From Chloroflexota bacterium (lineage in GTDB: Bacteria > Chloroflexota > Anaerolineae > B4-G1 > SLSP01), in contig JAKJAC010000012.1 of NCBI GenBank assembly GCA_022707705.1, positions 1 through 39,733 of the forward strand: a stretch of 39,733 nt of DNA. The letters run 5' to 3'. The notes beneath the pieces are model-generated. The model was not told the DNA's origin. It searched no databases and worked only from the letters and a program-made list of their open reading frames with translations. The translations under genes and the position numbers were made by a program. The number at the start of each line of letters is the position of its first letter. Positions within the stretch are counted from its first letter, which is position 1. Below are positions 1 to 39,733 of the stretch, in pieces.

Positions 1-41
1 CGCCTGCCGCAAAACTTTCTTCGGGATTGCAGTTTCGAAGT

Positions 42-3000
42 CTAGGGCTTGAGGTTCCTCAAGACCAAGGGGAGGAACACGTGGTACTCTGGCTGTCCTC
101 CCAGGGGGACATACCAGGCGCGAGAGTTTTCCCATTCCGCCGTTTGTGGGTAGAGCTGCCCACCCACCATGAAGCGCACCGCGCGCCCATCCAAGCCGCA
201 ACTATCGCCTGTATCGGATACCGCCATGACGCGGTAAGCCAAACCACCGGACCAGGCAACCACCGTGCCGCGACCACACGTAACACCGTTGATGGTAGTC
301 GTGACGGGCATTCCCGCCTGGGGTGTAAAACCGTCAGTTGGCGCCACTGGACCATAGAAGGTGGCGGGCGGCAACGCAGCAGCCTGTGCAGTCTGGGGGT
401 TCAACTCCCCTGGCGCGGGCACTTTGAGGAAGAGGGTGATGCTATCGGTCGCGTGAATCCAATAGCCCCGCGGTGACTCCAGATGTGTGAGATCATTCAC
501 CAGGCCCGCATACAGCGGATGCTCTGTTGTGACGGCGACATCATAAATACGCCATTGCGCCGTCGTCAGTGGATCATAGGTTGCGATCTGCGTGTAGTGT
601 CCGGCAATCGAAGCCAGCGCATCCGCAACCGTGCGGCGCGGTAAATTGAGGTAGCCGAAGAGATTCCAACCAGGACCGTGGAGCGGCACATCGAGTGTGG
701 AGAGCAGCGCATAGGTGCCCTCGCCGTTGCCGGGCATCTGTACTGTCGCTTGATTGTGGGCTGTATCCAGTGTCGTGGGCAAGCGCTGCCATGCGCTGCT
801 GCCCTCTGGCTGGAAGTAGATATGGATGGTATGTTCATAACCTTCCGGCACATCGCGCTGGTGGTAGTTGAACAAGAGCGCGCGCGGCGTATCTACGCTA
901 GAGACAAAACGGTAGCCCTTCCCCACCGGCGTCAACCAGGATGGGAGGTGGGGTAATTCACTGAGCGCCTGGAGCGAGGTGGTCCCCGCCTCGGCGAAGA
1001 AGTTGTCGGTATTGAAGATTGTCACCTGCCCATCGCCCGAAGCGACTGGCGCCCCCAACTGCCGGGAATTGGCGCCCCAGGCGCGCATATCAGCGTTCAA
1101 TCCACCACCACCGGTATTCGGACCCCAAGGAGGACTGAGGAAAATCTGCGTCAACGCTTCGCGCTGGCCCTCTTGACCCGGTACCCACACGCGCACGAAG
1201 CCCTCAAACGCGGGATCGTTCAGTGTCATCTGCCGGGTGTAAACGAGCGGGTTTCCCGGTTTGACCGTCATCGCGGCCCAAGGGGCAGTTCCCGCGCTGC
1301 CATCAGCCGCGCCGTAGGCAGGATAGACCTGTACGTTGAGGCCACTCACAGAGGTCTTCAGCGTGACCGTAATCGCCCAGGTCTCTGAGGTGACCGCATT
1401 GACGACGATGAGCGGTTGCCAGTTGCTCACTGTGGCTACTGGCACCGAACGTTGCCCCGCTTGCAACGCAGGGAGGCAGCCCATCGTCGCTACGTTGGTC
1501 GTCTCGTTGTAGGGACCGAAAACGCACAACCGGTCACCCGGCGCAGCCCCGCGCACTTTCACGCGGTCGCCACCGCCCACTGTGGCCCCCAATGCTATCA
1601 CGCTGTCATCGGTGAGCGCGCTCGTTCCCTGTGTCTGGAAGAGATAACCCTGCGCTCGGGGAACGGCAAGCAGCTCGCCCGTCGCTTTGCGGAGATCGAA
1701 GAAGGCTGGCGGCAAGGTCGTTGCCGGTGTGAGTGGCGACTGCACGCGTACCCGGGCGACTTCCAGCGGCAGCAGGCTTGGTCCTACGTTGAGTGCCACA
1801 GGCTGTACCAGATCCCCGTAGAAAGCCCGCACTGTTTCCCAATCCGTACGGTTGAGCAGGTGTGCCGCGACTGTATCCAGGCATTCTCCCACCCAACCCG
1901 TCCGTGTGAGGAACTCGCTGTAGGCGTCGTCGTAAGTGCTGGTCATGAAACTGCCGCGACAATCGGTCGAGATAGGTAGGCCGTCCTGCACACCGATGTA
2001 GTTATCCGGTAGATAAAGCAAGTAGTGCGCGAGCTCATGCGCGAAGGCTCGCTGCCAATCAGAGCTCAACTCTGCGAGGCTTTGCCCGAAGGGGTCCCAG
2101 TTCGGTCCCATGCGGATTTGCCCCGGTCCGTAGGCGTTGGTGATCACGCCGCTCACGCCCACATCGTCGCGCAATTCCGAAGTCACGCCGCCCATGCTGG
2201 CGCGCGGGCGGATACCGTTTTGCGCGTACATCACCACATCGGAGGAAATCCACTGCGCCCGTTCCTGGTGTACGCGGATTTCACCAATCGCAATCTGCCC
2301 ATCGCTCACATCGTACAGCACTTCTGACGTGCGTTTGATAGCCTCATTGAGATCAGTCAGGAAAGTGCCATCGTTGCGCGCGTCCCATTCCAGACTGAGG
2401 TCAAGGTTAAAGAGCAGCAAGGGGTGGTTCGATGCCACGTTCAACGTCTGCACGCCCAATGCGGTGACCGTATGCGCATCCAACCCCGAAGCTGTGGGCA
2501 CGCCGCTGGAATAGTAAAGCGTATACGTGTCGGTCGCCCTGATGGGTGCGATAGCCACAAGCCGGTCTCCCAGATGCAGCTCACCCCGCCCTTGAAGATA
2601 GCCCTGAGCATCGGTGAAGTAAGGTTGCCCCGCATTGTTGGCATAAGGGGCTGCACGCAACGCCCCATCCTGGAAGTGGAAAACCTGCACTTCCGCCATC
2701 GGTTGTGCGTCCTGCATAACGCGAATTTGATTTCCGCGCACGCGGAAAGGATAAGTAGTTGCTGCGGCGTAGGGCCACTGATACGGCCCCGGCACGCCAT
2801 TCTCAACCGGGGCAAAATCGGGATAGGCAACGATACGGAAGACGACGTTGTCGGAGCGTCCGAAAAAGCCGCTGGCATTCACATCCCAGGTATAGACCTG
2901 CAACGTGCCCGTGGGCCAGGGTGAGGCTTCCAGATCTTGGGTGATTACGCCGCCCGCTGCCACAGCCGGATACCATTTACCGCCGCCATCAGGTGAGAAG

Positions 3001-5342
3001 AAGGCGCGCACGTATCCCACCGGGTCACTCTCGCCATCATAAAGGTAATAGGCAATATCAATATCGCCGGAGAGGATTTCCGCAGAAGTATAGAAAGCGC
3101 CTTCGGCAGTCAGACCTGGATAGCCCATGCGAACGGTGGGTGGGGTATTTACCAACCACTTGGGCCAGCGGATATTGTTAAGATAGACCGCGTTCTGTTC
3201 GTCCATATTGCCGGCGACGATGTCGGGCAAGCCATCATCATCCATGTCGCCGATAGCCACGCTGAGTGTATTCTCGGTAGCTTCGCCAAAGGTCGCTGCC
3301 GGTGTGGTCCAGTTGAACAGACCCACACCATCATTGAGGTAGACGGCATTTTGTTCGCCGTTGTTGCCCACCACGATATCCAAATCGCTATCCGCGTCGA
3401 GGTCAGCAACCGCTACGGCATACGTCCAATCTGCACCAGGACCAAAGGGCCGGCTGATGGGGAAGCCTGCGGCGCCATCATTGAAGTAGACGAAATTCTG
3501 TTGTCCCTCGTTGCCTACGATGACATCAAGCACACCGTCAGCATTGAGGTCGCCCACTGCGACACTACGAGTCCAATCATCCTCCGGTCCAAAGGGTAAA
3601 CGGGTAGTGAAGTTGCCATGGGCATCGTTTAGGTAGACCGCATTCTGTTCATTGTAGTTGCCGGCAACGATATCGAGGTCACCGTCATTGTCCAGGTCGC
3701 CCAGTGCGAGACTGAAGGTCCACTCATCACCGATGCCAAACGGCCGTGCGGCGGCGAAAGCACCCGCGCCCGTATTCAGGTAGATCCGGTTGAAGCCGCT
3801 TTGATAGCCTGCAACCACATCGAGGTCAGTATCGCCGTCCAAATCTCCTACCACAATGGCTTGGGTCGTATCGCCAGTCGCGCCGAAGGTGGCGCCGGCT
3901 GAGAAATTCCCACTGCCATCGTTGCGATAGACACGTCCAATGGCGCCGAGATTGCCGGCAATGAGATCCAGATCATGATCGCCATCCATATCGCCCAGTA
4001 CGACGGTGGAAATCGCTCCCGCTCCTGCGCTGAAGCCGGTGGAGAACTCTCCCATGCCATCGCCTTCATACACCAGCAGGCCGCTGCCGGCATCTCCCAG
4101 CACCAGATCGAGATAACCATCGCCGGTCAGATCGCCAACAGCAACACTGCGCGTGACGTTAGTATCGGTGCCAAAGGGAAGCACCGTCGGGAAGCCGCCG
4201 CCACCATCGTTGAGGTAGATCATGTTTTGCTCGACGCTAGTCCCCACAGCGATATCCAACGCCCCATCGCCATCAAAGTCGCCGGCTGAGACTGCCTGTG
4301 CGCTATCTGACCCCGGACCAAATGTGCCCGACAGTGGAAATTCGCCGGTTCCATCGTTGAAGTAAACCTGGTTGGGCTCCAGGTTGTTGCCGACCACAAC
4401 GTCCACATCACCATCGCCATCCATATCCGCAGCTACCACGCTGGTCGTTTGAGCGGCTGTGATGTTCAGCGTAGCCCCGAGTGTAAACGTTCCCGCACCA
4501 TCATTGAGGTAGACCTCTGTCAAATCGTCATTGTTGCCCACGACGATATCCATGCTCTGATCGCCATCAAAGTCGGCAATTGCCAGACTGGCATCTTGCC
4601 CGTTGCCAAAAGTATCCAGGAGGTCGAAGGCGCCCGTCTGGTCATTGATGTACAGCCGGTTGGGACCATTGATGCTGCCGATGATGATATCCAACCAACC
4701 GTCATCATCCAGATCCGCCAGAGCTGCACTGGAGCTTGCATTTACCGCGAGTGACGCTGCCAATGTGAACGAGTTGCCCGCGTTGTTGTGGAAGATTCGG
4801 TCCGCGCCTGCCGCCGTGCTGCAGACCAGATCGAAGTAGCCATCACCGTCCACATCCCCCATTGCCACGCTGGTCATGCCATAGGTTGCACTGCCGAAGG
4901 ATATCGCTTCCGTAAAGTCGCCGGTGCCATCATTGAGATAGACCACGCCCGTGTTGTTCGCGCGAATCACGGCTACATCCAGAGCGCCATCAGCGTCGCT
5001 ATCGCCGACTGCAAGGGCGAGCACGTCGTCATTGGGATCGCCAAACGCCTGTTCAGTGGAGAAATCACCACGCCCGGCGTTGAGATAGAGGTAATTGCCA
5101 TCCTCATTCCCCGCAATGATATCCATATCGCCATCACCATCCATATCCCCAACAGCGATAGCTGAGGTCAAGCTATCGCCAGGACCGAAGGGGAGTGGTT
5201 TGACAAAACCCGGCGTGCCCGCCAGGACTTCAGGTAGGGCGATAAGGAAGAAGGTCGCCAGGATCATGGTGCTAGCCAACAGCACCGCCAACATCAACCG
5301 CCGTGTACCGTATGACTCCAGAAAAATCTCAGACGTTTTCAT
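42..5342 (-). CDS. Giant membrane-anchored FG-GAP/VCBS-repeat protein (14 repeats) with central M6/InhA-like HExxH metallopeptidase motif
   Basis: Uninterrupted 1766-aa ORF. ATG at 5342 is preceded by an AAGGAGGAG SD. N-terminal hydrophobic anchor LMLAVLLASTMILATFFLIAL. 14 copies of the [GA]D.D.DG..D..[VI].G FG-GAP signature lie at about nt 3180-5180. FAHELAHYLLYLPDNY (HELAH = nt 2025-2039) resembles the HExxH....PDxY zinc site of M6 immune-inhibitor-A peptidases. Confidence 0.8.
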   Translation of the reverse strand: MKTSEIFLESYGTRRLMLAVLLASTMILATFFLIALPEVLAGTPGFVKPLPFGPGDSLTSAIAVGDMDGDGDMDIIAGNEDGNYLYLNAGRGDFSTEQAFGDPNDDVLALAVGDSDADGALDVAVIRANNTGVVYLNDGTGDFTEAISFGSATYGMTSVAMGDVDGDGYFDLVCSTAAGADRIFHNNAGNSFTLAASLAVNASSSAALADLDDDGWLDIIIGSINGPNRLYINDQTGAFDLLDTFGNGQDASLAIADFDGDQSMDIVVGNNDDLTEVYLNDGAGTFTLGATLNITAAQTTSVVAADMDGDGDVDVVVGNNLEPNQVYFNDGTGEFPLSGTFGPGSDSAQAVSAGDFDGDGALDIAVGTSVEQNMIYLNDGGGGFPTVLPFGTDTNVTRSVAVGDLTGDGYLDLVLGDAGSGLLVYEGDGMGEFSTGFSAGAGAISTVVLGDMDGDHDLDLIAGNLGAIGRVYRNDGSGNFSAGATFGATGDTTQAIVVGDLDGDTDLDVVAGYQSGFNRIYLNTGAGAFAAARPFGIGDEWTFSLALGDLDNDGDLDIVAGNYNEQNAVYLNDAHGNFTTRLPFGPEDDWTRSVAVGDLNADGVLDVIVGNEGQQNFVYFNDGAAGFPISRPFGPGADWTYAVAVADLDADSDLDIVVGNNGEQNAVYLNDGVGLFNWTTPAATFGEATENTLSVAIGDMDDDGLPDIVAGNMDEQNAVYLNNIRWPKWLVNTPPTVRMGYPGLTAEGAFYTSAEILSGDIDIAYYLYDGESDPVGYVRAFFSPDGGGKWYPAVAAGGVITQDLEASPWPTGTLQVYTWDVNASGFFGRSDNVVFRIVAYPDFAPVENGVPGPYQWPYAAATTYPFRVRGNQIRVMQDAQPMAEVQVFHFQDGALRAAPYANNAGQPYFTDAQGYLQGRGELHLGDRLVAIAPIRATDTYTLYYSSGVPTASGLDAHTVTALGVQTLNVASNHPLLLFNLDLSLEWDARNDGTFLTDLNEAIKRTSEVLYDVSDGQIAIGEIRVHQERAQWISSDVVMYAQNGIRPRASMGGVTSELRDDVGVSGVITNAYGPGQIRMGPNWDPFGQSLAELSSDWQRAFAHELAHYLLYLPDNYIGVQDGLPISTDCRGSFMTSTYDDAYSEFLTRTGWVGECLDTVAAHLLNRTDWETVRAFYGDLVQPVALNVGPSLLPLEVARVRVQSPLTPATTLPPAFFDLRKATGELLAVPRAQGYLFQTQGTSALTDDSVIALGATVGGGDRVKVRGAAPGDRLCVFGPYNETTNVATMGCLPALQAGQRSVPVATVSNWQPLIVVNAVTSETWAITVTLKTSVSGLNVQVYPAYGAADGSAGTAPWAAMTVKPGNPLVYTRQMTLNDPAFEGFVRVWVPGQEGQREALTQIFLSPPWGPNTGGGGLNADMRAWGANSRQLGAPVASGDGQVTIFNTDNFFAEAGTTSLQALSELPHLPSWLTPVGKGYRFVSSVDTPRALLFNYHQRDVPEGYEHTIHIYFQPEGSSAWQRLPTTLDTAHNQATVQMPGNGEGTYALLSTLDVPLHGPGWNLFGYLNLPRRTVADALASIAGHYTQIATYDPLTTAQWRIYDVAVTTEHPLYAGLVNDLTHLESPRGYWIHATDSITLFLKVPAPGELNPQTAQAAALPPATFYGPVAPTDGFTPQAGMPVTTTINGVTCGRGTVVAWSGGLAYRVMAVSDTGDSCGLDGRAVRFMVGGQLYPQTAEWENSRAWYVPLGGQPEYHVFLPLVLRNLKP

Positions 5343-5483
5343 ATCTGTGTCTCCTCCTTGAAATCAACTACCGCACCACTTAGCAGATTCCGGTCCAAAT
5401 TTGCCCCCTTGCGATGGGAATCTGGACAATGCGACCACAATAGGGTAGCGTGTGAATCATTACCGGGCGATAAATAAGGCGCG

Positions 5484-6476
5484 TCAATAGAGCTCGGGCC
5501 AATCGAGGAACAAGGTTTCCAATAAGAGTCGCGTATTGGCATTTCGCAGCAAGTTTGCCTGCGCCTCGGTAAGCAAATGCAACATGCGGGTCGTGCTTGC
5601 TACATCCAACCGGGAGGCAAGCGCTTCTAAAGTCGCGCGTTGCTCCAAAAACATCAACTCTTGGGGATTTGCCTGCTGGAGCATCAGCACATCACGCCAA
5701 CCTAAACGCCAATATTCCAGCAGTTGCGATAGCCCGCCCGAGTTTTGAGCCAGTGTCTGTGCGAGTTCAAAACGCGCGGGCAAATCCATCTGCAGCAACG
5801 CAAACAACTGCCCGAGTGCGGCTTCCATTTCTTGCAGGTGCGCCGGATCGGTGAGCGCGCGCACTGCCCAGCCCATCCGCCCTCCGGAAAGCCGGGCGAG
5901 GCGCGAGGCTTCCGCCTCGCCTGCATGCCAACGTTCCACCAACGCTTGAGCGATGATAGCATCATCGAGAGGGCGCAACGGCAGGTGTTGGCTTCGTGAA
6001 ACAATGGTAGGAAGCAACGTGTCAGCATCAGTTGCTAGCAAGATCAGATGTGCATAAGCGGGAGGCTCTTCAAGTGTTTTCAACAACGCATTACCCGCAT
6101 TCAGATTCATCAATTCCAAGTCAGTAATCACGGTGATTTTGTGCGCGCCCACATTGGGCGTTAGGGAGAGAAATCTCTCCATATCGCGGATTTGTTCGAT
6201 TTTGACTCCACGACCTTCCGTTTCTGGTTCTACCAGCCCTAAATCGGGGTGATTGCCGGCAGCTGCCCGCCGGCAGGCAGAACACAAACCGCAGGGGCGC
6301 TGCAGTGGGTCGGGCGCCTCGCACAGCAACGCTTCGGCAATTGCCAAAGCCAGGGTGTGCTTCCCTATGCTCTCCGGTCCCGTGATGAGTAACGACTGCG
6401 CGACCACCCCCGCTGCTACAGCATGCTGCAGCTGTTGCACCAGCCAATTGTAGCCCACGATTCCCCAGTTTTCCAC
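5484..6476 (-). CDS. holB: DNA polymerase III subunit delta-prime
   Basis: Degenerate Walker A ITGPESIGKHTLA followed by the zinc-module-like CGLCSACRRAAAGNHPD, then TLEEPP. This is the classic clamp-loader delta-prime order. The listed TTG at 6491 is less likely than the GTG at 6476, which has GAGGAG 7 nt upstream. Confidence 0.85.
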   Translation of the reverse strand: MENWGIVGYNWLVQQLQHAVAAGVVAQSLLITGPESIGKHTLALAIAEALLCEAPDPLQRPCGLCSACRRAAAGNHPDLGLVEPETEGRGVKIEQIRDMERFLSLTPNVGAHKITVITDLELMNLNAGNALLKTLEEPPAYAHLILLATDADTLLPTIVSRSQHLPLRPLDDAIIAQALVERWHAGEAEASRLARLSGGRMGWAVRALTDPAHLQEMEAALGQLFALLQMDLPARFELAQTLAQNSGGLSQLLEYWRLGWRDVLMLQQANPQELMFLEQRATLEALASRLDVASTTRMLHLLTEAQANLLRNANTRLLLETLFLDWPELY

Positions 6477-6534
6477 GGCAGATCTCCTCAAAAATGTGTT
6501 TCAGGCTACAGCAAAAGCACCAGAGAGGCTGTAT

Positions 6535-7152
6535 TCAGTAGCATTCCGGCACGCTTGGGTTGGTGCGCTCCGTAGCGGTTGGGGGATCATCACTCCACCA
6601 TCCCTGCGCGCTATCTCTGGTAAGCCACGTCAATGTCCCGAGCATCCTATCGCGATTTTCCAGGGTCACATAAATCACCGTTGTAACAGGTCCCGGCAGT
6701 TTTTCAAGAGCTTCAGCCAGCAACTCCGGGCGGACCACAAGCACAGCCACATGGCAACAATCTGCCCTCAACAGGTTCAAAACCGGCAACCACCCCCGCC
6801 CTAATCTGAATTCCAGCGGCCCTAGTTCATCCACAATAAGCACGTCTGTGGGCAGGGCGCCCTGCAGCGATAGCAGTCCGCGGTTTAGTGCCGCCCCATC
6901 CATGCGAAAGCGCCCTAGTTCCGCCCCGGCGCCATCATCAAAGGGGAGAGTCAATGGATATTGTTCGCCGCTGTGGAGTTCCATGACCTCAAGGTCGTGA
7001 GAACCGGTGTGAATGGTGAGAAAACCGGCAACGCCTACCGTATTTTCGTGCAGGCGGGCGACCAGTTTTCGACATAGGGTGCTCTTGCCCACCTGGCGTG
7101 GACCGCTGAGCAGAATGATACGCGGCACTGGTTGAGGTTGATCAGATATCAT
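6535..7152 (-). CDS. P-loop NTPase (THEP1/COG1618-like)
   Basis: Walker A LSGPRQVGKST and Walker B-like LIVDELGPLE in a ~205-aa protein. The start was moved to ATG 7152 (MISDQPQP...) because the 30-codon upstream extension has no motif support. Confidence 0.6.
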   Translation of the reverse strand: MISDQPQPVPRIILLSGPRQVGKSTLCRKLVARLHENTVGVAGFLTIHTGSHDLEVMELHSGEQYPLTLPFDDGAGAELGRFRMDGAALNRGLLSLQGALPTDVLIVDELGPLEFRLGRGWLPVLNLLRADCCHVAVLVVRPELLAEALEKLPGPVTTVIYVTLENRDRMLGTLTWLTRDSAQGWWSDDPPTATERTNPSVPECY

Positions 7153-7256
7153 GCGCTCGATTCTACCAAAGAATGATGCGGAGTCTCTATATGCTGGTTT
7201 TCCCAACGGCGCAACGCTTCCATGCGGTAAGAAACGCCGCACGGAGAATCCCTGCT

Positions 7257-7288
7257 AAAAAAACAGGGTCGGAAAACTCCCGACCCTG
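7257..7288 (-). terminator. Rho-independent terminator of tmRNA
   Basis: On the minus strand: CAGGGTCGG-gagtttt-CCGACCCTG followed by TTTTTTT, beginning 3 nt after the tmRNA 3' end. Confidence 0.8.
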
Positions 7289-7290
7289 AG

Positions 7291-7684
7291 TGGAGATGGC
7301 GGGAATCGAACCCGCGTCCGAAGAATTCTGCAACAAGCGTCTACGAGTGTAGTCGGCGTTTTCGTTCTTGTTCGGTGGGTCGCAGCCGACCGCGCCGCAT
7401 CCGAACCAGCCGATAGTCTTGACGCGCCTTATCGGCGTAAGGCGGGCTGCGCGCTGATTTTATTACACCTTACTCCGACATACCAGCGAACTGCCGGAGG
7501 GGCGTGACCGGATTCCCGGTCAGGTCGTGGGGTCAATCACCCGCTGCTTACGCAGCGACGGCGACCGGCGCCCAGCGGTTTGCCATAGGAGTGGCATTTG
7601 TTTTTTGCTCCTGGGTTTGCGGGAACGGAGCCTCCCCGACTCGCAGCCTGCGACAAACCTTCCCCGTCGAAACCTATCATCCCC
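7291..7684 (-). ncRNA. ssrA: tmRNA (transfer-messenger RNA)
   Basis: The 5' end GGGGAUGAUAGGUUUCGACGGGG (RC of 7662-7684) and the 3' end GGACGCGGGUUCGAUUCCCGCCAUCUCCA (RC of 7291-7319) form a tRNA-Ala-like acceptor stem with a G3:U wobble. The T-arm is GCGGG-UUCGAUU-CCCGC. The internal tag frame GCA AAC CGC UGG GCG CCG GUC GCC GUC GCU GCG UAA (RC of 7548-7583) encodes ANRWAPVAVAA*. The terminal CCA is not encoded. Confidence 0.9.
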
Positions 7685-7690
7685 GCACTT

Positions 7691-7699
7691 ATTATACCA
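7691..7699 (-). promoter_or_regulatory. Extended -10 promoter element (TGGTATAAT) for tmRNA
   Basis: The RC of 7691-7699 is TGGTATAAT. The hexamer ends 6 nt upstream of the tmRNA 5' G. No good -35 is present, which is consistent with an extended -10 promoter. Confidence 0.5.
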
Positions 7700-7800
7700 C
7701 AAAATGAGGAAAATCACTCAAAGAAAAGCCATTTGCATGATGATGGGCTTGCTTTTTTCCCAAAGTTGAAACGCACCCACCGCCACCACAAAGCCAGCTT

Positions 7801-8541
7801 TTAGGAGCCTGCATGATCATATCTGCCGGCGCGGATATGGCGGCGAATGGCTAACACTTCACGGAACATCCGGTAGGCATCGCGCAGAGGATGAATGCTG
7901 CCCCCTTTGCCATAATACCAGGGAATACCAACCTCGATGATAGGGGATCCCCAACGGCGCGCAATCGCCAGTACTTCGACATCGAAGGCAAAGCCATCAA
8001 CTTTCTGAACCGCAAAAATCCGCTGTCCCACCTCACGTCGGAATGCCTTGAAGCCACACTGCGTATCCTGAATCCCCGGCACTGCCAGAACCCGGACCAT
8101 GAGATTAAAAACCCGCCCCATAAGATGCCGGTAAAAAGGTTCATTGAAGCGCCGTGCGCCAGGGGCTTCACGGGAGCCGATGGCAATATCGTAATCTTTG
8201 CCGAGGCGCTCTGGATAAAACCTGGGTAATTCCTCGATGGGCATGGCAAGGTCCGCATCACAGATGAACACATAGCGTCCATCCGCCTCGAACATTCCTT
8301 TGCGGACTGCAGCGCCTTTTCCTTGAATGGGCTGGTCTATCACGCGCAGGCAAGAATGCTCAGCAGCCACTGCCAAAGCGATGGCGCCGGTCTCGTCACG
8401 GCTATTGTTATTCACCACGAGTACATTCAGCGACGCAGACGCCGCTTCCACAAAGGCGACCACGCGCCTCAGAGTTTCAGGCAGGCGGTGTGCTTCATTA
8501 TAAGCGGGGATTACAATGGTCATTAGCGGACTTCCGCCCAT
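7801..8541 (-). CDS. GT2 glycosyltransferase, polyprenyl/dolichyl-phosphate sugar synthase-like
   Basis: MTIVIPAYNEAHRLPETL ... VVNNNSRDETG ... ICDADL is a typical GT-A family 2 N-terminus with a DxD. Start chosen at ATG 8541, which has GGAG 6 nt upstream. The listed 8610 start would overlap the upstream gene. Confidence 0.8.
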   Translation of the reverse strand: MGGSPLMTIVIPAYNEAHRLPETLRRVVAFVEAASASLNVLVVNNNSRDETGAIALAVAAEHSCLRVIDQPIQGKGAAVRKGMFEADGRYVFICDADLAMPIEELPRFYPERLGKDYDIAIGSREAPGARRFNEPFYRHLMGRVFNLMVRVLAVPGIQDTQCGFKAFRREVGQRIFAVQKVDGFAFDVEVLAIARRWGSPIIEVGIPWYYGKGGSIHPLRDAYRMFREVLAIRRHIRAGRYDHAGS

Positions 8542-8594
8542 TTTGTGCTCCAACAATTTCTCCGGTATTAGCAATTCCATCCAGAACGGACTTT

Positions 8595-9389
8595 TTACAG
8601 AGGTTCCCACCCAACAATCTGCCGCTCTCGATAGTGCGCCAGATGTGAAAAACCGGCTTCCTTTGCCAGCAACCGAGCCTGCTCGAAATGTTGACCTACT
8701 CGTTCTGGTTTATGCGCATCTGAACCGAAGACCAGAATCTCGCCGCCCAGGGCGCGGTACCGGCGCAACACGTTTAACCCAGGACAAGGTTCTGCAAGCC
8801 CGCGGGACAGAGGTGAGGTGTTGATTTCCAGGCCTTTGCCGCGTGCGATGACCGATTCAAGGACAGCATCCACAACTCCCGCGTAGTCCTCGATGGGCAG
8901 GGTCTGTTGTAGCTGCGCCCACGAGTCGCGCCTAACCAAGTCAAAATGCGCCATAACGTCAAACTCGCCTTCACGCGCCAGAATCAGCAATTCCCGGAAG
9001 TATCGCTCGTAAGCTACTTCAATCCCATCATCAAAAGCTACCGGTAACCAACCCGGAATATTATCCGCCCAATGGGTTGAGCCAAGGACATAATCCCAGG
9101 GCCAGGCTGATAAAGCCGTGCGCACTTGCTCAGAGAAGAGGTGCGGGTTGCCGATTTCAATGCCGGCAAGCACCTCAAGCGTGCCGTTCCACTGCGCTTG
9201 AAGTGCGCGCAGCTCTGCGAAATAGGCTTCGAAATTCAGGAAACCCGTCGCTTCGTCTTCTGGAATCCATTCCAGGTGGTCTGTGAAAGCAAATCCCTGC
9301 AGCCCGGTGCGATGCGCAGCCTCGGCTATTGAGGCCATCGTCGAATAGGCATCACAGGAGTGATGGGAGTGGACATGATAATCGATCAT
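8595..9389 (-). CDS. PHP-domain phosphoesterase (HisJ-type histidinol-phosphatase family)
   Basis: N-terminal MIDYHVHSHHSCDA is the canonical PHP metal motif, and later His/Asp motifs follow (GSTHW, FGSDAH). ATG 9389 lies 1 nt after the upstream gene's TAG stop. Confidence 0.75.
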   Translation of the reverse strand: MIDYHVHSHHSCDAYSTMASIAEAAHRTGLQGFAFTDHLEWIPEDEATGFLNFEAYFAELRALQAQWNGTLEVLAGIEIGNPHLFSEQVRTALSAWPWDYVLGSTHWADNIPGWLPVAFDDGIEVAYERYFRELLILAREGEFDVMAHFDLVRRDSWAQLQQTLPIEDYAGVVDAVLESVIARGKGLEINTSPLSRGLAEPCPGLNVLRRYRALGGEILVFGSDAHKPERVGQHFEQARLLAKEAGFSHLAHYRERQIVGWEPL

Positions 9390-9390
9390 A

Positions 9391-10491
9391 CTATGCCATC
9401 CCACGCTGTTGTCGCATCCAGTCCTCTAAATCTAGATAAGCCTCTTCCAATGCCGGAAGCTCCTGCACCCGCGATAGTTTGATACCCAGTTGCCCCATCG
9501 GCATCGCCAGTAAACTGTATAACCGCTCAGAAGCTATCTGCATGCTTTCGGGGCGTCTCCCCAGTCGTTCAAAGGCAGAAAGCAACGCTGGCAATACCTG
9601 TGTCCACAAGTCTGCCAGAGATGGCTGCGGCATCAGCAAACTCACGTCCAGTACAGCCCCCTCCTGTGCATCCACCACCAACAGGGTATAGGGGAAGTAT
9701 GGCGGCGGGCTTCCCTCTTCGATTGGTACTGGCATCATCGCCAGATGCACTTGCACTTCAACATTCTTCAAGGGTAGCTTGTGCCGTAGGGCAGCAAGAT
9801 CCTGATCCGATATCTGACTCTCGCTGGCAACGACGGGGTACTGAGGAACGAAGACCTGTTGCTTGAAAACCCACTCTCCATCTTCGATAACACGTGACAA
9901 CAATGGTAGGGTAGTGGGAAGCGTATCCGCCTCCAACAACGGCGGAATTGAGATTTCGCCTTGCTGCTGAGCTTGAGTCACTATCAGAGCCTGTTCCAGC
10001 AACAGTGTTAGGAAACGCGCCTGTGGTCCATTGATGTACCAGGGAAGCCGTGCGGGCGTAAAGTTGCGGAAAAAGGGCCACAGTTTGCGTTCACGGATCC
10101 TCACTTTGGCTTCCTGCACAATCTGCCAATCTAGTGCAGTGAGCGTTTGGCGTGATTCAAAAGATGCTTGCAACTGCGGCGTTTCAAGTAACATCATGCC
10201 ATGCTCACGTTCCCCAAGAAAAGCGCTAGCATATTTCATCCCCCGCAGAGCTGTGAGGTAACATCCCAGGCCCACCTCACCGAGGTAGGTGATCAAAGCA
10301 TGATGTTCACGTATTTCACCGGTGATGGAGCAAAACCCCATCTCACCGGTCTCAGGATTCTGCACGGCGAACAGCAGTTCTTCGAACATCCAATTCCAGG
10401 GCATGGCTGCTTTGAAAGCCTCAGCCGCGCGGAACAGGCGTCGCCACTCCTCTGGGGTGATATGGGGTTCGGGTAAGTCAAATGTGGGCAT
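9391..10491 (-). CDS. Conserved-looking hypothetical protein (366 aa), function unknown
   Basis: Long ORF whose ATG has AAGGAG 7 nt upstream. It is packed tightly between neighbouring genes. I recognise no catalytic or binding motif. Confidence 0.6.
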   Translation of the reverse strand: MPTFDLPEPHITPEEWRRLFRAAEAFKAAMPWNWMFEELLFAVQNPETGEMGFCSITGEIREHHALITYLGEVGLGCYLTALRGMKYASAFLGEREHGMMLLETPQLQASFESRQTLTALDWQIVQEAKVRIRERKLWPFFRNFTPARLPWYINGPQARFLTLLLEQALIVTQAQQQGEISIPPLLEADTLPTTLPLLSRVIEDGEWVFKQQVFVPQYPVVASESQISDQDLAALRHKLPLKNVEVQVHLAMMPVPIEEGSPPPYFPYTLLVVDAQEGAVLDVSLLMPQPSLADLWTQVLPALLSAFERLGRRPESMQIASERLYSLLAMPMGQLGIKLSRVQELPALEEAYLDLEDWMRQQRGMA

Positions 10492-10559
10492 GCCAAATCT
10501 CCTTTCAATCAGGCTTCATAATAACGCAATCTGCTCGTCTATACGACATTGCGCCGCAC

Positions 10560-11516
10560 CTAAAGGATCTCCTCGGGTGCCTTGCAAAACAAATCGCCAG
10601 GAGCTTGCGGAGGCGTCAGGAAACGGAGTGCACCTGCTTCCAATCCAATGATCGCAGGAGTTTCGCCAAAGGGGTCGCCATCCAAATGTACCGCCACACG
10701 CGGGATGGTCTCTAGCTGTATCTGACGCGTGAGAACTTGAATCACAGCCGGATCATGGAGATGTCGTTGGCCAATCAGCATGTGCAGAAAATGACGCAAC
10801 ACATAACCGAGTCCAAGACCCTTGAAGATAAAGATGTCCAGCAAGCCATCATCCATGTAAGCGTGACGGGCGATGGTGAAAAAAGCCGCGTAGAGCTGAA
10901 TATTGCTGGCTACGACGAGCAAAGCTCGGGTATTGAAAGCGCGTCCTTCGACGGCAACCCGGGTGCGGAAGCCTTTGAACCAGGATGCCACCGAAAAAGC
11001 GGCAATGATGTAGGGCAGAGTGCGCAGTCGCTTGGCATATCGGGTCCGCGGTTCCAATTGCGCGGCAATCTCGGCATCTAGACCCGCACCAGCCCAGCAG
11101 ATAAAATAACGCCCGTTAATGACACCCGCATCCACTCGCTGCACACGGCTTTTCAGCAGACTCTCAGCGACCTCGCTGACCTGGTAGGGTGGAACCGGTG
11201 AGAGAATCGGCATGTGCATTTGATGCGCCAAAATATTCCCGGTGCCAACCGGCACAATGCCCAAAATGGTATTCGATCCGACCAGCCCATTGGTAGCCTC
11301 ATTGATCGTACCATCGCCGCCGGCAACCAGTACCAGATCTAGCCCATCATGCGTAGCCTGGCGCGAGAGCCACATAGCATCCCCAGATTTGTGTGTCTCG
11401 ACCAGTTCGACCTGCCAACCGTGGGCGCCCAGATCTTCCGCCAGGCGTTTAAGGATACGGGTCATATCCCAGGGACCCGCGGTGGGGTTATAAATTAATA
11501 GTGTTCGGAAAGCCAT
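10560..11516 (-). CDS. Diacylglycerol-kinase-family lipid kinase (YegS/BmrU-like)
   Basis: LIYNPTAGP near the N-terminus, VAGGDGTINE and PVGTGN motifs. Start taken as ATG 11516 (MAFRTLLIYNP). The listed start at 11570 is a TTG with no SD. Confidence 0.8.
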   Translation of the reverse strand: MAFRTLLIYNPTAGPWDMTRILKRLAEDLGAHGWQVELVETHKSGDAMWLSRQATHDGLDLVLVAGGDGTINEATNGLVGSNTILGIVPVGTGNILAHQMHMPILSPVPPYQVSEVAESLLKSRVQRVDAGVINGRYFICWAGAGLDAEIAAQLEPRTRYAKRLRTLPYIIAAFSVASWFKGFRTRVAVEGRAFNTRALLVVASNIQLYAAFFTIARHAYMDDGLLDIFIFKGLGLGYVLRHFLHMLIGQRHLHDPAVIQVLTRQIQLETIPRVAVHLDGDPFGETPAIIGLEAGALRFLTPPQAPGDLFCKAPEEIL

Positions 11517-11625
11517 AGGCAACGAAACTCGCTCTAGTCTTCCTGATTCGCTTAGGGACTTTGTATGCAATAGAATCTAGTGGGAGTATAACACAAGACA
11601 TGAGAGCAACAACTTGTGCCACAAA

Positions 11626-11648
11626 GGTAACTGTTCAGACTTCCACCA
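11626..11648 (+). repeat. Copy of GGTAACTGTTCAGAYTTCCA motif (see 32490-32510)
   Basis: ggtaactgttcagacttccacca matches 32490-32510 (ggtaactgttcagatttccag) at 19 of 21 positions. Weaker similarity extends about 15 nt upstream and into a downstream hairpin plus TCCGCTRGA. Confidence 0.8.
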
Positions 11649-11769
11649 CATGGCGAAAATCTCGGACTAAAGTCCGCTAGAGCGAGGGTCTCACGCTGAA
11701 GTAGGGTTTCAGCTGCTAACTTTCATGTCGGGGCAAAATGCCGAACGGGACCTTCAGGAGTGGTCGACT

Positions 11770-12549
11770 CTATAATGCAGGAAAGACCAGACTTGCTCCC
11801 CAGCCCGCGGCAAAGACCAGGGTGCTCAATGCCAACACCCACCAATCCAGATGCCGAAAGCGCAGTTCACGCCAGCTGGTGCGCTTTTGAGTGTAACCAA
11901 GCCCGCGCGCCGCCAGAGCCAGGGTGAGCTGATCGCTCAATTGCAGCGCGCCGATGATGATGGCAATCAGCACAGGTTGGTACTCCCGCGCCCGGCGGAG
12001 CAAGTTCCCCTCGGCAACCCATCCCCGCGAGGCTTGTGCTTCACGCACAGTAGTTGCCAGATTGCCGATTGCAGGCAGGAAACGGAGCGTGAGACTCAGA
12101 GTGAGACCCCAGGTGTAAGGTAATCCCAAACGCACGAAAGCCCGCACCAAGGCGCGCTGGTCTGTGGTGAAAAGCAATCCGCCGGTGAGAAAAGCCATCG
12201 CCAGCACACGCAGCGCCAGCAACATTGCACTGGATATCCCGCCCAAACTTAGGGTCAGTGGTCCCACTTGCGCCAGGATTCTTCCGGATGGTGAGAAAAG
12301 AGGCTGCAACAGCAGCATTAACACCACCAATAAACGCATTTGCTGCCACAGCCAACCTAGAGTGCGCCAACTGACCCCCGCTAAACGCAGTGTCAGCAAC
12401 AAGCTAGCCACAAAAATGGCTTGCGTAAGTGGGTGTGTCCAGCGAAAAGCCAGAACTAAGCCCAGTAACATCATCCAGAGTTTGACTCTTGGATCGCAGC
12501 GATGTAACCAGGAACGTCCCGGCACATAGAGATCGAGGGAAAAACTCAC
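11770..12549 (-). CDS. ecfT: ECF transporter transmembrane (T) component
   Basis: Polytopic protein with the N-terminal YVPGRSWLHRCDPRVKL motif typical of EcfT/CbiQ. GTG 12549 has GGGAGG 7 nt upstream and overlaps the ATPase stop (GTGA). Confidence 0.8.
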   Translation of the reverse strand: MSFSLDLYVPGRSWLHRCDPRVKLWMMLLGLVLAFRWTHPLTQAIFVASLLLTLRLAGVSWRTLGWLWQQMRLLVVLMLLLQPLFSPSGRILAQVGPLTLSLGGISSAMLLALRVLAMAFLTGGLLFTTDQRALVRAFVRLGLPYTWGLTLSLTLRFLPAIGNLATTVREAQASRGWVAEGNLLRRAREYQPVLIAIIIGALQLSDQLTLALAARGLGYTQKRTSWRELRFRHLDWWVLALSTLVFAAGWGASLVFPAL

Positions 12550-14042
12550 GCTGCAGCCTCCCACGCCAGGTGCGGCAGTATCTCGGCGGGCACACCGTCC
12601 GCAGTGACCCGTCCCTCGTGCAACACGATGACCCGGTCTGCTGACCGGGCTAACGCCATCTCATGCGTGACCAGAATCAACGTCGTGCCGGCTGCACGAC
12701 GCTCAGCCAACCAGGCGAGGAGCTGCTGCCGCCCACGTCCGTCGAGACCTGCGGTAGGTTCATCGAGAATGAGGATTGGGGGATCGAGTGCAGCCAACGT
12801 TGCCAGGGTCACGGCACGTTGCCGTCCATAACCGAGAATGGCTGGAGGTGATGTGGCTACATCTTGCAGACCAAAGTGTGTCAGCGCTCGTTCGACACGG
12901 GCATCAACATCGGTAAACCGCAGCCGGCGCGGTCCGTAGGTCAGTTCTTCACGAACAGTTGCGGCAAAGAGCTGTTGTTCTGGCCGCTGAAACAGAAAGC
13001 CCACCTCACGCGCCAGTTGCCCGGTTGAGCGCGATGCGTTATCCTGTTCCATGACTCGAACCGACCCCATGGTGGGACGCAACAGACCATTGAAATGTCG
13101 TACCAGCGTCGTTTTCCCAGCGCCATTTGTTCCTACCAGAGCAACGCATTCCCCACGCGGGATAGTCAGATTGATGCCGTGAAGCACCGCCGGACCATTA
13201 GGGTAACGAAAACGAAGGTTCCGAGTTTCCAATGCGGGGACCGAAGTAATCACACTACGGGTATCACGCAGCTGATTCCAGGCTTCTGCCGGGCAAATAA
13301 GCCCCGCAGCTTCCAAACGTTTGCCATGGGCGGCAAGATCGACGACAGGGCAGGGGCTGGCAAGAATGCCACTTTCCAGCAAAGCCACAGCCTGTGAGTG
13401 TGTCACTTCGCCGAAATCCGGCGTGGTGAACAGCAACGTAGCGCCTTCCTGACGCAACAATTCAAGAGCGATTGACACTTCAGATTGCCCCGCCGGGTCC
13501 AAACCCTGGAAGGGCTCATCGAGCAACAACACCTGGGGGCGCATTGCCCATAAAGCCGCCAATGCCAGGCGCTTCTGTTGCCCACCGGAGAGTTGCCAGG
13601 GGGCGCGATGGCGTTGGTCTAGCAAGCCAAAGCGGCGCAATGCCAGCATTACCTGGGCGCCAATCGTTTCTGGAGCTACTTCAAGCGCTTCCAGACCCCA
13701 AGCGACTTCATCTTCTGCAGTGGTGTTGAAGAGTTGTACCGCAGCATCCTGGAAGAGTAGCCCTACCAGTCGTGGCGAAGGCGCCGCGGCAAGGAGGTCG
13801 TGACCGGCGATGTGCAGTGTGCCATGTATCTCCCCATCAGTATGGCGGGGCGCCAATCCTGCAAGCACGTGGCAGAGAGTGCTTTTGCCGCTGCCACTAC
13901 TGCCCGCGATTGTTAATGCCGTCCCAGTTTCTACCTGCAGGTTGAGGTGCTGCAGCACTGGCTGAGAAGTGGCCGTGCTGTCATAAGATGGATAACGGAA
14001 ACTCAGGTCCTGAGCTAAGATTGCAGGCGCAGCCGCATTCAT
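12546..14042 (-). CDS. ecfA: Fused double-NBD ECF transporter ATPase (EcfA-EcfA')
   Basis: Two complete ABC cassettes. They carry GSSGSGKST / LSGGQQKR / LLLDEP and GTNGAGKTT / (signature) / LILDEPTAGLD. The start overlaps the S-component stop (TAATG). Confidence 0.85.
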   Translation of the reverse strand: MNAAAPAILAQDLSFRYPSYDSTATSQPVLQHLNLQVETGTALTIAGSSGSGKSTLCHVLAGLAPRHTDGEIHGTLHIAGHDLLAAAPSPRLVGLLFQDAAVQLFNTTAEDEVAWGLEALEVAPETIGAQVMLALRRFGLLDQRHRAPWQLSGGQQKRLALAALWAMRPQVLLLDEPFQGLDPAGQSEVSIALELLRQEGATLLFTTPDFGEVTHSQAVALLESGILASPCPVVDLAAHGKRLEAAGLICPAEAWNQLRDTRSVITSVPALETRNLRFRYPNGPAVLHGINLTIPRGECVALVGTNGAGKTTLVRHFNGLLRPTMGSVRVMEQDNASRSTGQLAREVGFLFQRPEQQLFAATVREELTYGPRRLRFTDVDARVERALTHFGLQDVATSPPAILGYGRQRAVTLATLAALDPPILILDEPTAGLDGRGRQQLLAWLAERRAAGTTLILVTHEMALARSADRVIVLHEGRVTADGVPAEILPHLAWEAAA

Positions 14043-14551
14043 TAACGCCTTTCCCGCTCGTGATATCGCGTAATGGGGGGATAAGCCCGCTTCATCGCCA
14101 AATAGAGGGAAACGCCAAGAACAGCGCCAACCACACTCTGCAAAGTATTCGGCAACACTTCAGTTAGCGCCGCAGCAATACCAAAAAGGAAAATCTCAGC
14201 TACAAAGTATCCGGCAACCACAATAGCACTGCCGCAAACAACCGCCAACACCACTATGCCCGTAGTCATTCGGCGCTGAACGAGCCATCCCATTAACCAG
14301 CCTTGCAGCCCATGAACGAGAAATGAGATGAGTGCAAACTGCGGGTAACCTCCATAGAGGTCTGCGAGGCCTGTCCCCAATGCGCCGGCAACTCCACCCA
14401 CCCAGGGGCCGAATGCAAACGCACTGAAGGCAATCGCTGCATCACCCAAATGCAGGTATCCGCCCGCCGCGGTAGGCAAACGCACCGCTACAGTCAACAC
14501 AAAGACTAATGCAGCCATCAGAGCCGTCAATGTCAGACGTCGAATTGTCAT
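14042..14551 (-). CDS. ECF transporter substrate-specific (S) component, substrate unknown
   Basis: 169-aa, very hydrophobic, multi-TM protein that is first in the ECF operon. AAAGGA SD 7 nt upstream. Its position and size fit an S component. I cannot assign the substrate. Confidence 0.65.
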   Translation of the reverse strand: MTIRRLTLTALMAALVFVLTVAVRLPTAAGGYLHLGDAAIAFSAFAFGPWVGGVAGALGTGLADLYGGYPQFALISFLVHGLQGWLMGWLVQRRMTTGIVVLAVVCGSAIVVAGYFVAEIFLFGIAAALTEVLPNTLQSVVGAVLGVSLYLAMKRAYPPITRYHERERR

Positions 14552-14592
14552 CGTCTATCCTTTCATTCCCATGGCACAGCCCATTGCCGAGC

Positions 14593-14620
14593 ATCATAGC
14601 ATAGCTAAGGTTTCTGGCAA
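14593..14620 (-). promoter_or_regulatory. Sigma70-like promoter of the ECF operon (TTGCCA-N16-TATGAT)
   Basis: On the minus strand TTGCCA (RC of 14615-14620), a 16-nt spacer and TATGAT (RC of 14593-14598). It lies about 40 nt upstream of the S-component ATG. Confidence 0.45.
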
Positions 14621-14751
14621 GAAGAAGGTTCAGATCAAAGTGACAAGCTCGAGGAGCCCGAGCCATTGCAACTACGGGTTGTGGAGAATCGTGTGAGTTG
14701 CGCCTGAAAATGGCGTTTTTTGAGGGGAGAACCGCCGGTTGATACAAATGC

Positions 14752-14782
14752 GAACCGGGGGCTGTCCCATAGCCCCCGGTTC
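14752..14782 (-). terminator. Strong hairpin downstream of rlmN (probable terminator)
   Basis: GAACCGGGGGCT-7 nt loop-AGCCCCCGGTTC, a perfect 12-bp stem. The downstream U-tract on the minus strand is weak (GCAUUUGUAUC). Confidence 0.5.
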
Positions 14783-14973
14783 TACAGAAGGAGGAGAATC
14801 TGACTTAACGCTGGTTTGTGTCTAAGCCCCTGTTGTATCTATACTATACCGCACATGAGAAAACACTGCTTGACGCAACTCTTACGCTTTTCTTACGACT
14901 TGGCTCACGCAACAGGTTTTATTGATCAAACGATTCCCAACCCGGCGTTGCCGAGAAATCCTGTCACCAGCGT

Positions 14974-16020
14974 TCACGCTTGTTGCACACGTCGCCGCAA
15001 CTGTCCACAACCGGCGCTGATATCACCCCCACGACGCAGTCGCACGGTATGCGCGATATGCCGGCGCTCCAATATCTCCGTAAAAGCCGCGATGCGTTCC
15101 TGAGAGGAAGGGCGCCCGGCAAAACCCGCGGTCGGGTTAAGGGGAATGAGATTGACATGCGCCAGCAAACCACTCAGCCGAGCTGCGAGGGCTTCCGCCT
15201 GTTCCACGGTGTCATTGAGTTCGTGAATCAGCACCCACTCAAAGGTCACACGACGATTGGTTGCCTGCAGGTAGGCATGTACAGCGCTAAAGAGCGCGTC
15301 CAGCGGGTACTTGCGGTTCACTGGCATGAGCTGTTGTCGCAGCGCATCAGTGGCAGCATGGAGGGAGATTGCCAGGTTGATCTGCAGAGATTCTTCCGCA
15401 AGACGGCGAATCCCTGGCGCGATTCCTACTGTGCTCAGCGTGATGCGGCGTTGCCCCATGCCAAAACCCCGAGGATGCACCAATTTACGGATGGCGGTCA
15501 AAGTGGCATCGTAATTCAACAGCGGTTCACCCATCCCCATCAGCACGATATTAGAAAGGCTCTCCGCGCGGGTCAGCAGTTCCCGTTGTAGATGCAACGC
15601 CTGTGCGACAATCTCGCCGCTGCTAAGCTGCCGGACAAAACCCATCTGCCCGGTGGCGCAGAAAGCGCAGCTCATGGCGCAGCCCACCTGTGTGGAAAGG
15701 CACGCGCTGTGGCGCTCAATGTAGTGCATCAATACCACCTCGACCTGTTCGCCATCAGCCAGCGCCAGCAGGTCTTTGCGGGTTTCGCCATCCAGAGATT
15801 CTTGCCGCGAGAGAACGGTAGGCATTGCCAGAGTGGTATGCGCAGCCAGTTGCTCGCGCAAGGATTTGGGGAGGGAGCTCATCGCATCGAAATCGGTGAC
15901 GAGGCGCTGGTAGAGCCACTCCCAGATTTGCCGGGCACGGTAAGATGGTTGCCCCCAGGCAGCCAATTGTGTCTCAAGTTCCGGGAGGTCCCAGTCATAA
16001 AGATTAGGTTTTTCCGTCAC
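14974..16020 (-). CDS. rlmN: 23S rRNA/tRNA (adenine-C2)-methyltransferase, radical SAM
   Basis: RARQIWEWLY N-terminal motif, radical-SAM CAMSCAFCATG, and a C-terminal GGDISAGCGQL with the catalytic Cys. GTG 16020 has AGGAGGGG upstream. ATG 16047 is an alternative start. Confidence 0.85.
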   Translation of the reverse strand: MTEKPNLYDWDLPELETQLAAWGQPSYRARQIWEWLYQRLVTDFDAMSSLPKSLREQLAAHTTLAMPTVLSRQESLDGETRKDLLALADGEQVEVVLMHYIERHSACLSTQVGCAMSCAFCATGQMGFVRQLSSGEIVAQALHLQRELLTRAESLSNIVLMGMGEPLLNYDATLTAIRKLVHPRGFGMGQRRITLSTVGIAPGIRRLAEESLQINLAISLHAATDALRQQLMPVNRKYPLDALFSAVHAYLQATNRRVTFEWVLIHELNDTVEQAEALAARLSGLLAHVNLIPLNPTAGFAGRPSSQERIAAFTEILERRHIAHTVRLRRGGDISAGCGQLRRRVQQA

Positions 16021-16099
16021 TGCCACCCCTCCTGAGCACTTTGCCATTGATCATTAACATCACCACGAGTCATCATACCGAAGAAATTGCCCCGGCGTG

Positions 16100-17515
16100 C
16101 TATCGGTTTTCCAGACGCGTGCGCCAGGCTGCCGTCAAAGATTCCAGGTCGTCAAAAATCAAATCGGGGTGAATGGGCGAACGGTGCACATCCTCAAGGC
16201 TGTTGATGCCCGAAAGCACCATTGCCGTGGGCATCCCAAGCCGCAACCCCCCTAGGATATCCGTATCCAACCGGTCGCCAATGACCAGGGTTGTTTCAGG
16301 GCTGGCGCGCATGCGGACTATTGCTTGCTCATAAAGCACCGGTTCGGGTTTGCCGATGACGAAGGGTGCCACATCCGTAGCCGCCTCAAGCAGCGCCAAC
16401 TGCGCGCCTGCTCCAGGGACGAGGCCCTTTTCCAAAGGAAAGGAGCGATCAGGATTGGTGCCAATGAAGCGCGCCCCCTGGCGAATCAGCAGGGTTGCTT
16501 TAGCCATGTCCTCCCAAGTGAAGGTGGGATTCCATCCGACAACTACATAATCCGCTGTATTCCCATCGGTGAGAACAAATCCACGGTGAGTCAAAACCTC
16601 GCGCAGTCCCGGTCCGCCTACCACATACACAGTCGCGTGCGGTGAGGCATGTTGTGCAAGATAATCGCCAGTGGCTTCAGCGGAATTCAAAACATGGTTA
16701 GGTGTGGTAGAGATGCCCAGGTGCTTTAGTTTTTCCACATAATGGGCCACAGACTGATTTGCATTGTTGGTCACCAGCATATAGTCCAATCCATGTTCTT
16801 CTAACAAAACGAAGAAATTCCGCAAACCCGGCAAAGGACTGGAACCACGCCAGAGAACACCATCCATATCGGAAATCACGGCACGGATAGAGGGCAGGAG
16901 TGCCGCCGGGTCCCGGCGCAGAGATTGGAGCTGCGCAAAAACGTCGGGGGTGTCGGCATCAGCCAGCAACAGAGGATCTGTTACAGGATAGGGTAAGATC
17001 TTTTCAGCATGCGCCTTGAAAAGCGCCCGCCCGCCTACATCTGCCGCCAATTGTGCCAGTTCCGGAAATAGCATCCGGTCGAAAAGCACCGGGCTACCCA
17101 AACGCTCCTCCCAGGTAGGAGCCACGATTCCAGGACGTGGGATGGTATTGCGCCACTGGCTTACTAAAGCCCGAAGTAGATGCGGTGTAACAAAAGGCTG
17201 ATCCACTTGTAGAAAGACGGCGGCGGGGCTATTCATCAGGACTGATACGCTCAGAGCTACACTTGAGCCAAGCCCCTCAGCCCAGCGATAGTTACGCAAG
17301 ACCCTCACGGATCTCTCTGCAAGCACTGGTGCGATGCGTTCCGCTTCCGCACCGAGAATGACGGTGATCGGGCTGAGTCCTGCCGCCCAAGCAACATCGG
17401 CGAGATGTGCAATCAAGGGGCGTCCTTCCCATTCCAGCAACTGCTTGGGTTGCCCAAAGCGAGAAGAGCCGCCAGCAGCAAGCAATACGGCAGCGACAGG
17501 GTTATCTGACGACAT
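16100..17515 (-). CDS. Fusion protein: MobA-like nucleotidyltransferase (N) + HAD-IIA NagD-like phosphatase (C)
   Basis: The N-terminus LLAAGGSSRFGQPKQLLEWEGRPLI is the NTP_transf_3/MobA-MocA signature. From about aa 210, ISDMDGVLWRG (HAD motif I DxDG) runs to a C-terminal VIGDRLDTDI (HAD motif IV). ATG has a GAGGAGGAG SD. Confidence 0.75.
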   Translation of the reverse strand: MSSDNPVAAVLLAAGGSSRFGQPKQLLEWEGRPLIAHLADVAWAAGLSPITVILGAEAERIAPVLAERSVRVLRNYRWAEGLGSSVALSVSVLMNSPAAVFLQVDQPFVTPHLLRALVSQWRNTIPRPGIVAPTWEERLGSPVLFDRMLFPELAQLAADVGGRALFKAHAEKILPYPVTDPLLLADADTPDVFAQLQSLRRDPAALLPSIRAVISDMDGVLWRGSSPLPGLRNFFVLLEEHGLDYMLVTNNANQSVAHYVEKLKHLGISTTPNHVLNSAEATGDYLAQHASPHATVYVVGGPGLREVLTHRGFVLTDGNTADYVVVGWNPTFTWEDMAKATLLIRQGARFIGTNPDRSFPLEKGLVPGAGAQLALLEAATDVAPFVIGKPEPVLYEQAIVRMRASPETTLVIGDRLDTDILGGLRLGMPTAMVLSGINSLEDVHRSPIHPDLIFDDLESLTAAWRTRLENR

Positions 17516-17528
17516 ACAGAGCTCCTCC

Positions 17529-18263
17529 TCAATTACGGCGCAGCGTCATGCGTAGCCGGTAATGTTCACCCTTGAAAACGCTAACGCTGTACAGGATCAC
17601 TTTCTGGTGCCAATCCAAAGTCCGGCGGCGAATGACCAACACCGCCAAAGGTGAAGATGCCTGCAATAACTCGCACTCCTCAGGTGTGGCTAGCAGCGCA
17701 TGCACCGTTTGTGTGCCTTGTGAAAGGCGCACTCCATAATGTTCCTCAAGCGCCTTGTGCACTGATTCTACCTCAAGGTCGAGGAAGTCAGGAAAAAGCG
17801 CCAAAGGCAAATAGTTTGTCTCGATACAGATAGGGGTGTCATAGACCAGGCGCAGATTTTGGATGAGGATAATTTGCTCACCCTGCGGAAGGTTGAGATT
17901 CTGCGATATCATGAAATCTGCACTGATAACGCGCTGCTCCAAGACACGTGTGACATACGATAGGTTATCAGCCTGCATCTGCTCCGGGAAATCAACCAGG
18001 TGCAACCGAGGGTCATTGGTAGGTAGCGCTACATAATAGCCGCTACCGGGGCGTGAATAGATCGAGCCCTCATCGCTAAGCCACCGGAGCGCCCGCTGCA
18101 CAGTGGTACGACTGACCCCGTACTCAGCCGCAAGGTGCCGTTCAGAAGGCAATCTCTGCCCTGGGACGAACACACCTGATTTGATACATTCACGCAATAT
18201 GAGGTATAACTGCTGGTGCAGTGCAGCCTCTTTAGCCGCGTCCAGACGCTTTGCCTTAGACAT
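17529..18263 (-). CDS. GntR-family transcriptional regulator, HutC subfamily (UTRA effector domain)
   Basis: LPSERHLAAEYGVSRTTVQRALRWL is a winged-HTH typical of GntR. The ~150-aa C-terminal domain is of HutC/UTRA length and style. Confidence 0.85.
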   Translation of the reverse strand: MSKAKRLDAAKEAALHQQLYLILRECIKSGVFVPGQRLPSERHLAAEYGVSRTTVQRALRWLSDEGSIYSRPGSGYYVALPTNDPRLHLVDFPEQMQADNLSYVTRVLEQRVISADFMISQNLNLPQGEQIILIQNLRLVYDTPICIETNYLPLALFPDFLDLEVESVHKALEEHYGVRLSQGTQTVHALLATPEECELLQASSPLAVLVIRRRTLDWHQKVILYSVSVFKGEHYRLRMTLRRN

Positions 18264-18589
18264 CTGTCCCCCCTCTACCCCTGGTCCTCACCGATAATGC
18301 GATCTGCCGCAAAAGCCACCAGCTGCAGGCACACCTTTCTCTTGCGCATCCGTGCAAGCGTGGTGGTCAAATTATACGCGATTGTGGAACGCCCGCCACC
18401 GAATGAAAGAGTGTGTTTCATCTTTTGGGAAAAGGTAAGCCGATTGTCAGCCAAAAGAGGCCTCTTTGATTGATTTTTTTTGCGACGGGTACAATCTCGC
18501 CGCAAAAAATCAAATCTCCACTGCGCCCCCGTAGGGGCGGTTGAGATTCTCATCCCCATCGTGAAATGCACCCAAATGAAAAAACGGTT

Positions 18590-18616
18590 TTGACTTTATT
18601 GTGGGCGTGCTATACT
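18590..18616 (+). promoter_or_regulatory. Candidate sigma70 promoter (TTGACT-N15-TATACT) for the DivIC-like/ABC operon
   Basis: TTGACT at 18590-18595 and TATACT at 18611-18616, about 65 nt upstream of ATG 18680. The spacer is short (15-16 nt), so this is tentative. Confidence 0.35.
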
Positions 18617-18679
18617 AGAGATGAGTTAGCACTCTGGTGTGGAACGTGCGTCCTGGAATTGATGTAGGGGTAAATAGCA

Positions 18680-19081
18680 ATGAGTAAAAAAACTGACCCA
18701 CCCAATATTCGCCGCATTTCCTGGCTTGTATGGGGCATACTGGCGGTATTAGCGATCGTCCTGATTTCAGCATTCGCACACGCATTGATGCTCAATGTAA
18801 CACTGCGCGATAAAGTCGCTACATTGGAGCCATTGCTGGAGCAGCAACAAAACCTCAACGCCACCTTGCAGGCGCAGTTGGACTACGTACAGAGCGATGC
18901 CTACACTGAGGCCTGGGCTCAAGACCAGGCTGGGATGGCTCGACCCGGAGAAACTCTGGTGGTGCCCTTGGCTGCCACAATGACCCCCACGCCTACGCCG
19001 CTACCCGAACTGACCCCAGACAACACGCCTGCTTCTAAGCCCTTCTGGGTGCAGTGGTGGCAGGCACTGTTTGGTGAGTAG
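18680..19081 (+). CDS. Septum-formation-initiator-like (DivIC/FtsB family) bitopic coiled-coil protein
   Basis: An N-terminal TM (ISWLVWGILAVLAIVLISAF) is followed by a coiled-coil. Next comes SDAYTEAWAQDQAGMARPGETLVV, which resembles the conserved YIE..AR..LG...PGE end of the FtsB/DivIC domain. A Pro/Thr-rich tail follows. Confidence 0.6.
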   Translation: MSKKTDPPNIRRISWLVWGILAVLAIVLISAFAHALMLNVTLRDKVATLEPLLEQQQNLNATLQAQLDYVQSDAYTEAWAQDQAGMARPGETLVVPLAATMTPTPTPLPELTPDNTPASKPFWVQWWQALFGE

Positions 19082-19087
19082 GCATCT

Positions 19088-19891
19088 ATGCCCATGCTCG
19101 ACGCACACGCGCTGAGCTTTTCCTACGCCGGGCGCGCTCCTATTTTCGCGGATTTCACATGGTCAGTCACTGCCGGTGAAATCTGGACTATCTTGGGACC
19201 TTCTGGTTGTGGGAAGAGCACCTTACTCATGTTAATTGCAGGGCTTCTGCATCCACAACAAGGTGAAGTCACCGTAGCGGGCGAAGTGTTGACCCGTCCA
19301 CGCCCGAGAACCGGGCTTATTCTGCAGGACTATGGATTGCTCCCCTGGGCAACCGTGCGCCAAAACCTGGCGCTGGGATTTGAAATCCGCCGCTTCTACG
19401 GTCCAGATGGGCGACATGCGCCCAGTGATGAGCGTTTCGAAAATCATGCAGCCAAGATAGATTACTGGCTCAAACGAGTGGGTCTTGATCAACTGGCGGA
19501 CGCCTATCCGGCACAGCTCTCCGGCGGCGAACGCCAGCGCACCGCGATTGCCCGCACACTTGCCTTAAGCCCCGACCTGCTGTTGATGGATGAGCCTTTT
19601 TCCTCATTGGATGCACCGACCCGTGAGTCGCTTCAAACCCTGACTCTGACATTGTGCCGCGAACAGATGCTCACTGTGGTATTGGTTACCCATGCTATCG
19701 AAGAAGCCGCCTTCATGGGACAGCGCATTCTACTGTTGAAGGACCCTCCACATCATATCCCGCGGATCATTGAAAACCCCCATACACCCGATGTGGCTTT
19801 TCGAAGTTCGGCCGTCTATCAAGGCATCTGTGGTCAGCTGCGTGCGCAGCTTTCCGCAAGCGAGCGCCTGGCGCCTGAGGCAACCGGATGA
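19088..19891 (+). CDS. ABC transporter ATP-binding protein (NitT/TauT nitrate/sulfonate/taurine-type)
   Basis: Walker A GPSGCGKST, Q-loop LILQDYGLLPW, signature LSGGERQR, Walker B LLLMDEPFSSLD and H-loop VTHAIEEA. It starts 6 nt after the DivIC-like stop. Confidence 0.85.
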   Translation: MPMLDAHALSFSYAGRAPIFADFTWSVTAGEIWTILGPSGCGKSTLLMLIAGLLHPQQGEVTVAGEVLTRPRPRTGLILQDYGLLPWATVRQNLALGFEIRRFYGPDGRHAPSDERFENHAAKIDYWLKRVGLDQLADAYPAQLSGGERQRTAIARTLALSPDLLLMDEPFSSLDAPTRESLQTLTLTLCREQMLTVVLVTHAIEEAAFMGQRILLLKDPPHHIPRIIENPHTPDVAFRSSAVYQGICGQLRAQLSASERLAPEATG

Positions 19892-20643
19892 CAAAACTAC
19901 GCCCGTGGGAAATCATCCTGACTTTGCTGGCGCTACTTGTGTTTTGGCATATCGTTGCCTCGATAGCCCAACTCCCGATTTTGCCCCTCCCACACCGCGT
20001 GCTGCTAACCTTTTTCAAAGAGTTCCCCCAGAATCTAGGGATTCACTTTCTGGCAAGTCTTTACCGCGTCATCAGCAGTATTGGGCTGGCAGTGTTGCTG
20101 GCGGCGCCCGCAGGATTGATCTTAGGGCAAGGTCCCCGGCTCAACCGCGTATTTGCGCCGTTGATCTACCTGCTGTATCCCATCCCAAAAGTTGTATTGG
20201 CGCCGATTATATTGTTGTTTTTGGGAGTGGGTGATTTCCCTAAAATCATTATCATCTTTCTGATCTTGTTTTTTCAGATACTGGTGTTGGTCCGTGATAG
20301 CGCTGCGGCTATTAGGCCTGAATTGTTGCTTAGCGTACGCAGCCTGGGCGCAGGTCGACGTGCGCTCTTTCGATTTGTTTACCTGCCGGCAAGCCTTCCT
20401 GCGGTGCTCACCGCAGTGCGCCAATCTATCGGCACTGCCGTAGCTGTGCTGTATGTTGCCGAGCTCTTTGCCACACGTTGGGGTCTGGGTTACTATATCT
20501 ATCTCAACGGAAGCACACTCTTCAACTACACGGCGATGTATGCCGGCGTTCTGGCAATGAGTTTGTTGGGCATGGGCTTGTACTTCACCGTAGATGCGTT
20601 GGAAAAACGCCTTTGCCGTTGGCGTAACCTGAACCTGCCTTGA
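19888..20643 (+). CDS. ABC transporter permease (type-I importer, SsuC/TauC-like)
   Basis: Six predicted TM segments. EAA-loop-like SVRSLGAGRRALFRFVYLPASLP. The ATGA start/stop overlap with the ATPase gene indicates translational coupling. Confidence 0.85.
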   Translation: MTKLRPWEIILTLLALLVFWHIVASIAQLPILPLPHRVLLTFFKEFPQNLGIHFLASLYRVISSIGLAVLLAAPAGLILGQGPRLNRVFAPLIYLLYPIPKVVLAPIILLFLGVGDFPKIIIIFLILFFQILVLVRDSAAAIRPELLLSVRSLGAGRRALFRFVYLPASLPAVLTAVRQSIGTAVAVLYVAELFATRWGLGYYIYLNGSTLFNYTAMYAGVLAMSLLGMGLYFTVDALEKRLCRWRNLNLP

Positions 20644-20787
20644 GAATGGGTATGGGACGGATTATTGGCTTTTGCCGCATATTAGGTGGCAATTAGGGTG
20701 ACTGGGCTTTCGTAGCAGGTCGCTGACCCAAACCGTGCTATGCCCCTTGCGCAACATCTGAAGCGGGAGCAAGGCATTTGGCCCGGG

Positions 20788-20825
20788 GTTGACGCGTCAA
20801 CGGGTTGACGCGTCAACCCGTTGAC
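20788..20825. promoter_or_regulatory. Array of five alternating GTTGAC/GTCAAC half-sites at exact 8-bp phasing (operator-like)
   Basis: GTTGACgcGTCAACggGTTGACgcGTCAACccGTTGAC. It contains two perfect 14-bp palindromes (20788-20801, 20804-20817) and a perfect 20-bp palindrome (20801-20820). It lies about 100 bp upstream of the candidate Roadblock-operon promoter. Confidence 0.6.
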
Positions 20826-20924
20826 GAAGCAGCCATATCGCGCAGTGGGCTTTATAGGGGACGCAGAAGCCCATTGAACTGCTACGAATGCCCCGACTCT
20901 GAATACTTACGCGATAATGCTTTC

Positions 20925-20953
20925 TTGACAATACACTATTCCTGTGGTAACCT
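20925..20953 (+). promoter_or_regulatory. Candidate sigma70 promoter (TTGACA-N17-TAACCT) of the Roadblock operon
   Basis: Perfect -35 TTGACA at 20925-20930, a 17-nt spacer and TAACCT at 20948-20953. It is about 75 nt upstream of ATG 21027. Confidence 0.45.
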
Positions 20954-21026
20954 TTTTATAACTCAGAAACTCGATTTCCTGGACATTTTGATAGTTTCTT
21001 TATCCCCAAATCGGAGGAAATGAACG

Positions 21027-21404
21027 ATGGCAAGTCGGCGGTCGCGAACGGAACAGATGGTCGAGCGCTTGCGGGATTTGCAGATTAGCAGTCCCGATAT
21101 CGAAGCTGCAGCGATAGTGAGTGTGGATGGGTTGCCCATCGCCTCGTCACTGCCCCAAGGGGTCGAAGAAGACCGGGTCTCAGCCATGTCAGCCGCAATG
21201 CTCTCCCTTGGTGAGCGCATTGCGACCGAGTTGGGTCGGGGTATGCTCGATGAAGTATATGTCAAAGGTGAAAAGGGCTACGTCATCCTCCGCGCCGTGG
21301 GGGAAGAAGCCGTGCTTACCGTGCTGGCACGCCAGCAAGCCAAATTAGGCTTACTCTTCCTCGATATGCGCCGGGCAGCTGAAGAGCTGGCCGCCATCCT
21401 TTAA
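21027..21404 (+). CDS. Roadblock/LC7 (MglB-like) domain protein
   Basis: IEAAAIVSVDGLPIASSLP....DRVSAMSAAMLSLGERIA......EVYVKGEKGYVILRAVGEEAVLTVL is the canonical Roadblock/LC7 pattern. GGAGGAAA SD upstream. Confidence 0.85.
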   Translation: MASRRSRTEQMVERLRDLQISSPDIEAAAIVSVDGLPIASSLPQGVEEDRVSAMSAAMLSLGERIATELGRGMLDEVYVKGEKGYVILRAVGEEAVLTVLARQQAKLGLLFLDMRRAAEELAAIL

Positions 21405-21426
21405 TAACCCAGCAAGGAGGAATACA

Positions 21427-22068
21427 GTGGCTAACACTCCAGTACCCAGTAGTCTGTATTACCCTAATCGCTTTGCGCTGATTCTGCTTAAAGCACTGGA
21501 AGAAATCATGGGGCGCAACGGCTTGAATGCGGTGCTCAATATGGGTGGTCTGGCGCATTGGATTACCACACCACCTGCCGACAATATGGAGAAGAGTGAG
21601 TTTGACTTCGCCTACATGGCGGCACTCAACGAAGCCCTCGAGGAGATGTATGGACGGCGCGGCGGGCGAGGCTTGCAATTGCGACTGGGGCGTGTGCTTT
21701 TTGTTGAGGGCCTGGCGAATTTCGGCGCCCTGGTAGGCGCCAGCGACCTGGCGTTCAAGATTATGCCTTTACCCACCAAACTCAAGGCTGGCTTGCCGGC
21801 GGTCGCCAAAGTCTTCGATAGTTTGAGCGATCAGACCTCCTATGTGGTAGACCCAGGTGGCGACCATTACCTGTACCACATTGCGCGGTGTTCGATGTGT
21901 TGGGACCGCCATGTGGATCACCCGGTGTGTTTCATTGCTTCCGGTATTTTGGAGGAAGCGCTGCGCTGGGTTAGCAGTGGGCGCACATTCCGAGTAGATG
22001 AGATCAGCTGCATTGGGATGGGAGATCAAACCTGCTCTTACGCCATTTACAAAGAACCCATCGGTTAA
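21427..22068 (+). CDS. V4R (4-vinyl reductase-type) small-molecule-binding domain protein
   Basis: The C-terminal CSMCWDRHVDHPVCFIASGILEEALRWVSSGRTFRVDEISCIGMGDQTCSYAI matches the Cys-spaced V4R signature. The GTG start has an AAGGAGGAA SD. Confidence 0.75.
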   Translation: MANTPVPSSLYYPNRFALILLKALEEIMGRNGLNAVLNMGGLAHWITTPPADNMEKSEFDFAYMAALNEALEEMYGRRGGRGLQLRLGRVLFVEGLANFGALVGASDLAFKIMPLPTKLKAGLPAVAKVFDSLSDQTSYVVDPGGDHYLYHIARCSMCWDRHVDHPVCFIASGILEEALRWVSSGRTFRVDEISCIGMGDQTCSYAIYKEPIG

Positions 22069-22080
22069 GCGGTTCTCTTA

Positions 22081-22968
22081 GTGAGTGTTATGGACTCTGT
22101 CGAGACTCTGCAACACATTCTGGTAGTGGAAGATGATCCTAACACAGCAGAGATGCTGACGGCGTATTTTGCATCTCTGGGGTATCAGGTTACACACGCA
22201 GCCTGGGGTCAAGATGCTCTAACGCTAGCTGCACAAAATGTACCGGATTTGGTAGTTCTGGATATTCATCTGCCGGATATTGACGGTTATGAGGTTTGTT
22301 CGCGCCTACGTTCACAGCGCCGAACGATGAATACTCCCATTATCTTCCTGACTGAGCGCAATGAGCGCCGGGATAGGCTAACCGGCTTAGAGCTTGGTGC
22401 CGTAGACTACCTGACTAAGCCCTTTGATGTGCAAGAGATTCGCTATCGTGTGCGCAATATTCTGCGTCGCAGTACCTCCAACGCGCTATTGCACCCGCTC
22501 ACCGGGCTTCCGACCGCCGACCTGATTGAGGCTCAGGTGCAGCGACTTCGACTACAGTCGGAGCTAATTCTGGTAGGCGTGCGCATCAACGGCATGAGCG
22601 CCTTCAGTGATGCTTATGGCTTCGTCAGTCACGATGATATTCTGAGAGCCGTTGCCCTGATTCTGCGCAATACGATGACAGAGATGGTGGTGGAAGATGC
22701 TTTTGTGGGGCATCTTCACGCTTACGATTTCGTATTGATTGTTCCAGAGTCGCAACAGTATCTGCTTATGGGACGTCTGTACCAACGGCTACAAGAAGCG
22801 ATTTCATTCTTCTATCCCTATCAAGACTGGGAAAGCGGGCGTCTGGAAGATGGTACGCCATTGCCCAAAATCGAGTTCGATGTGCGCATGATACAGTCCG
22901 CGCAGGTTCCGCCGAATTGCGATCTGGAGCTTTTACGACAAGCGCTATTTAGTACACCCAAGAATTAG
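22081..22968 (+). CDS. Response regulator: intact REC domain + degenerate GGDEF-like output domain
   Basis: REC carries VVEDD, the phospho-acceptor in VVLDIHLPD (D codon 22261-22263), FLTE and LTKPF. The C-terminal domain begins HPLTGLP like a GGDEF domain. The GGDEF position reads HAYDF (22717-22731) and the upstream metal-binding D.D reads RING. ATG 22090 is an alternative start. Confidence 0.8.
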   Translation: MSVMDSVETLQHILVVEDDPNTAEMLTAYFASLGYQVTHAAWGQDALTLAAQNVPDLVVLDIHLPDIDGYEVCSRLRSQRRTMNTPIIFLTERNERRDRLTGLELGAVDYLTKPFDVQEIRYRVRNILRRSTSNALLHPLTGLPTADLIEAQVQRLRLQSELILVGVRINGMSAFSDAYGFVSHDDILRAVALILRNTMTEMVVEDAFVGHLHAYDFVLIVPESQQYLLMGRLYQRLQEAISFFYPYQDWESGRLEDGTPLPKIEFDVRMIQSAQVPPNCDLELLRQALFSTPKN

Positions 22969-22983
22969 ATATGGGGGCTGATT

Positions 22984-23022
22984 CAACAGATCCAGGGATG
23001 TCTCCTGGGTCTGTTGTTTTTT
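22984..23022 (+). terminator. Rho-independent terminator of the Roadblock-V4R-RR operon
   Basis: CAACAGATCCAGG-gatgtct-CCTGGGTCTGTTG followed by TTTTTT. Confidence 0.8.
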
Positions 23023-23120
23023 CAGTCATTGCAGCTGCCTGGCGAGTTTGAGAAGTGCGTTAGCGGCATTGCCCCCTAAATCAAAACAGTGCTGCTAATC
23101 ACCCCACAAGAGTACCATTC

Positions 23121-26100
23121 ATGGCAAAAATACGAGTCTGGATTACACAACACGGATTGCCGATTCTTTTGTTACTGCTGGCGCCTTTGCTGCTCTTTGC
23201 ACCGGTGGTCATAGGAGATGCTACCCTTCTCCCCGCCGATGCGCTTATGCTTTTTGAACCCTTCCGCTCGACGGCGCAGGAATTGATCCCACCGCACAAT
23301 CCGCTGCTCGCCGACCTGGTGTTGCAAAACTACCCCTGGCAACGTCTCATCGTCAACGCACTCAAACAAGGCGAAATCCCCTGGTGGGACCCGTTTACCT
23401 TCTCCGGGCATCCTTTTCTAGCAAACGGTCAAGCCATGGGGTTTTACCCGCTCCGCGTGATTTTCCACATCTTCCCCCTACCACGAGCTTATGGTATCTT
23501 TATCACCCTGCAATTGGGATTGGCGGGTGTATGGATGTACGTGCTCGCCCGCGTTTTGCATGCCAATCGACTGGGGGCAGTACTGGCAGGTTTGACCTTC
23601 GAGCTCAGTGGTTTTCTGGTGGTTTCCGCCGTTCATCCCATGATTATTGCCACCGCCTCGTGGCTACCGCTGTTACTGGCGCTCGCAGAACTCGGCATAC
23701 GTCGTGCTCCTTTCTTGCGTTTTGGGCGCAGCACCTTGCCCTGGGCGCTGTTGGGAGCGGCGGCGCTGCTGATGCAATTGCTCGCAGGTCATGCAGAGAC
23801 CGCCTACTTTGCTCTATTGGTGCTGGTAGCTTTTGTAGCCTACCGATTGCTCTACCGGTTGCTGACGCTCCCCAAATCGGAATGGCGCACCGAAGTGCTC
23901 ACCCCGGCGCTCAGTCTTCTCCTCATGGGGGTGTTGGGCATCGGACTGGGTGCGCTACAGTATCTGCCACTCTACGAAAGTGTGAGCGCCAGTTTCCGCC
24001 AGGGCGCAGTTGCCTTGCAAGAAGTCTTGGGCTGGGCTTATCCCAAACGGCGCATGCTGACTTTTCTGATTCCGAACTTTTTTGGCAACCCCACTCACCG
24101 GGCGTTTCAGGACATTTTCACCGGTAAATGGATTCAAGCCACAGTGAATGCATTTGGCAGCCCTGTCAGCGCCTTCGAGTGGGGCATCAAGAATTATGTA
24201 GAAGGCGGCGCGTACATGGGCTTGCTGCCGCTGGCATTGGCACTGCTGGCGGTACTGGATGCGTTCCGTGGAACTGCCAGCGCCAGGGCCATTGGGCATC
24301 GCTGCATCGAACGACTACGCCTGTTTTTCCGGCAACCCTATACCCCATTTTTCACCCTTCTGGCGCTGTTTGCTCTGGGTTGCATCTTCGGTACACCAGT
24401 GTATGCCATCGTCTATGCATTGCCCCTGCTCAGTCAATCTCATAGCCCCTTCCGCTGGGTCTTCCCGCTCACGGTGGCAGTGGCAGCGCTCGCAAGTCAG
24501 GGGGCAACGGCGGTAGCCCGCTCGCGTCGCTCTGCAACGCAAACAGGACAACCGGCTCAAAGCGAACCAGTTTTCTCGCGCGTGGTGCGCTGGTTAGGAT
24601 GGGGGATTCTGGGCAGCGGGGTCGCGTTGCTGGCAGGCTTGTGGCTCTCACGGTTGGCTTTCCCTGGCATCGAGCCGTGGGTCGAGCGGCTCTTCTGGGC
24701 GTTGGCAAAAGCGCCGGATACCTTCCCCGATGCGCGTACATTCTACGCTTACGAATTCCGTTGGATACAGCAAGCCGCGCTGTTGCTCATCGTCACTGGC
24801 ACAGTGTTGCGTGTGTCACGCTGCCCTATCTTCCTGCCGCAAAGGCTAAAACGGCGCCCGATATGGGAATCATTAGCCCTTGTGGTGCTCATAGTAGACT
24901 TGCTCAGCTTCGGTTGGGGCTTCAACCCGCAGGCTGATTCTGCCCCATTGTCCGTCACTCCACCCGTTGTCGAATTCCTCCGCCAGGATCAGGGCGTCTG
25001 GCGCCTCTCGAGTTTCGACCCTCATGGAAGTCGCGTACTCGATTCCAACACGGCGATGTACTTTGATTTTCAGGATGTGCGGGGTTATGATAGCACCTTT
25101 GCTACACAATATGTCCGTTACATGAATTGGATCGAACCACAAGGGCAATTGCTCTACAACCGCATTGCCCCATTTACCCAGTTCTCCAGTCTCGATAGCC
25201 CGTTAACGGACTTACTCAATGTCAAGTACATCCTTACCGATGTCGAAATTCCGCTGCCCAAGTATCAGCTGGTCTACGAAGAACCGGCCCTGCGTGTCTA
25301 CGAGAATCTCACAGTCATGTCCCGTGCCTTCACTTTACCGCAAAGCGCCACCATCGTAGTCCCTGATGCAGAGGCGGTGGGCACTACGCTTCAAACCTAC
25401 GATCCGCGTTTCTACGTCATCATCGAGGCGGTGCAAGAGGCGTGGAGCGGCAGCGCTCCCACACCCGGCGCTTGGCCCCGCCCCTTCGCGGCAGGGGAAC
25501 CGCAGGCACAAGTCATCACTGCCTATGGACTCAATCAGGTCGTGGTGGATGCCACTGTGGCGGAAGACGCATGGCTTGTCCTCGGCGATGCTTTCTTTCC
25601 TGGTTGGAAAGCCTTTGTGCGCCCCCAAGGCACAGGTGAGGATAGTGAGACCGAGATTCCCATTGCGCGGGTGGCAGGCAATTTCCGGGGGGTGCGCCTC
25701 ACTCCCGGCGCATGGACGGTGCGCTTTCGCTACACCCCTAACAGTGTGAAATTCGGGGTCTTTATCTCTTTCTTGTCGGGAATGATTGCGCTTTTCCTCG
25801 CAGTGGCGTGGGGCTGGAGGCGACTCTACCGTGAGAATACCCAGGCTTCCACAACCCAACGGTTGGCGAAGAACAGTATTGTTCCCATTGCACTCAATCT
25901 CTTCAACCGGATGGTGGATTTCGCTTTTGCTGCATTGATGCTGCGTATACTGGGTCCGGATAATGCCGGGCAATACTACTATGCCGGTAGCATCTTCATG
26001 TGGTTCGATATCATCACCAACTTCGGACTCAACACCTATCTCACCCGCGAAGTATCACGCTATCAAGAGCAAGCGCGACGTTACCTGGTCAATACCTCGC

Positions 26101-27341
26101 TGTTGCGACTGGGGTTGGCTGTGCTCGGCGTGCCCCTGCTGGTGGGCTTCATTGCCGTGCGGCAGACACTCGTGGCAGCGCTCACCGTGCCGGCAGCGCA
26201 ATCGGCGCTCCTGGCGCTGGTGTTGCTCTATGTGGGCTTGATCCCCAATTCCATCGCCACAGGGCTTTCGGCGCTTTTCTATGCGCACGAGAAAGCCGAG
26301 TTTCCTGCAGCTGTAACAACCATCTCCACGTTGCTCAAAGTTGGCTTGGGTACAGCCGTGCTGCTTGGCGGGTTGGGTATCGTAGGGCTGGCGGCTTCAG
26401 CCATCGCCGTTAACATCATCACGCTGGTGATTCTGGGGGCGCTGGCATGGCGGCAGATTCCCGCGCTAAAGACTGCTGCGCCCTCTCGCATCGCGTTGCG
26501 TGCAGCCACAGAGCGCACCCTGCGCCGGAAGATGCTCAGTGAGTCTTGGCCCCTCATGGTCAATCACCTGCTGGCAACGCTGTTCTTCAAGATTGATGTG
26601 CCGCTCATGGAAGCGATTCTGGGGAATGAAGCCCTGGGCCTCTATAGCACGGGTTACAAATACCTCGATGCACTCAACGTGATTCCCTCTATGTTTACCA
26701 TGGCGCTCTTCCCCGTCATCTCGCGGAAAGCGGTGGAGGATCGCGCCGGTTTTGTGCGCTTCTTCCAACTGGGTGTGAAAATCCTCACGCTGTTAGTGCT
26801 ACCGGCAGCCATTATCGCCACGCTGGGAGCGCGGGAGCTGGTGCTGCTGCTGGGCGGACCGGAATACCTGCCCGGCGGAATGATTGCACTGCAACTGATG
26901 GCATGGTCTATGGTCATCGGTTGGACCAACAGCCTTACCCAATACGTGCTGATTGCTCTGAACCAACAACGCTATCTCATGCGTGCCTATATGCTGGCGC
27001 TAAGCTTCAATCTGATTGCCAATTTGGTGTTGATGCCGCGTTTCGGTTATCAGGCTTCAGCGTTATTACATACAGCAGCAGAGCTGATGTTGTTCATCCC
27101 CTTCACCATTCGCCTGTACCAGCAGGTTGGGCGTCTTAACTGGTGGGGAATGTTGGGTAAGCCATTGATTGCCGCAGTCTGCGCCGCGCCGGTCGCCGCA
27201 GTGCTCTTCCCATTGAACCGCCTGGCAGCATTGGTGGGGGCGCTCCTCATTTATGGGGTGGTCAGCTGGCGCTTGCGAATCTTTGATGCCGAAGAGCGCC
27301 AGGTATTAGCGCCGGTATTTGGGAGCAGAAAGGGAAGCTGA
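23121..27341 (+). CDS. Fusion membrane protein: YfhO-family GT-C glycosyltransferase (aa 1 to ~890) + MOP/Wzx-type polysaccharide flippase (aa ~910-1406)
   Basis: Single 1406-aa ORF. The N-terminus has the YfhO-style LQNYPWQ...GEIPWWDPFTFSGHPFLANGQAMGFYP. It continues through many TMs and a large loop to a terminal TM after FRYTPNSVKFGVFISF. From about nt 25855, LAKNSIVPIALNLFNRMVDFAFAALMLRILGPDNAGQYYYA plus about 12 more TMs is a typical Wzx/MOP flippase. Confidence 0.8.
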   Translation: MAKIRVWITQHGLPILLLLLAPLLLFAPVVIGDATLLPADALMLFEPFRSTAQELIPPHNPLLADLVLQNYPWQRLIVNALKQGEIPWWDPFTFSGHPFLANGQAMGFYPLRVIFHIFPLPRAYGIFITLQLGLAGVWMYVLARVLHANRLGAVLAGLTFELSGFLVVSAVHPMIIATASWLPLLLALAELGIRRAPFLRFGRSTLPWALLGAAALLMQLLAGHAETAYFALLVLVAFVAYRLLYRLLTLPKSEWRTEVLTPALSLLLMGVLGIGLGALQYLPLYESVSASFRQGAVALQEVLGWAYPKRRMLTFLIPNFFGNPTHRAFQDIFTGKWIQATVNAFGSPVSAFEWGIKNYVEGGAYMGLLPLALALLAVLDAFRGTASARAIGHRCIERLRLFFRQPYTPFFTLLALFALGCIFGTPVYAIVYALPLLSQSHSPFRWVFPLTVAVAALASQGATAVARSRRSATQTGQPAQSEPVFSRVVRWLGWGILGSGVALLAGLWLSRLAFPGIEPWVERLFWALAKAPDTFPDARTFYAYEFRWIQQAALLLIVTGTVLRVSRCPIFLPQRLKRRPIWESLALVVLIVDLLSFGWGFNPQADSAPLSVTPPVVEFLRQDQGVWRLSSFDPHGSRVLDSNTAMYFDFQDVRGYDSTFATQYVRYMNWIEPQGQLLYNRIAPFTQFSSLDSPLTDLLNVKYILTDVEIPLPKYQLVYEEPALRVYENLTVMSRAFTLPQSATIVVPDAEAVGTTLQTYDPRFYVIIEAVQEAWSGSAPTPGAWPRPFAAGEPQAQVITAYGLNQVVVDATVAEDAWLVLGDAFFPGWKAFVRPQGTGEDSETEIPIARVAGNFRGVRLTPGAWTVRFRYTPNSVKFGVFISFLSGMIALFLAVAWGWRRLYRENTQASTTQRLAKNSIVPIALNLFNRMVDFAFAALMLRILGPDNAGQYYYAGSIFMWFDIITNFGLNTYLTREVSRYQEQARRYLVNTSLLRLGLAVLGVPLLVGFIAVRQTLVAALTVPAAQSALLALVLLYVGLIPNSIATGLSALFYAHEKAEFPAAVTTISTLLKVGLGTAVLLGGLGIVGLAASAIAVNIITLVILGALAWRQIPALKTAAPSRIALRAATERTLRRKMLSESWPLMVNHLLATLFFKIDVPLMEAILGNEALGLYSTGYKYLDALNVIPSMFTMALFPVISRKAVEDRAGFVRFFQLGVKILTLLVLPAAIIATLGARELVLLLGGPEYLPGGMIALQLMAWSMVIGWTNSLTQYVLIALNQQRYLMRAYMLALSFNLIANLVLMPRFGYQASALLHTAAELMLFIPFTIRLYQQVGRLNWWGMLGKPLIAAVCAAPVAAVLFPLNRLAALVGALLIYGVVSWRLRIFDAEERQVLAPVFGSRKGS

Positions 27342-27522
27342 CGCGGTTGTTTCCACTTTTCCCCTTGTGCTCATCGACTATAATCAATACACTTATTCCT
27401 GATAGACCGCAAGAAGCCATCAGAGGCAGATAAGCGCGATACCAGGGGATAGCGCTGTTATACTATGTCTTGAGGTTGCCCTCAAAGGTAACCGCTCAAG
27501 TGATGTTTAAGGAGTAACGCCC

Positions 27523-28734
27523 ATGGAGTTATCACAACTGGAACAGATGGTGCACTGGCTTGACCAGGAGCGCAAGAAAGACAAGGCGCTCATAGCCACC
27601 CTGCAAGAGCGGAGTGAACAACAGGCGCTGACCATCGAAGCTCAGGCGCGCGACCTGGAAGCGCTGCTTCGAGAATTGGGGCAATTAGGGGCAGATATTC
27701 GCCGAACAGATGATTATCCTGCCATGATCGAGAAAACGCATCGCGATCTCACCGCTGCGATTGAGGAACTAAAAGCCATACAACGCAGAGAGAAAATGGA
27801 ATCCGAACGCTTGCGTCGCGCCGAGATCGAAGCTCTGTCACAAGAGGTCATCACCGTAGACGAACGCTATCGTCCCACCCTGCGTTACCCTGAGATGCTC
27901 GAGGCGCGCGCCGTGGGAGAGCAACGCTTGCAGACCCAATTACAGCAGCTCACCGGTAGCGTAGCGGACCTCACCAAGCGCACCGACGACCGCTTACAAG
28001 CGGTCGTGTATTTGGAAGAACAGCGCCGCGCCGATACGCGCCGTGTGGCGGCTGTGGAAGGCGATTTACCGCCGTTACGCAAGAGCGTGGACGAATTCAA
28101 TGCCAAATTGCTGCGCCTCGAAGATAGCATCCGTAAGTTGCCGGCGCGCGTGGAAGAGGCGATTCAAATTGCTAAATCCTATGATCCCAAAATCGAGGAA
28201 TTGCGGGTGGCAGACTTCCAACGTGAACAGCGTGTACGGCAGTATCTCGACCAGGCTGCCCAGGTGCAAGCAGAGGTTGCCCGTCTGGTGGAGCAAACCC
28301 AGAAATACGCTCTGCTCTTTAACCAGAACAAGCAAGCGTTGGATGCTCTCGAATCCTTCCGGGTGCGATTGGAAAAACGCCAGAATGAAATCGCCGAGAT
28401 GCAGCGGCTCAATGAGGAACGCCTCAAACGCGAATGGGAAGAATGGCAATCTGCCTTTGCACGCGACTGGCAGAAACGCCTGGTGACCGAGGAAGACCGC
28501 TGGCGCCGCGAGGATTTGATGGATCAACGGTTCACCGAGCATTTTGTCCAACTCGACGAGACCTCAAAGCTGTACTTCGACGAGCTGGCGGCACTCTGGG
28601 AAGAGTTGCGCCAATTGGCGGATCGCTGGGGAAATCTGGTGCGCGATAAGGTGCTCGCCGATCAGGAGATACCAGCACAACGTCTCAAAGCCCTGCGGCG
28701 CTTCGCTGAAGAAAAACGCAAAGACCTGCTATAA
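27523..28734 (+). CDS. Charged coiled-coil protein (403 aa), function unknown
   Basis: AAGGAG SD. E/R/K/Q/L-rich sequence with heptad-like periodicity throughout. No TM segment and no enzymatic motif. Confidence 0.7.
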   Translation: MELSQLEQMVHWLDQERKKDKALIATLQERSEQQALTIEAQARDLEALLRELGQLGADIRRTDDYPAMIEKTHRDLTAAIEELKAIQRREKMESERLRRAEIEALSQEVITVDERYRPTLRYPEMLEARAVGEQRLQTQLQQLTGSVADLTKRTDDRLQAVVYLEEQRRADTRRVAAVEGDLPPLRKSVDEFNAKLLRLEDSIRKLPARVEEAIQIAKSYDPKIEELRVADFQREQRVRQYLDQAAQVQAEVARLVEQTQKYALLFNQNKQALDALESFRVRLEKRQNEIAEMQRLNEERLKREWEEWQSAFARDWQKRLVTEEDRWRREDLMDQRFTEHFVQLDETSKLYFDELAALWEELRQLADRWGNLVRDKVLADQEIPAQRLKALRRFAEEKRKDLL

Positions 28735-28759
28735 CCTGCGCTTTGTTGCCAGGAAAACT

Positions 28760-28792
28760 GGGGGGCGAGCACCTTGTGCTTGCCCCCTTTTC
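28760..28792 (+). terminator. Rho-independent (probably bidirectional) terminator between convergent genes
   Basis: GGGGGGCGAGCA-cctt-GUGCUUGCCCCC followed by TTTT. It is preceded by AAAA, so it can also act for the convergent amidohydrolase gene. Confidence 0.75.
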
Positions 28793-28843
28793 ACGCAACA
28801 CCATAACGGTTACCACGCAAATTACCGGCGTATCGCAGTAGCG

Positions 28844-30421
28844 CTATGCTGTATAGCGCCACTCGCCGCCAACCATCACACGTTGCACGCGCGTCTCCAA
28901 TAACGCCTCCGGGGGCGCCGAGAAGATATCACGGTCCAATACGACCAGGTCCGCAAAATAGCCTGGAAGTAGGCGCCCTTGGCAATGCTCCTGCCCAATT
29001 GCGTAAGCCGCACCCCAGGTATATGCCTTGAGTGCGTCGGTCAAGGTGAGCCGTTCCTGGGGCTGCCAACCCTCAGGACCAGGGGAGCCATCACGTTCAT
29101 GACGACGGGTGACAGCCGCATACAGCCCCAATAGCGGATCGAAAGATTCAATAGGTGCATCGGAACCAAAAGCAAGGCGCGCGCCGGTTTTCAGCAACGA
29201 TTGCCAGGCATAGCTCAGGGTGCAGCGTGCGCCCCAATAGCGCTCTGCCATCGCCCAATCATGGGGCGCGTGAACGGGTTGCATCGAAGCTACCACATCC
29301 AGCTGCGCCAACCGAGGTAAATCCTCCCGGCTCAACAGCTGGACGTGTTCAATGCGGTGACGTAACGTTGGGTTGAGCGGTTGCACCTCGTCCAACACGT
29401 CCAGCACCAGGCGGTTAGCCCGGTCGCCAATCGCGTGAATCGCCAGCGCCAGCCCACCGGCTACAGCCCGCCGGGCGATAGCGCGCAATGCATCAGGTTC
29501 AAGCGTCAACAGACCTGTATTCTCCGGTTCTTCTGCGTAAGCCGCCAGCATCGCCCCAGTACGCGCCCCTAATGCGCCATCCACAAAGAGCTTTAGCCCG
29601 CAGAAGCGCAGCCATTCGTCACCATAGCCGCTACGCAATCCCACTTCCAACAGACCGTCGAGCGCCTCCAGGCGTACATATTTGCCCACTCGCAGCTGGA
29701 GCGCCCCCTCTTGCCGTAAAAGCTGCAGCGCCGAGAAGGCAGGTCCACCATCCACATCGTGCACACCCGTGAGACCTTTCTGCAACAGCCGAGGTTGCGC
29801 TGCACGGATCGCAGCGGCAACTTGTGCTACCGTAGGCTCGGGAATGACAGACTCCACAGCATCAACCGCATATTCAAAGAGCATGCCATCCAGGGCGCCG
29901 TTAGCCGTTCTTCCAAAACGACCCTGCGGCGGATCGGGTGCAACCACATCCAGACCTGCCAGGCGCAGCGCCGCTGAATTGGCGACCGCTGCATGAGCGT
30001 TCTTGGCAATCAGCAATACCGGGTGATGTGGGGCGACCCTATCCAGTTCGGCTGCCGTAGGGAAGCGCGTGTCAACCCAAAGAGTCTGGTCCCAACCACG
30101 TCCTCGAATCCAGCCGCCCGGCGGCGCTGCCGTTACCGCGTCTGCCACGACTGCAAGCAATGCTTCTCGCGATAGGTCGCGGAGTTCCAGATCAGCCAGG
30201 CTGAGTGCATACCACATCAGGTGGATGTGCGCATCCACCAATCCGGGAAGAACTACTGCAGCCTGCAGGTTTTCTACGCGAGTCTGAGGGGCTGTTGCCC
30301 ACGCCAGTGCTGCCTGCCCGATAGCGACGATTTGTGAATCCACCAACGCTACCGCATCTGTCCATGGTTGTTGCCGGTCGCCGGTGTAAAAGCGTCCGTT
30401 TTTGAGTAGCCGAATCCTCAT
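28844..30421 (-). CDS. Metal-dependent amidohydrolase (YtcJ-like, Amidohydro_3)
   Basis: VLPGLVDAHIHL metal motif near the N-terminus, then later HAIGD and FGSDAP motifs. Start set at ATG 30421 (MRIRLLKNGRFYTG), directly after the upstream gene's stop. Confidence 0.8.
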   Translation of the reverse strand: MRIRLLKNGRFYTGDRQQPWTDAVALVDSQIVAIGQAALAWATAPQTRVENLQAAVVLPGLVDAHIHLMWYALSLADLELRDLSREALLAVVADAVTAAPPGGWIRGRGWDQTLWVDTRFPTAAELDRVAPHHPVLLIAKNAHAAVANSAALRLAGLDVVAPDPPQGRFGRTANGALDGMLFEYAVDAVESVIPEPTVAQVAAAIRAAQPRLLQKGLTGVHDVDGGPAFSALQLLRQEGALQLRVGKYVRLEALDGLLEVGLRSGYGDEWLRFCGLKLFVDGALGARTGAMLAAYAEEPENTGLLTLEPDALRAIARRAVAGGLALAIHAIGDRANRLVLDVLDEVQPLNPTLRHRIEHVQLLSREDLPRLAQLDVVASMQPVHAPHDWAMAERYWGARCTLSYAWQSLLKTGARLAFGSDAPIESFDPLLGLYAAVTRRHERDGSPGPEGWQPQERLTLTDALKAYTWGAAYAIGQEHCQGRLLPGYFADLVVLDRDIFSAPPEALLETRVQRVMVGGEWRYTA

Positions 30422-30423
30422 AT

Positions 30424-30981
30424 TTACAATCCCAAAATCTGCGCCAACCAGGCGATACCGTAATATCCGCCCCAAGCGAAGACAATCGCCTTGATAGTTT
30501 TTCCAGCCCAGGCAGACAGATAGAACTTCCACACAGGGAATCCTGTGGCGCCGCCGGCAATACCTGCCAGATCAAAGAGAGGCATAGGCACAACACCCAT
30601 TAAGAAAACGGTAAGGACTCCATTCCGGCGCATCCAGCCTTCGATCGTTGGATAAACTCGCCAGTGATTTGCGATATCCTCAACCGCATATCCGGCAAGG
30701 TAGCCCCAAAGTTCCCCCAATGAATCGCCGAATCCCGCGCATAATCCCACAAACCAGGGCGTCAGCACCGACCCCATGGTAAAGGTGAAGGCTAGGTGGG
30801 GAATGGGGAGAACTACCGTCGTGCTTCCCACAAAAGCCATCAGGAAAACACCCAGATAGCCAAGTTCACGAAATTGGGCGATGCTGAGACGTTCACGGAA
30901 GACAATGACTAGAATGGTGACAATGATGAAGAAACCCACCAGGAAAGCTCGCAGAGCTTTGATCCACTTTGTTTTGTGCAT
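30424..30981 (-). CDS. VTT-domain (DedA/YqaA-like) membrane protein
   Basis: 185-aa polytopic protein with a glycine-rich re-entrant-like segment GFGDSLGELWGYLAGY. Size and pattern resemble the YqaA/DedA family. This assignment is tentative. Confidence 0.6.
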   Translation of the reverse strand: MHKTKWIKALRAFLVGFFIIVTILVIVFRERLSIAQFRELGYLGVFLMAFVGSTTVVLPIPHLAFTFTMGSVLTPWFVGLCAGFGDSLGELWGYLAGYAVEDIANHWRVYPTIEGWMRRNGVLTVFLMGVVPMPLFDLAGIAGGATGFPVWKFYLSAWAGKTIKAIVFAWGGYYGIAWLAQILGL

Positions 30982-30985
30982 TTGG

Positions 30986-31138
30986 TTAGCGCCCTGTGTC
31001 TATCCGGGTAAAGATGCGTCCAAACGAGATCATACCAGCCTTGCCAAAGTGCTGAGAGATGACATCACAACTGATTATTTCATACATGGCTACTTTCGCT
31101 TCTCGGACAGGGTTTTTGTTCGGCAGAGTCATCGCCAT
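30986..31138 (-). CDS. Possible small protein (50 aa), unknown
   Basis: The ORF ends 4 nt before the VTT-gene ATG, an operon-like junction. Weak GAGAG SD. No recognisable motif. Confidence 0.3.
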   Translation of the reverse strand: MAMTLPNKNPVREAKVAMYEIISCDVISQHFGKAGMISFGRIFTRIDTGR

Positions 31139-31211
31139 AGGGTTACTCTCGTCACGATGAGTTCCAAATAGCAAACATGGGAACACACATTCAAGAGGGG
31201 GACTCTGCCTG

Positions 31212-32204
31212 TCAGGGTTGGGAAGGAAGACGCTGTGCTAGCAACGCCAGCTTAGGTTCTACCTCATACCAGCTAATCTCTGAAAGCCCCAATTTCTGAC
31301 GCAATGCCTCGCGGTCCATGTCGCTAAGAAAATCCCGTACCGCGCAAGTCCAACGCAACATCTCAAACGAGAGGCGTTCGAGACCTGCATCAGCGCCCAC
31401 GCGCGTGAGGATATACTCCAAATTGCGCGGCGTCCAGGGAAAGAGATACTGCCGCGGATGATAAGCCTGAAGATACTCCTGCAACACGGGGGGCCACCAA
31501 TCCGGCAACAGAATGCGCCGTTCCTTATGTTGGCGACTGGGTTGATTATAGCGAATCCATAGCGCAGGGCGCGCGGGGTTGGTCAGGTCAATGTGATTGG
31601 GAACAATCTTGACACATTCGCCCTTCTTAACGCCGGTGTGAAGTAACAACGTAATCAAGGTATAGGGTCGGGGGTCAGCTGGCTGTCCGGCGCTTCCCGC
31701 ACGCAGATGTTGGGCGACTTCGAGTACGGCGCGGCTCTGCGCTTCGGTTAGAAAATCCGGTAGAGGGGGTGAAACGGTGCGATGAATCAGTGGAGCAGCC
31801 GGGTCACGCGTCAACGTGCCAATCTCCGTCAACCAGCCGAAAAAGACTTTCAAGCTGGTAATTCGACGCTCAAGCGTTTTGGGACTGCACGCAATCCCCC
31901 GGGAGTCGGTCATCCAGGTAAGGAAGGCGCTGAGGTTAGCAGTAGCGATATGTCCCACCGCGATGCCTGGACCAAGGTATTCGGAGAGTAGCTGCAAATC
32001 AAGGCGGAATGCCTGGCGCGTATTCGCCGTGAAGCCACGCTGCTCCATATAATGTTCAAAGGCGCCGAGTGCCTTGTTGAAAGCCGATCCGGCATCAAGG
32101 TCAGGTTTGGGGGCAGGTTTGGGCGAGGGCGCAGGAGCATCTGTAGTCCCGAAAAGTGGCAACTGCGCCGCAAAACCCTGTTCGTGCTCCGTGTCTACCA
32201 TCAC
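31212..32204 (-). CDS. Tyrosine-recombinase/integrase-like protein with apparently degenerate catalytic residues
   Basis: SAM-like N-domain (TLERRITSLKVFFGWL) and a core-domain box I LLLHTGVKKGE, with K where the catalytic R is expected. Box II reads FEMLRWTCAV. The C-terminus is LGLSEISWYEV. It sits at the edge of the repeat-rich region and the GC-rich block. Confidence 0.7.
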   Translation of the reverse strand: MMVDTEHEQGFAAQLPLFGTTDAPAPSPKPAPKPDLDAGSAFNKALGAFEHYMEQRGFTANTRQAFRLDLQLLSEYLGPGIAVGHIATANLSAFLTWMTDSRGIACSPKTLERRITSLKVFFGWLTEIGTLTRDPAAPLIHRTVSPPLPDFLTEAQSRAVLEVAQHLRAGSAGQPADPRPYTLITLLLHTGVKKGECVKIVPNHIDLTNPARPALWIRYNQPSRQHKERRILLPDWWPPVLQEYLQAYHPRQYLFPWTPRNLEYILTRVGADAGLERLSFEMLRWTCAVRDFLSDMDREALRQKLGLSEISWYEVEPKLALLAQRLPSQP

Positions 32205-32315
32205 TCTACCGCCTCAGTTCGCATTTCAAATACCCAATTGAGCCTTGAGTGTAAGTCAATAGTATTATAGCCCAACTTTGAAAGGAGAACAAATCAGAAA
32301 ATGCCAGGACATTGG

Positions 32316-32329
32316 TCAGATTTCCACCA
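32316..32329 (+). repeat. TCAGATTTCCACCA motif copy
   Basis: Same core as 32499-32510, 32653-32664 and 11635-11648. Confidence 0.8.
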
Positions 32330-32335
32330 TCAAAT

Positions 32336-32358
32336 GCGGATTTCGAACAGAAATCCGC
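32336..32358. repeat. Perfect 9-bp stem hairpin GCGGATTTC-gaaca-GAAATCCGC
   Basis: Read directly from the sequence. It follows the motif copy at 32316-32329, mirroring the hairpin CGGACT-aa-AGTCCG that follows the copy at 11626-11648. Confidence 0.85.
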
Positions 32359-32370
32359 TGGAAGAGGTGA

Positions 32371-32418
32371 TTTTGGCTGCCGCGTGAAATGCCGCACTCG
32401 GCGCCGCGGCAGCCAAAA
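32371..32418. repeat. 14-bp perfect inverted repeat TTTTGGCTGCCGCG / CGCGGCAGCCAAAA with 20-nt loop
   Basis: Arms at 32371-32384 and 32405-32418. Confidence 0.85.
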
Positions 32419-32470
32419 CCTCTCTGGGATCGCAGTCTTCGCCGCATCTGCTATGATCAGCGGGAGAATG

Positions 32471-32510
32471 TTGAACAGTTGTCACAAACGGTAACTGTTC
32501 AGATTTCCAG
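32471..32510 (+). repeat. Hairpin TGAACAGTT-N12-AACTGTTCA fused to the GGTAACTGTTCAGATTTCCAG motif
   Basis: ttgaacagttgtcacaaacggtaactgttcagatttccag. This is the best match to the 11.6-kb copy. Confidence 0.85.
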
Positions 32511-32643
32511 TGCAAGCCTGTTTGTTTTCTTAAACTTCAGCAACTGGTCTTTGTGCTCGAAAGATAAAAATCATACCGATATAATCACTGCAATAATTTT
32601 TACCAATGGCCAGACATGGGACCGTGTCAAGACGCTGTCGGAC

Positions 32644-32664
32644 CGTAACGCTTCAGATTTCCAG
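32644..32664 (+). repeat. CGTAACGCTTCAGATTTCCAG motif copy
   Basis: Matches 32490-32510 at 18 of 21 positions. Confidence 0.8.
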
Positions 32665-32692
32665 CGCCGGGCGCCCGTTTCGGGCTCCAGAC

Positions 32693-32781
32693 TTTTCGGC
32701 GAAATCGGTGATTTCGGTGATCGAAAAACCGCCCAACCGAACACCGAAAATCACCGAAACACACCGAAAATCACCGAAAGC
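32693..32781. repeat. Iteron-like cluster: four CACCGAAA units at exact 10-bp phasing plus about three inverted copies
   Basis: Direct units start at 32742, 32752, 32762 and 32772 (caccgaaaat/caccgaaaca/caccgaaaat/caccgaaagc). The inverted copies tttcggcg, atcggtg and tttcggtg lie at 32693-32723. The two sets can pair as a long bulged hairpin. Confidence 0.85.
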
Positions 32782-32913
32782 AGCCGCGGGCGCCGGGGGC
32801 AGAGAGATTGGCTGTACCGGGCGGTCACACCTGGTGCAGGTCTGGCTTTCCACCGCCAGGCGCAACTCGCCATCGCGGCTTTGGTCCCTCTGCTTGGTGC
32901 AAGCGGGGGAACG

Positions 32914-32925
32914 CTGAACAGTTAC
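32914..32925 (-). repeat. Inverted copy of GTAACTGTTCAG
   Basis: ctgaacagttac is the perfect reverse complement of 32491-32502. Confidence 0.8.
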
Positions 32926-32992
32926 ATCAAAGGCCTCATATTGGGAATTGCTGTTCGCCTTCTCGCTTTCTCGCCTTCCCGCCTTTTCGCCC

Positions 32993-32998
32993 TATAAT
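32993..32998 (+). promoter_or_regulatory. Consensus -10 box TATAAT upstream of the beta-lactamase-family gene
   Basis: TATAAT lies 35 nt upstream of ATG 33033 and follows a CT-rich tcgcc(t)t repeat tract. No convincing -35 is present. Confidence 0.35.
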
Positions 32999-33032
32999 AG
33001 ACGCGGATACTCTCACCCAGGAGGTTCATCAA

Positions 33033-34412
33033 ATGACAACCAACGCCCAACACCCATGGGAGCGTCTGTGCGCCTTTGCCGAGCAGGAGCTGCGCGCGCG
33101 GCACATCCCCGGAGCGGCTATCGGCATTGCGATTGGCGGCGAGACCTATACCGCCGGATTTGGCGTGACCAACCTCGACCACCCGCTGCCGGTGCAGCCC
33201 ACCACCCTCTTTCAGGTCGGCTCCATCACCAAAACTTTCACCGGCGCCGTCATCATGCGCTTGATTGAGACGGGCAAGCTGCAGCTCAGCACCCGCGTGC
33301 GCGAGCTCGCGCCGGAGTGGCGTGTGCTTGATGAGCAGGCAAGCGCTGAGGCGACGGTATGGCATCTGCTCACGCACACCGGCGGATGGCTCGGCGACTT
33401 TTTCATTGATACCGGCGCCGGCGAGAACGCGCTCGGCAAATACGCCGCACGCATGGCAGAGCTGCCGCAGGTCGCGCCGATTGGCGCCGCCTATTCCTAC
33501 AACAACGCCGCCTTCGTGCTGCTCGGGCACCTGGTCGAGTTGGCGACGGGCAAGCCCTTTGAGCAGGTCGCCGCCGATACGCTGCTCAAGCCGCTCGGCC
33601 TGGAGGATTGCCACTTCAACGCCGAGACGCTCATGACCAAACGCTTCGCGGTCGGGCACCGGGTGTCCGGCGATGCCGCGGAGGTCATCATGCCCTGGGG
33701 CTTGCCCCGCTGCGGCGCACCAATGGGCTCCATCGTGGCGAACGCGCCCGCCCTGCTCACCTATGCGCGGATGCTGCTCGACCTGGGCAAAGCCAAGGAC
33801 GGTGTGCAAGTGCTTGCCGCGGAATCGGTCCGCGCGATGCAGACGCCGCAAGCGCCCATCTGGCGCGACCGGGAGGCTATTGGCCTGGCGTGGCACATCG
33901 AGCGCCTGGCGGGCGAGACTTTCATCCATCACGGCGGCGCCACCCATGGGCAGGGCGCGTGGCTCGAGTTTTGCCCTGGGCAAGCCTTTGCCATCGCGGT
34001 TCTTGCCAACGCCGATACGACCGGGCAGCTCGCCCGCGCCATCCGCAAGCAAGCCCTGCGCGATTTCCTCGGCATCGAGTTGCCCGCGGAGCCCTTCCAA
34101 CCCCTGGCGCTTGAGCCAATGCGGGAAATCGAAGGGCGCTACGTGCTCCCCAAGATTGGCTTCGTGGAAATTCGCAGCCTCGCCGGAAAGCTCATTGGAC
34201 AGGAAATCAACACCGGAGGCTTCCCCACCGAGGATACGCCCCCGGAACCGAACCTGCCTCCCTACACGCTCGAATCCGTCGAGACCGATAGGCTGGTGGT
34301 TGCCGATGGCAAAGCCAGGGGTACGCAATGCCACGTGCTCCGCGATGAGTCCGGGCGCATGCGCTGGTTCCGGATGGGCGGGCGCATCCACCTGCGCGAG
34401 CCTCTTGTCTGA
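33033..34412 (+). CDS. Beta-lactamase-family serine hydrolase (class C/PBP4*-/esterase-like)
   Basis: SxxK motif in FQVGSITKTFTG, a downstream YSYNN (YxN-like) motif and HHGG near the KTG-equivalent position. ATG 33033 has GGAGG 8 nt upstream. The longer listed ORF (32808) runs through the non-coding repeats. Confidence 0.85.
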   Translation: MTTNAQHPWERLCAFAEQELRARHIPGAAIGIAIGGETYTAGFGVTNLDHPLPVQPTTLFQVGSITKTFTGAVIMRLIETGKLQLSTRVRELAPEWRVLDEQASAEATVWHLLTHTGGWLGDFFIDTGAGENALGKYAARMAELPQVAPIGAAYSYNNAAFVLLGHLVELATGKPFEQVAADTLLKPLGLEDCHFNAETLMTKRFAVGHRVSGDAAEVIMPWGLPRCGAPMGSIVANAPALLTYARMLLDLGKAKDGVQVLAAESVRAMQTPQAPIWRDREAIGLAWHIERLAGETFIHHGGATHGQGAWLEFCPGQAFAIAVLANADTTGQLARAIRKQALRDFLGIELPAEPFQPLALEPMREIEGRYVLPKIGFVEIRSLAGKLIGQEINTGGFPTEDTPPEPNLPPYTLESVETDRLVVADGKARGTQCHVLRDESGRMRWFRMGGRIHLREPLV

Positions 34413-34448
34413 ACCGGCGGGAGTGATGCCGGAAACGGGTTTCGCAAC

Positions 34449-34790
34449 ATGGAACGCAAGCACAAAGTCAAAATCACCGTCCTCAGGAAAGAGTGTTTCG
34501 CCGATTTGCAGGAGCAATACCTGGCGGACCCGCAGGCGGGACCCTGCTCGCTGTTCGAGGTCGGGCAGGAATTCATCCTGGAACGGGATGGCGCGCGAGA
34601 CGATTTCTGGCACATGCTGGATGGCAAATTCTGCGCCGAAGCCTGGGATGCCATCAGCCGATACGTCTACGCGGGCCTTCAAGGGGGTTCCATCATGCGC
34701 GGTTGGACGAACGACGAGAGCATGATGATTGCCTGCTGCAACGATGGCACCCGACCGGTGATTTTCAAAATCGAAAGGATCGATTATTAA
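34449..34790 (+). CDS. TIGR04076-family small protein
   Basis: KVKITVLRKECF...GPC..F..GQEF...FC.EAWDAISRYVYAGLQGGSIMRGWTNDESMMIACCNDGTRPVIFKIERI matches my recollection of the TIGR04076 pattern. Confidence 0.7.
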   Translation: MERKHKVKITVLRKECFADLQEQYLADPQAGPCSLFEVGQEFILERDGARDDFWHMLDGKFCAEAWDAISRYVYAGLQGGSIMRGWTNDESMMIACCNDGTRPVIFKIERIDY

Positions 34791-34906
34791 CCACGCCGCC
34801 GTCGAAACGGTTAACGAGCGCCCTTCAGTACATCGGCAGGTTAGCGGTCTTGCAACGCAAGGAATGCCTGCCGCCCGGTCACGCGATTCCAGGCAGGAGC
34901 CGCATC

Positions 34907-35470
34907 ATGGCCACAATGCTAAACACAACCCGGCTGACCATCAGGAATTTCCAGGCAAAGGACCTGGACGCACTGCACGAGATGATCGTGCAATACCAGA
35001 CTTCCGCAATGGCAGCCTACGACCAACCCTGGCCCACTTCCCGCGAAGCGCTCCAGGGCGTCGTAGCCTGGTTTGCCGGCGGCGATGCCTACCTCGCTGT
35101 CCACCTCAAAGACACAGACCAATTCATCGGATTTGTCGCGCTCAGTCCCGAACCGGATGAGAACCGGCGGTCATTCAACATCGGCTATGTCTTCGATGCC
35201 GGTTTCCACGGCAAGGGCTATGCCACCGAAGCCTGCCGGGCGCTATTGCACCACGCCTTCGACACCTTGCAGGCAGATAGCGTCGTCAGCGGTACTGCGG
35301 CGGTCAACGCCCCCTCGCGGCGCTTGCTCGAAAAACTGGGCTTCAAGAAAACCGGCGAGGTCACCGTCTCCTTCAGGACCGGTGAAGACGGGAATCCCAT
35401 CGAATTCACCGGTTACGACTACATCCTTTCAAAAGCCGACTGGAGTAATGCCTCATGCAGCCCAGACTAA
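34907..35470 (+). CDS. GNAT-family N-acetyltransferase (RimJ/RimL-like)
   Basis: LTIRNF...D...... IGFVAL ... FHGKGYATEA (acetyl-CoA pyrophosphate-binding loop) ... NAPSRRLLEKLGFKKTGE. ATG has AGGAG 7 nt upstream. Confidence 0.85.
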   Translation: MATMLNTTRLTIRNFQAKDLDALHEMIVQYQTSAMAAYDQPWPTSREALQGVVAWFAGGDAYLAVHLKDTDQFIGFVALSPEPDENRRSFNIGYVFDAGFHGKGYATEACRALLHHAFDTLQADSVVSGTAAVNAPSRRLLEKLGFKKTGEVTVSFRTGEDGNPIEFTGYDYILSKADWSNASCSPD

Positions 35471-35509
35471 ACTTCTCTGAACCAATCTGTTGTAACGCAG
35501 GAGGACCGT

Positions 35510-35881
35510 ATGGTTACCACAATGCTCGCCGCATGTGGCTTGGATTGCGCAACGTGTGAGCTCAGATTGGCGCCCACCGACCCGGAGGCTGCCCGGGTTG
35601 TCGTCGCCTGGTTCAAACAGCAAGGTTGGCTCTCCGAAGCCGAGGGCATGGCAGAGGTGCTCGAGCGCGGCATGTTCTGCACCGGTTGCCTCGGGAATCG
35701 GGAGACACACTGGTCCAGCGATTGCTGGATTCTGGCGTGCTGCGTAGACCAGCGGGGGCACAGCAACTGCAGCGAGTGCGAGAGCTTTGCCTGTGACCGC
35801 CTCGTCGCCTGGTCCGGGCAAGATGAAAGCTACAGCGCAGCGTTGGCGCGACTGCGAGAGTTGCGGACCGCTGCCACCTAA
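35510..35881 (+). CDS. DUF3795-like Cys-rich protein
   Basis: ACGLDCATCE ... CTGC ... CCVDQRGHSNCSECESFACDRL is the cysteine pattern typical of DUF3795. AGGAGG SD. Confidence 0.7.
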   Translation: MVTTMLAACGLDCATCELRLAPTDPEAARVVVAWFKQQGWLSEAEGMAEVLERGMFCTGCLGNRETHWSSDCWILACCVDQRGHSNCSECESFACDRLVAWSGQDESYSAALARLRELRTAAT

Positions 35882-35900
35882 CACGCGAAAGGAGATTTCC

Positions 35901-36371
35901 ATGTACGAACGGATGCTTGACAAGACCACGCCGCCCTCCGATGCGGATATGCTTGCCGTGATCGGCGGCGCCCCGGCGAGCGCACCCATCGCCGAGGCAT
36001 GGACCGTGTTACGGCGCTTCCTGGTCGAGACCTACGCCATCGTGCCCACGCTCGATTCCGGCGGGAAGAAATACGGCTGGAATCTGCAACACCGCGCGGG
36101 CAGCAAGCCCCTGTGCGAGCTCTACCCTGAAAACGGCTCCTTCACCGCCCTGGTGATATTGGGCAGAGCCGAACTGACGCAAGCCCTCGAACGCCTGGAT
36201 TCTTTTGGCGCGCTCGTCCAGGGCGCGCTGGTCGAAACCCCCCGATTTCACGATGGTTGCTGGATGTATATCCGCGTCTCCGACCCCGCCACCTGCCAAC
36301 AAGACGTGCAGGACCTACAACAGCTCATCCTGCTCAAGAAGAAGCCGCCCCGGAAAAAAGCGCAGCCGTGA
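35901..36371 (+). CDS. DUF3788-like protein
   Basis: MYERMLDKTTPPS...GGKKYGWNLQHRAGSKPLCELYPENGSFTALVILG matches the DUF3788 pattern as I recall it. AAAGGAG SD. The listed longer ORF (35787) overlaps the previous gene. Confidence 0.7.
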   Translation: MYERMLDKTTPPSDADMLAVIGGAPASAPIAEAWTVLRRFLVETYAIVPTLDSGGKKYGWNLQHRAGSKPLCELYPENGSFTALVILGRAELTQALERLDSFGALVQGALVETPRFHDGCWMYIRVSDPATCQQDVQDLQQLILLKKKPPRKKAQP

Positions 36372-36517
36372 GGATGCCGGATTTCACCCAGACGCATCCC
36401 GCAGGGCTGGTAGTGGGTGAATCCTACTCAGCCGAGCCTTATTGACGCATCCCTTATGGGGCGCGCACCAACCCGGCTGAGTGAGACAGAGGAATAATAA
36501 TCCCTTAGGAGGTGTGT

Positions 36518-37576
36518 ATGCAGAGAGATGAGATTCAACGCATCTGCGAAAGTCAGGTTCTCGATATCGCAACCGCGCGCTTTGGCGCGCGCAGAGATGC
36601 CCTGAAGGTATTTCCAGAATACGAAGGCGCGGCAAACCTCGTCTATGAGATTGAAACCGGCGCAACCCCTCTGATTCTGAGGGTTTCCTACACGCCGGAA
36701 AGAACCCTGGAGCAAATTCAGGCTGAACTGCATTTTGTCAATTACCTGTTTGAAAACGGCGTCAGCGTTTCCAGACCCCTGCTATCCCAAAATGGGAACT
36801 GGGTGGAAACCGTTGAGGCGGCGGGCTTTCCATTCCACATCGTCACCTTTGTCAAAGGCAAGGGCATGCGGGTGCCGGATAATGACTACCGCTACAGAAG
36901 CGACGCCCCTATCGAGGAATACTTCCGCAACTGGGGGCGCATGCTCGGCCAAATGCACGCGCTGACCCAAGACTATCGCCCGGAAAGCGCTAGCGTCAGA
37001 CGCCCAGAGTGGTTTGACCTGCACAAGAGCAGACTGGCGCGGGTCGCAGAATTGCCAGAACGGCTGCACCGAGTCCAGGAACGAATTCAGTCCCTCCTTG
37101 ACGAACTGCGAGCGCTACCCAAAGATAGCGCGTCCTTTGGTTTGATCCACGGGGATTTCAACGATGGCAACTTCACTGTGGATTATGCCAACGGCAAGTT
37201 GACCGTTTTCGACTTCGACGATGCCTGCTACTTCTGGTTCATCTATGAGCTCGCCTCGGCTTGGGAAGGCGGCATCGGCAGGGCGATGTTTCGTGGCTTA
37301 GCCGAGCGCCGGGCGTTTATGGACCACTACATGGAACAGGTCATGGAAGGCTACAACCAGGAGAACACGCTATCGAATGCGTGGTTGGAGCGGTTACCTC
37401 TGTTCATCGAACTGATCCAGGTCGAGGAGTTCCTGCATTACGCCCAATACCTGGACGAAGCAGATGCGGAGCTTCAAAGTGAACTCACCTACAAAATCCG
37501 CTGTATTGAAGAGCAGATACCCTATATGGGCTTCTTTGACGCCATTTATTCACCCGAAAGGCCCTTCTCACTCTAG
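36518..37576 (+). CDS. APH/choline-kinase-family phosphotransferase
   Basis: Brenner motif LIHGDFNDGN and metal-binding FDFDDA. TAGGAGG SD 5 nt upstream of ATG 36518. Confidence 0.8.
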   Translation: MQRDEIQRICESQVLDIATARFGARRDALKVFPEYEGAANLVYEIETGATPLILRVSYTPERTLEQIQAELHFVNYLFENGVSVSRPLLSQNGNWVETVEAAGFPFHIVTFVKGKGMRVPDNDYRYRSDAPIEEYFRNWGRMLGQMHALTQDYRPESASVRRPEWFDLHKSRLARVAELPERLHRVQERIQSLLDELRALPKDSASFGLIHGDFNDGNFTVDYANGKLTVFDFDDACYFWFIYELASAWEGGIGRAMFRGLAERRAFMDHYMEQVMEGYNQENTLSNAWLERLPLFIELIQVEEFLHYAQYLDEADAELQSELTYKIRCIEEQIPYMGFFDAIYSPERPFSL

Positions 37577-37647
37577 CGCTTTGGCGCATCGCAGGCACCG
37601 CCGAGCCTGGGAACCTGATCACGCATTAAGAACAAGGAGCTGATATC

Positions 37648-38199
37648 ATGCAGGATTCCATCGCAGCAGTCCGGCAAGTCCTCCAACGCTTTCAGAATGG
37701 CTACAGTGCGCGCGATATCGCGCAACTCGACGCCTTCATGGACCTCTTTGTGGCTGGAGCTGAGCCTGAACTCATCGGCATCGGAGCCGTAGCCCGCAAT
37801 CAGAACGAATGGTTCGAGGGCGCGCCACGCATCCGCGAAATCGTCGAATCCGATTGGACCTATTGGGGGGACGTCCGCCTGGACGTGGAAGCTGCGAAAA
37901 TCACCGTCAGAGGCGAGGTTGCGTGGCTATCCACGGTGGGGACTATTCTCCAGACCGACGACATCCAGACCGGTGCCGTGACCGAATCCACGTTGCGGCA
38001 GATGCAAGCGCTACTGGAGGATAAGACTCTCAGCCCCAGAGCCAGGTTGGTCGAAGCGGCGCACTTTGGAGTGCGCCGGTGGCGGGAAAGGGAGAAACCC
38101 GCGGGATATCCCTGGCCCTTTGTCTTCACTGCGGTGCTGGTGCAGCAAGGGGATCAGTGGCGCTTTCATACCATTCACTGGGCGATGCCCGTGGATTGA
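37648..38199 (+). CDS. SnoaL-like / NTF2-fold protein
   Basis: The size and the pattern (N-terminal helix VRQVLQRFQNGYSARD, DAFMDLF, then beta-rich WRFHTIHW) fit NTF2-like/SnoaL proteins. AAGGAG SD. Confidence 0.6.
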   Translation: MQDSIAAVRQVLQRFQNGYSARDIAQLDAFMDLFVAGAEPELIGIGAVARNQNEWFEGAPRIREIVESDWTYWGDVRLDVEAAKITVRGEVAWLSTVGTILQTDDIQTGAVTESTLRQMQALLEDKTLSPRARLVEAAHFGVRRWREREKPAGYPWPFVFTAVLVQQGDQWRFHTIHWAMPVD

Positions 38200-38203
38200 G
38201 GCG
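38185..38203 (+). repeat. Direct repeat copy 1: ATGCCCGTGGATTGAGGCG
   Basis: Overlaps the last four codons plus the stop of the SnoaL-like gene. It is identical at 18 of 19 positions to 39348-39366. Confidence 0.9.
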
Positions 38204-38261
38204 TTAAGGAGGAAGCAGTGACTATCCAACCTGCCAGTCAGAGCATTGGGCGCCCTGGACC

Positions 38262-39344
38262 ATGAAGCCATACCCTGAGCTCACACGATTGGGCCGCCTG
38301 CGCCGCATGCGGCAGCTGGCAACCGCAGCGCTGAGGGGTTTTGGGGTCGAGGAAGCGCGCTTGCAGCTGCTCCGTCAAGCCGGGAACACCCTGTTTCGCG
38401 TCCAGACGCCCGACCTGCCGGACCCAGATGCGCCCGAAGGCTTGTTTGAGGCGGGTCAATTCCTGCTGCGGGTACACGAACCCGGCTATCAAGAACCGGA
38501 GGCGCTGGACCTGGAATTGACCTGGTTGGCTGCCATGCGCCGCGAGGCGCAGCTGCCCGTGCCGGAACCCCTAGCCGCCCCCGACGGGCGCTGGGTGCTG
38601 CCCATCACCGTGCCCGGCGTGGAAGGCACGCGGCGCTGTTCCCTACTTCGTTGGATCAAGGGCCACTCGGTCAAAAACCGTTTCGGTCCCGCCCATCTTC
38701 GGGCGCAGGGACGATTGATGGCGCGGCTACACCAGTTCTCGAGACAGTGGCAACCTCCGGCGGGTTCATCCAAACGCCGCTTTGATTGGGACGGCTTATT
38801 CTGCAACGATGTAGGAAGCGGCATGGCAAATGCGGACGCGTGGGCGCTTCTCGCTCCTCCCCATAGAGAAGCCTTCTCCTTCGTTGCCGAGCGCACTCGG
38901 GAGGTGATGGCAGACTGGGGTCAGGGCGCTGACGTTTTCGGTCTGATCCACGGGGACCTGGGGGTGGATGCCAATCTGCTGTTCTGGCACGGCGAGCCCA
39001 GGGCGATTGACTTTGATGATTCCGGTTTCGGCTACTGGATCTTCGATCTTGCGGTGGCGTTGGATGCCTGCCGCGACAATCCCGCCTATCCCCGCTACCG
39101 GGAAGCCCTCCTGGAGGGCTACGCCGAAGTCCACGCCCTTCCGGAAAAGCACGCCGGGCAGATCGACCTGTTTCTGGCAGCCCTCGAGGTCTATTGGAAT
39201 CTCTGGGCTACCGGTGGAACGCATCTCTATCCGGAGCTGCTTCCGGAATACCGCGAGCGCATCGCCCAAACCGCGGATTTCGTGGTCCGCTATGCACGCC
39301 GCAGCGGTTGCCCGACCACGATTGACATTGCCGCCATAGACTAG
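38262..39344 (+). CDS. APH-family phosphotransferase (second, divergent copy)
   Basis: LIHGDLGVDAN (HxDxxxxN) and IDFDDSG motifs. Confidence 0.8.
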   Translation: MKPYPELTRLGRLRRMRQLATAALRGFGVEEARLQLLRQAGNTLFRVQTPDLPDPDAPEGLFEAGQFLLRVHEPGYQEPEALDLELTWLAAMRREAQLPVPEPLAAPDGRWVLPITVPGVEGTRRCSLLRWIKGHSVKNRFGPAHLRAQGRLMARLHQFSRQWQPPAGSSKRRFDWDGLFCNDVGSGMANADAWALLAPPHREAFSFVAERTREVMADWGQGADVFGLIHGDLGVDANLLFWHGEPRAIDFDDSGFGYWIFDLAVALDACRDNPAYPRYREALLEGYAEVHALPEKHAGQIDLFLAALEVYWNLWATGGTHLYPELLPEYRERIAQTADFVVRYARRSGCPTTIDIAAID

Positions 39345-39347
39345 TCA

Positions 39348-39366
39348 ATGCCCGTGGATTGAAGCG
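39348..39366 (+). repeat. Direct repeat copy 2: ATGCCCGTGGATTGAAGCG
   Basis: Begins 3 nt after the stop of the second APH gene. See 38185-38203. Confidence 0.9.
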
Positions 39367-39386
39367 CGAAGGGACAGAGGGAGCAC

Positions 39387-39733
39387 CTACGGAGTTGTGT
39401 TCGGATTCGCCACACGCAAGCCTGCAGACTGTGCCACAGTCAACAGTCGTTCGTCAGCACAGACAAAAGTCAAAGGTGTGGCGTGCGCGCGCGCCAGAAC
39501 AGCCTGAACCCGCAACGCTGCAGCCAGTTGTATCGCATCATACGCGCGGAGAGGGTATGCACGCACCAGGTGCCCGGCATATTCAGCCAAATCAGGTGTA
39601 AGTTCGACAACCTGATATTGCGTGTCCAAATCATAGCGAAAAGACTGCACAGCCTGCAATAATTGCACTGCAGTTACTGCACCTTCCCGCTGTTGCCGTG
39701 CCAACGCGCTGAGTATTTCAACCCAGGTGATGC
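39387..39733 (-). CDS. vapC: PIN-domain toxin (VapC family), 5' end outside the window
   Basis: ...ITWVEILSALARQQREG...AYDAIQLAAAL...FVCADERLLTVAQSAGLRVANP follows the PIN acidic-residue pattern. The reading frame stays open to the window edge, so the listed TTG start is not the real start. Confidence 0.75.
   Translation of the reverse strand, partial: ITWVEILSALARQQREGAVTAVQLLQAVQSFRYDLDTQYQVVELTPDLAEYAGHLVRAYPLRAYDAIQLAAALRVQAVLARAHATPLTFVCADERLLTVAQSAGLRVANPNTTP

Follow-up and report, generated by a model that had tools for sequence, protein, structure and literature searches.

The genes for a Roadblock/LC7 protein, a V4R protein and a response regulator, whose receiver is fused to a catalytically dead GGDEF-like domain, form a single tight operon in a Chloroflexota bacterium. 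We lean moderately toward the view that this trio is the part of a dispersed small-GTPase system that contains Roadblock (MglB-type), a system conserved in the class Anaerolineae and coupled to envelope glycosylation. The stretch of DNA analysed here in its entirety, referred to below as the window, comprises 39,733 nt of contig JAKJAC010000012.1 (GCA_022707705.1, forward strand). ORF analysis of the window bore out the original prediction of three closely packed genes with strong Shine-Dalgarno sequences and a clean terminator, and the operon is laid out as follows:

20925-20953, plus strand: putative promoter, with -35 TTGACA (20925-20930), a 17-nt spacer and an extended -10 TGTGG plus TAACCT (20943-20953)
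21013-21017, plus strand: Shine-Dalgarno GGAGG of the Roadblock gene
21027-21404, plus strand: Roadblock/LC7 (MglB-type) ORF, 125 aa
21414-21420, plus strand: Shine-Dalgarno AAGGAGG of the V4R gene
21427-22068, plus strand: V4R protein ORF, 213 aa
22081-22968, plus strand: response regulator ORF with a receiver and a catalytically dead GGDEF-like domain, 295 aa
22984-23022, plus strand: intrinsic terminator, with a 14-pair stem (22984-23016), a 5-nt loop and T6

An alternative start of the regulator at ATG 22090, the one chosen by gene callers elsewhere, would give a product of 292 aa. The promoter, which had been proposed as a candidate, was missed by a strict sigma-70 consensus scan that found no promoter. 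It gains its support from phylogenetic footprinting, in which the TTGACA block upstream of the Roadblock gene is nearly or fully invariant across the class, while the rest of the intergenic DNA is unalignable; variants of the block within the class include TGTGGTAACCT, TATGGTACTCT and TGTGTTAAATT. The start originally assigned to the entire feature (position 20788) did not hold up, as it falls inside a strain-specific palindromic insertion and the promoter does not lie there.

Profile searches recovered both the Roadblock/LC7 and the V4R domains that had been read from the sequence. The Roadblock protein matches Pfam Robl_LC7 (PF03259) with E=4e-20, and among solved structures it is 53% identical to 7F8M, also a Roadblock protein, and matches CvnB5 (3LEQ; E=1e-9) and MglB (E=3e-3). 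No other gene of the cluster is as well conserved, with 66-98% identity across the class; together with the GTPase found in relatives (79-94%) it ranks above the V4R protein (44-94%) and the regulator (41-79%). The V4R assignment is borderline on the Pfam profile (PF02830, 31.1 bits, cutoff 31), and solved V4R and Bet3 proteins are only marginally similar to it in sequence. However, it is backed by the AF2 model (pLDDT 91), which in Foldseek searches resembles H-NOX (TM 0.6-0.7), TRAPPC3/Bet3 (TM up to 0.70, target-normalised) and MopR, and hence the protein is predicted to adopt the V4R fold. Five cysteines, C155, C158, C168, C195 and C203, are conserved in at least 90% of the family. In a weak alignment with MopR (E=0.42), C168, E192, C195 and C203 pair with a Cys, Glu, Cys, Cys set, which we take to be the Zn ligands of MopR. 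It has been proposed that V4R is ancestral to Bet3 (PMC2253512), and a 2013 review found the stand-alone prokaryotic V4R proteins to be without clear function (PMC3791482).

The regulator consists of a receiver spanning approximately residues 13-124 (Response_reg PF00072, E=2e-29) and a GGDEF-like domain spanning approximately residues 137-290. In a set of 38 homologues E17, D18, D61 and K113 of the receiver are invariant and T91 is conserved in at least 90%; with all of these intact in the window protein, the receiver looks fully phosphorylatable, as had been suggested. The GGDEF-like domain barely clears the Pfam cutoff (PF00990, 24.0 versus 23.8 bits), and the match spans only positions 14-107 of the 161-position profile. 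Nevertheless, the best Foldseek matches of the AF2 model (pLDDT 84) are the REC-GGDEF cyclases PleD, WspR and DgcR, and a profile comparison matches solved cyclases at E=2e-5, indicating that the nucleotidyl cyclase-like fold has been kept. Profile alignment to the cyclase 8C05 places RING over DIDY, HAYDF over GGEEF and VEDA over RGSD. The GG[DE]EF active-site motif is absent from its aligned position, where the family conserves only the final aromatic residue; the Asp of the metal-binding DxD is likewise absent, and the family conserves no acidic residue there. This agrees with the earlier description of a degenerate domain marked by HAYDF and RING, and rules out a catalytically intact one. 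Given that the active and metal sites are missing across the whole class, the dead GGDEF domain is an old state rather than a recent decay. The family displays motifs of its own, namely YGF..DD..R, FVG[HQ] and [FY]FYP.

Retention of the fold raises the question of whether the regulator might instead be a receptor for a nucleotide second messenger made elsewhere, either c-di-GMP or another, in the manner of PelD, PopA or BcsE, and relay this signal to the Roadblock and V4R proteins. An invariant Asp of the family (D53 of the domain alignment) is consistent with such a role, in that it is paired with the Asp opening the cyclase GD[DE] motif, which presumably contacts guanine. One locus (L046) also has a genuine REC-PAS-GGDEF cyclase (GGDEF 189 bits) directly upstream of the trio. 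However, a true cyclase neighbour was seen in that locus only, and the column paired with the Asn of the cyclase N-D pair is variable in the regulator family. Moreover, the I-site RxxD, whose place would be five residues ahead of the GGDEF motif, is absent in the profile alignment (VEDA) and variable across the family. We regard a receptor function of this kind as very improbable.

We surveyed the gene neighbourhoods in Anaerolineae genomes representing 80 species and obtained 58 loci with a V4R gene beside a regulator gene. The Roadblock, V4R and regulator genes are adjacent in 50 of the 80 genomes, equivalent to 50 of the 58 loci, so that the expected co-occurrence of the orthologous trio is indeed found. 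The remaining 8 loci lack the Roadblock gene and keep the glycan genes described below; Roadblock therefore appears to be dispensable for the V4R protein and the regulator in some lineages.

The claim that GTPase, DUF742 and kinase genes are nowhere to be found in the window was confirmed: neither Pfam scans of all major ORFs nor an HMM/phmmer screen of every ORF of at least 60 aa turned up a GTPase, a DUF742 or PATAN protein or a histidine kinase, a cognate kinase for the regulator included, and a six-frame tblastn search with M. xanthus MglA and an Anaerolineae GTPase as queries returned no GTPase. The conclusion drawn from this, namely that the trio is a GTPase-less and self-contained module, is not supported by its relatives. 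The trio and a GT2 glycosyltransferase gene in the genome locus L046, and likewise in the metagenome contigs L093-L095, are contiguous, on the same strand, with a second gene set, in the order Roadblock-V4R-RR-GT2-PATAN-GTPase-hydrolase-V4R2-LbH-(SDH-like)-RR2. Here the hydrolase is of the alpha/beta type, LbH is a hexapeptide-repeat protein and RR2 is a second regulator, REC::GGDEF*2. In L093-L095 RR2 is followed by a giant soluble kinase of 1800-1970 aa with the architecture GAFx7-PAS-HisKA-HATPase; nothing was identified beyond RR2 in L046. In at least four further contigs (L109, L141, L150 and L151) the PATAN-GTPase genes are convergent with GT2-V4R-Roadblock. Since the trio adjoins the GTPase, PATAN and giant kinase genes in relatives, it is most likely a detached piece of a larger GTPase system.

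The GTPase of the relatives is a protein of 177-179 aa with the motifs GPFSSGKT, GTPGQ and NKQD. Among its matches to solved structures, two Arf GTPase chains (E=2e-8 and 7e-8) score slightly better than MglA (E=7e-7), and it is 28% identical to the M. xanthus MglA sequence used for comparison; on these sequence features we assign it to the MglA family. Its links with the other components are frequent when viewed from its own side: a V4R gene lies inside the locus in 22 of the 32 GTPase loci having at least 3 kb downstream, and, where at least 6 kb is available downstream, a regulator and the giant GAF-PAS kinase are found in 17 and 18 of 21 loci, respectively. There are also loci with the second gene set only, in which the GTPase pairs with the paralogues V4R2 and RR2, and which have no Roadblock gene. 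Viewed from the V4R-regulator side, only 1 of the 58 genome loci has a GTPase gene within 10 kb, and 8 of about 58 have kinase-like ORFs at that distance. The single GTPase-linked locus, the lack of a GTPase in the window, the Roadblock-free loci of the second set and the 8 V4R-regulator loci without Roadblock all weigh against the reading that we favor.

Alternatively, the trio might work without any G protein in this lineage, with the V4R ligand and receiver phosphorylation acting together through protein-protein contacts of the Roadblock and dead GGDEF domains. Such a module would fit the absence of GTPase, PATAN and kinase genes from the window, the possession by the trio of its own conserved promoter and terminator, the 57 of 58 V4R-regulator genome loci without a GTPase within 10 kb, and the orphan state of 328 of 749 MglB homologues, none of which had been characterised by 2015 (PMC4316618). 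It is difficult to reconcile with the contiguity of the orthologous trio and the PATAN-GTPase genes in at least 8 independent contigs. Furthermore, unlinked partners are normal, as the mglA genes of M. xanthus and Bdellovibrio do not lie near those of their response-regulator partners (PMC4316618). Wuichet and Sogaard-Andersen (2015, PMC4316618) catalogued both the PATAN-MglA pairing and orphan MglB genes in Chloroflexi such as Anaerolinea thermophila. The complete genome of A. thermophila UNI-1 has exactly one orphan MglB, ANT_03760, and, unlinked to it, one orphan group-5 MglA, ANT_06780, of 179 aa, adjoining a PATAN gene (PMC4316618 supplement). ANT_03760 would be the orthologue of the Roadblock gene of the window, and the locus of A. 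thermolimosa (L038), with the trio and GT2 and no GTPase within 10 kb, agrees with this census. We therefore consider a GTPase-independent mode of action unlikely.

The trio is tightly linked to glycan genes, a feature that was missed in the original prediction. In relatives it is usually followed by a GT2 glycosyltransferase gene and/or one for a fusion of about 1400 aa between a YfhO-type protein and a flippase (YfhO::MOP), and in the window two genes lie downstream of it:

23121-27341, plus strand: YfhO-type membrane glycosyltransferase::MOP/Wzx flippase fusion, 1406 aa
27523-28734, plus strand: conserved coiled-coil-like protein without a Pfam domain, following YfhO::MOP, 403 aa

The fusion protein matches Pfam YfhO (PF09586, 42.6 bits against a cutoff of 28.5), Polysacc_synt (PF01943, 110 bits) and Polysacc_synt_3, and gives weak NCBIfam matches to Wzx_EPS and, in its YfhO part, to PgfM2. 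It thus unites in one protein the YfhO-type transferase and the MOP flippase of a three-component polyprenyl-phosphate glycosylation system, of which a GT2 synthase would be the third component. A YfhO::MOP gene lies downstream of the regulator, with or without an intervening GT2 gene, in 40 of the 58 V4R-regulator loci, which suggests a functional link between its product and the trio. In most loci where GT2 comes next, it abuts or overlaps the regulator gene, and to judge from this spacing the two are often translationally coupled. The best matches of these regulator-adjacent GT2 proteins are the polyprenyl-phosphate sugar synthases ArnC, AglJ, PpgS and PgfS, all far under the curated cutoffs. 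The window has no GT2 gene beside the trio, and the one at 7801-8610 (minus strand) looks unrelated. When YfhO::MOP is the next gene, a hairpin and T-run comparable to the terminator of the window follow the regulator gene in 18 of 28 related loci; when GT2 is the next gene they do so in 4 of 36, and the gap is mostly about zero or negative. The trio is a separate transcription unit in the clade of the window. The 403-aa protein yields only weak SMC-like matches and follows YfhO::MOP in about 20 loci with 53-86% identity, and is a tentative member of the system. A DedA/VTT gene is also syntenic with the trio neighbourhood.

Linkage of this kind could mean that the trio is chiefly a dedicated post-translational regulator of the adjacent glycosylation machinery, with V4R sensing a lipid or sugar-carrier intermediate, and that adjacency to the PATAN-GTPase genes in some genomes reflects a clustering of envelope and polarity genes. 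The coupling of GT2 in many loci, the YfhO::MOP gene in 40 of 58, the synteny of the DedA/VTT and 403-aa genes and the persistence of V4R, regulator and glycan genes without Roadblock in 8 loci are all in keeping with such a role, as is a palmitate found in the Bet3-fold pocket (PMC10933270), with PDB 6AQ3 among the Foldseek matches of the V4R model. However, it leaves unexplained why Roadblock, a known GTPase platform, should be the most conserved member, and why V4R and regulator paralogues travel with PATAN-GTPase and without the GT2 or YfhO::MOP that accompany the trio. The terminator between the trio and YfhO::MOP in the clade of the window also counts against it, and, being strong, weighs against the GTPase-system reading as well, as do the low scores of the GT2 matches. 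We hold a chiefly glycosylation-dedicated regulator to be distinctly unlikely.

Returning to the dispersed GTPase system, we envisage two modules. The first would consist of Roadblock, V4R, REC::dead-GGDEF and GT2, with or without the YfhO::flippase, and the second of PATAN, the MglA-family GTPase, the alpha/beta hydrolase, V4R2, LbH, the second REC::dead-GGDEF and the giant GAF-PAS kinase. In the clade of the window GT2 would have been lost from its position in the first module, so that an operon of three genes ending in a terminator remains, and the 39.7 kb would not include the GTPase. The Roadblock dimer would serve this MglA-like GTPase, encoded at another locus, either as its GAP or as a platform. 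V4R may provide a small-molecule or lipid input via an H-NOX/Bet3-type pocket, and its Cys/Glu site may bind Zn. D61 of the regulator would be phosphorylated by a kinase encoded elsewhere, plausibly of the GAF-PAS kinase family, and the dead GGDEF domain would serve as a docking surface, being neither a cyclase nor a c-di-GMP receptor. The probable output would be control, perhaps spatial, of polyprenyl-phosphate-dependent envelope glycosylation through GT2 and YfhO::MOP.

Among known systems, one close likeness is to the MglA/MglB polarity module of M. xanthus, in which MglA, MglB, MglC and RomR bring Roadblock proteins and a receiver regulator together with a GTPase (PMC4316618; PMC9481161, PMC10329633) and which also includes RomX and RomY, and to the PATAN-linked group-5 MglA systems of the 2015 catalogue. 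The Anaerolineae system shares the Roadblock protein, the receiver regulator, the MglA-family GTPase and partners that may be unlinked. It differs in that Roadblock is in an operon with V4R, REC::dead-GGDEF and, in relatives, GT2; no equivalents of RomX, RomY or MglC were identified in the Anaerolineae clusters, and the neighbour genes point to envelope glycosylation rather than motility. A second likeness is to the actinobacterial conservon (CvnA kinase, CvnB Roadblock, CvnC DUF742, CvnD GTPase), in that Roadblock, GTPase and kinase genes are clustered in relatives. The original prediction had allowed that such flanking would reduce the trio to an ordinary conservon fragment; the flanking does occur in relatives, but the clusters are not conservons. 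There is no match to DUF742 in any of them, the kinase is a soluble GAFx7-PAS protein in contrast to the membrane HAMP kinase CvnA, and the clusters carry PATAN and V4R genes as well as genes for response regulators, which conservons lack. The trio is therefore no conservon fragment.

A third comparison is with H-NOX sensors, the partners of which are histidine kinases or GGDEF/EAL proteins. H-NOX domains give the best superposition for the V4R model, and the V4R protein likewise stands alone at about 200 aa beside a GGDEF-type protein, with a histidine kinase also nearby in relatives. This resemblance is one of fold and wiring only; the V4R family has a conserved Cys/Glu cluster aligned with MopR, and its GGDEF partner is dead. 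The degenerate-GGDEF proteins PelD, PopA, BcsE and GdpS regulate polysaccharide production, and the placement of a dead GGDEF regulatory module beside polysaccharide or glycan genes is common to them and the trio. However, PelD, PopA and BcsE act by binding c-di-GMP at an intact RxxD I-site, which is absent in the regulator of the window, and unlike BcsE, which is a tandem of receiver-like and GGDEF-like domains, the regulator has a receiver that looks fully phosphorylatable.

Finally, eukaryotic TRAPP combines Bet3-family and longin-fold subunits in a Rab exchange factor, and Ragulator is a Roadblock platform for the Rag GTPases. The Anaerolineae clusters bring together a Bet3/V4R fold, the Roadblock/longin superfold and a Ras-like GTPase in one genetic unit. 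The likeness is one of gene composition, and the best fold match of V4R is H-NOX and not Bet3. The papers searched do not appear to describe any conserved association of Roadblock and a GTPase with V4R, a protein of Bet3/H-NOX fold. As a tentative and rather doubtful extension, V4R and Roadblock might together form a platform for the MglA-family GTPase, gated by phosphorylation through the REC::dead-GGDEF adaptor and by a lipid or small-molecule ligand of V4R, and directing where or when polyprenyl-phosphate-linked envelope glycans are made. If this were so, it would be a prokaryotic compositional counterpart of TRAPP or Ragulator, and would give the stand-alone prokaryotic V4R proteins their first functional context.

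The three genes lie exactly where the original prediction had placed them, and Pfam searches assign them Roadblock, V4R, receiver and GGDEF-like domains. The unit comprises the following features:

21027-21404, + strand: Roadblock/LC7 ORF, 125 aa; Pfam Roadblock/LC7 match at E=4e-20
21427-22068, + strand: V4R ORF, 213 aa; Pfam V4R match of 31.1 bits (cutoff 31)
22081-22968, + strand: regulator ORF, 295 aa; Pfam Response_reg match at E=2e-29 and a partial GGDEF match
22984-23022, + strand: terminator hairpin, whose 14-pair stem is followed by T6

The gaps within the trio measure 22 nt and then 12-21 nt, and Shine-Dalgarno sequences precede Roadblock (GGAGG) and V4R (AAGGAGG). In the gene calls of public assemblies the regulator starts at the ATG at 22090, giving a protein of 292 aa. 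The V4R match and the GGDEF match (24.0 bits against a cutoff of 23.8, spanning profile positions 14-107 of 161) are borderline, but both are supported by predicted structures that match the same folds. The V4R model (pLDDT 91) resembles H-NOX domains, TRAPPC3/Bet3 and the phenol sensor MopR, and the top PDB matches of the regulator model (pLDDT 84) are the REC-GGDEF cyclases PleD, WspR and DgcR. Certain residues of MopR are presumably Zn ligands, which we take as a lead only. For the Roadblock protein, a solved 120-aa 'Robl_LC7 domain-containing protein' (PDB 7F8M_A) shows 53% identity over 117 columns (E=7e-33) and would serve as a structural template.

An alignment of 38 homologues of the regulator revealed that E17, D18, D61 and K113 of the receiver are invariant and that T91 is conserved in at least 90% of them, in keeping with the earlier view that the receiver looks phosphorylatable. 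The C-terminal domain was aligned, as a profile of 46 sequences, to the solved cyclase 8C05. In this alignment RING pairs with DIDY at the metal site, HAYDF with GGEEF at the active site and VEDA with RGSD at the I-site, which confirms the catalytic degeneracy read from the HAYDF and RING motifs and extends it to the whole class. Across the class, the final aromatic is the sole conserved residue at the 'GGDEF' position, and the aligned C-terminal domains conserve neither an acidic residue at the metal site nor an RxxD motif. The domain has invariant motifs of its own, namely YGF..DD..R, FVG[HQ] and [FY]FYP. The combination of these motifs with the class-wide loss of the active, metal and I-sites argues, at the level of sequence, for a domain that is old, under selection and non-catalytic, and in which the usual site of c-di-GMP receptors is missing as well. 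The suggestion that the regulator acts through putative protein-protein contacts rather than c-di-GMP synthesis appears right. A role for the dead domain as a nucleotide receptor is in our estimate highly improbable; the GGDEF-like fold is retained, but a c-di-GMP receptor is rated low because the domain has no I-site. PelD, PopA, BcsE and GdpS offer a comparison for a dead GGDEF domain, as leads only.

A strict consensus scan detected no sigma-70 promoter. Phylogenetic footprinting across loci that otherwise share no alignable intergenic sequence recovered a block upstream of Roadblock consisting of TTGACA (20925-20930), a 17-nt spacer and TGTGG-TAACCT (20943-20953), variants of which are recognisable throughout the class. 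This conservation supports the proposal that the trio has a promoter of its own, at 20925-20953. The coordinate 20788, with which the original observation begins, belongs to another feature, a pair of palindromes inside an insertion-like segment:

20704-20893: insertion-like segment of about 190 bp between 18-nt inverted repeats with 89% complementarity
20786-20826: tandem palindromes, two copies of the 16-nt unit GGGTTGACGCGTCAAC, each with a perfect 14-bp palindrome

The tandem 14-bp palindrome GTTGACGCGTCAAC (20788-20817) was considered as an operator and rejected, since it lies within the inverted-repeat insertion and was found only in L006, a contig from the same genome, being absent from L007, a locus with a 96% identical regulator gene. 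We read the segment as a probable MITE- or REP-like insertion and not as an operator of the operon. An Rfam scan of 20400-23400 returned no credible match.

Homologues of the V4R protein number more than 1200, and all the named ones come from Anaerolineae or Chloroflexota; the best 120 matches in a profile search with a diverse V4R alignment were from Anaerolineae only. When one genome per species was scanned with 13 closer V4R sequences as the query, at least 580 loci were obtained; the best 80, among them that of the cultured Anaerolinea thermolimosa, nearly all bear an Anaerolineae-class or Chloroflexota label. Conserved adjacency of the trio had been set beforehand as a test, and Roadblock, V4R and the regulator adjoin in 50 of these best 80 loci. 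In a further 8 V4R and the regulator occur without Roadblock, one locus ends after Roadblock-V4R, and 21 hold a V4R paralogue in another setting. Roadblock is the best conserved of the three in genome loci (70-98% identity), followed by V4R (56-94%) and the regulator (44-79%). The setting of this third V4R paralogue comprises a MiaB-like radical-SAM/TRAM enzyme, V4R, a CARDB/SH3/Big_7 surface protein and a large receiver protein of 680-1030 aa; the paralogue itself (about 10001-10620 in L051, L058, L066, L071 and about 17 more loci) is 55-59% identical to the V4R of the window. Thus, V4R next to a receiver protein recurs in three separate Anaerolineae contexts. Roadblock-V4R fusions were expected among the longer V4R homologues, but the fusions proved to be TIR-V4R (P0251, P0272, P0287) and Ser/Thr kinase-TIR-V4R (P0259) proteins, all with full-length V4R homologues at 40-46% identity. 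Their architectures suggest that this sensor module also serves other signalling pathways, or possibly defence.

Downstream of the trio the window continues as follows:

23121-27341, + strand: fusion of a YfhO-type membrane glycosyltransferase with a MOP/Wzx flippase (YfhO::MOP), about 1400 aa
27523-28734, + strand: 403-aa protein without a Pfam domain, with weak SMC-like and coiled-coil matches
28844-30532, - strand: Amidohydro_3 enzyme (amidohydrolase)
30424-30981, - strand: DedA/VTT-domain membrane protein

YfhO::MOP lies downstream in 40 of the 58 V4R-regulator loci, and in many relatives the other three genes are syntenic with it. A GT2 gene is present in 30 of the 58, either between the regulator and YfhO::MOP or in place of the latter. 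Where GT2 comes next, its gap to the regulator is mostly zero or negative and a terminator occurs in only 4/36 cases; where YfhO::MOP follows directly, as in the window, the gap is mostly about 90-250 nt and a hairpin with a T-run is found in 18/28 loci. The GT2 proteins are closest to the polyprenyl-phosphate sugar synthases ArnC, AglJ, PpgS and PgfS, and the YfhO part resembles PgfM2, with scores well below the curated cutoffs in both cases. DedA proteins have been implicated in recycling the undecaprenyl-phosphate carrier, a role that would suit a glycosylation neighbourhood. This pattern of gaps and terminators, together with the synteny, indicates from sequence that in the window's clade the three genes are transcribed as a unit of their own, which descends from, and still adjoins, an envelope-glycosylation gene set. 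Such a neighbourhood could also belong to a dedicated regulator of the glycan machinery, for which the GTPase adjacency seen in relatives would be incidental; we regard this as rather improbable. Just past the conserved block lies a tyrosine recombinase/integrase (31212-32204, - strand), and downstream of it are beta-lactamase-fold, GNAT and two APH-type phosphotransferase genes, a possible border of mobile or variable DNA.

Pfam searches of every substantial ORF in the 39.7 kb detected no small GTPase, DUF742, PATAN (PatA_N/DUF4388) or histidine kinase, and an HMM/phmmer screen of all ORFs of at least 60 aa and a six-frame tblastn of the window gave the same absence. The sole P-loop candidate is unrelated:

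6535-7242, - strand: THEP1-like NTPase

The original observation that the window lacks a GTPase, DUF742 and a histidine kinase is thus upheld. A first screen of 88 loci with an M. xanthus MglA query, used as a lead only, likewise listed no GTPase at a 45-bit filter. This null was partly an artefact, because the GTPase of L046, an Anaerolineales genome locus, scores 44.7 bits against that query. The GTPase was detected by way of divergent V4R homologues, which led to a PATAN-GTPase module and then to the GTPase as its own query.

Two such divergent homologues (46-48% identity) occupy a separate gene set encoding PATAN, a 177-aa Ras/Arf-like GTPase, an alpha/beta hydrolase, a second V4R, a hexapeptide-repeat protein, a 295-aa REC::GGDEF-like regulator and an 1800-1970-aa kinase in which PAS, HisKA and HATPase_c accompany seven GAF domains; the set sometimes also includes a Shikimate_DH-like protein. 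The GTPase carries the motifs GPFSSGKT, GTPGQ and NKQD, and its closest solved structures are two Arf GTPase chains, with MglA close behind. In L046 both sets stand in tandem on one strand, in the order Roadblock, V4R, regulator, GT2, PATAN, GTPase, hydrolase, second V4R, hexapeptide-repeat protein, SDH-like protein and second regulator. A metagenome scan with the GTPase query gave at least 561 matches, which are 79-94% identical to it. Of the 80 loci retained, L093-L095 repeat the tandem arrangement of L046, and in L109, L141, L150 and L151, with L115 as a truncated version, PATAN-GTPase is convergent with GT2-V4R-Roadblock. Where enough downstream sequence was available, GTPase loci of this sample had V4R in 22/32, a regulator in 17/21 and the kinase in 18/21.

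L046, the sole genome locus holding both gene sets, also encodes a true REC-PAS-GGDEF diguanylate cyclase (7384-8742; GGDEF 189 bits) directly upstream of Roadblock. Histidine-kinase-like ORFs adjoin the trio in a minority of loci (L028 7633-9243; L043-L045; L075 11244-16946). That of L075, at 1900 aa, is a strong match (E=1e-96) to the giant GAF-PAS kinase encoded in the GTPase set, and in L043-L045, which are without Roadblock, the kinases are divergent from V4R.

The complete genome of Anaerolinea thermophila has one orphan MglB (ANT_03760) and one orphan group-5 MglA (ANT_06780), the latter of 179 aa and adjoining PATAN (PMC4316618), which matches the GTPase of the relatives' gene set in size and context. 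No GTPase occurs within 10 kb of the trio plus GT2 in A. thermolimosa, a layout that matches the unlinked MglB and MglA of the A. thermophila census; unlinked partner genes are normal in this family (PMC4316618). Because the orthologous trio is joined to an MglA-family GTPase, PATAN and a giant kinase in several relatives, and because unlinked partners are normal, the description of the trio as a self-contained module free of GTPase and kinase is unsupported at the level of the system. A module working independently of a GTPase would agree with the gene content of the window, but the physical linkage to GTPase and kinase in those relatives makes it unlikely. We somewhat favour the interpretation that the trio supplies the MglB side of a small-GTPase system whose genes are dispersed and which is coupled to envelope glycosylation. 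In this model the proteins would contact one another, Roadblock would act as a GAP, V4R would bind a ligand, a kinase would phosphorylate the regulator and envelope glycans would be the output.

Orphan MglB/Roadblock genes made up 328 of 749 in the 2015 census, none of them characterised then, and the PATAN-MglA pairing and orphan MglB genes of Chloroflexi were already recognised (PMC4316618). For one such 'orphan' Roadblock family our results show class-wide companions, namely V4R, a phosphorylatable dead-cyclase regulator and envelope-glycosylation genes, and in some genomes physical linkage to a giant kinase and a PATAN/MglA GTPase. A small-GTPase system beyond the myxobacterial motility model thereby gains a concrete list of parts that can be tested. 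The relationship of V4R to Bet3 (PMC2253512) and the role of Roadblock and longin domains as GTPase platforms (PMC3747258) were already known, while V4R proteins were without a function so far according to a 2013 review (PMC3791482). In the literature searched, nothing tied V4R to MglA, MglB or PATAN or described the trio operon, making this, within that literature, the first case in prokaryotes where gene context connects the V4R/Bet3 fold with the Roadblock fold and a Ras-like GTPase. The connection is relevant to the proposal that TRAPP-type GTPase regulators have prokaryotic ancestors; in Asgard archaea, a 2024 study found the GTPase, Roadblock and TRAPPC3 genes outside operons, so that the GTPases remained unmatched to their Roadblock/TRAPPC3 partners (PMC10933270).

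Among known systems, the trio is not a conservon fragment, since DUF742 is missing and the kinase is of another type, and the GTPase set of the relatives differs from conservons in having response regulators, PATAN and V4R. More speculatively, V4R and Roadblock might together serve a Ras-like GTPase of bacteria as a platform, with a composition analogous to that of TRAPP or Ragulator, a doubtful reading that would be of high interest if true.

Follow-up and report, generated by a model that had tools for sequence, protein, structure and literature searches.

A conserved Chloroflexota protein that joins a YfhO-type GT-C glycosyltransferase to a Wzx/MurJ-like MOP flippase

We confirmed that a protein of 1406 residues joins a YfhO-type GT-C glycosyltransferase (N-terminal) to a Wzx/MurJ-like MOP flippase (C-terminal), and that this fusion is conserved across Chloroflexota. 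It is encoded at 23121..27341 (+) of the window, the whole stretch of 39,733 nucleotides that was analysed. The sequence-only reading had proposed such a fusion, and its core claim stands, given passed HMM and fold tests, a coherent topology and conservation of the fusion throughout the phylum. The literature searched described neither a YfhO-flippase fusion nor YfhO in Chloroflexi.

The two halves and their junction

The fusion gene is an uninterrupted ORF, as had been claimed: it starts with ATG, has no internal stop and runs for 1406 aa plus the stop codon. Both Pfam domains lie in the one polypeptide, and G+C is even across the junction (0.55-0.58). The domain HMM check agreed for both halves, with matches to PF09586, PF01943 and PF13440, the first two above gathering. 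Searching the sequence of either half against PDB chains (E up to 10 / 1) gave no match; only the fold searches did. For these, the two halves were predicted separately with AF2.

The GT-C half covers aa 1-899 (23121..25817, +). YfhO PF09586 matches it in three stretches, with 42.6 bits against a gathering threshold of 28.5. This is a modest score for the window protein, and more distant fused members match YfhO strongly. The AF2 model (pLDDT 88, pTM 0.90) shows a GT-C fold, its polytopic membrane module at the N terminus resembling those of GT-C enzymes with solved structures. The best Foldseek matches were AftD (6w98, E 3e-7) and AglB (3wak, 1e-4), then EmbC, STT3, and DPY19, with probabilities of 0.77-1.00 yet low global TM-scores (0.2-0.3).

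The first extracytoplasmic loop, aa 32-121 (23214..23483, +), carries D40 (nt 23238-23240) and D65 (nt 23313-23315). Together with N60, N70, and W73 they are invariant in fused homologs (n = 48), and all five persist in stand-alone relatives as well as in fused members of 33% identity. D40 and D65 supply the extracytoplasmic acidic residues of a YfhO GT-C enzyme, not as a contiguous DxD, and judging by sequence we consider them candidate catalytic residues. A large extracytoplasmic beta-rich domain, aa 602-877 (24924..25751, +), lies between TM13 and TM14, and AF2 models it mostly as strands (pLDDT ~90).

The YfhO body ends with TM14, aa 878-899 (25752..25817, +; model helix 874-902), which takes the chain back to the cytoplasm, so the terminal TM had been placed correctly at about nt 25800. 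Stand-alone relatives end 5-12 residues past the equivalent helix. Our hand-made topology gives the GT-C half 14 TM helices and places its N terminus, its C terminus, and residue 900 onward in the cytoplasm. The positive-inside rule is obeyed: K+R amount to 26 in 110 residues of short cytoplasmic loops and to 4 in 51 residues of short external loops.

Next comes an arginine-rich cytoplasmic linker, aa 900-914, RRLYRENTQASTTQR (25818..25862, +). Its alignment is nearly gap-free: from 100% down to 33% identity, these ~15 residues show only single gaps of 1-2 columns, in two sequences. Free MOP proteins have their N terminus in the cytoplasm, and the flippase half does too in the hand-made topology. 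With both ends of the 14-helix GT-C half in the cytoplasm, the linker presents the flippase in its normal orientation, and the orientation check favours the fusion.

The flippase half, aa 915-1406 (25863..27338, +), has ~14 TM helices and belongs to the MOP superfamily. Polysacc_synt PF01943 matches from aa 915 (nt 25863), in good agreement with the predicted start at about nt 25855; it extends to aa 1202, spans profile positions 1-272 of 274 and scores 110.2 bits against a gathering threshold of 28.2. Polysacc_synt_3 PF13440 matches aa 940-1250 with 60.3 bits. Named equivalogs were not reached (Wzx_EPS, 49.6 bits vs. 800; SpoVB, 28.6 vs. 372). The AF2 model (pLDDT 91.5, pTM 0.88) shows the two-lobed MOP fold of 12-14 TM helices, and Foldseek matched it to WzxE (9g9n, E 6.5e-9, target TM-score 0.79-0.80) and MurJ (7wax, query TM-score up to 0.77).

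Neighbouring genes and the predicted system

A GT2 elsewhere in the window had been suggested as an unlinked candidate synthase. This gene, of the polyprenyl-phosphate sugar synthase type (PF00535, 94 bits), is present on the minus strand at 7801..8610, ~14.5 kb from the fusion. Its best NCBIfam models were ArnC, Dol-P hexose transferase, and AglJ, each below its cut-off. Any link of this GT2 to the fusion is putative: with 27-30% identity to the fusion-adjacent GT2 of relatives, it was rejected as an ortholog of the fusion-linked GT2 and is a paralog.

As far as sequence can tell, the true GT2 partner is a DPMS-like GT2 of 245 aa that lies directly upstream of the fusion in 42/73 loci, often overlapping its start. 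This GT2 lacks TM segments, and the solved structure closest to it is the P. furiosus Dol-P-Man synthase (5mlz, E 2e-26), with ArnC next. A Dehalococcoidia MAG has the same GT2-fusion pair (GT2 51-52% identical, fusion 38%). The other 31 of the 73 loci have no adjacent GT2, and neither has the window; its 152-bp spacer upstream of the fusion holds no remnant of the linked GT2.

The remaining neighbours are those described from the sequence. Upstream, Pfam assigns Roadblock/LC7, V4R, and response-regulator (REC + degenerate GGDEF) genes at 21027..22968 (+); the degenerate motif led us to reject the response regulator as an active diguanylate cyclase. Downstream, 27523..28734 (+) encodes a soluble coiled-coil protein of 403 aa, without Pfam match or hydrophobic segment and with weak SMC-like coiled-coil matches only; its gene follows the fusion in 38/63 loci. 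The upstream triple precedes the fusion in 48 of 55 Anaerolineae loci and is absent in loci L091-L093; conservation of this neighbourhood is confined to Anaerolineae. A scan found a terminator-like hairpin (14-bp stem + T6) at 22984..23022 (+), past the response-regulator gene and ahead of the fusion, and its sequence is conserved after the response-regulator gene in L005, L006, and L045. The placement had been read as a hint of regulation. Although the neighbours are there, a regulatory link from the Roadblock-V4R-RR genes to the fusion stays speculative because the hairpin intervenes and the neighbourhood is restricted to Anaerolineae.

We propose that the fusion and the GT2 probably form a three-component extracytoplasmic glycosylation system packed into two polypeptides. 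The proposal builds on the observed domain identities and folds, the compatible topology, the conserved fusion, and the recurrent GT2 neighbour. A cytoplasmic, TM-less GT2 (DPMS/ArnC/AglJ type) would use a nucleotide sugar to place a monosaccharide on polyprenyl phosphate; for the window's system, it would be encoded elsewhere and not beside the fusion. The C-terminal MOP domain would then flip the polyprenyl-P-sugar to the outer leaflet. Held to TM1 of the flippase by the fixed ~15-residue linker, the YfhO-type GT-C domain would transfer the sugar via D40 and D65 to an extracytoplasmic envelope acceptor (polysaccharide, protein or lipid). Here, we infer the monophosphate-linked monosaccharide donor, the hand-over of substrate or physical coupling from flippase to GT-C domain, and the nature of the acceptor as an extracytoplasmic envelope component.

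A bolder version, which we hold only tentatively and rather doubt, is a self-contained machine of two polypeptides, the fusion and the TM-less DPMS-like GT2, in which the sugar would pass straight from the lateral gate of the flippase to the GT-C site, bypassing the membrane pool. It would serve one conserved acceptor and belong to the core envelope functions of Chloroflexota throughout the phylum. If true, this would be the first natural "Rosetta-stone" evidence for MOP proteins as GT-C-serving flippases.

Wzx-type flippases classically carry pyrophosphate-linked oligosaccharides. In an en-bloc pathway of that type, the MOP half would flip a polyprenyl-PP-oligosaccharide and the GT-C half, as oligosaccharyltransferase, ligase or polymerase, would transfer the glycan in one piece to a protein or polymer. 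The C half does find its best matches in Polysacc_synt and the WzxE fold, the top fold matches of the N half include two oligosaccharyltransferases (AglB and STT3), and the gene that follows one stand-alone relative encodes a Wzy_C/TPR protein. However, the phosphoglycosyltransferase, Wzy, and Wzz genes of a Wzx/Wzy pathway were found near the fusion neither in the window nor in the surveyed loci, and the recurrent neighbour resembles a synthase of monophosphate-linked sugars. The coiled-coil neighbour was rejected as a Wzz-like co-polymerase, having no TM or hydrophobic segment. We regard the en-bloc pathway as unlikely.

Mycobacterial Emb, Aft, and Mpt enzymes build extracellular polymers from flipped polyprenyl-P-sugar. 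The GT-C half could similarly be a processive polymerase that makes an extracellular homopolymer, with no decoration of an existing polymer. This would suit AftD, an arabinofuranosyltransferase, as top structural match and EmbC as a further one, and also the status of the gene, which belongs to the conserved core, keeps its synteny and lies outside variable glycan islands. The low global TM-scores of these fold matches speak against it, and decoration and polymerisation would look alike in sequence. Moreover, the characterised YfhO members put single sugars on teichoic acids (PMC8035078). Polymerisation thus seems to us an improbable role, and transfer of a single flipped sugar by the three-component system is the reading that we prefer.

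Conservation of the fusion across Chloroflexota

The survey of prevalence, which the sequence-only reading had called for, found the fused architecture across Chloroflexota. Relatives of the fusion, all from uncultured MAGs, are encoded in at least 303 GTDB species. Fused members, Dehalococcoidia included, reach down to 33% identity, and conservation is similar in both halves (N half 48-89%, C half 42-90%). A split version, with a YfhO gene beside a separate MOP gene, occurred in none of 80 loci. Scanning metagenomes with the stand-alone relative P0121 as seed returned only further fused loci.

The two halves could have unrelated jobs and the fusion no mechanistic meaning; the MOP half might, for example, be the cell's flippase for lipid II or for polysaccharides in general. 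The C half fits MurJ structures no less well than WzxE, and some homologs have weak precomputed matches to MurJ (PF03023); the window protein itself has no MurJ match in Pfam or NCBIfam. Against unrelated jobs stand the fixed length of the linker and the verified stand-alone relatives (P0121, P0133, and P0154), none of which has an adjoining MOP gene. Selection on the linkage can be argued because the fusion is retained down to 33% identity. Altogether, we give unrelated jobs very little credence.

An assembly or frameshift artefact merging two neighbouring genes is refuted, with hardly any residual chance of being right: one ORF holds both halves in all 78 of the independent related loci whose sequence was long enough (78/78), which stem from different studies and assemblers, and more than 200 full-length cluster representatives in databases (1300-1520 aa) share the architecture.

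Comparison with known glycosylation systems

In Streptococcus pyogenes, the GlcNAc side chain of the group A carbohydrate depends on GacI/GacJ (GT-A + helper), GacK (Wzx-type flippase), and GacL (GT-C) (PMC8035078). The resemblance to our proposed system lies in a soluble GT-A producing C55-P-sugar, a flippase of Wzx rather than GtrA type, and extracellular transfer by a GT-C enzyme (PMC8035078). However, the Gac components are separate proteins throughout, GacL is listed with a PMT_2 domain instead of YfhO, and a GacJ-like helper is present. The fusion combines flippase and GT-C in a single chain, and a helper membrane protein is not evident.

The CsbB/GtcA/YfhO system glycosylates teichoic acids with GlcNAc in B. 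subtilis, S. aureus, and L. monocytogenes (PMC8035078, PMC7389260). It shares with the proposed system a GT-C enzyme of the YfhO Pfam family, the three-component logic, and a GT2 gene adjoining the GT-C gene (PMC8035078, PMC7389260). It differs in its flippase, since GtcA is a small four-TM protein of the GtrA family with its own gene, in the membrane-anchored CsbB, and in its acceptors, which are teichoic acids.

For the O-antigen pentofuranose of Citrobacter youngae, a polyprenyl-phosphoribose synthase, the MATE-family flippase ORF14, and a GT136 GT-C enzyme have been described (PMC11127046). There too, a MOP-superfamily transporter is assigned as the polyprenyl-monophosphate-sugar flippase that feeds a GT-C enzyme (PMC11127046), whereas separate proteins, another GT-C family, PRPP donor chemistry, and a Gram-negative host set it apart. 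In structure, the C half is most like WzxE (lipid III flippase) and MurJ (lipid II flippase), with TM-scores of 0.64-0.80, but these share only 11-18% identity with it, are free-standing and carry pyrophosphate-linked substrates.

A MOP rather than GtrA-type flippase had been seen as a distinctive trait of the fusion. The MOP assignment was upheld by HMM and fold, but it is not novel in view of GacK (PMC8035078) and the Citrobacter MATE protein (PMC11127046). With Wzx- and MATE-type flippases already known in three-component systems, the new element is the covalent fusion only: flippase and GT-C, separate proteins in those systems, form one polypeptide in all 78 loci.

The predicted role of the fusion marks a conserved envelope-glycosylation function in Chloroflexota. 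The flippase step is the least proven part of three-component glycosylation systems. A conserved covalent MOP-GT-C fusion offers independent genetic evidence that both halves act on the same lipid-linked sugar and, being one chain, lends itself to structural studies of the route by which the flipped donor reaches the GT-C active site.

In public annotation, the fusion proteins appear only as "oligosaccharide flippase family protein", and their enzyme half has been overlooked.

Fusion gene and its distribution

The fusion gene (23121..27341, + strand) starts with an ATG and runs for 1406 codons without a stop, and composition is unbroken across the proposed junction; the single uninterrupted frame described in the sequence-only reading is confirmed. 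The Pfam search also bore out both proposed domains: the N-terminal part matched YfhO PF09586 with 42.6 bits (gathering score 28.5), and residues 915-1202 matched Polysacc_synt PF01943 with 110.2 bits (threshold 28.2), together with a Polysacc_synt_3 match over residues 940-1250. NCBIfam gave sub-threshold matches only: Wzx_EPS, SpoVB, and PgfM2, a streptococcal YfhO-type enzyme. Thus, on its profile matches, the protein is assigned to both superfamilies and to no named equivalog.

The clustered protein database holds at least 120 full-length representatives (1360-1520 aa, 50-98% identity), nearly all with both Pfam domains. Every one comes from a MAG of Anaerolineae or Chloroflexota, and the sole names given to them are 'oligosaccharide flippase family protein' and 'O-antigen/teichoic acid export membrane protein'. 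The family is widespread and mislabelled by current annotation. When one genome per GTDB species was scanned, 303 species had a relative, and the best 80 loci all came from Anaerolineae, Anaerolineales, Thermoflexia or unclassified Chloroflexota MAGs.

With the GT-C half as query, HMMER retrieved 1255 representatives at E<1e-30 in an exhaustive search. The best 150 of these included 46 full-length fusions (at least 1250 aa, the longest 1478 aa), down to 33% identity, and fused members of this set were also found in a Dehalococcoidia MAG and other Chloroflexota. Complete stand-alone YfhO-like forms were few (P0121, on three independent contigs, P0133, and P0154), and none had a MOP gene beside it. 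Their dispersal, singly among the fused proteins, in a rough neighbour-joining tree (no bootstrap) suggests that the fusion is old and has occasionally been lost.

Two loci showed other surroundings. On the P0133 contig (JGI sample 3300042731, genes 2574-7414), the complete 889-aa stand-alone relative is followed after 9 bp by a 720-aa Wzy_C and TPR protein, a hint that this GT-C subfamily also has other partners. The second locus (L093, 3560-11772) belongs to a distant Chloroflexota MAG, where a fusion of 33% identity lies within a glycan cluster, in the order RmlD-like reductase, 321-aa GT2, second GT-C-like protein (DUF2142/PMT_2), 109-aa protein, fusion, and DUF5656.

Predicted folds and membrane topology

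Neither half has a sequence relative among PDB chains, and therefore each was modelled separately with AF2 from an alignment of 47 homologs. The GT-C model (residues 1-905) reached pLDDT 88 and pTM 0.90. Its best structural matches were all GT-C enzymes: AftD (E 3e-7) and AglB (1e-4), then EmbC, yeast STT3, and DPY19, with low global TM-scores (0.2-0.3), which is usual when membrane proteins of several domains differ in size. The flippase model (residues 891-1406) reached pLDDT 91.5 and pTM 0.88, and its structure search returned the lipid III flippase WzxE (E 6.5e-9, target TM-score 0.79-0.80), then MurJ (query TM-score at most 0.77) and many MATE transporters.

The topology is our own assignment from model helices and hydropathy, not an experimental one. 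It gives the GT-C half 14 TM helices, with 26 Lys and Arg among the 110 residues of short cytoplasmic loops against 4 among the 51 of short external loops, and places the N terminus in the cytoplasm. The invariant D40 and D65 lie in the first external loop (aa 32-121). A beta-rich domain of 276 residues (aa 602-877) is predicted to be extracellular, and TM14 (aa 878-899) to return the chain to the inside, where an Arg-rich linker (aa 900-914) follows. With this arrangement, the flippase half would begin in the cytoplasm, like free MOP proteins; the orientation check proposed earlier for the two halves has a favourable outcome under this hand assignment.

In an alignment spanning 100% to 33% identity, the linker shows almost no gaps (two sequences have a single gap of 1-2 columns), and the stand-alone relatives end 5-12 residues past TM14. 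That the linker keeps its length and that the two halves are similarly conserved speaks for selection on the linkage itself.

GT2 partner and proposed pathway

The most informative neighbour of the fusion is a 245-aa GT2, found directly upstream in 42/73 loci and frequently overlapping the fusion start codon. It has no TM segment. Among solved structures it comes closest to the dolichol-phosphate-mannose synthase of Pyrococcus (5mlz, E 2e-26, over the whole catalytic domain), with ArnC next. The conserved core is GT2 plus fusion, because the pair recurs in the Dehalococcoidia MAG (GT2 51-52% identical, fusion only 38%) at a locus where the regulator genes seen in Anaerolineae are absent.

In the window, this GT2 is missing upstream of the fusion, where a 152-bp spacer holds no remnant; L045, a relative of 80% identity, has kept it. 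The GT2 at 7801-8610 (- strand), put forward earlier as a candidate sugar synthase, does belong to the same broad class (best matches ArnC, Dol-P-hexose transferase, and AglJ). However, at only 27-30% identity to the linked GT2 it is a paralog, and its tie to the fusion is unproven.

The best-supported reading of GT2 and fusion is a three-component extracytoplasmic glycosylation pathway in two polypeptides. The soluble DPMS-like GT2 would charge polyprenyl phosphate with a sugar, the MOP domain would flip the charged lipid across the membrane, and the tethered YfhO-type GT-C domain would move the sugar onto an envelope acceptor. Three parts of this scheme are inferred: the hand-over of substrate between the domains, the donor sugar, and the acceptor.

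The GT-C half could also be a processive Emb/Aft-like polymerase, which sequence alone cannot tell from an enzyme that decorates a polymer already made. An en-bloc pathway of the Wzx type, in which the GT-C half would serve as oligosaccharyltransferase or ligase, is weakened, since the fusion has no phosphoglycosyltransferase, Wzy or Wzz neighbour in the window or the surveyed loci. Unrelated functions for the two halves are argued against by the conserved linker and the long retention of the fusion. An assembly artefact joining two genes is refuted: both halves lie in a single ORF in 78/78 loci with enough sequence among the best 80 of the scan.

The three-component pathway follows a logic set out in a review (PMC8035078), which lists a variant from Streptococcus pyogenes, where a soluble GT-A works with GacK, a flippase of the Wzx type, and with GacL, a GT-C; a MATE-family flippase takes the same role in PMC11127046. 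Given these precedents, the MOP flippase, which the sequence-only reading had set apart, is already known in such systems, and the covalent fusion is what is new. We found no report of such a YfhO-flippase fusion in the literature searched. The fusion thus stands as observed and its interpretation is supported, less the novelty of the flippase type and the role of the window GT2. It provides genetic evidence for the flippase step, the least proven of such pathways, and offers structural biology a target made of one chain, although its hosts are uncultured organisms.

Regulators and other neighbours

The Anaerolineae gene order is Roadblock/LC7, V4R, response regulator, GT2 (when present), fusion, and a 403-aa coiled-coil protein (when present). 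The regulator triple precedes the fusion in 48/55 Anaerolineae loci, and here forms a tight block (21027-22968, + strand, gaps of 12-22 bp) in which the response regulator carries a degenerate GGDEF domain. No GTPase partner lies nearby. Tandem duplications affect the Roadblock-V4R pair in two loci (L061 and L063) and the V4R gene alone in another (L082). Just past the response-regulator gene, a strong terminator-like hairpin (22984-23022, + strand; 14-bp stem with 7 GC pairs, then T6) is conserved in sequence in L005, L006, and L045; regulators and fusion are thus probably separate transcripts in this clade.

Downstream, the coiled-coil protein (27523-28734, + strand) is soluble and all-helical. 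Its gene occurs in 38/63 loci. The protein of most relatives has a length of exactly 403 aa; it matches no Pfam family, with weak SMC-like coiled-coil similarity only. A Wzz-like role was ruled out because the protein is soluble. Genes for Amidohydro_3, a VTT/DedA-type membrane protein, and a XerC-like integrase (30424-32204 and 28844-30532, - strand) lie downstream of the fusion in an unchanged order in many loci of Anaerolineae, which indicates stable core-genome synteny and no mobile island. At 42-5342 (- strand), the window also encodes a 1766-aa protein in which FG-GAP and FG-GAP_3 repeats make up most of the chain (13 stretches, 338 bits); this large protein is probably secreted or placed on the cell surface.
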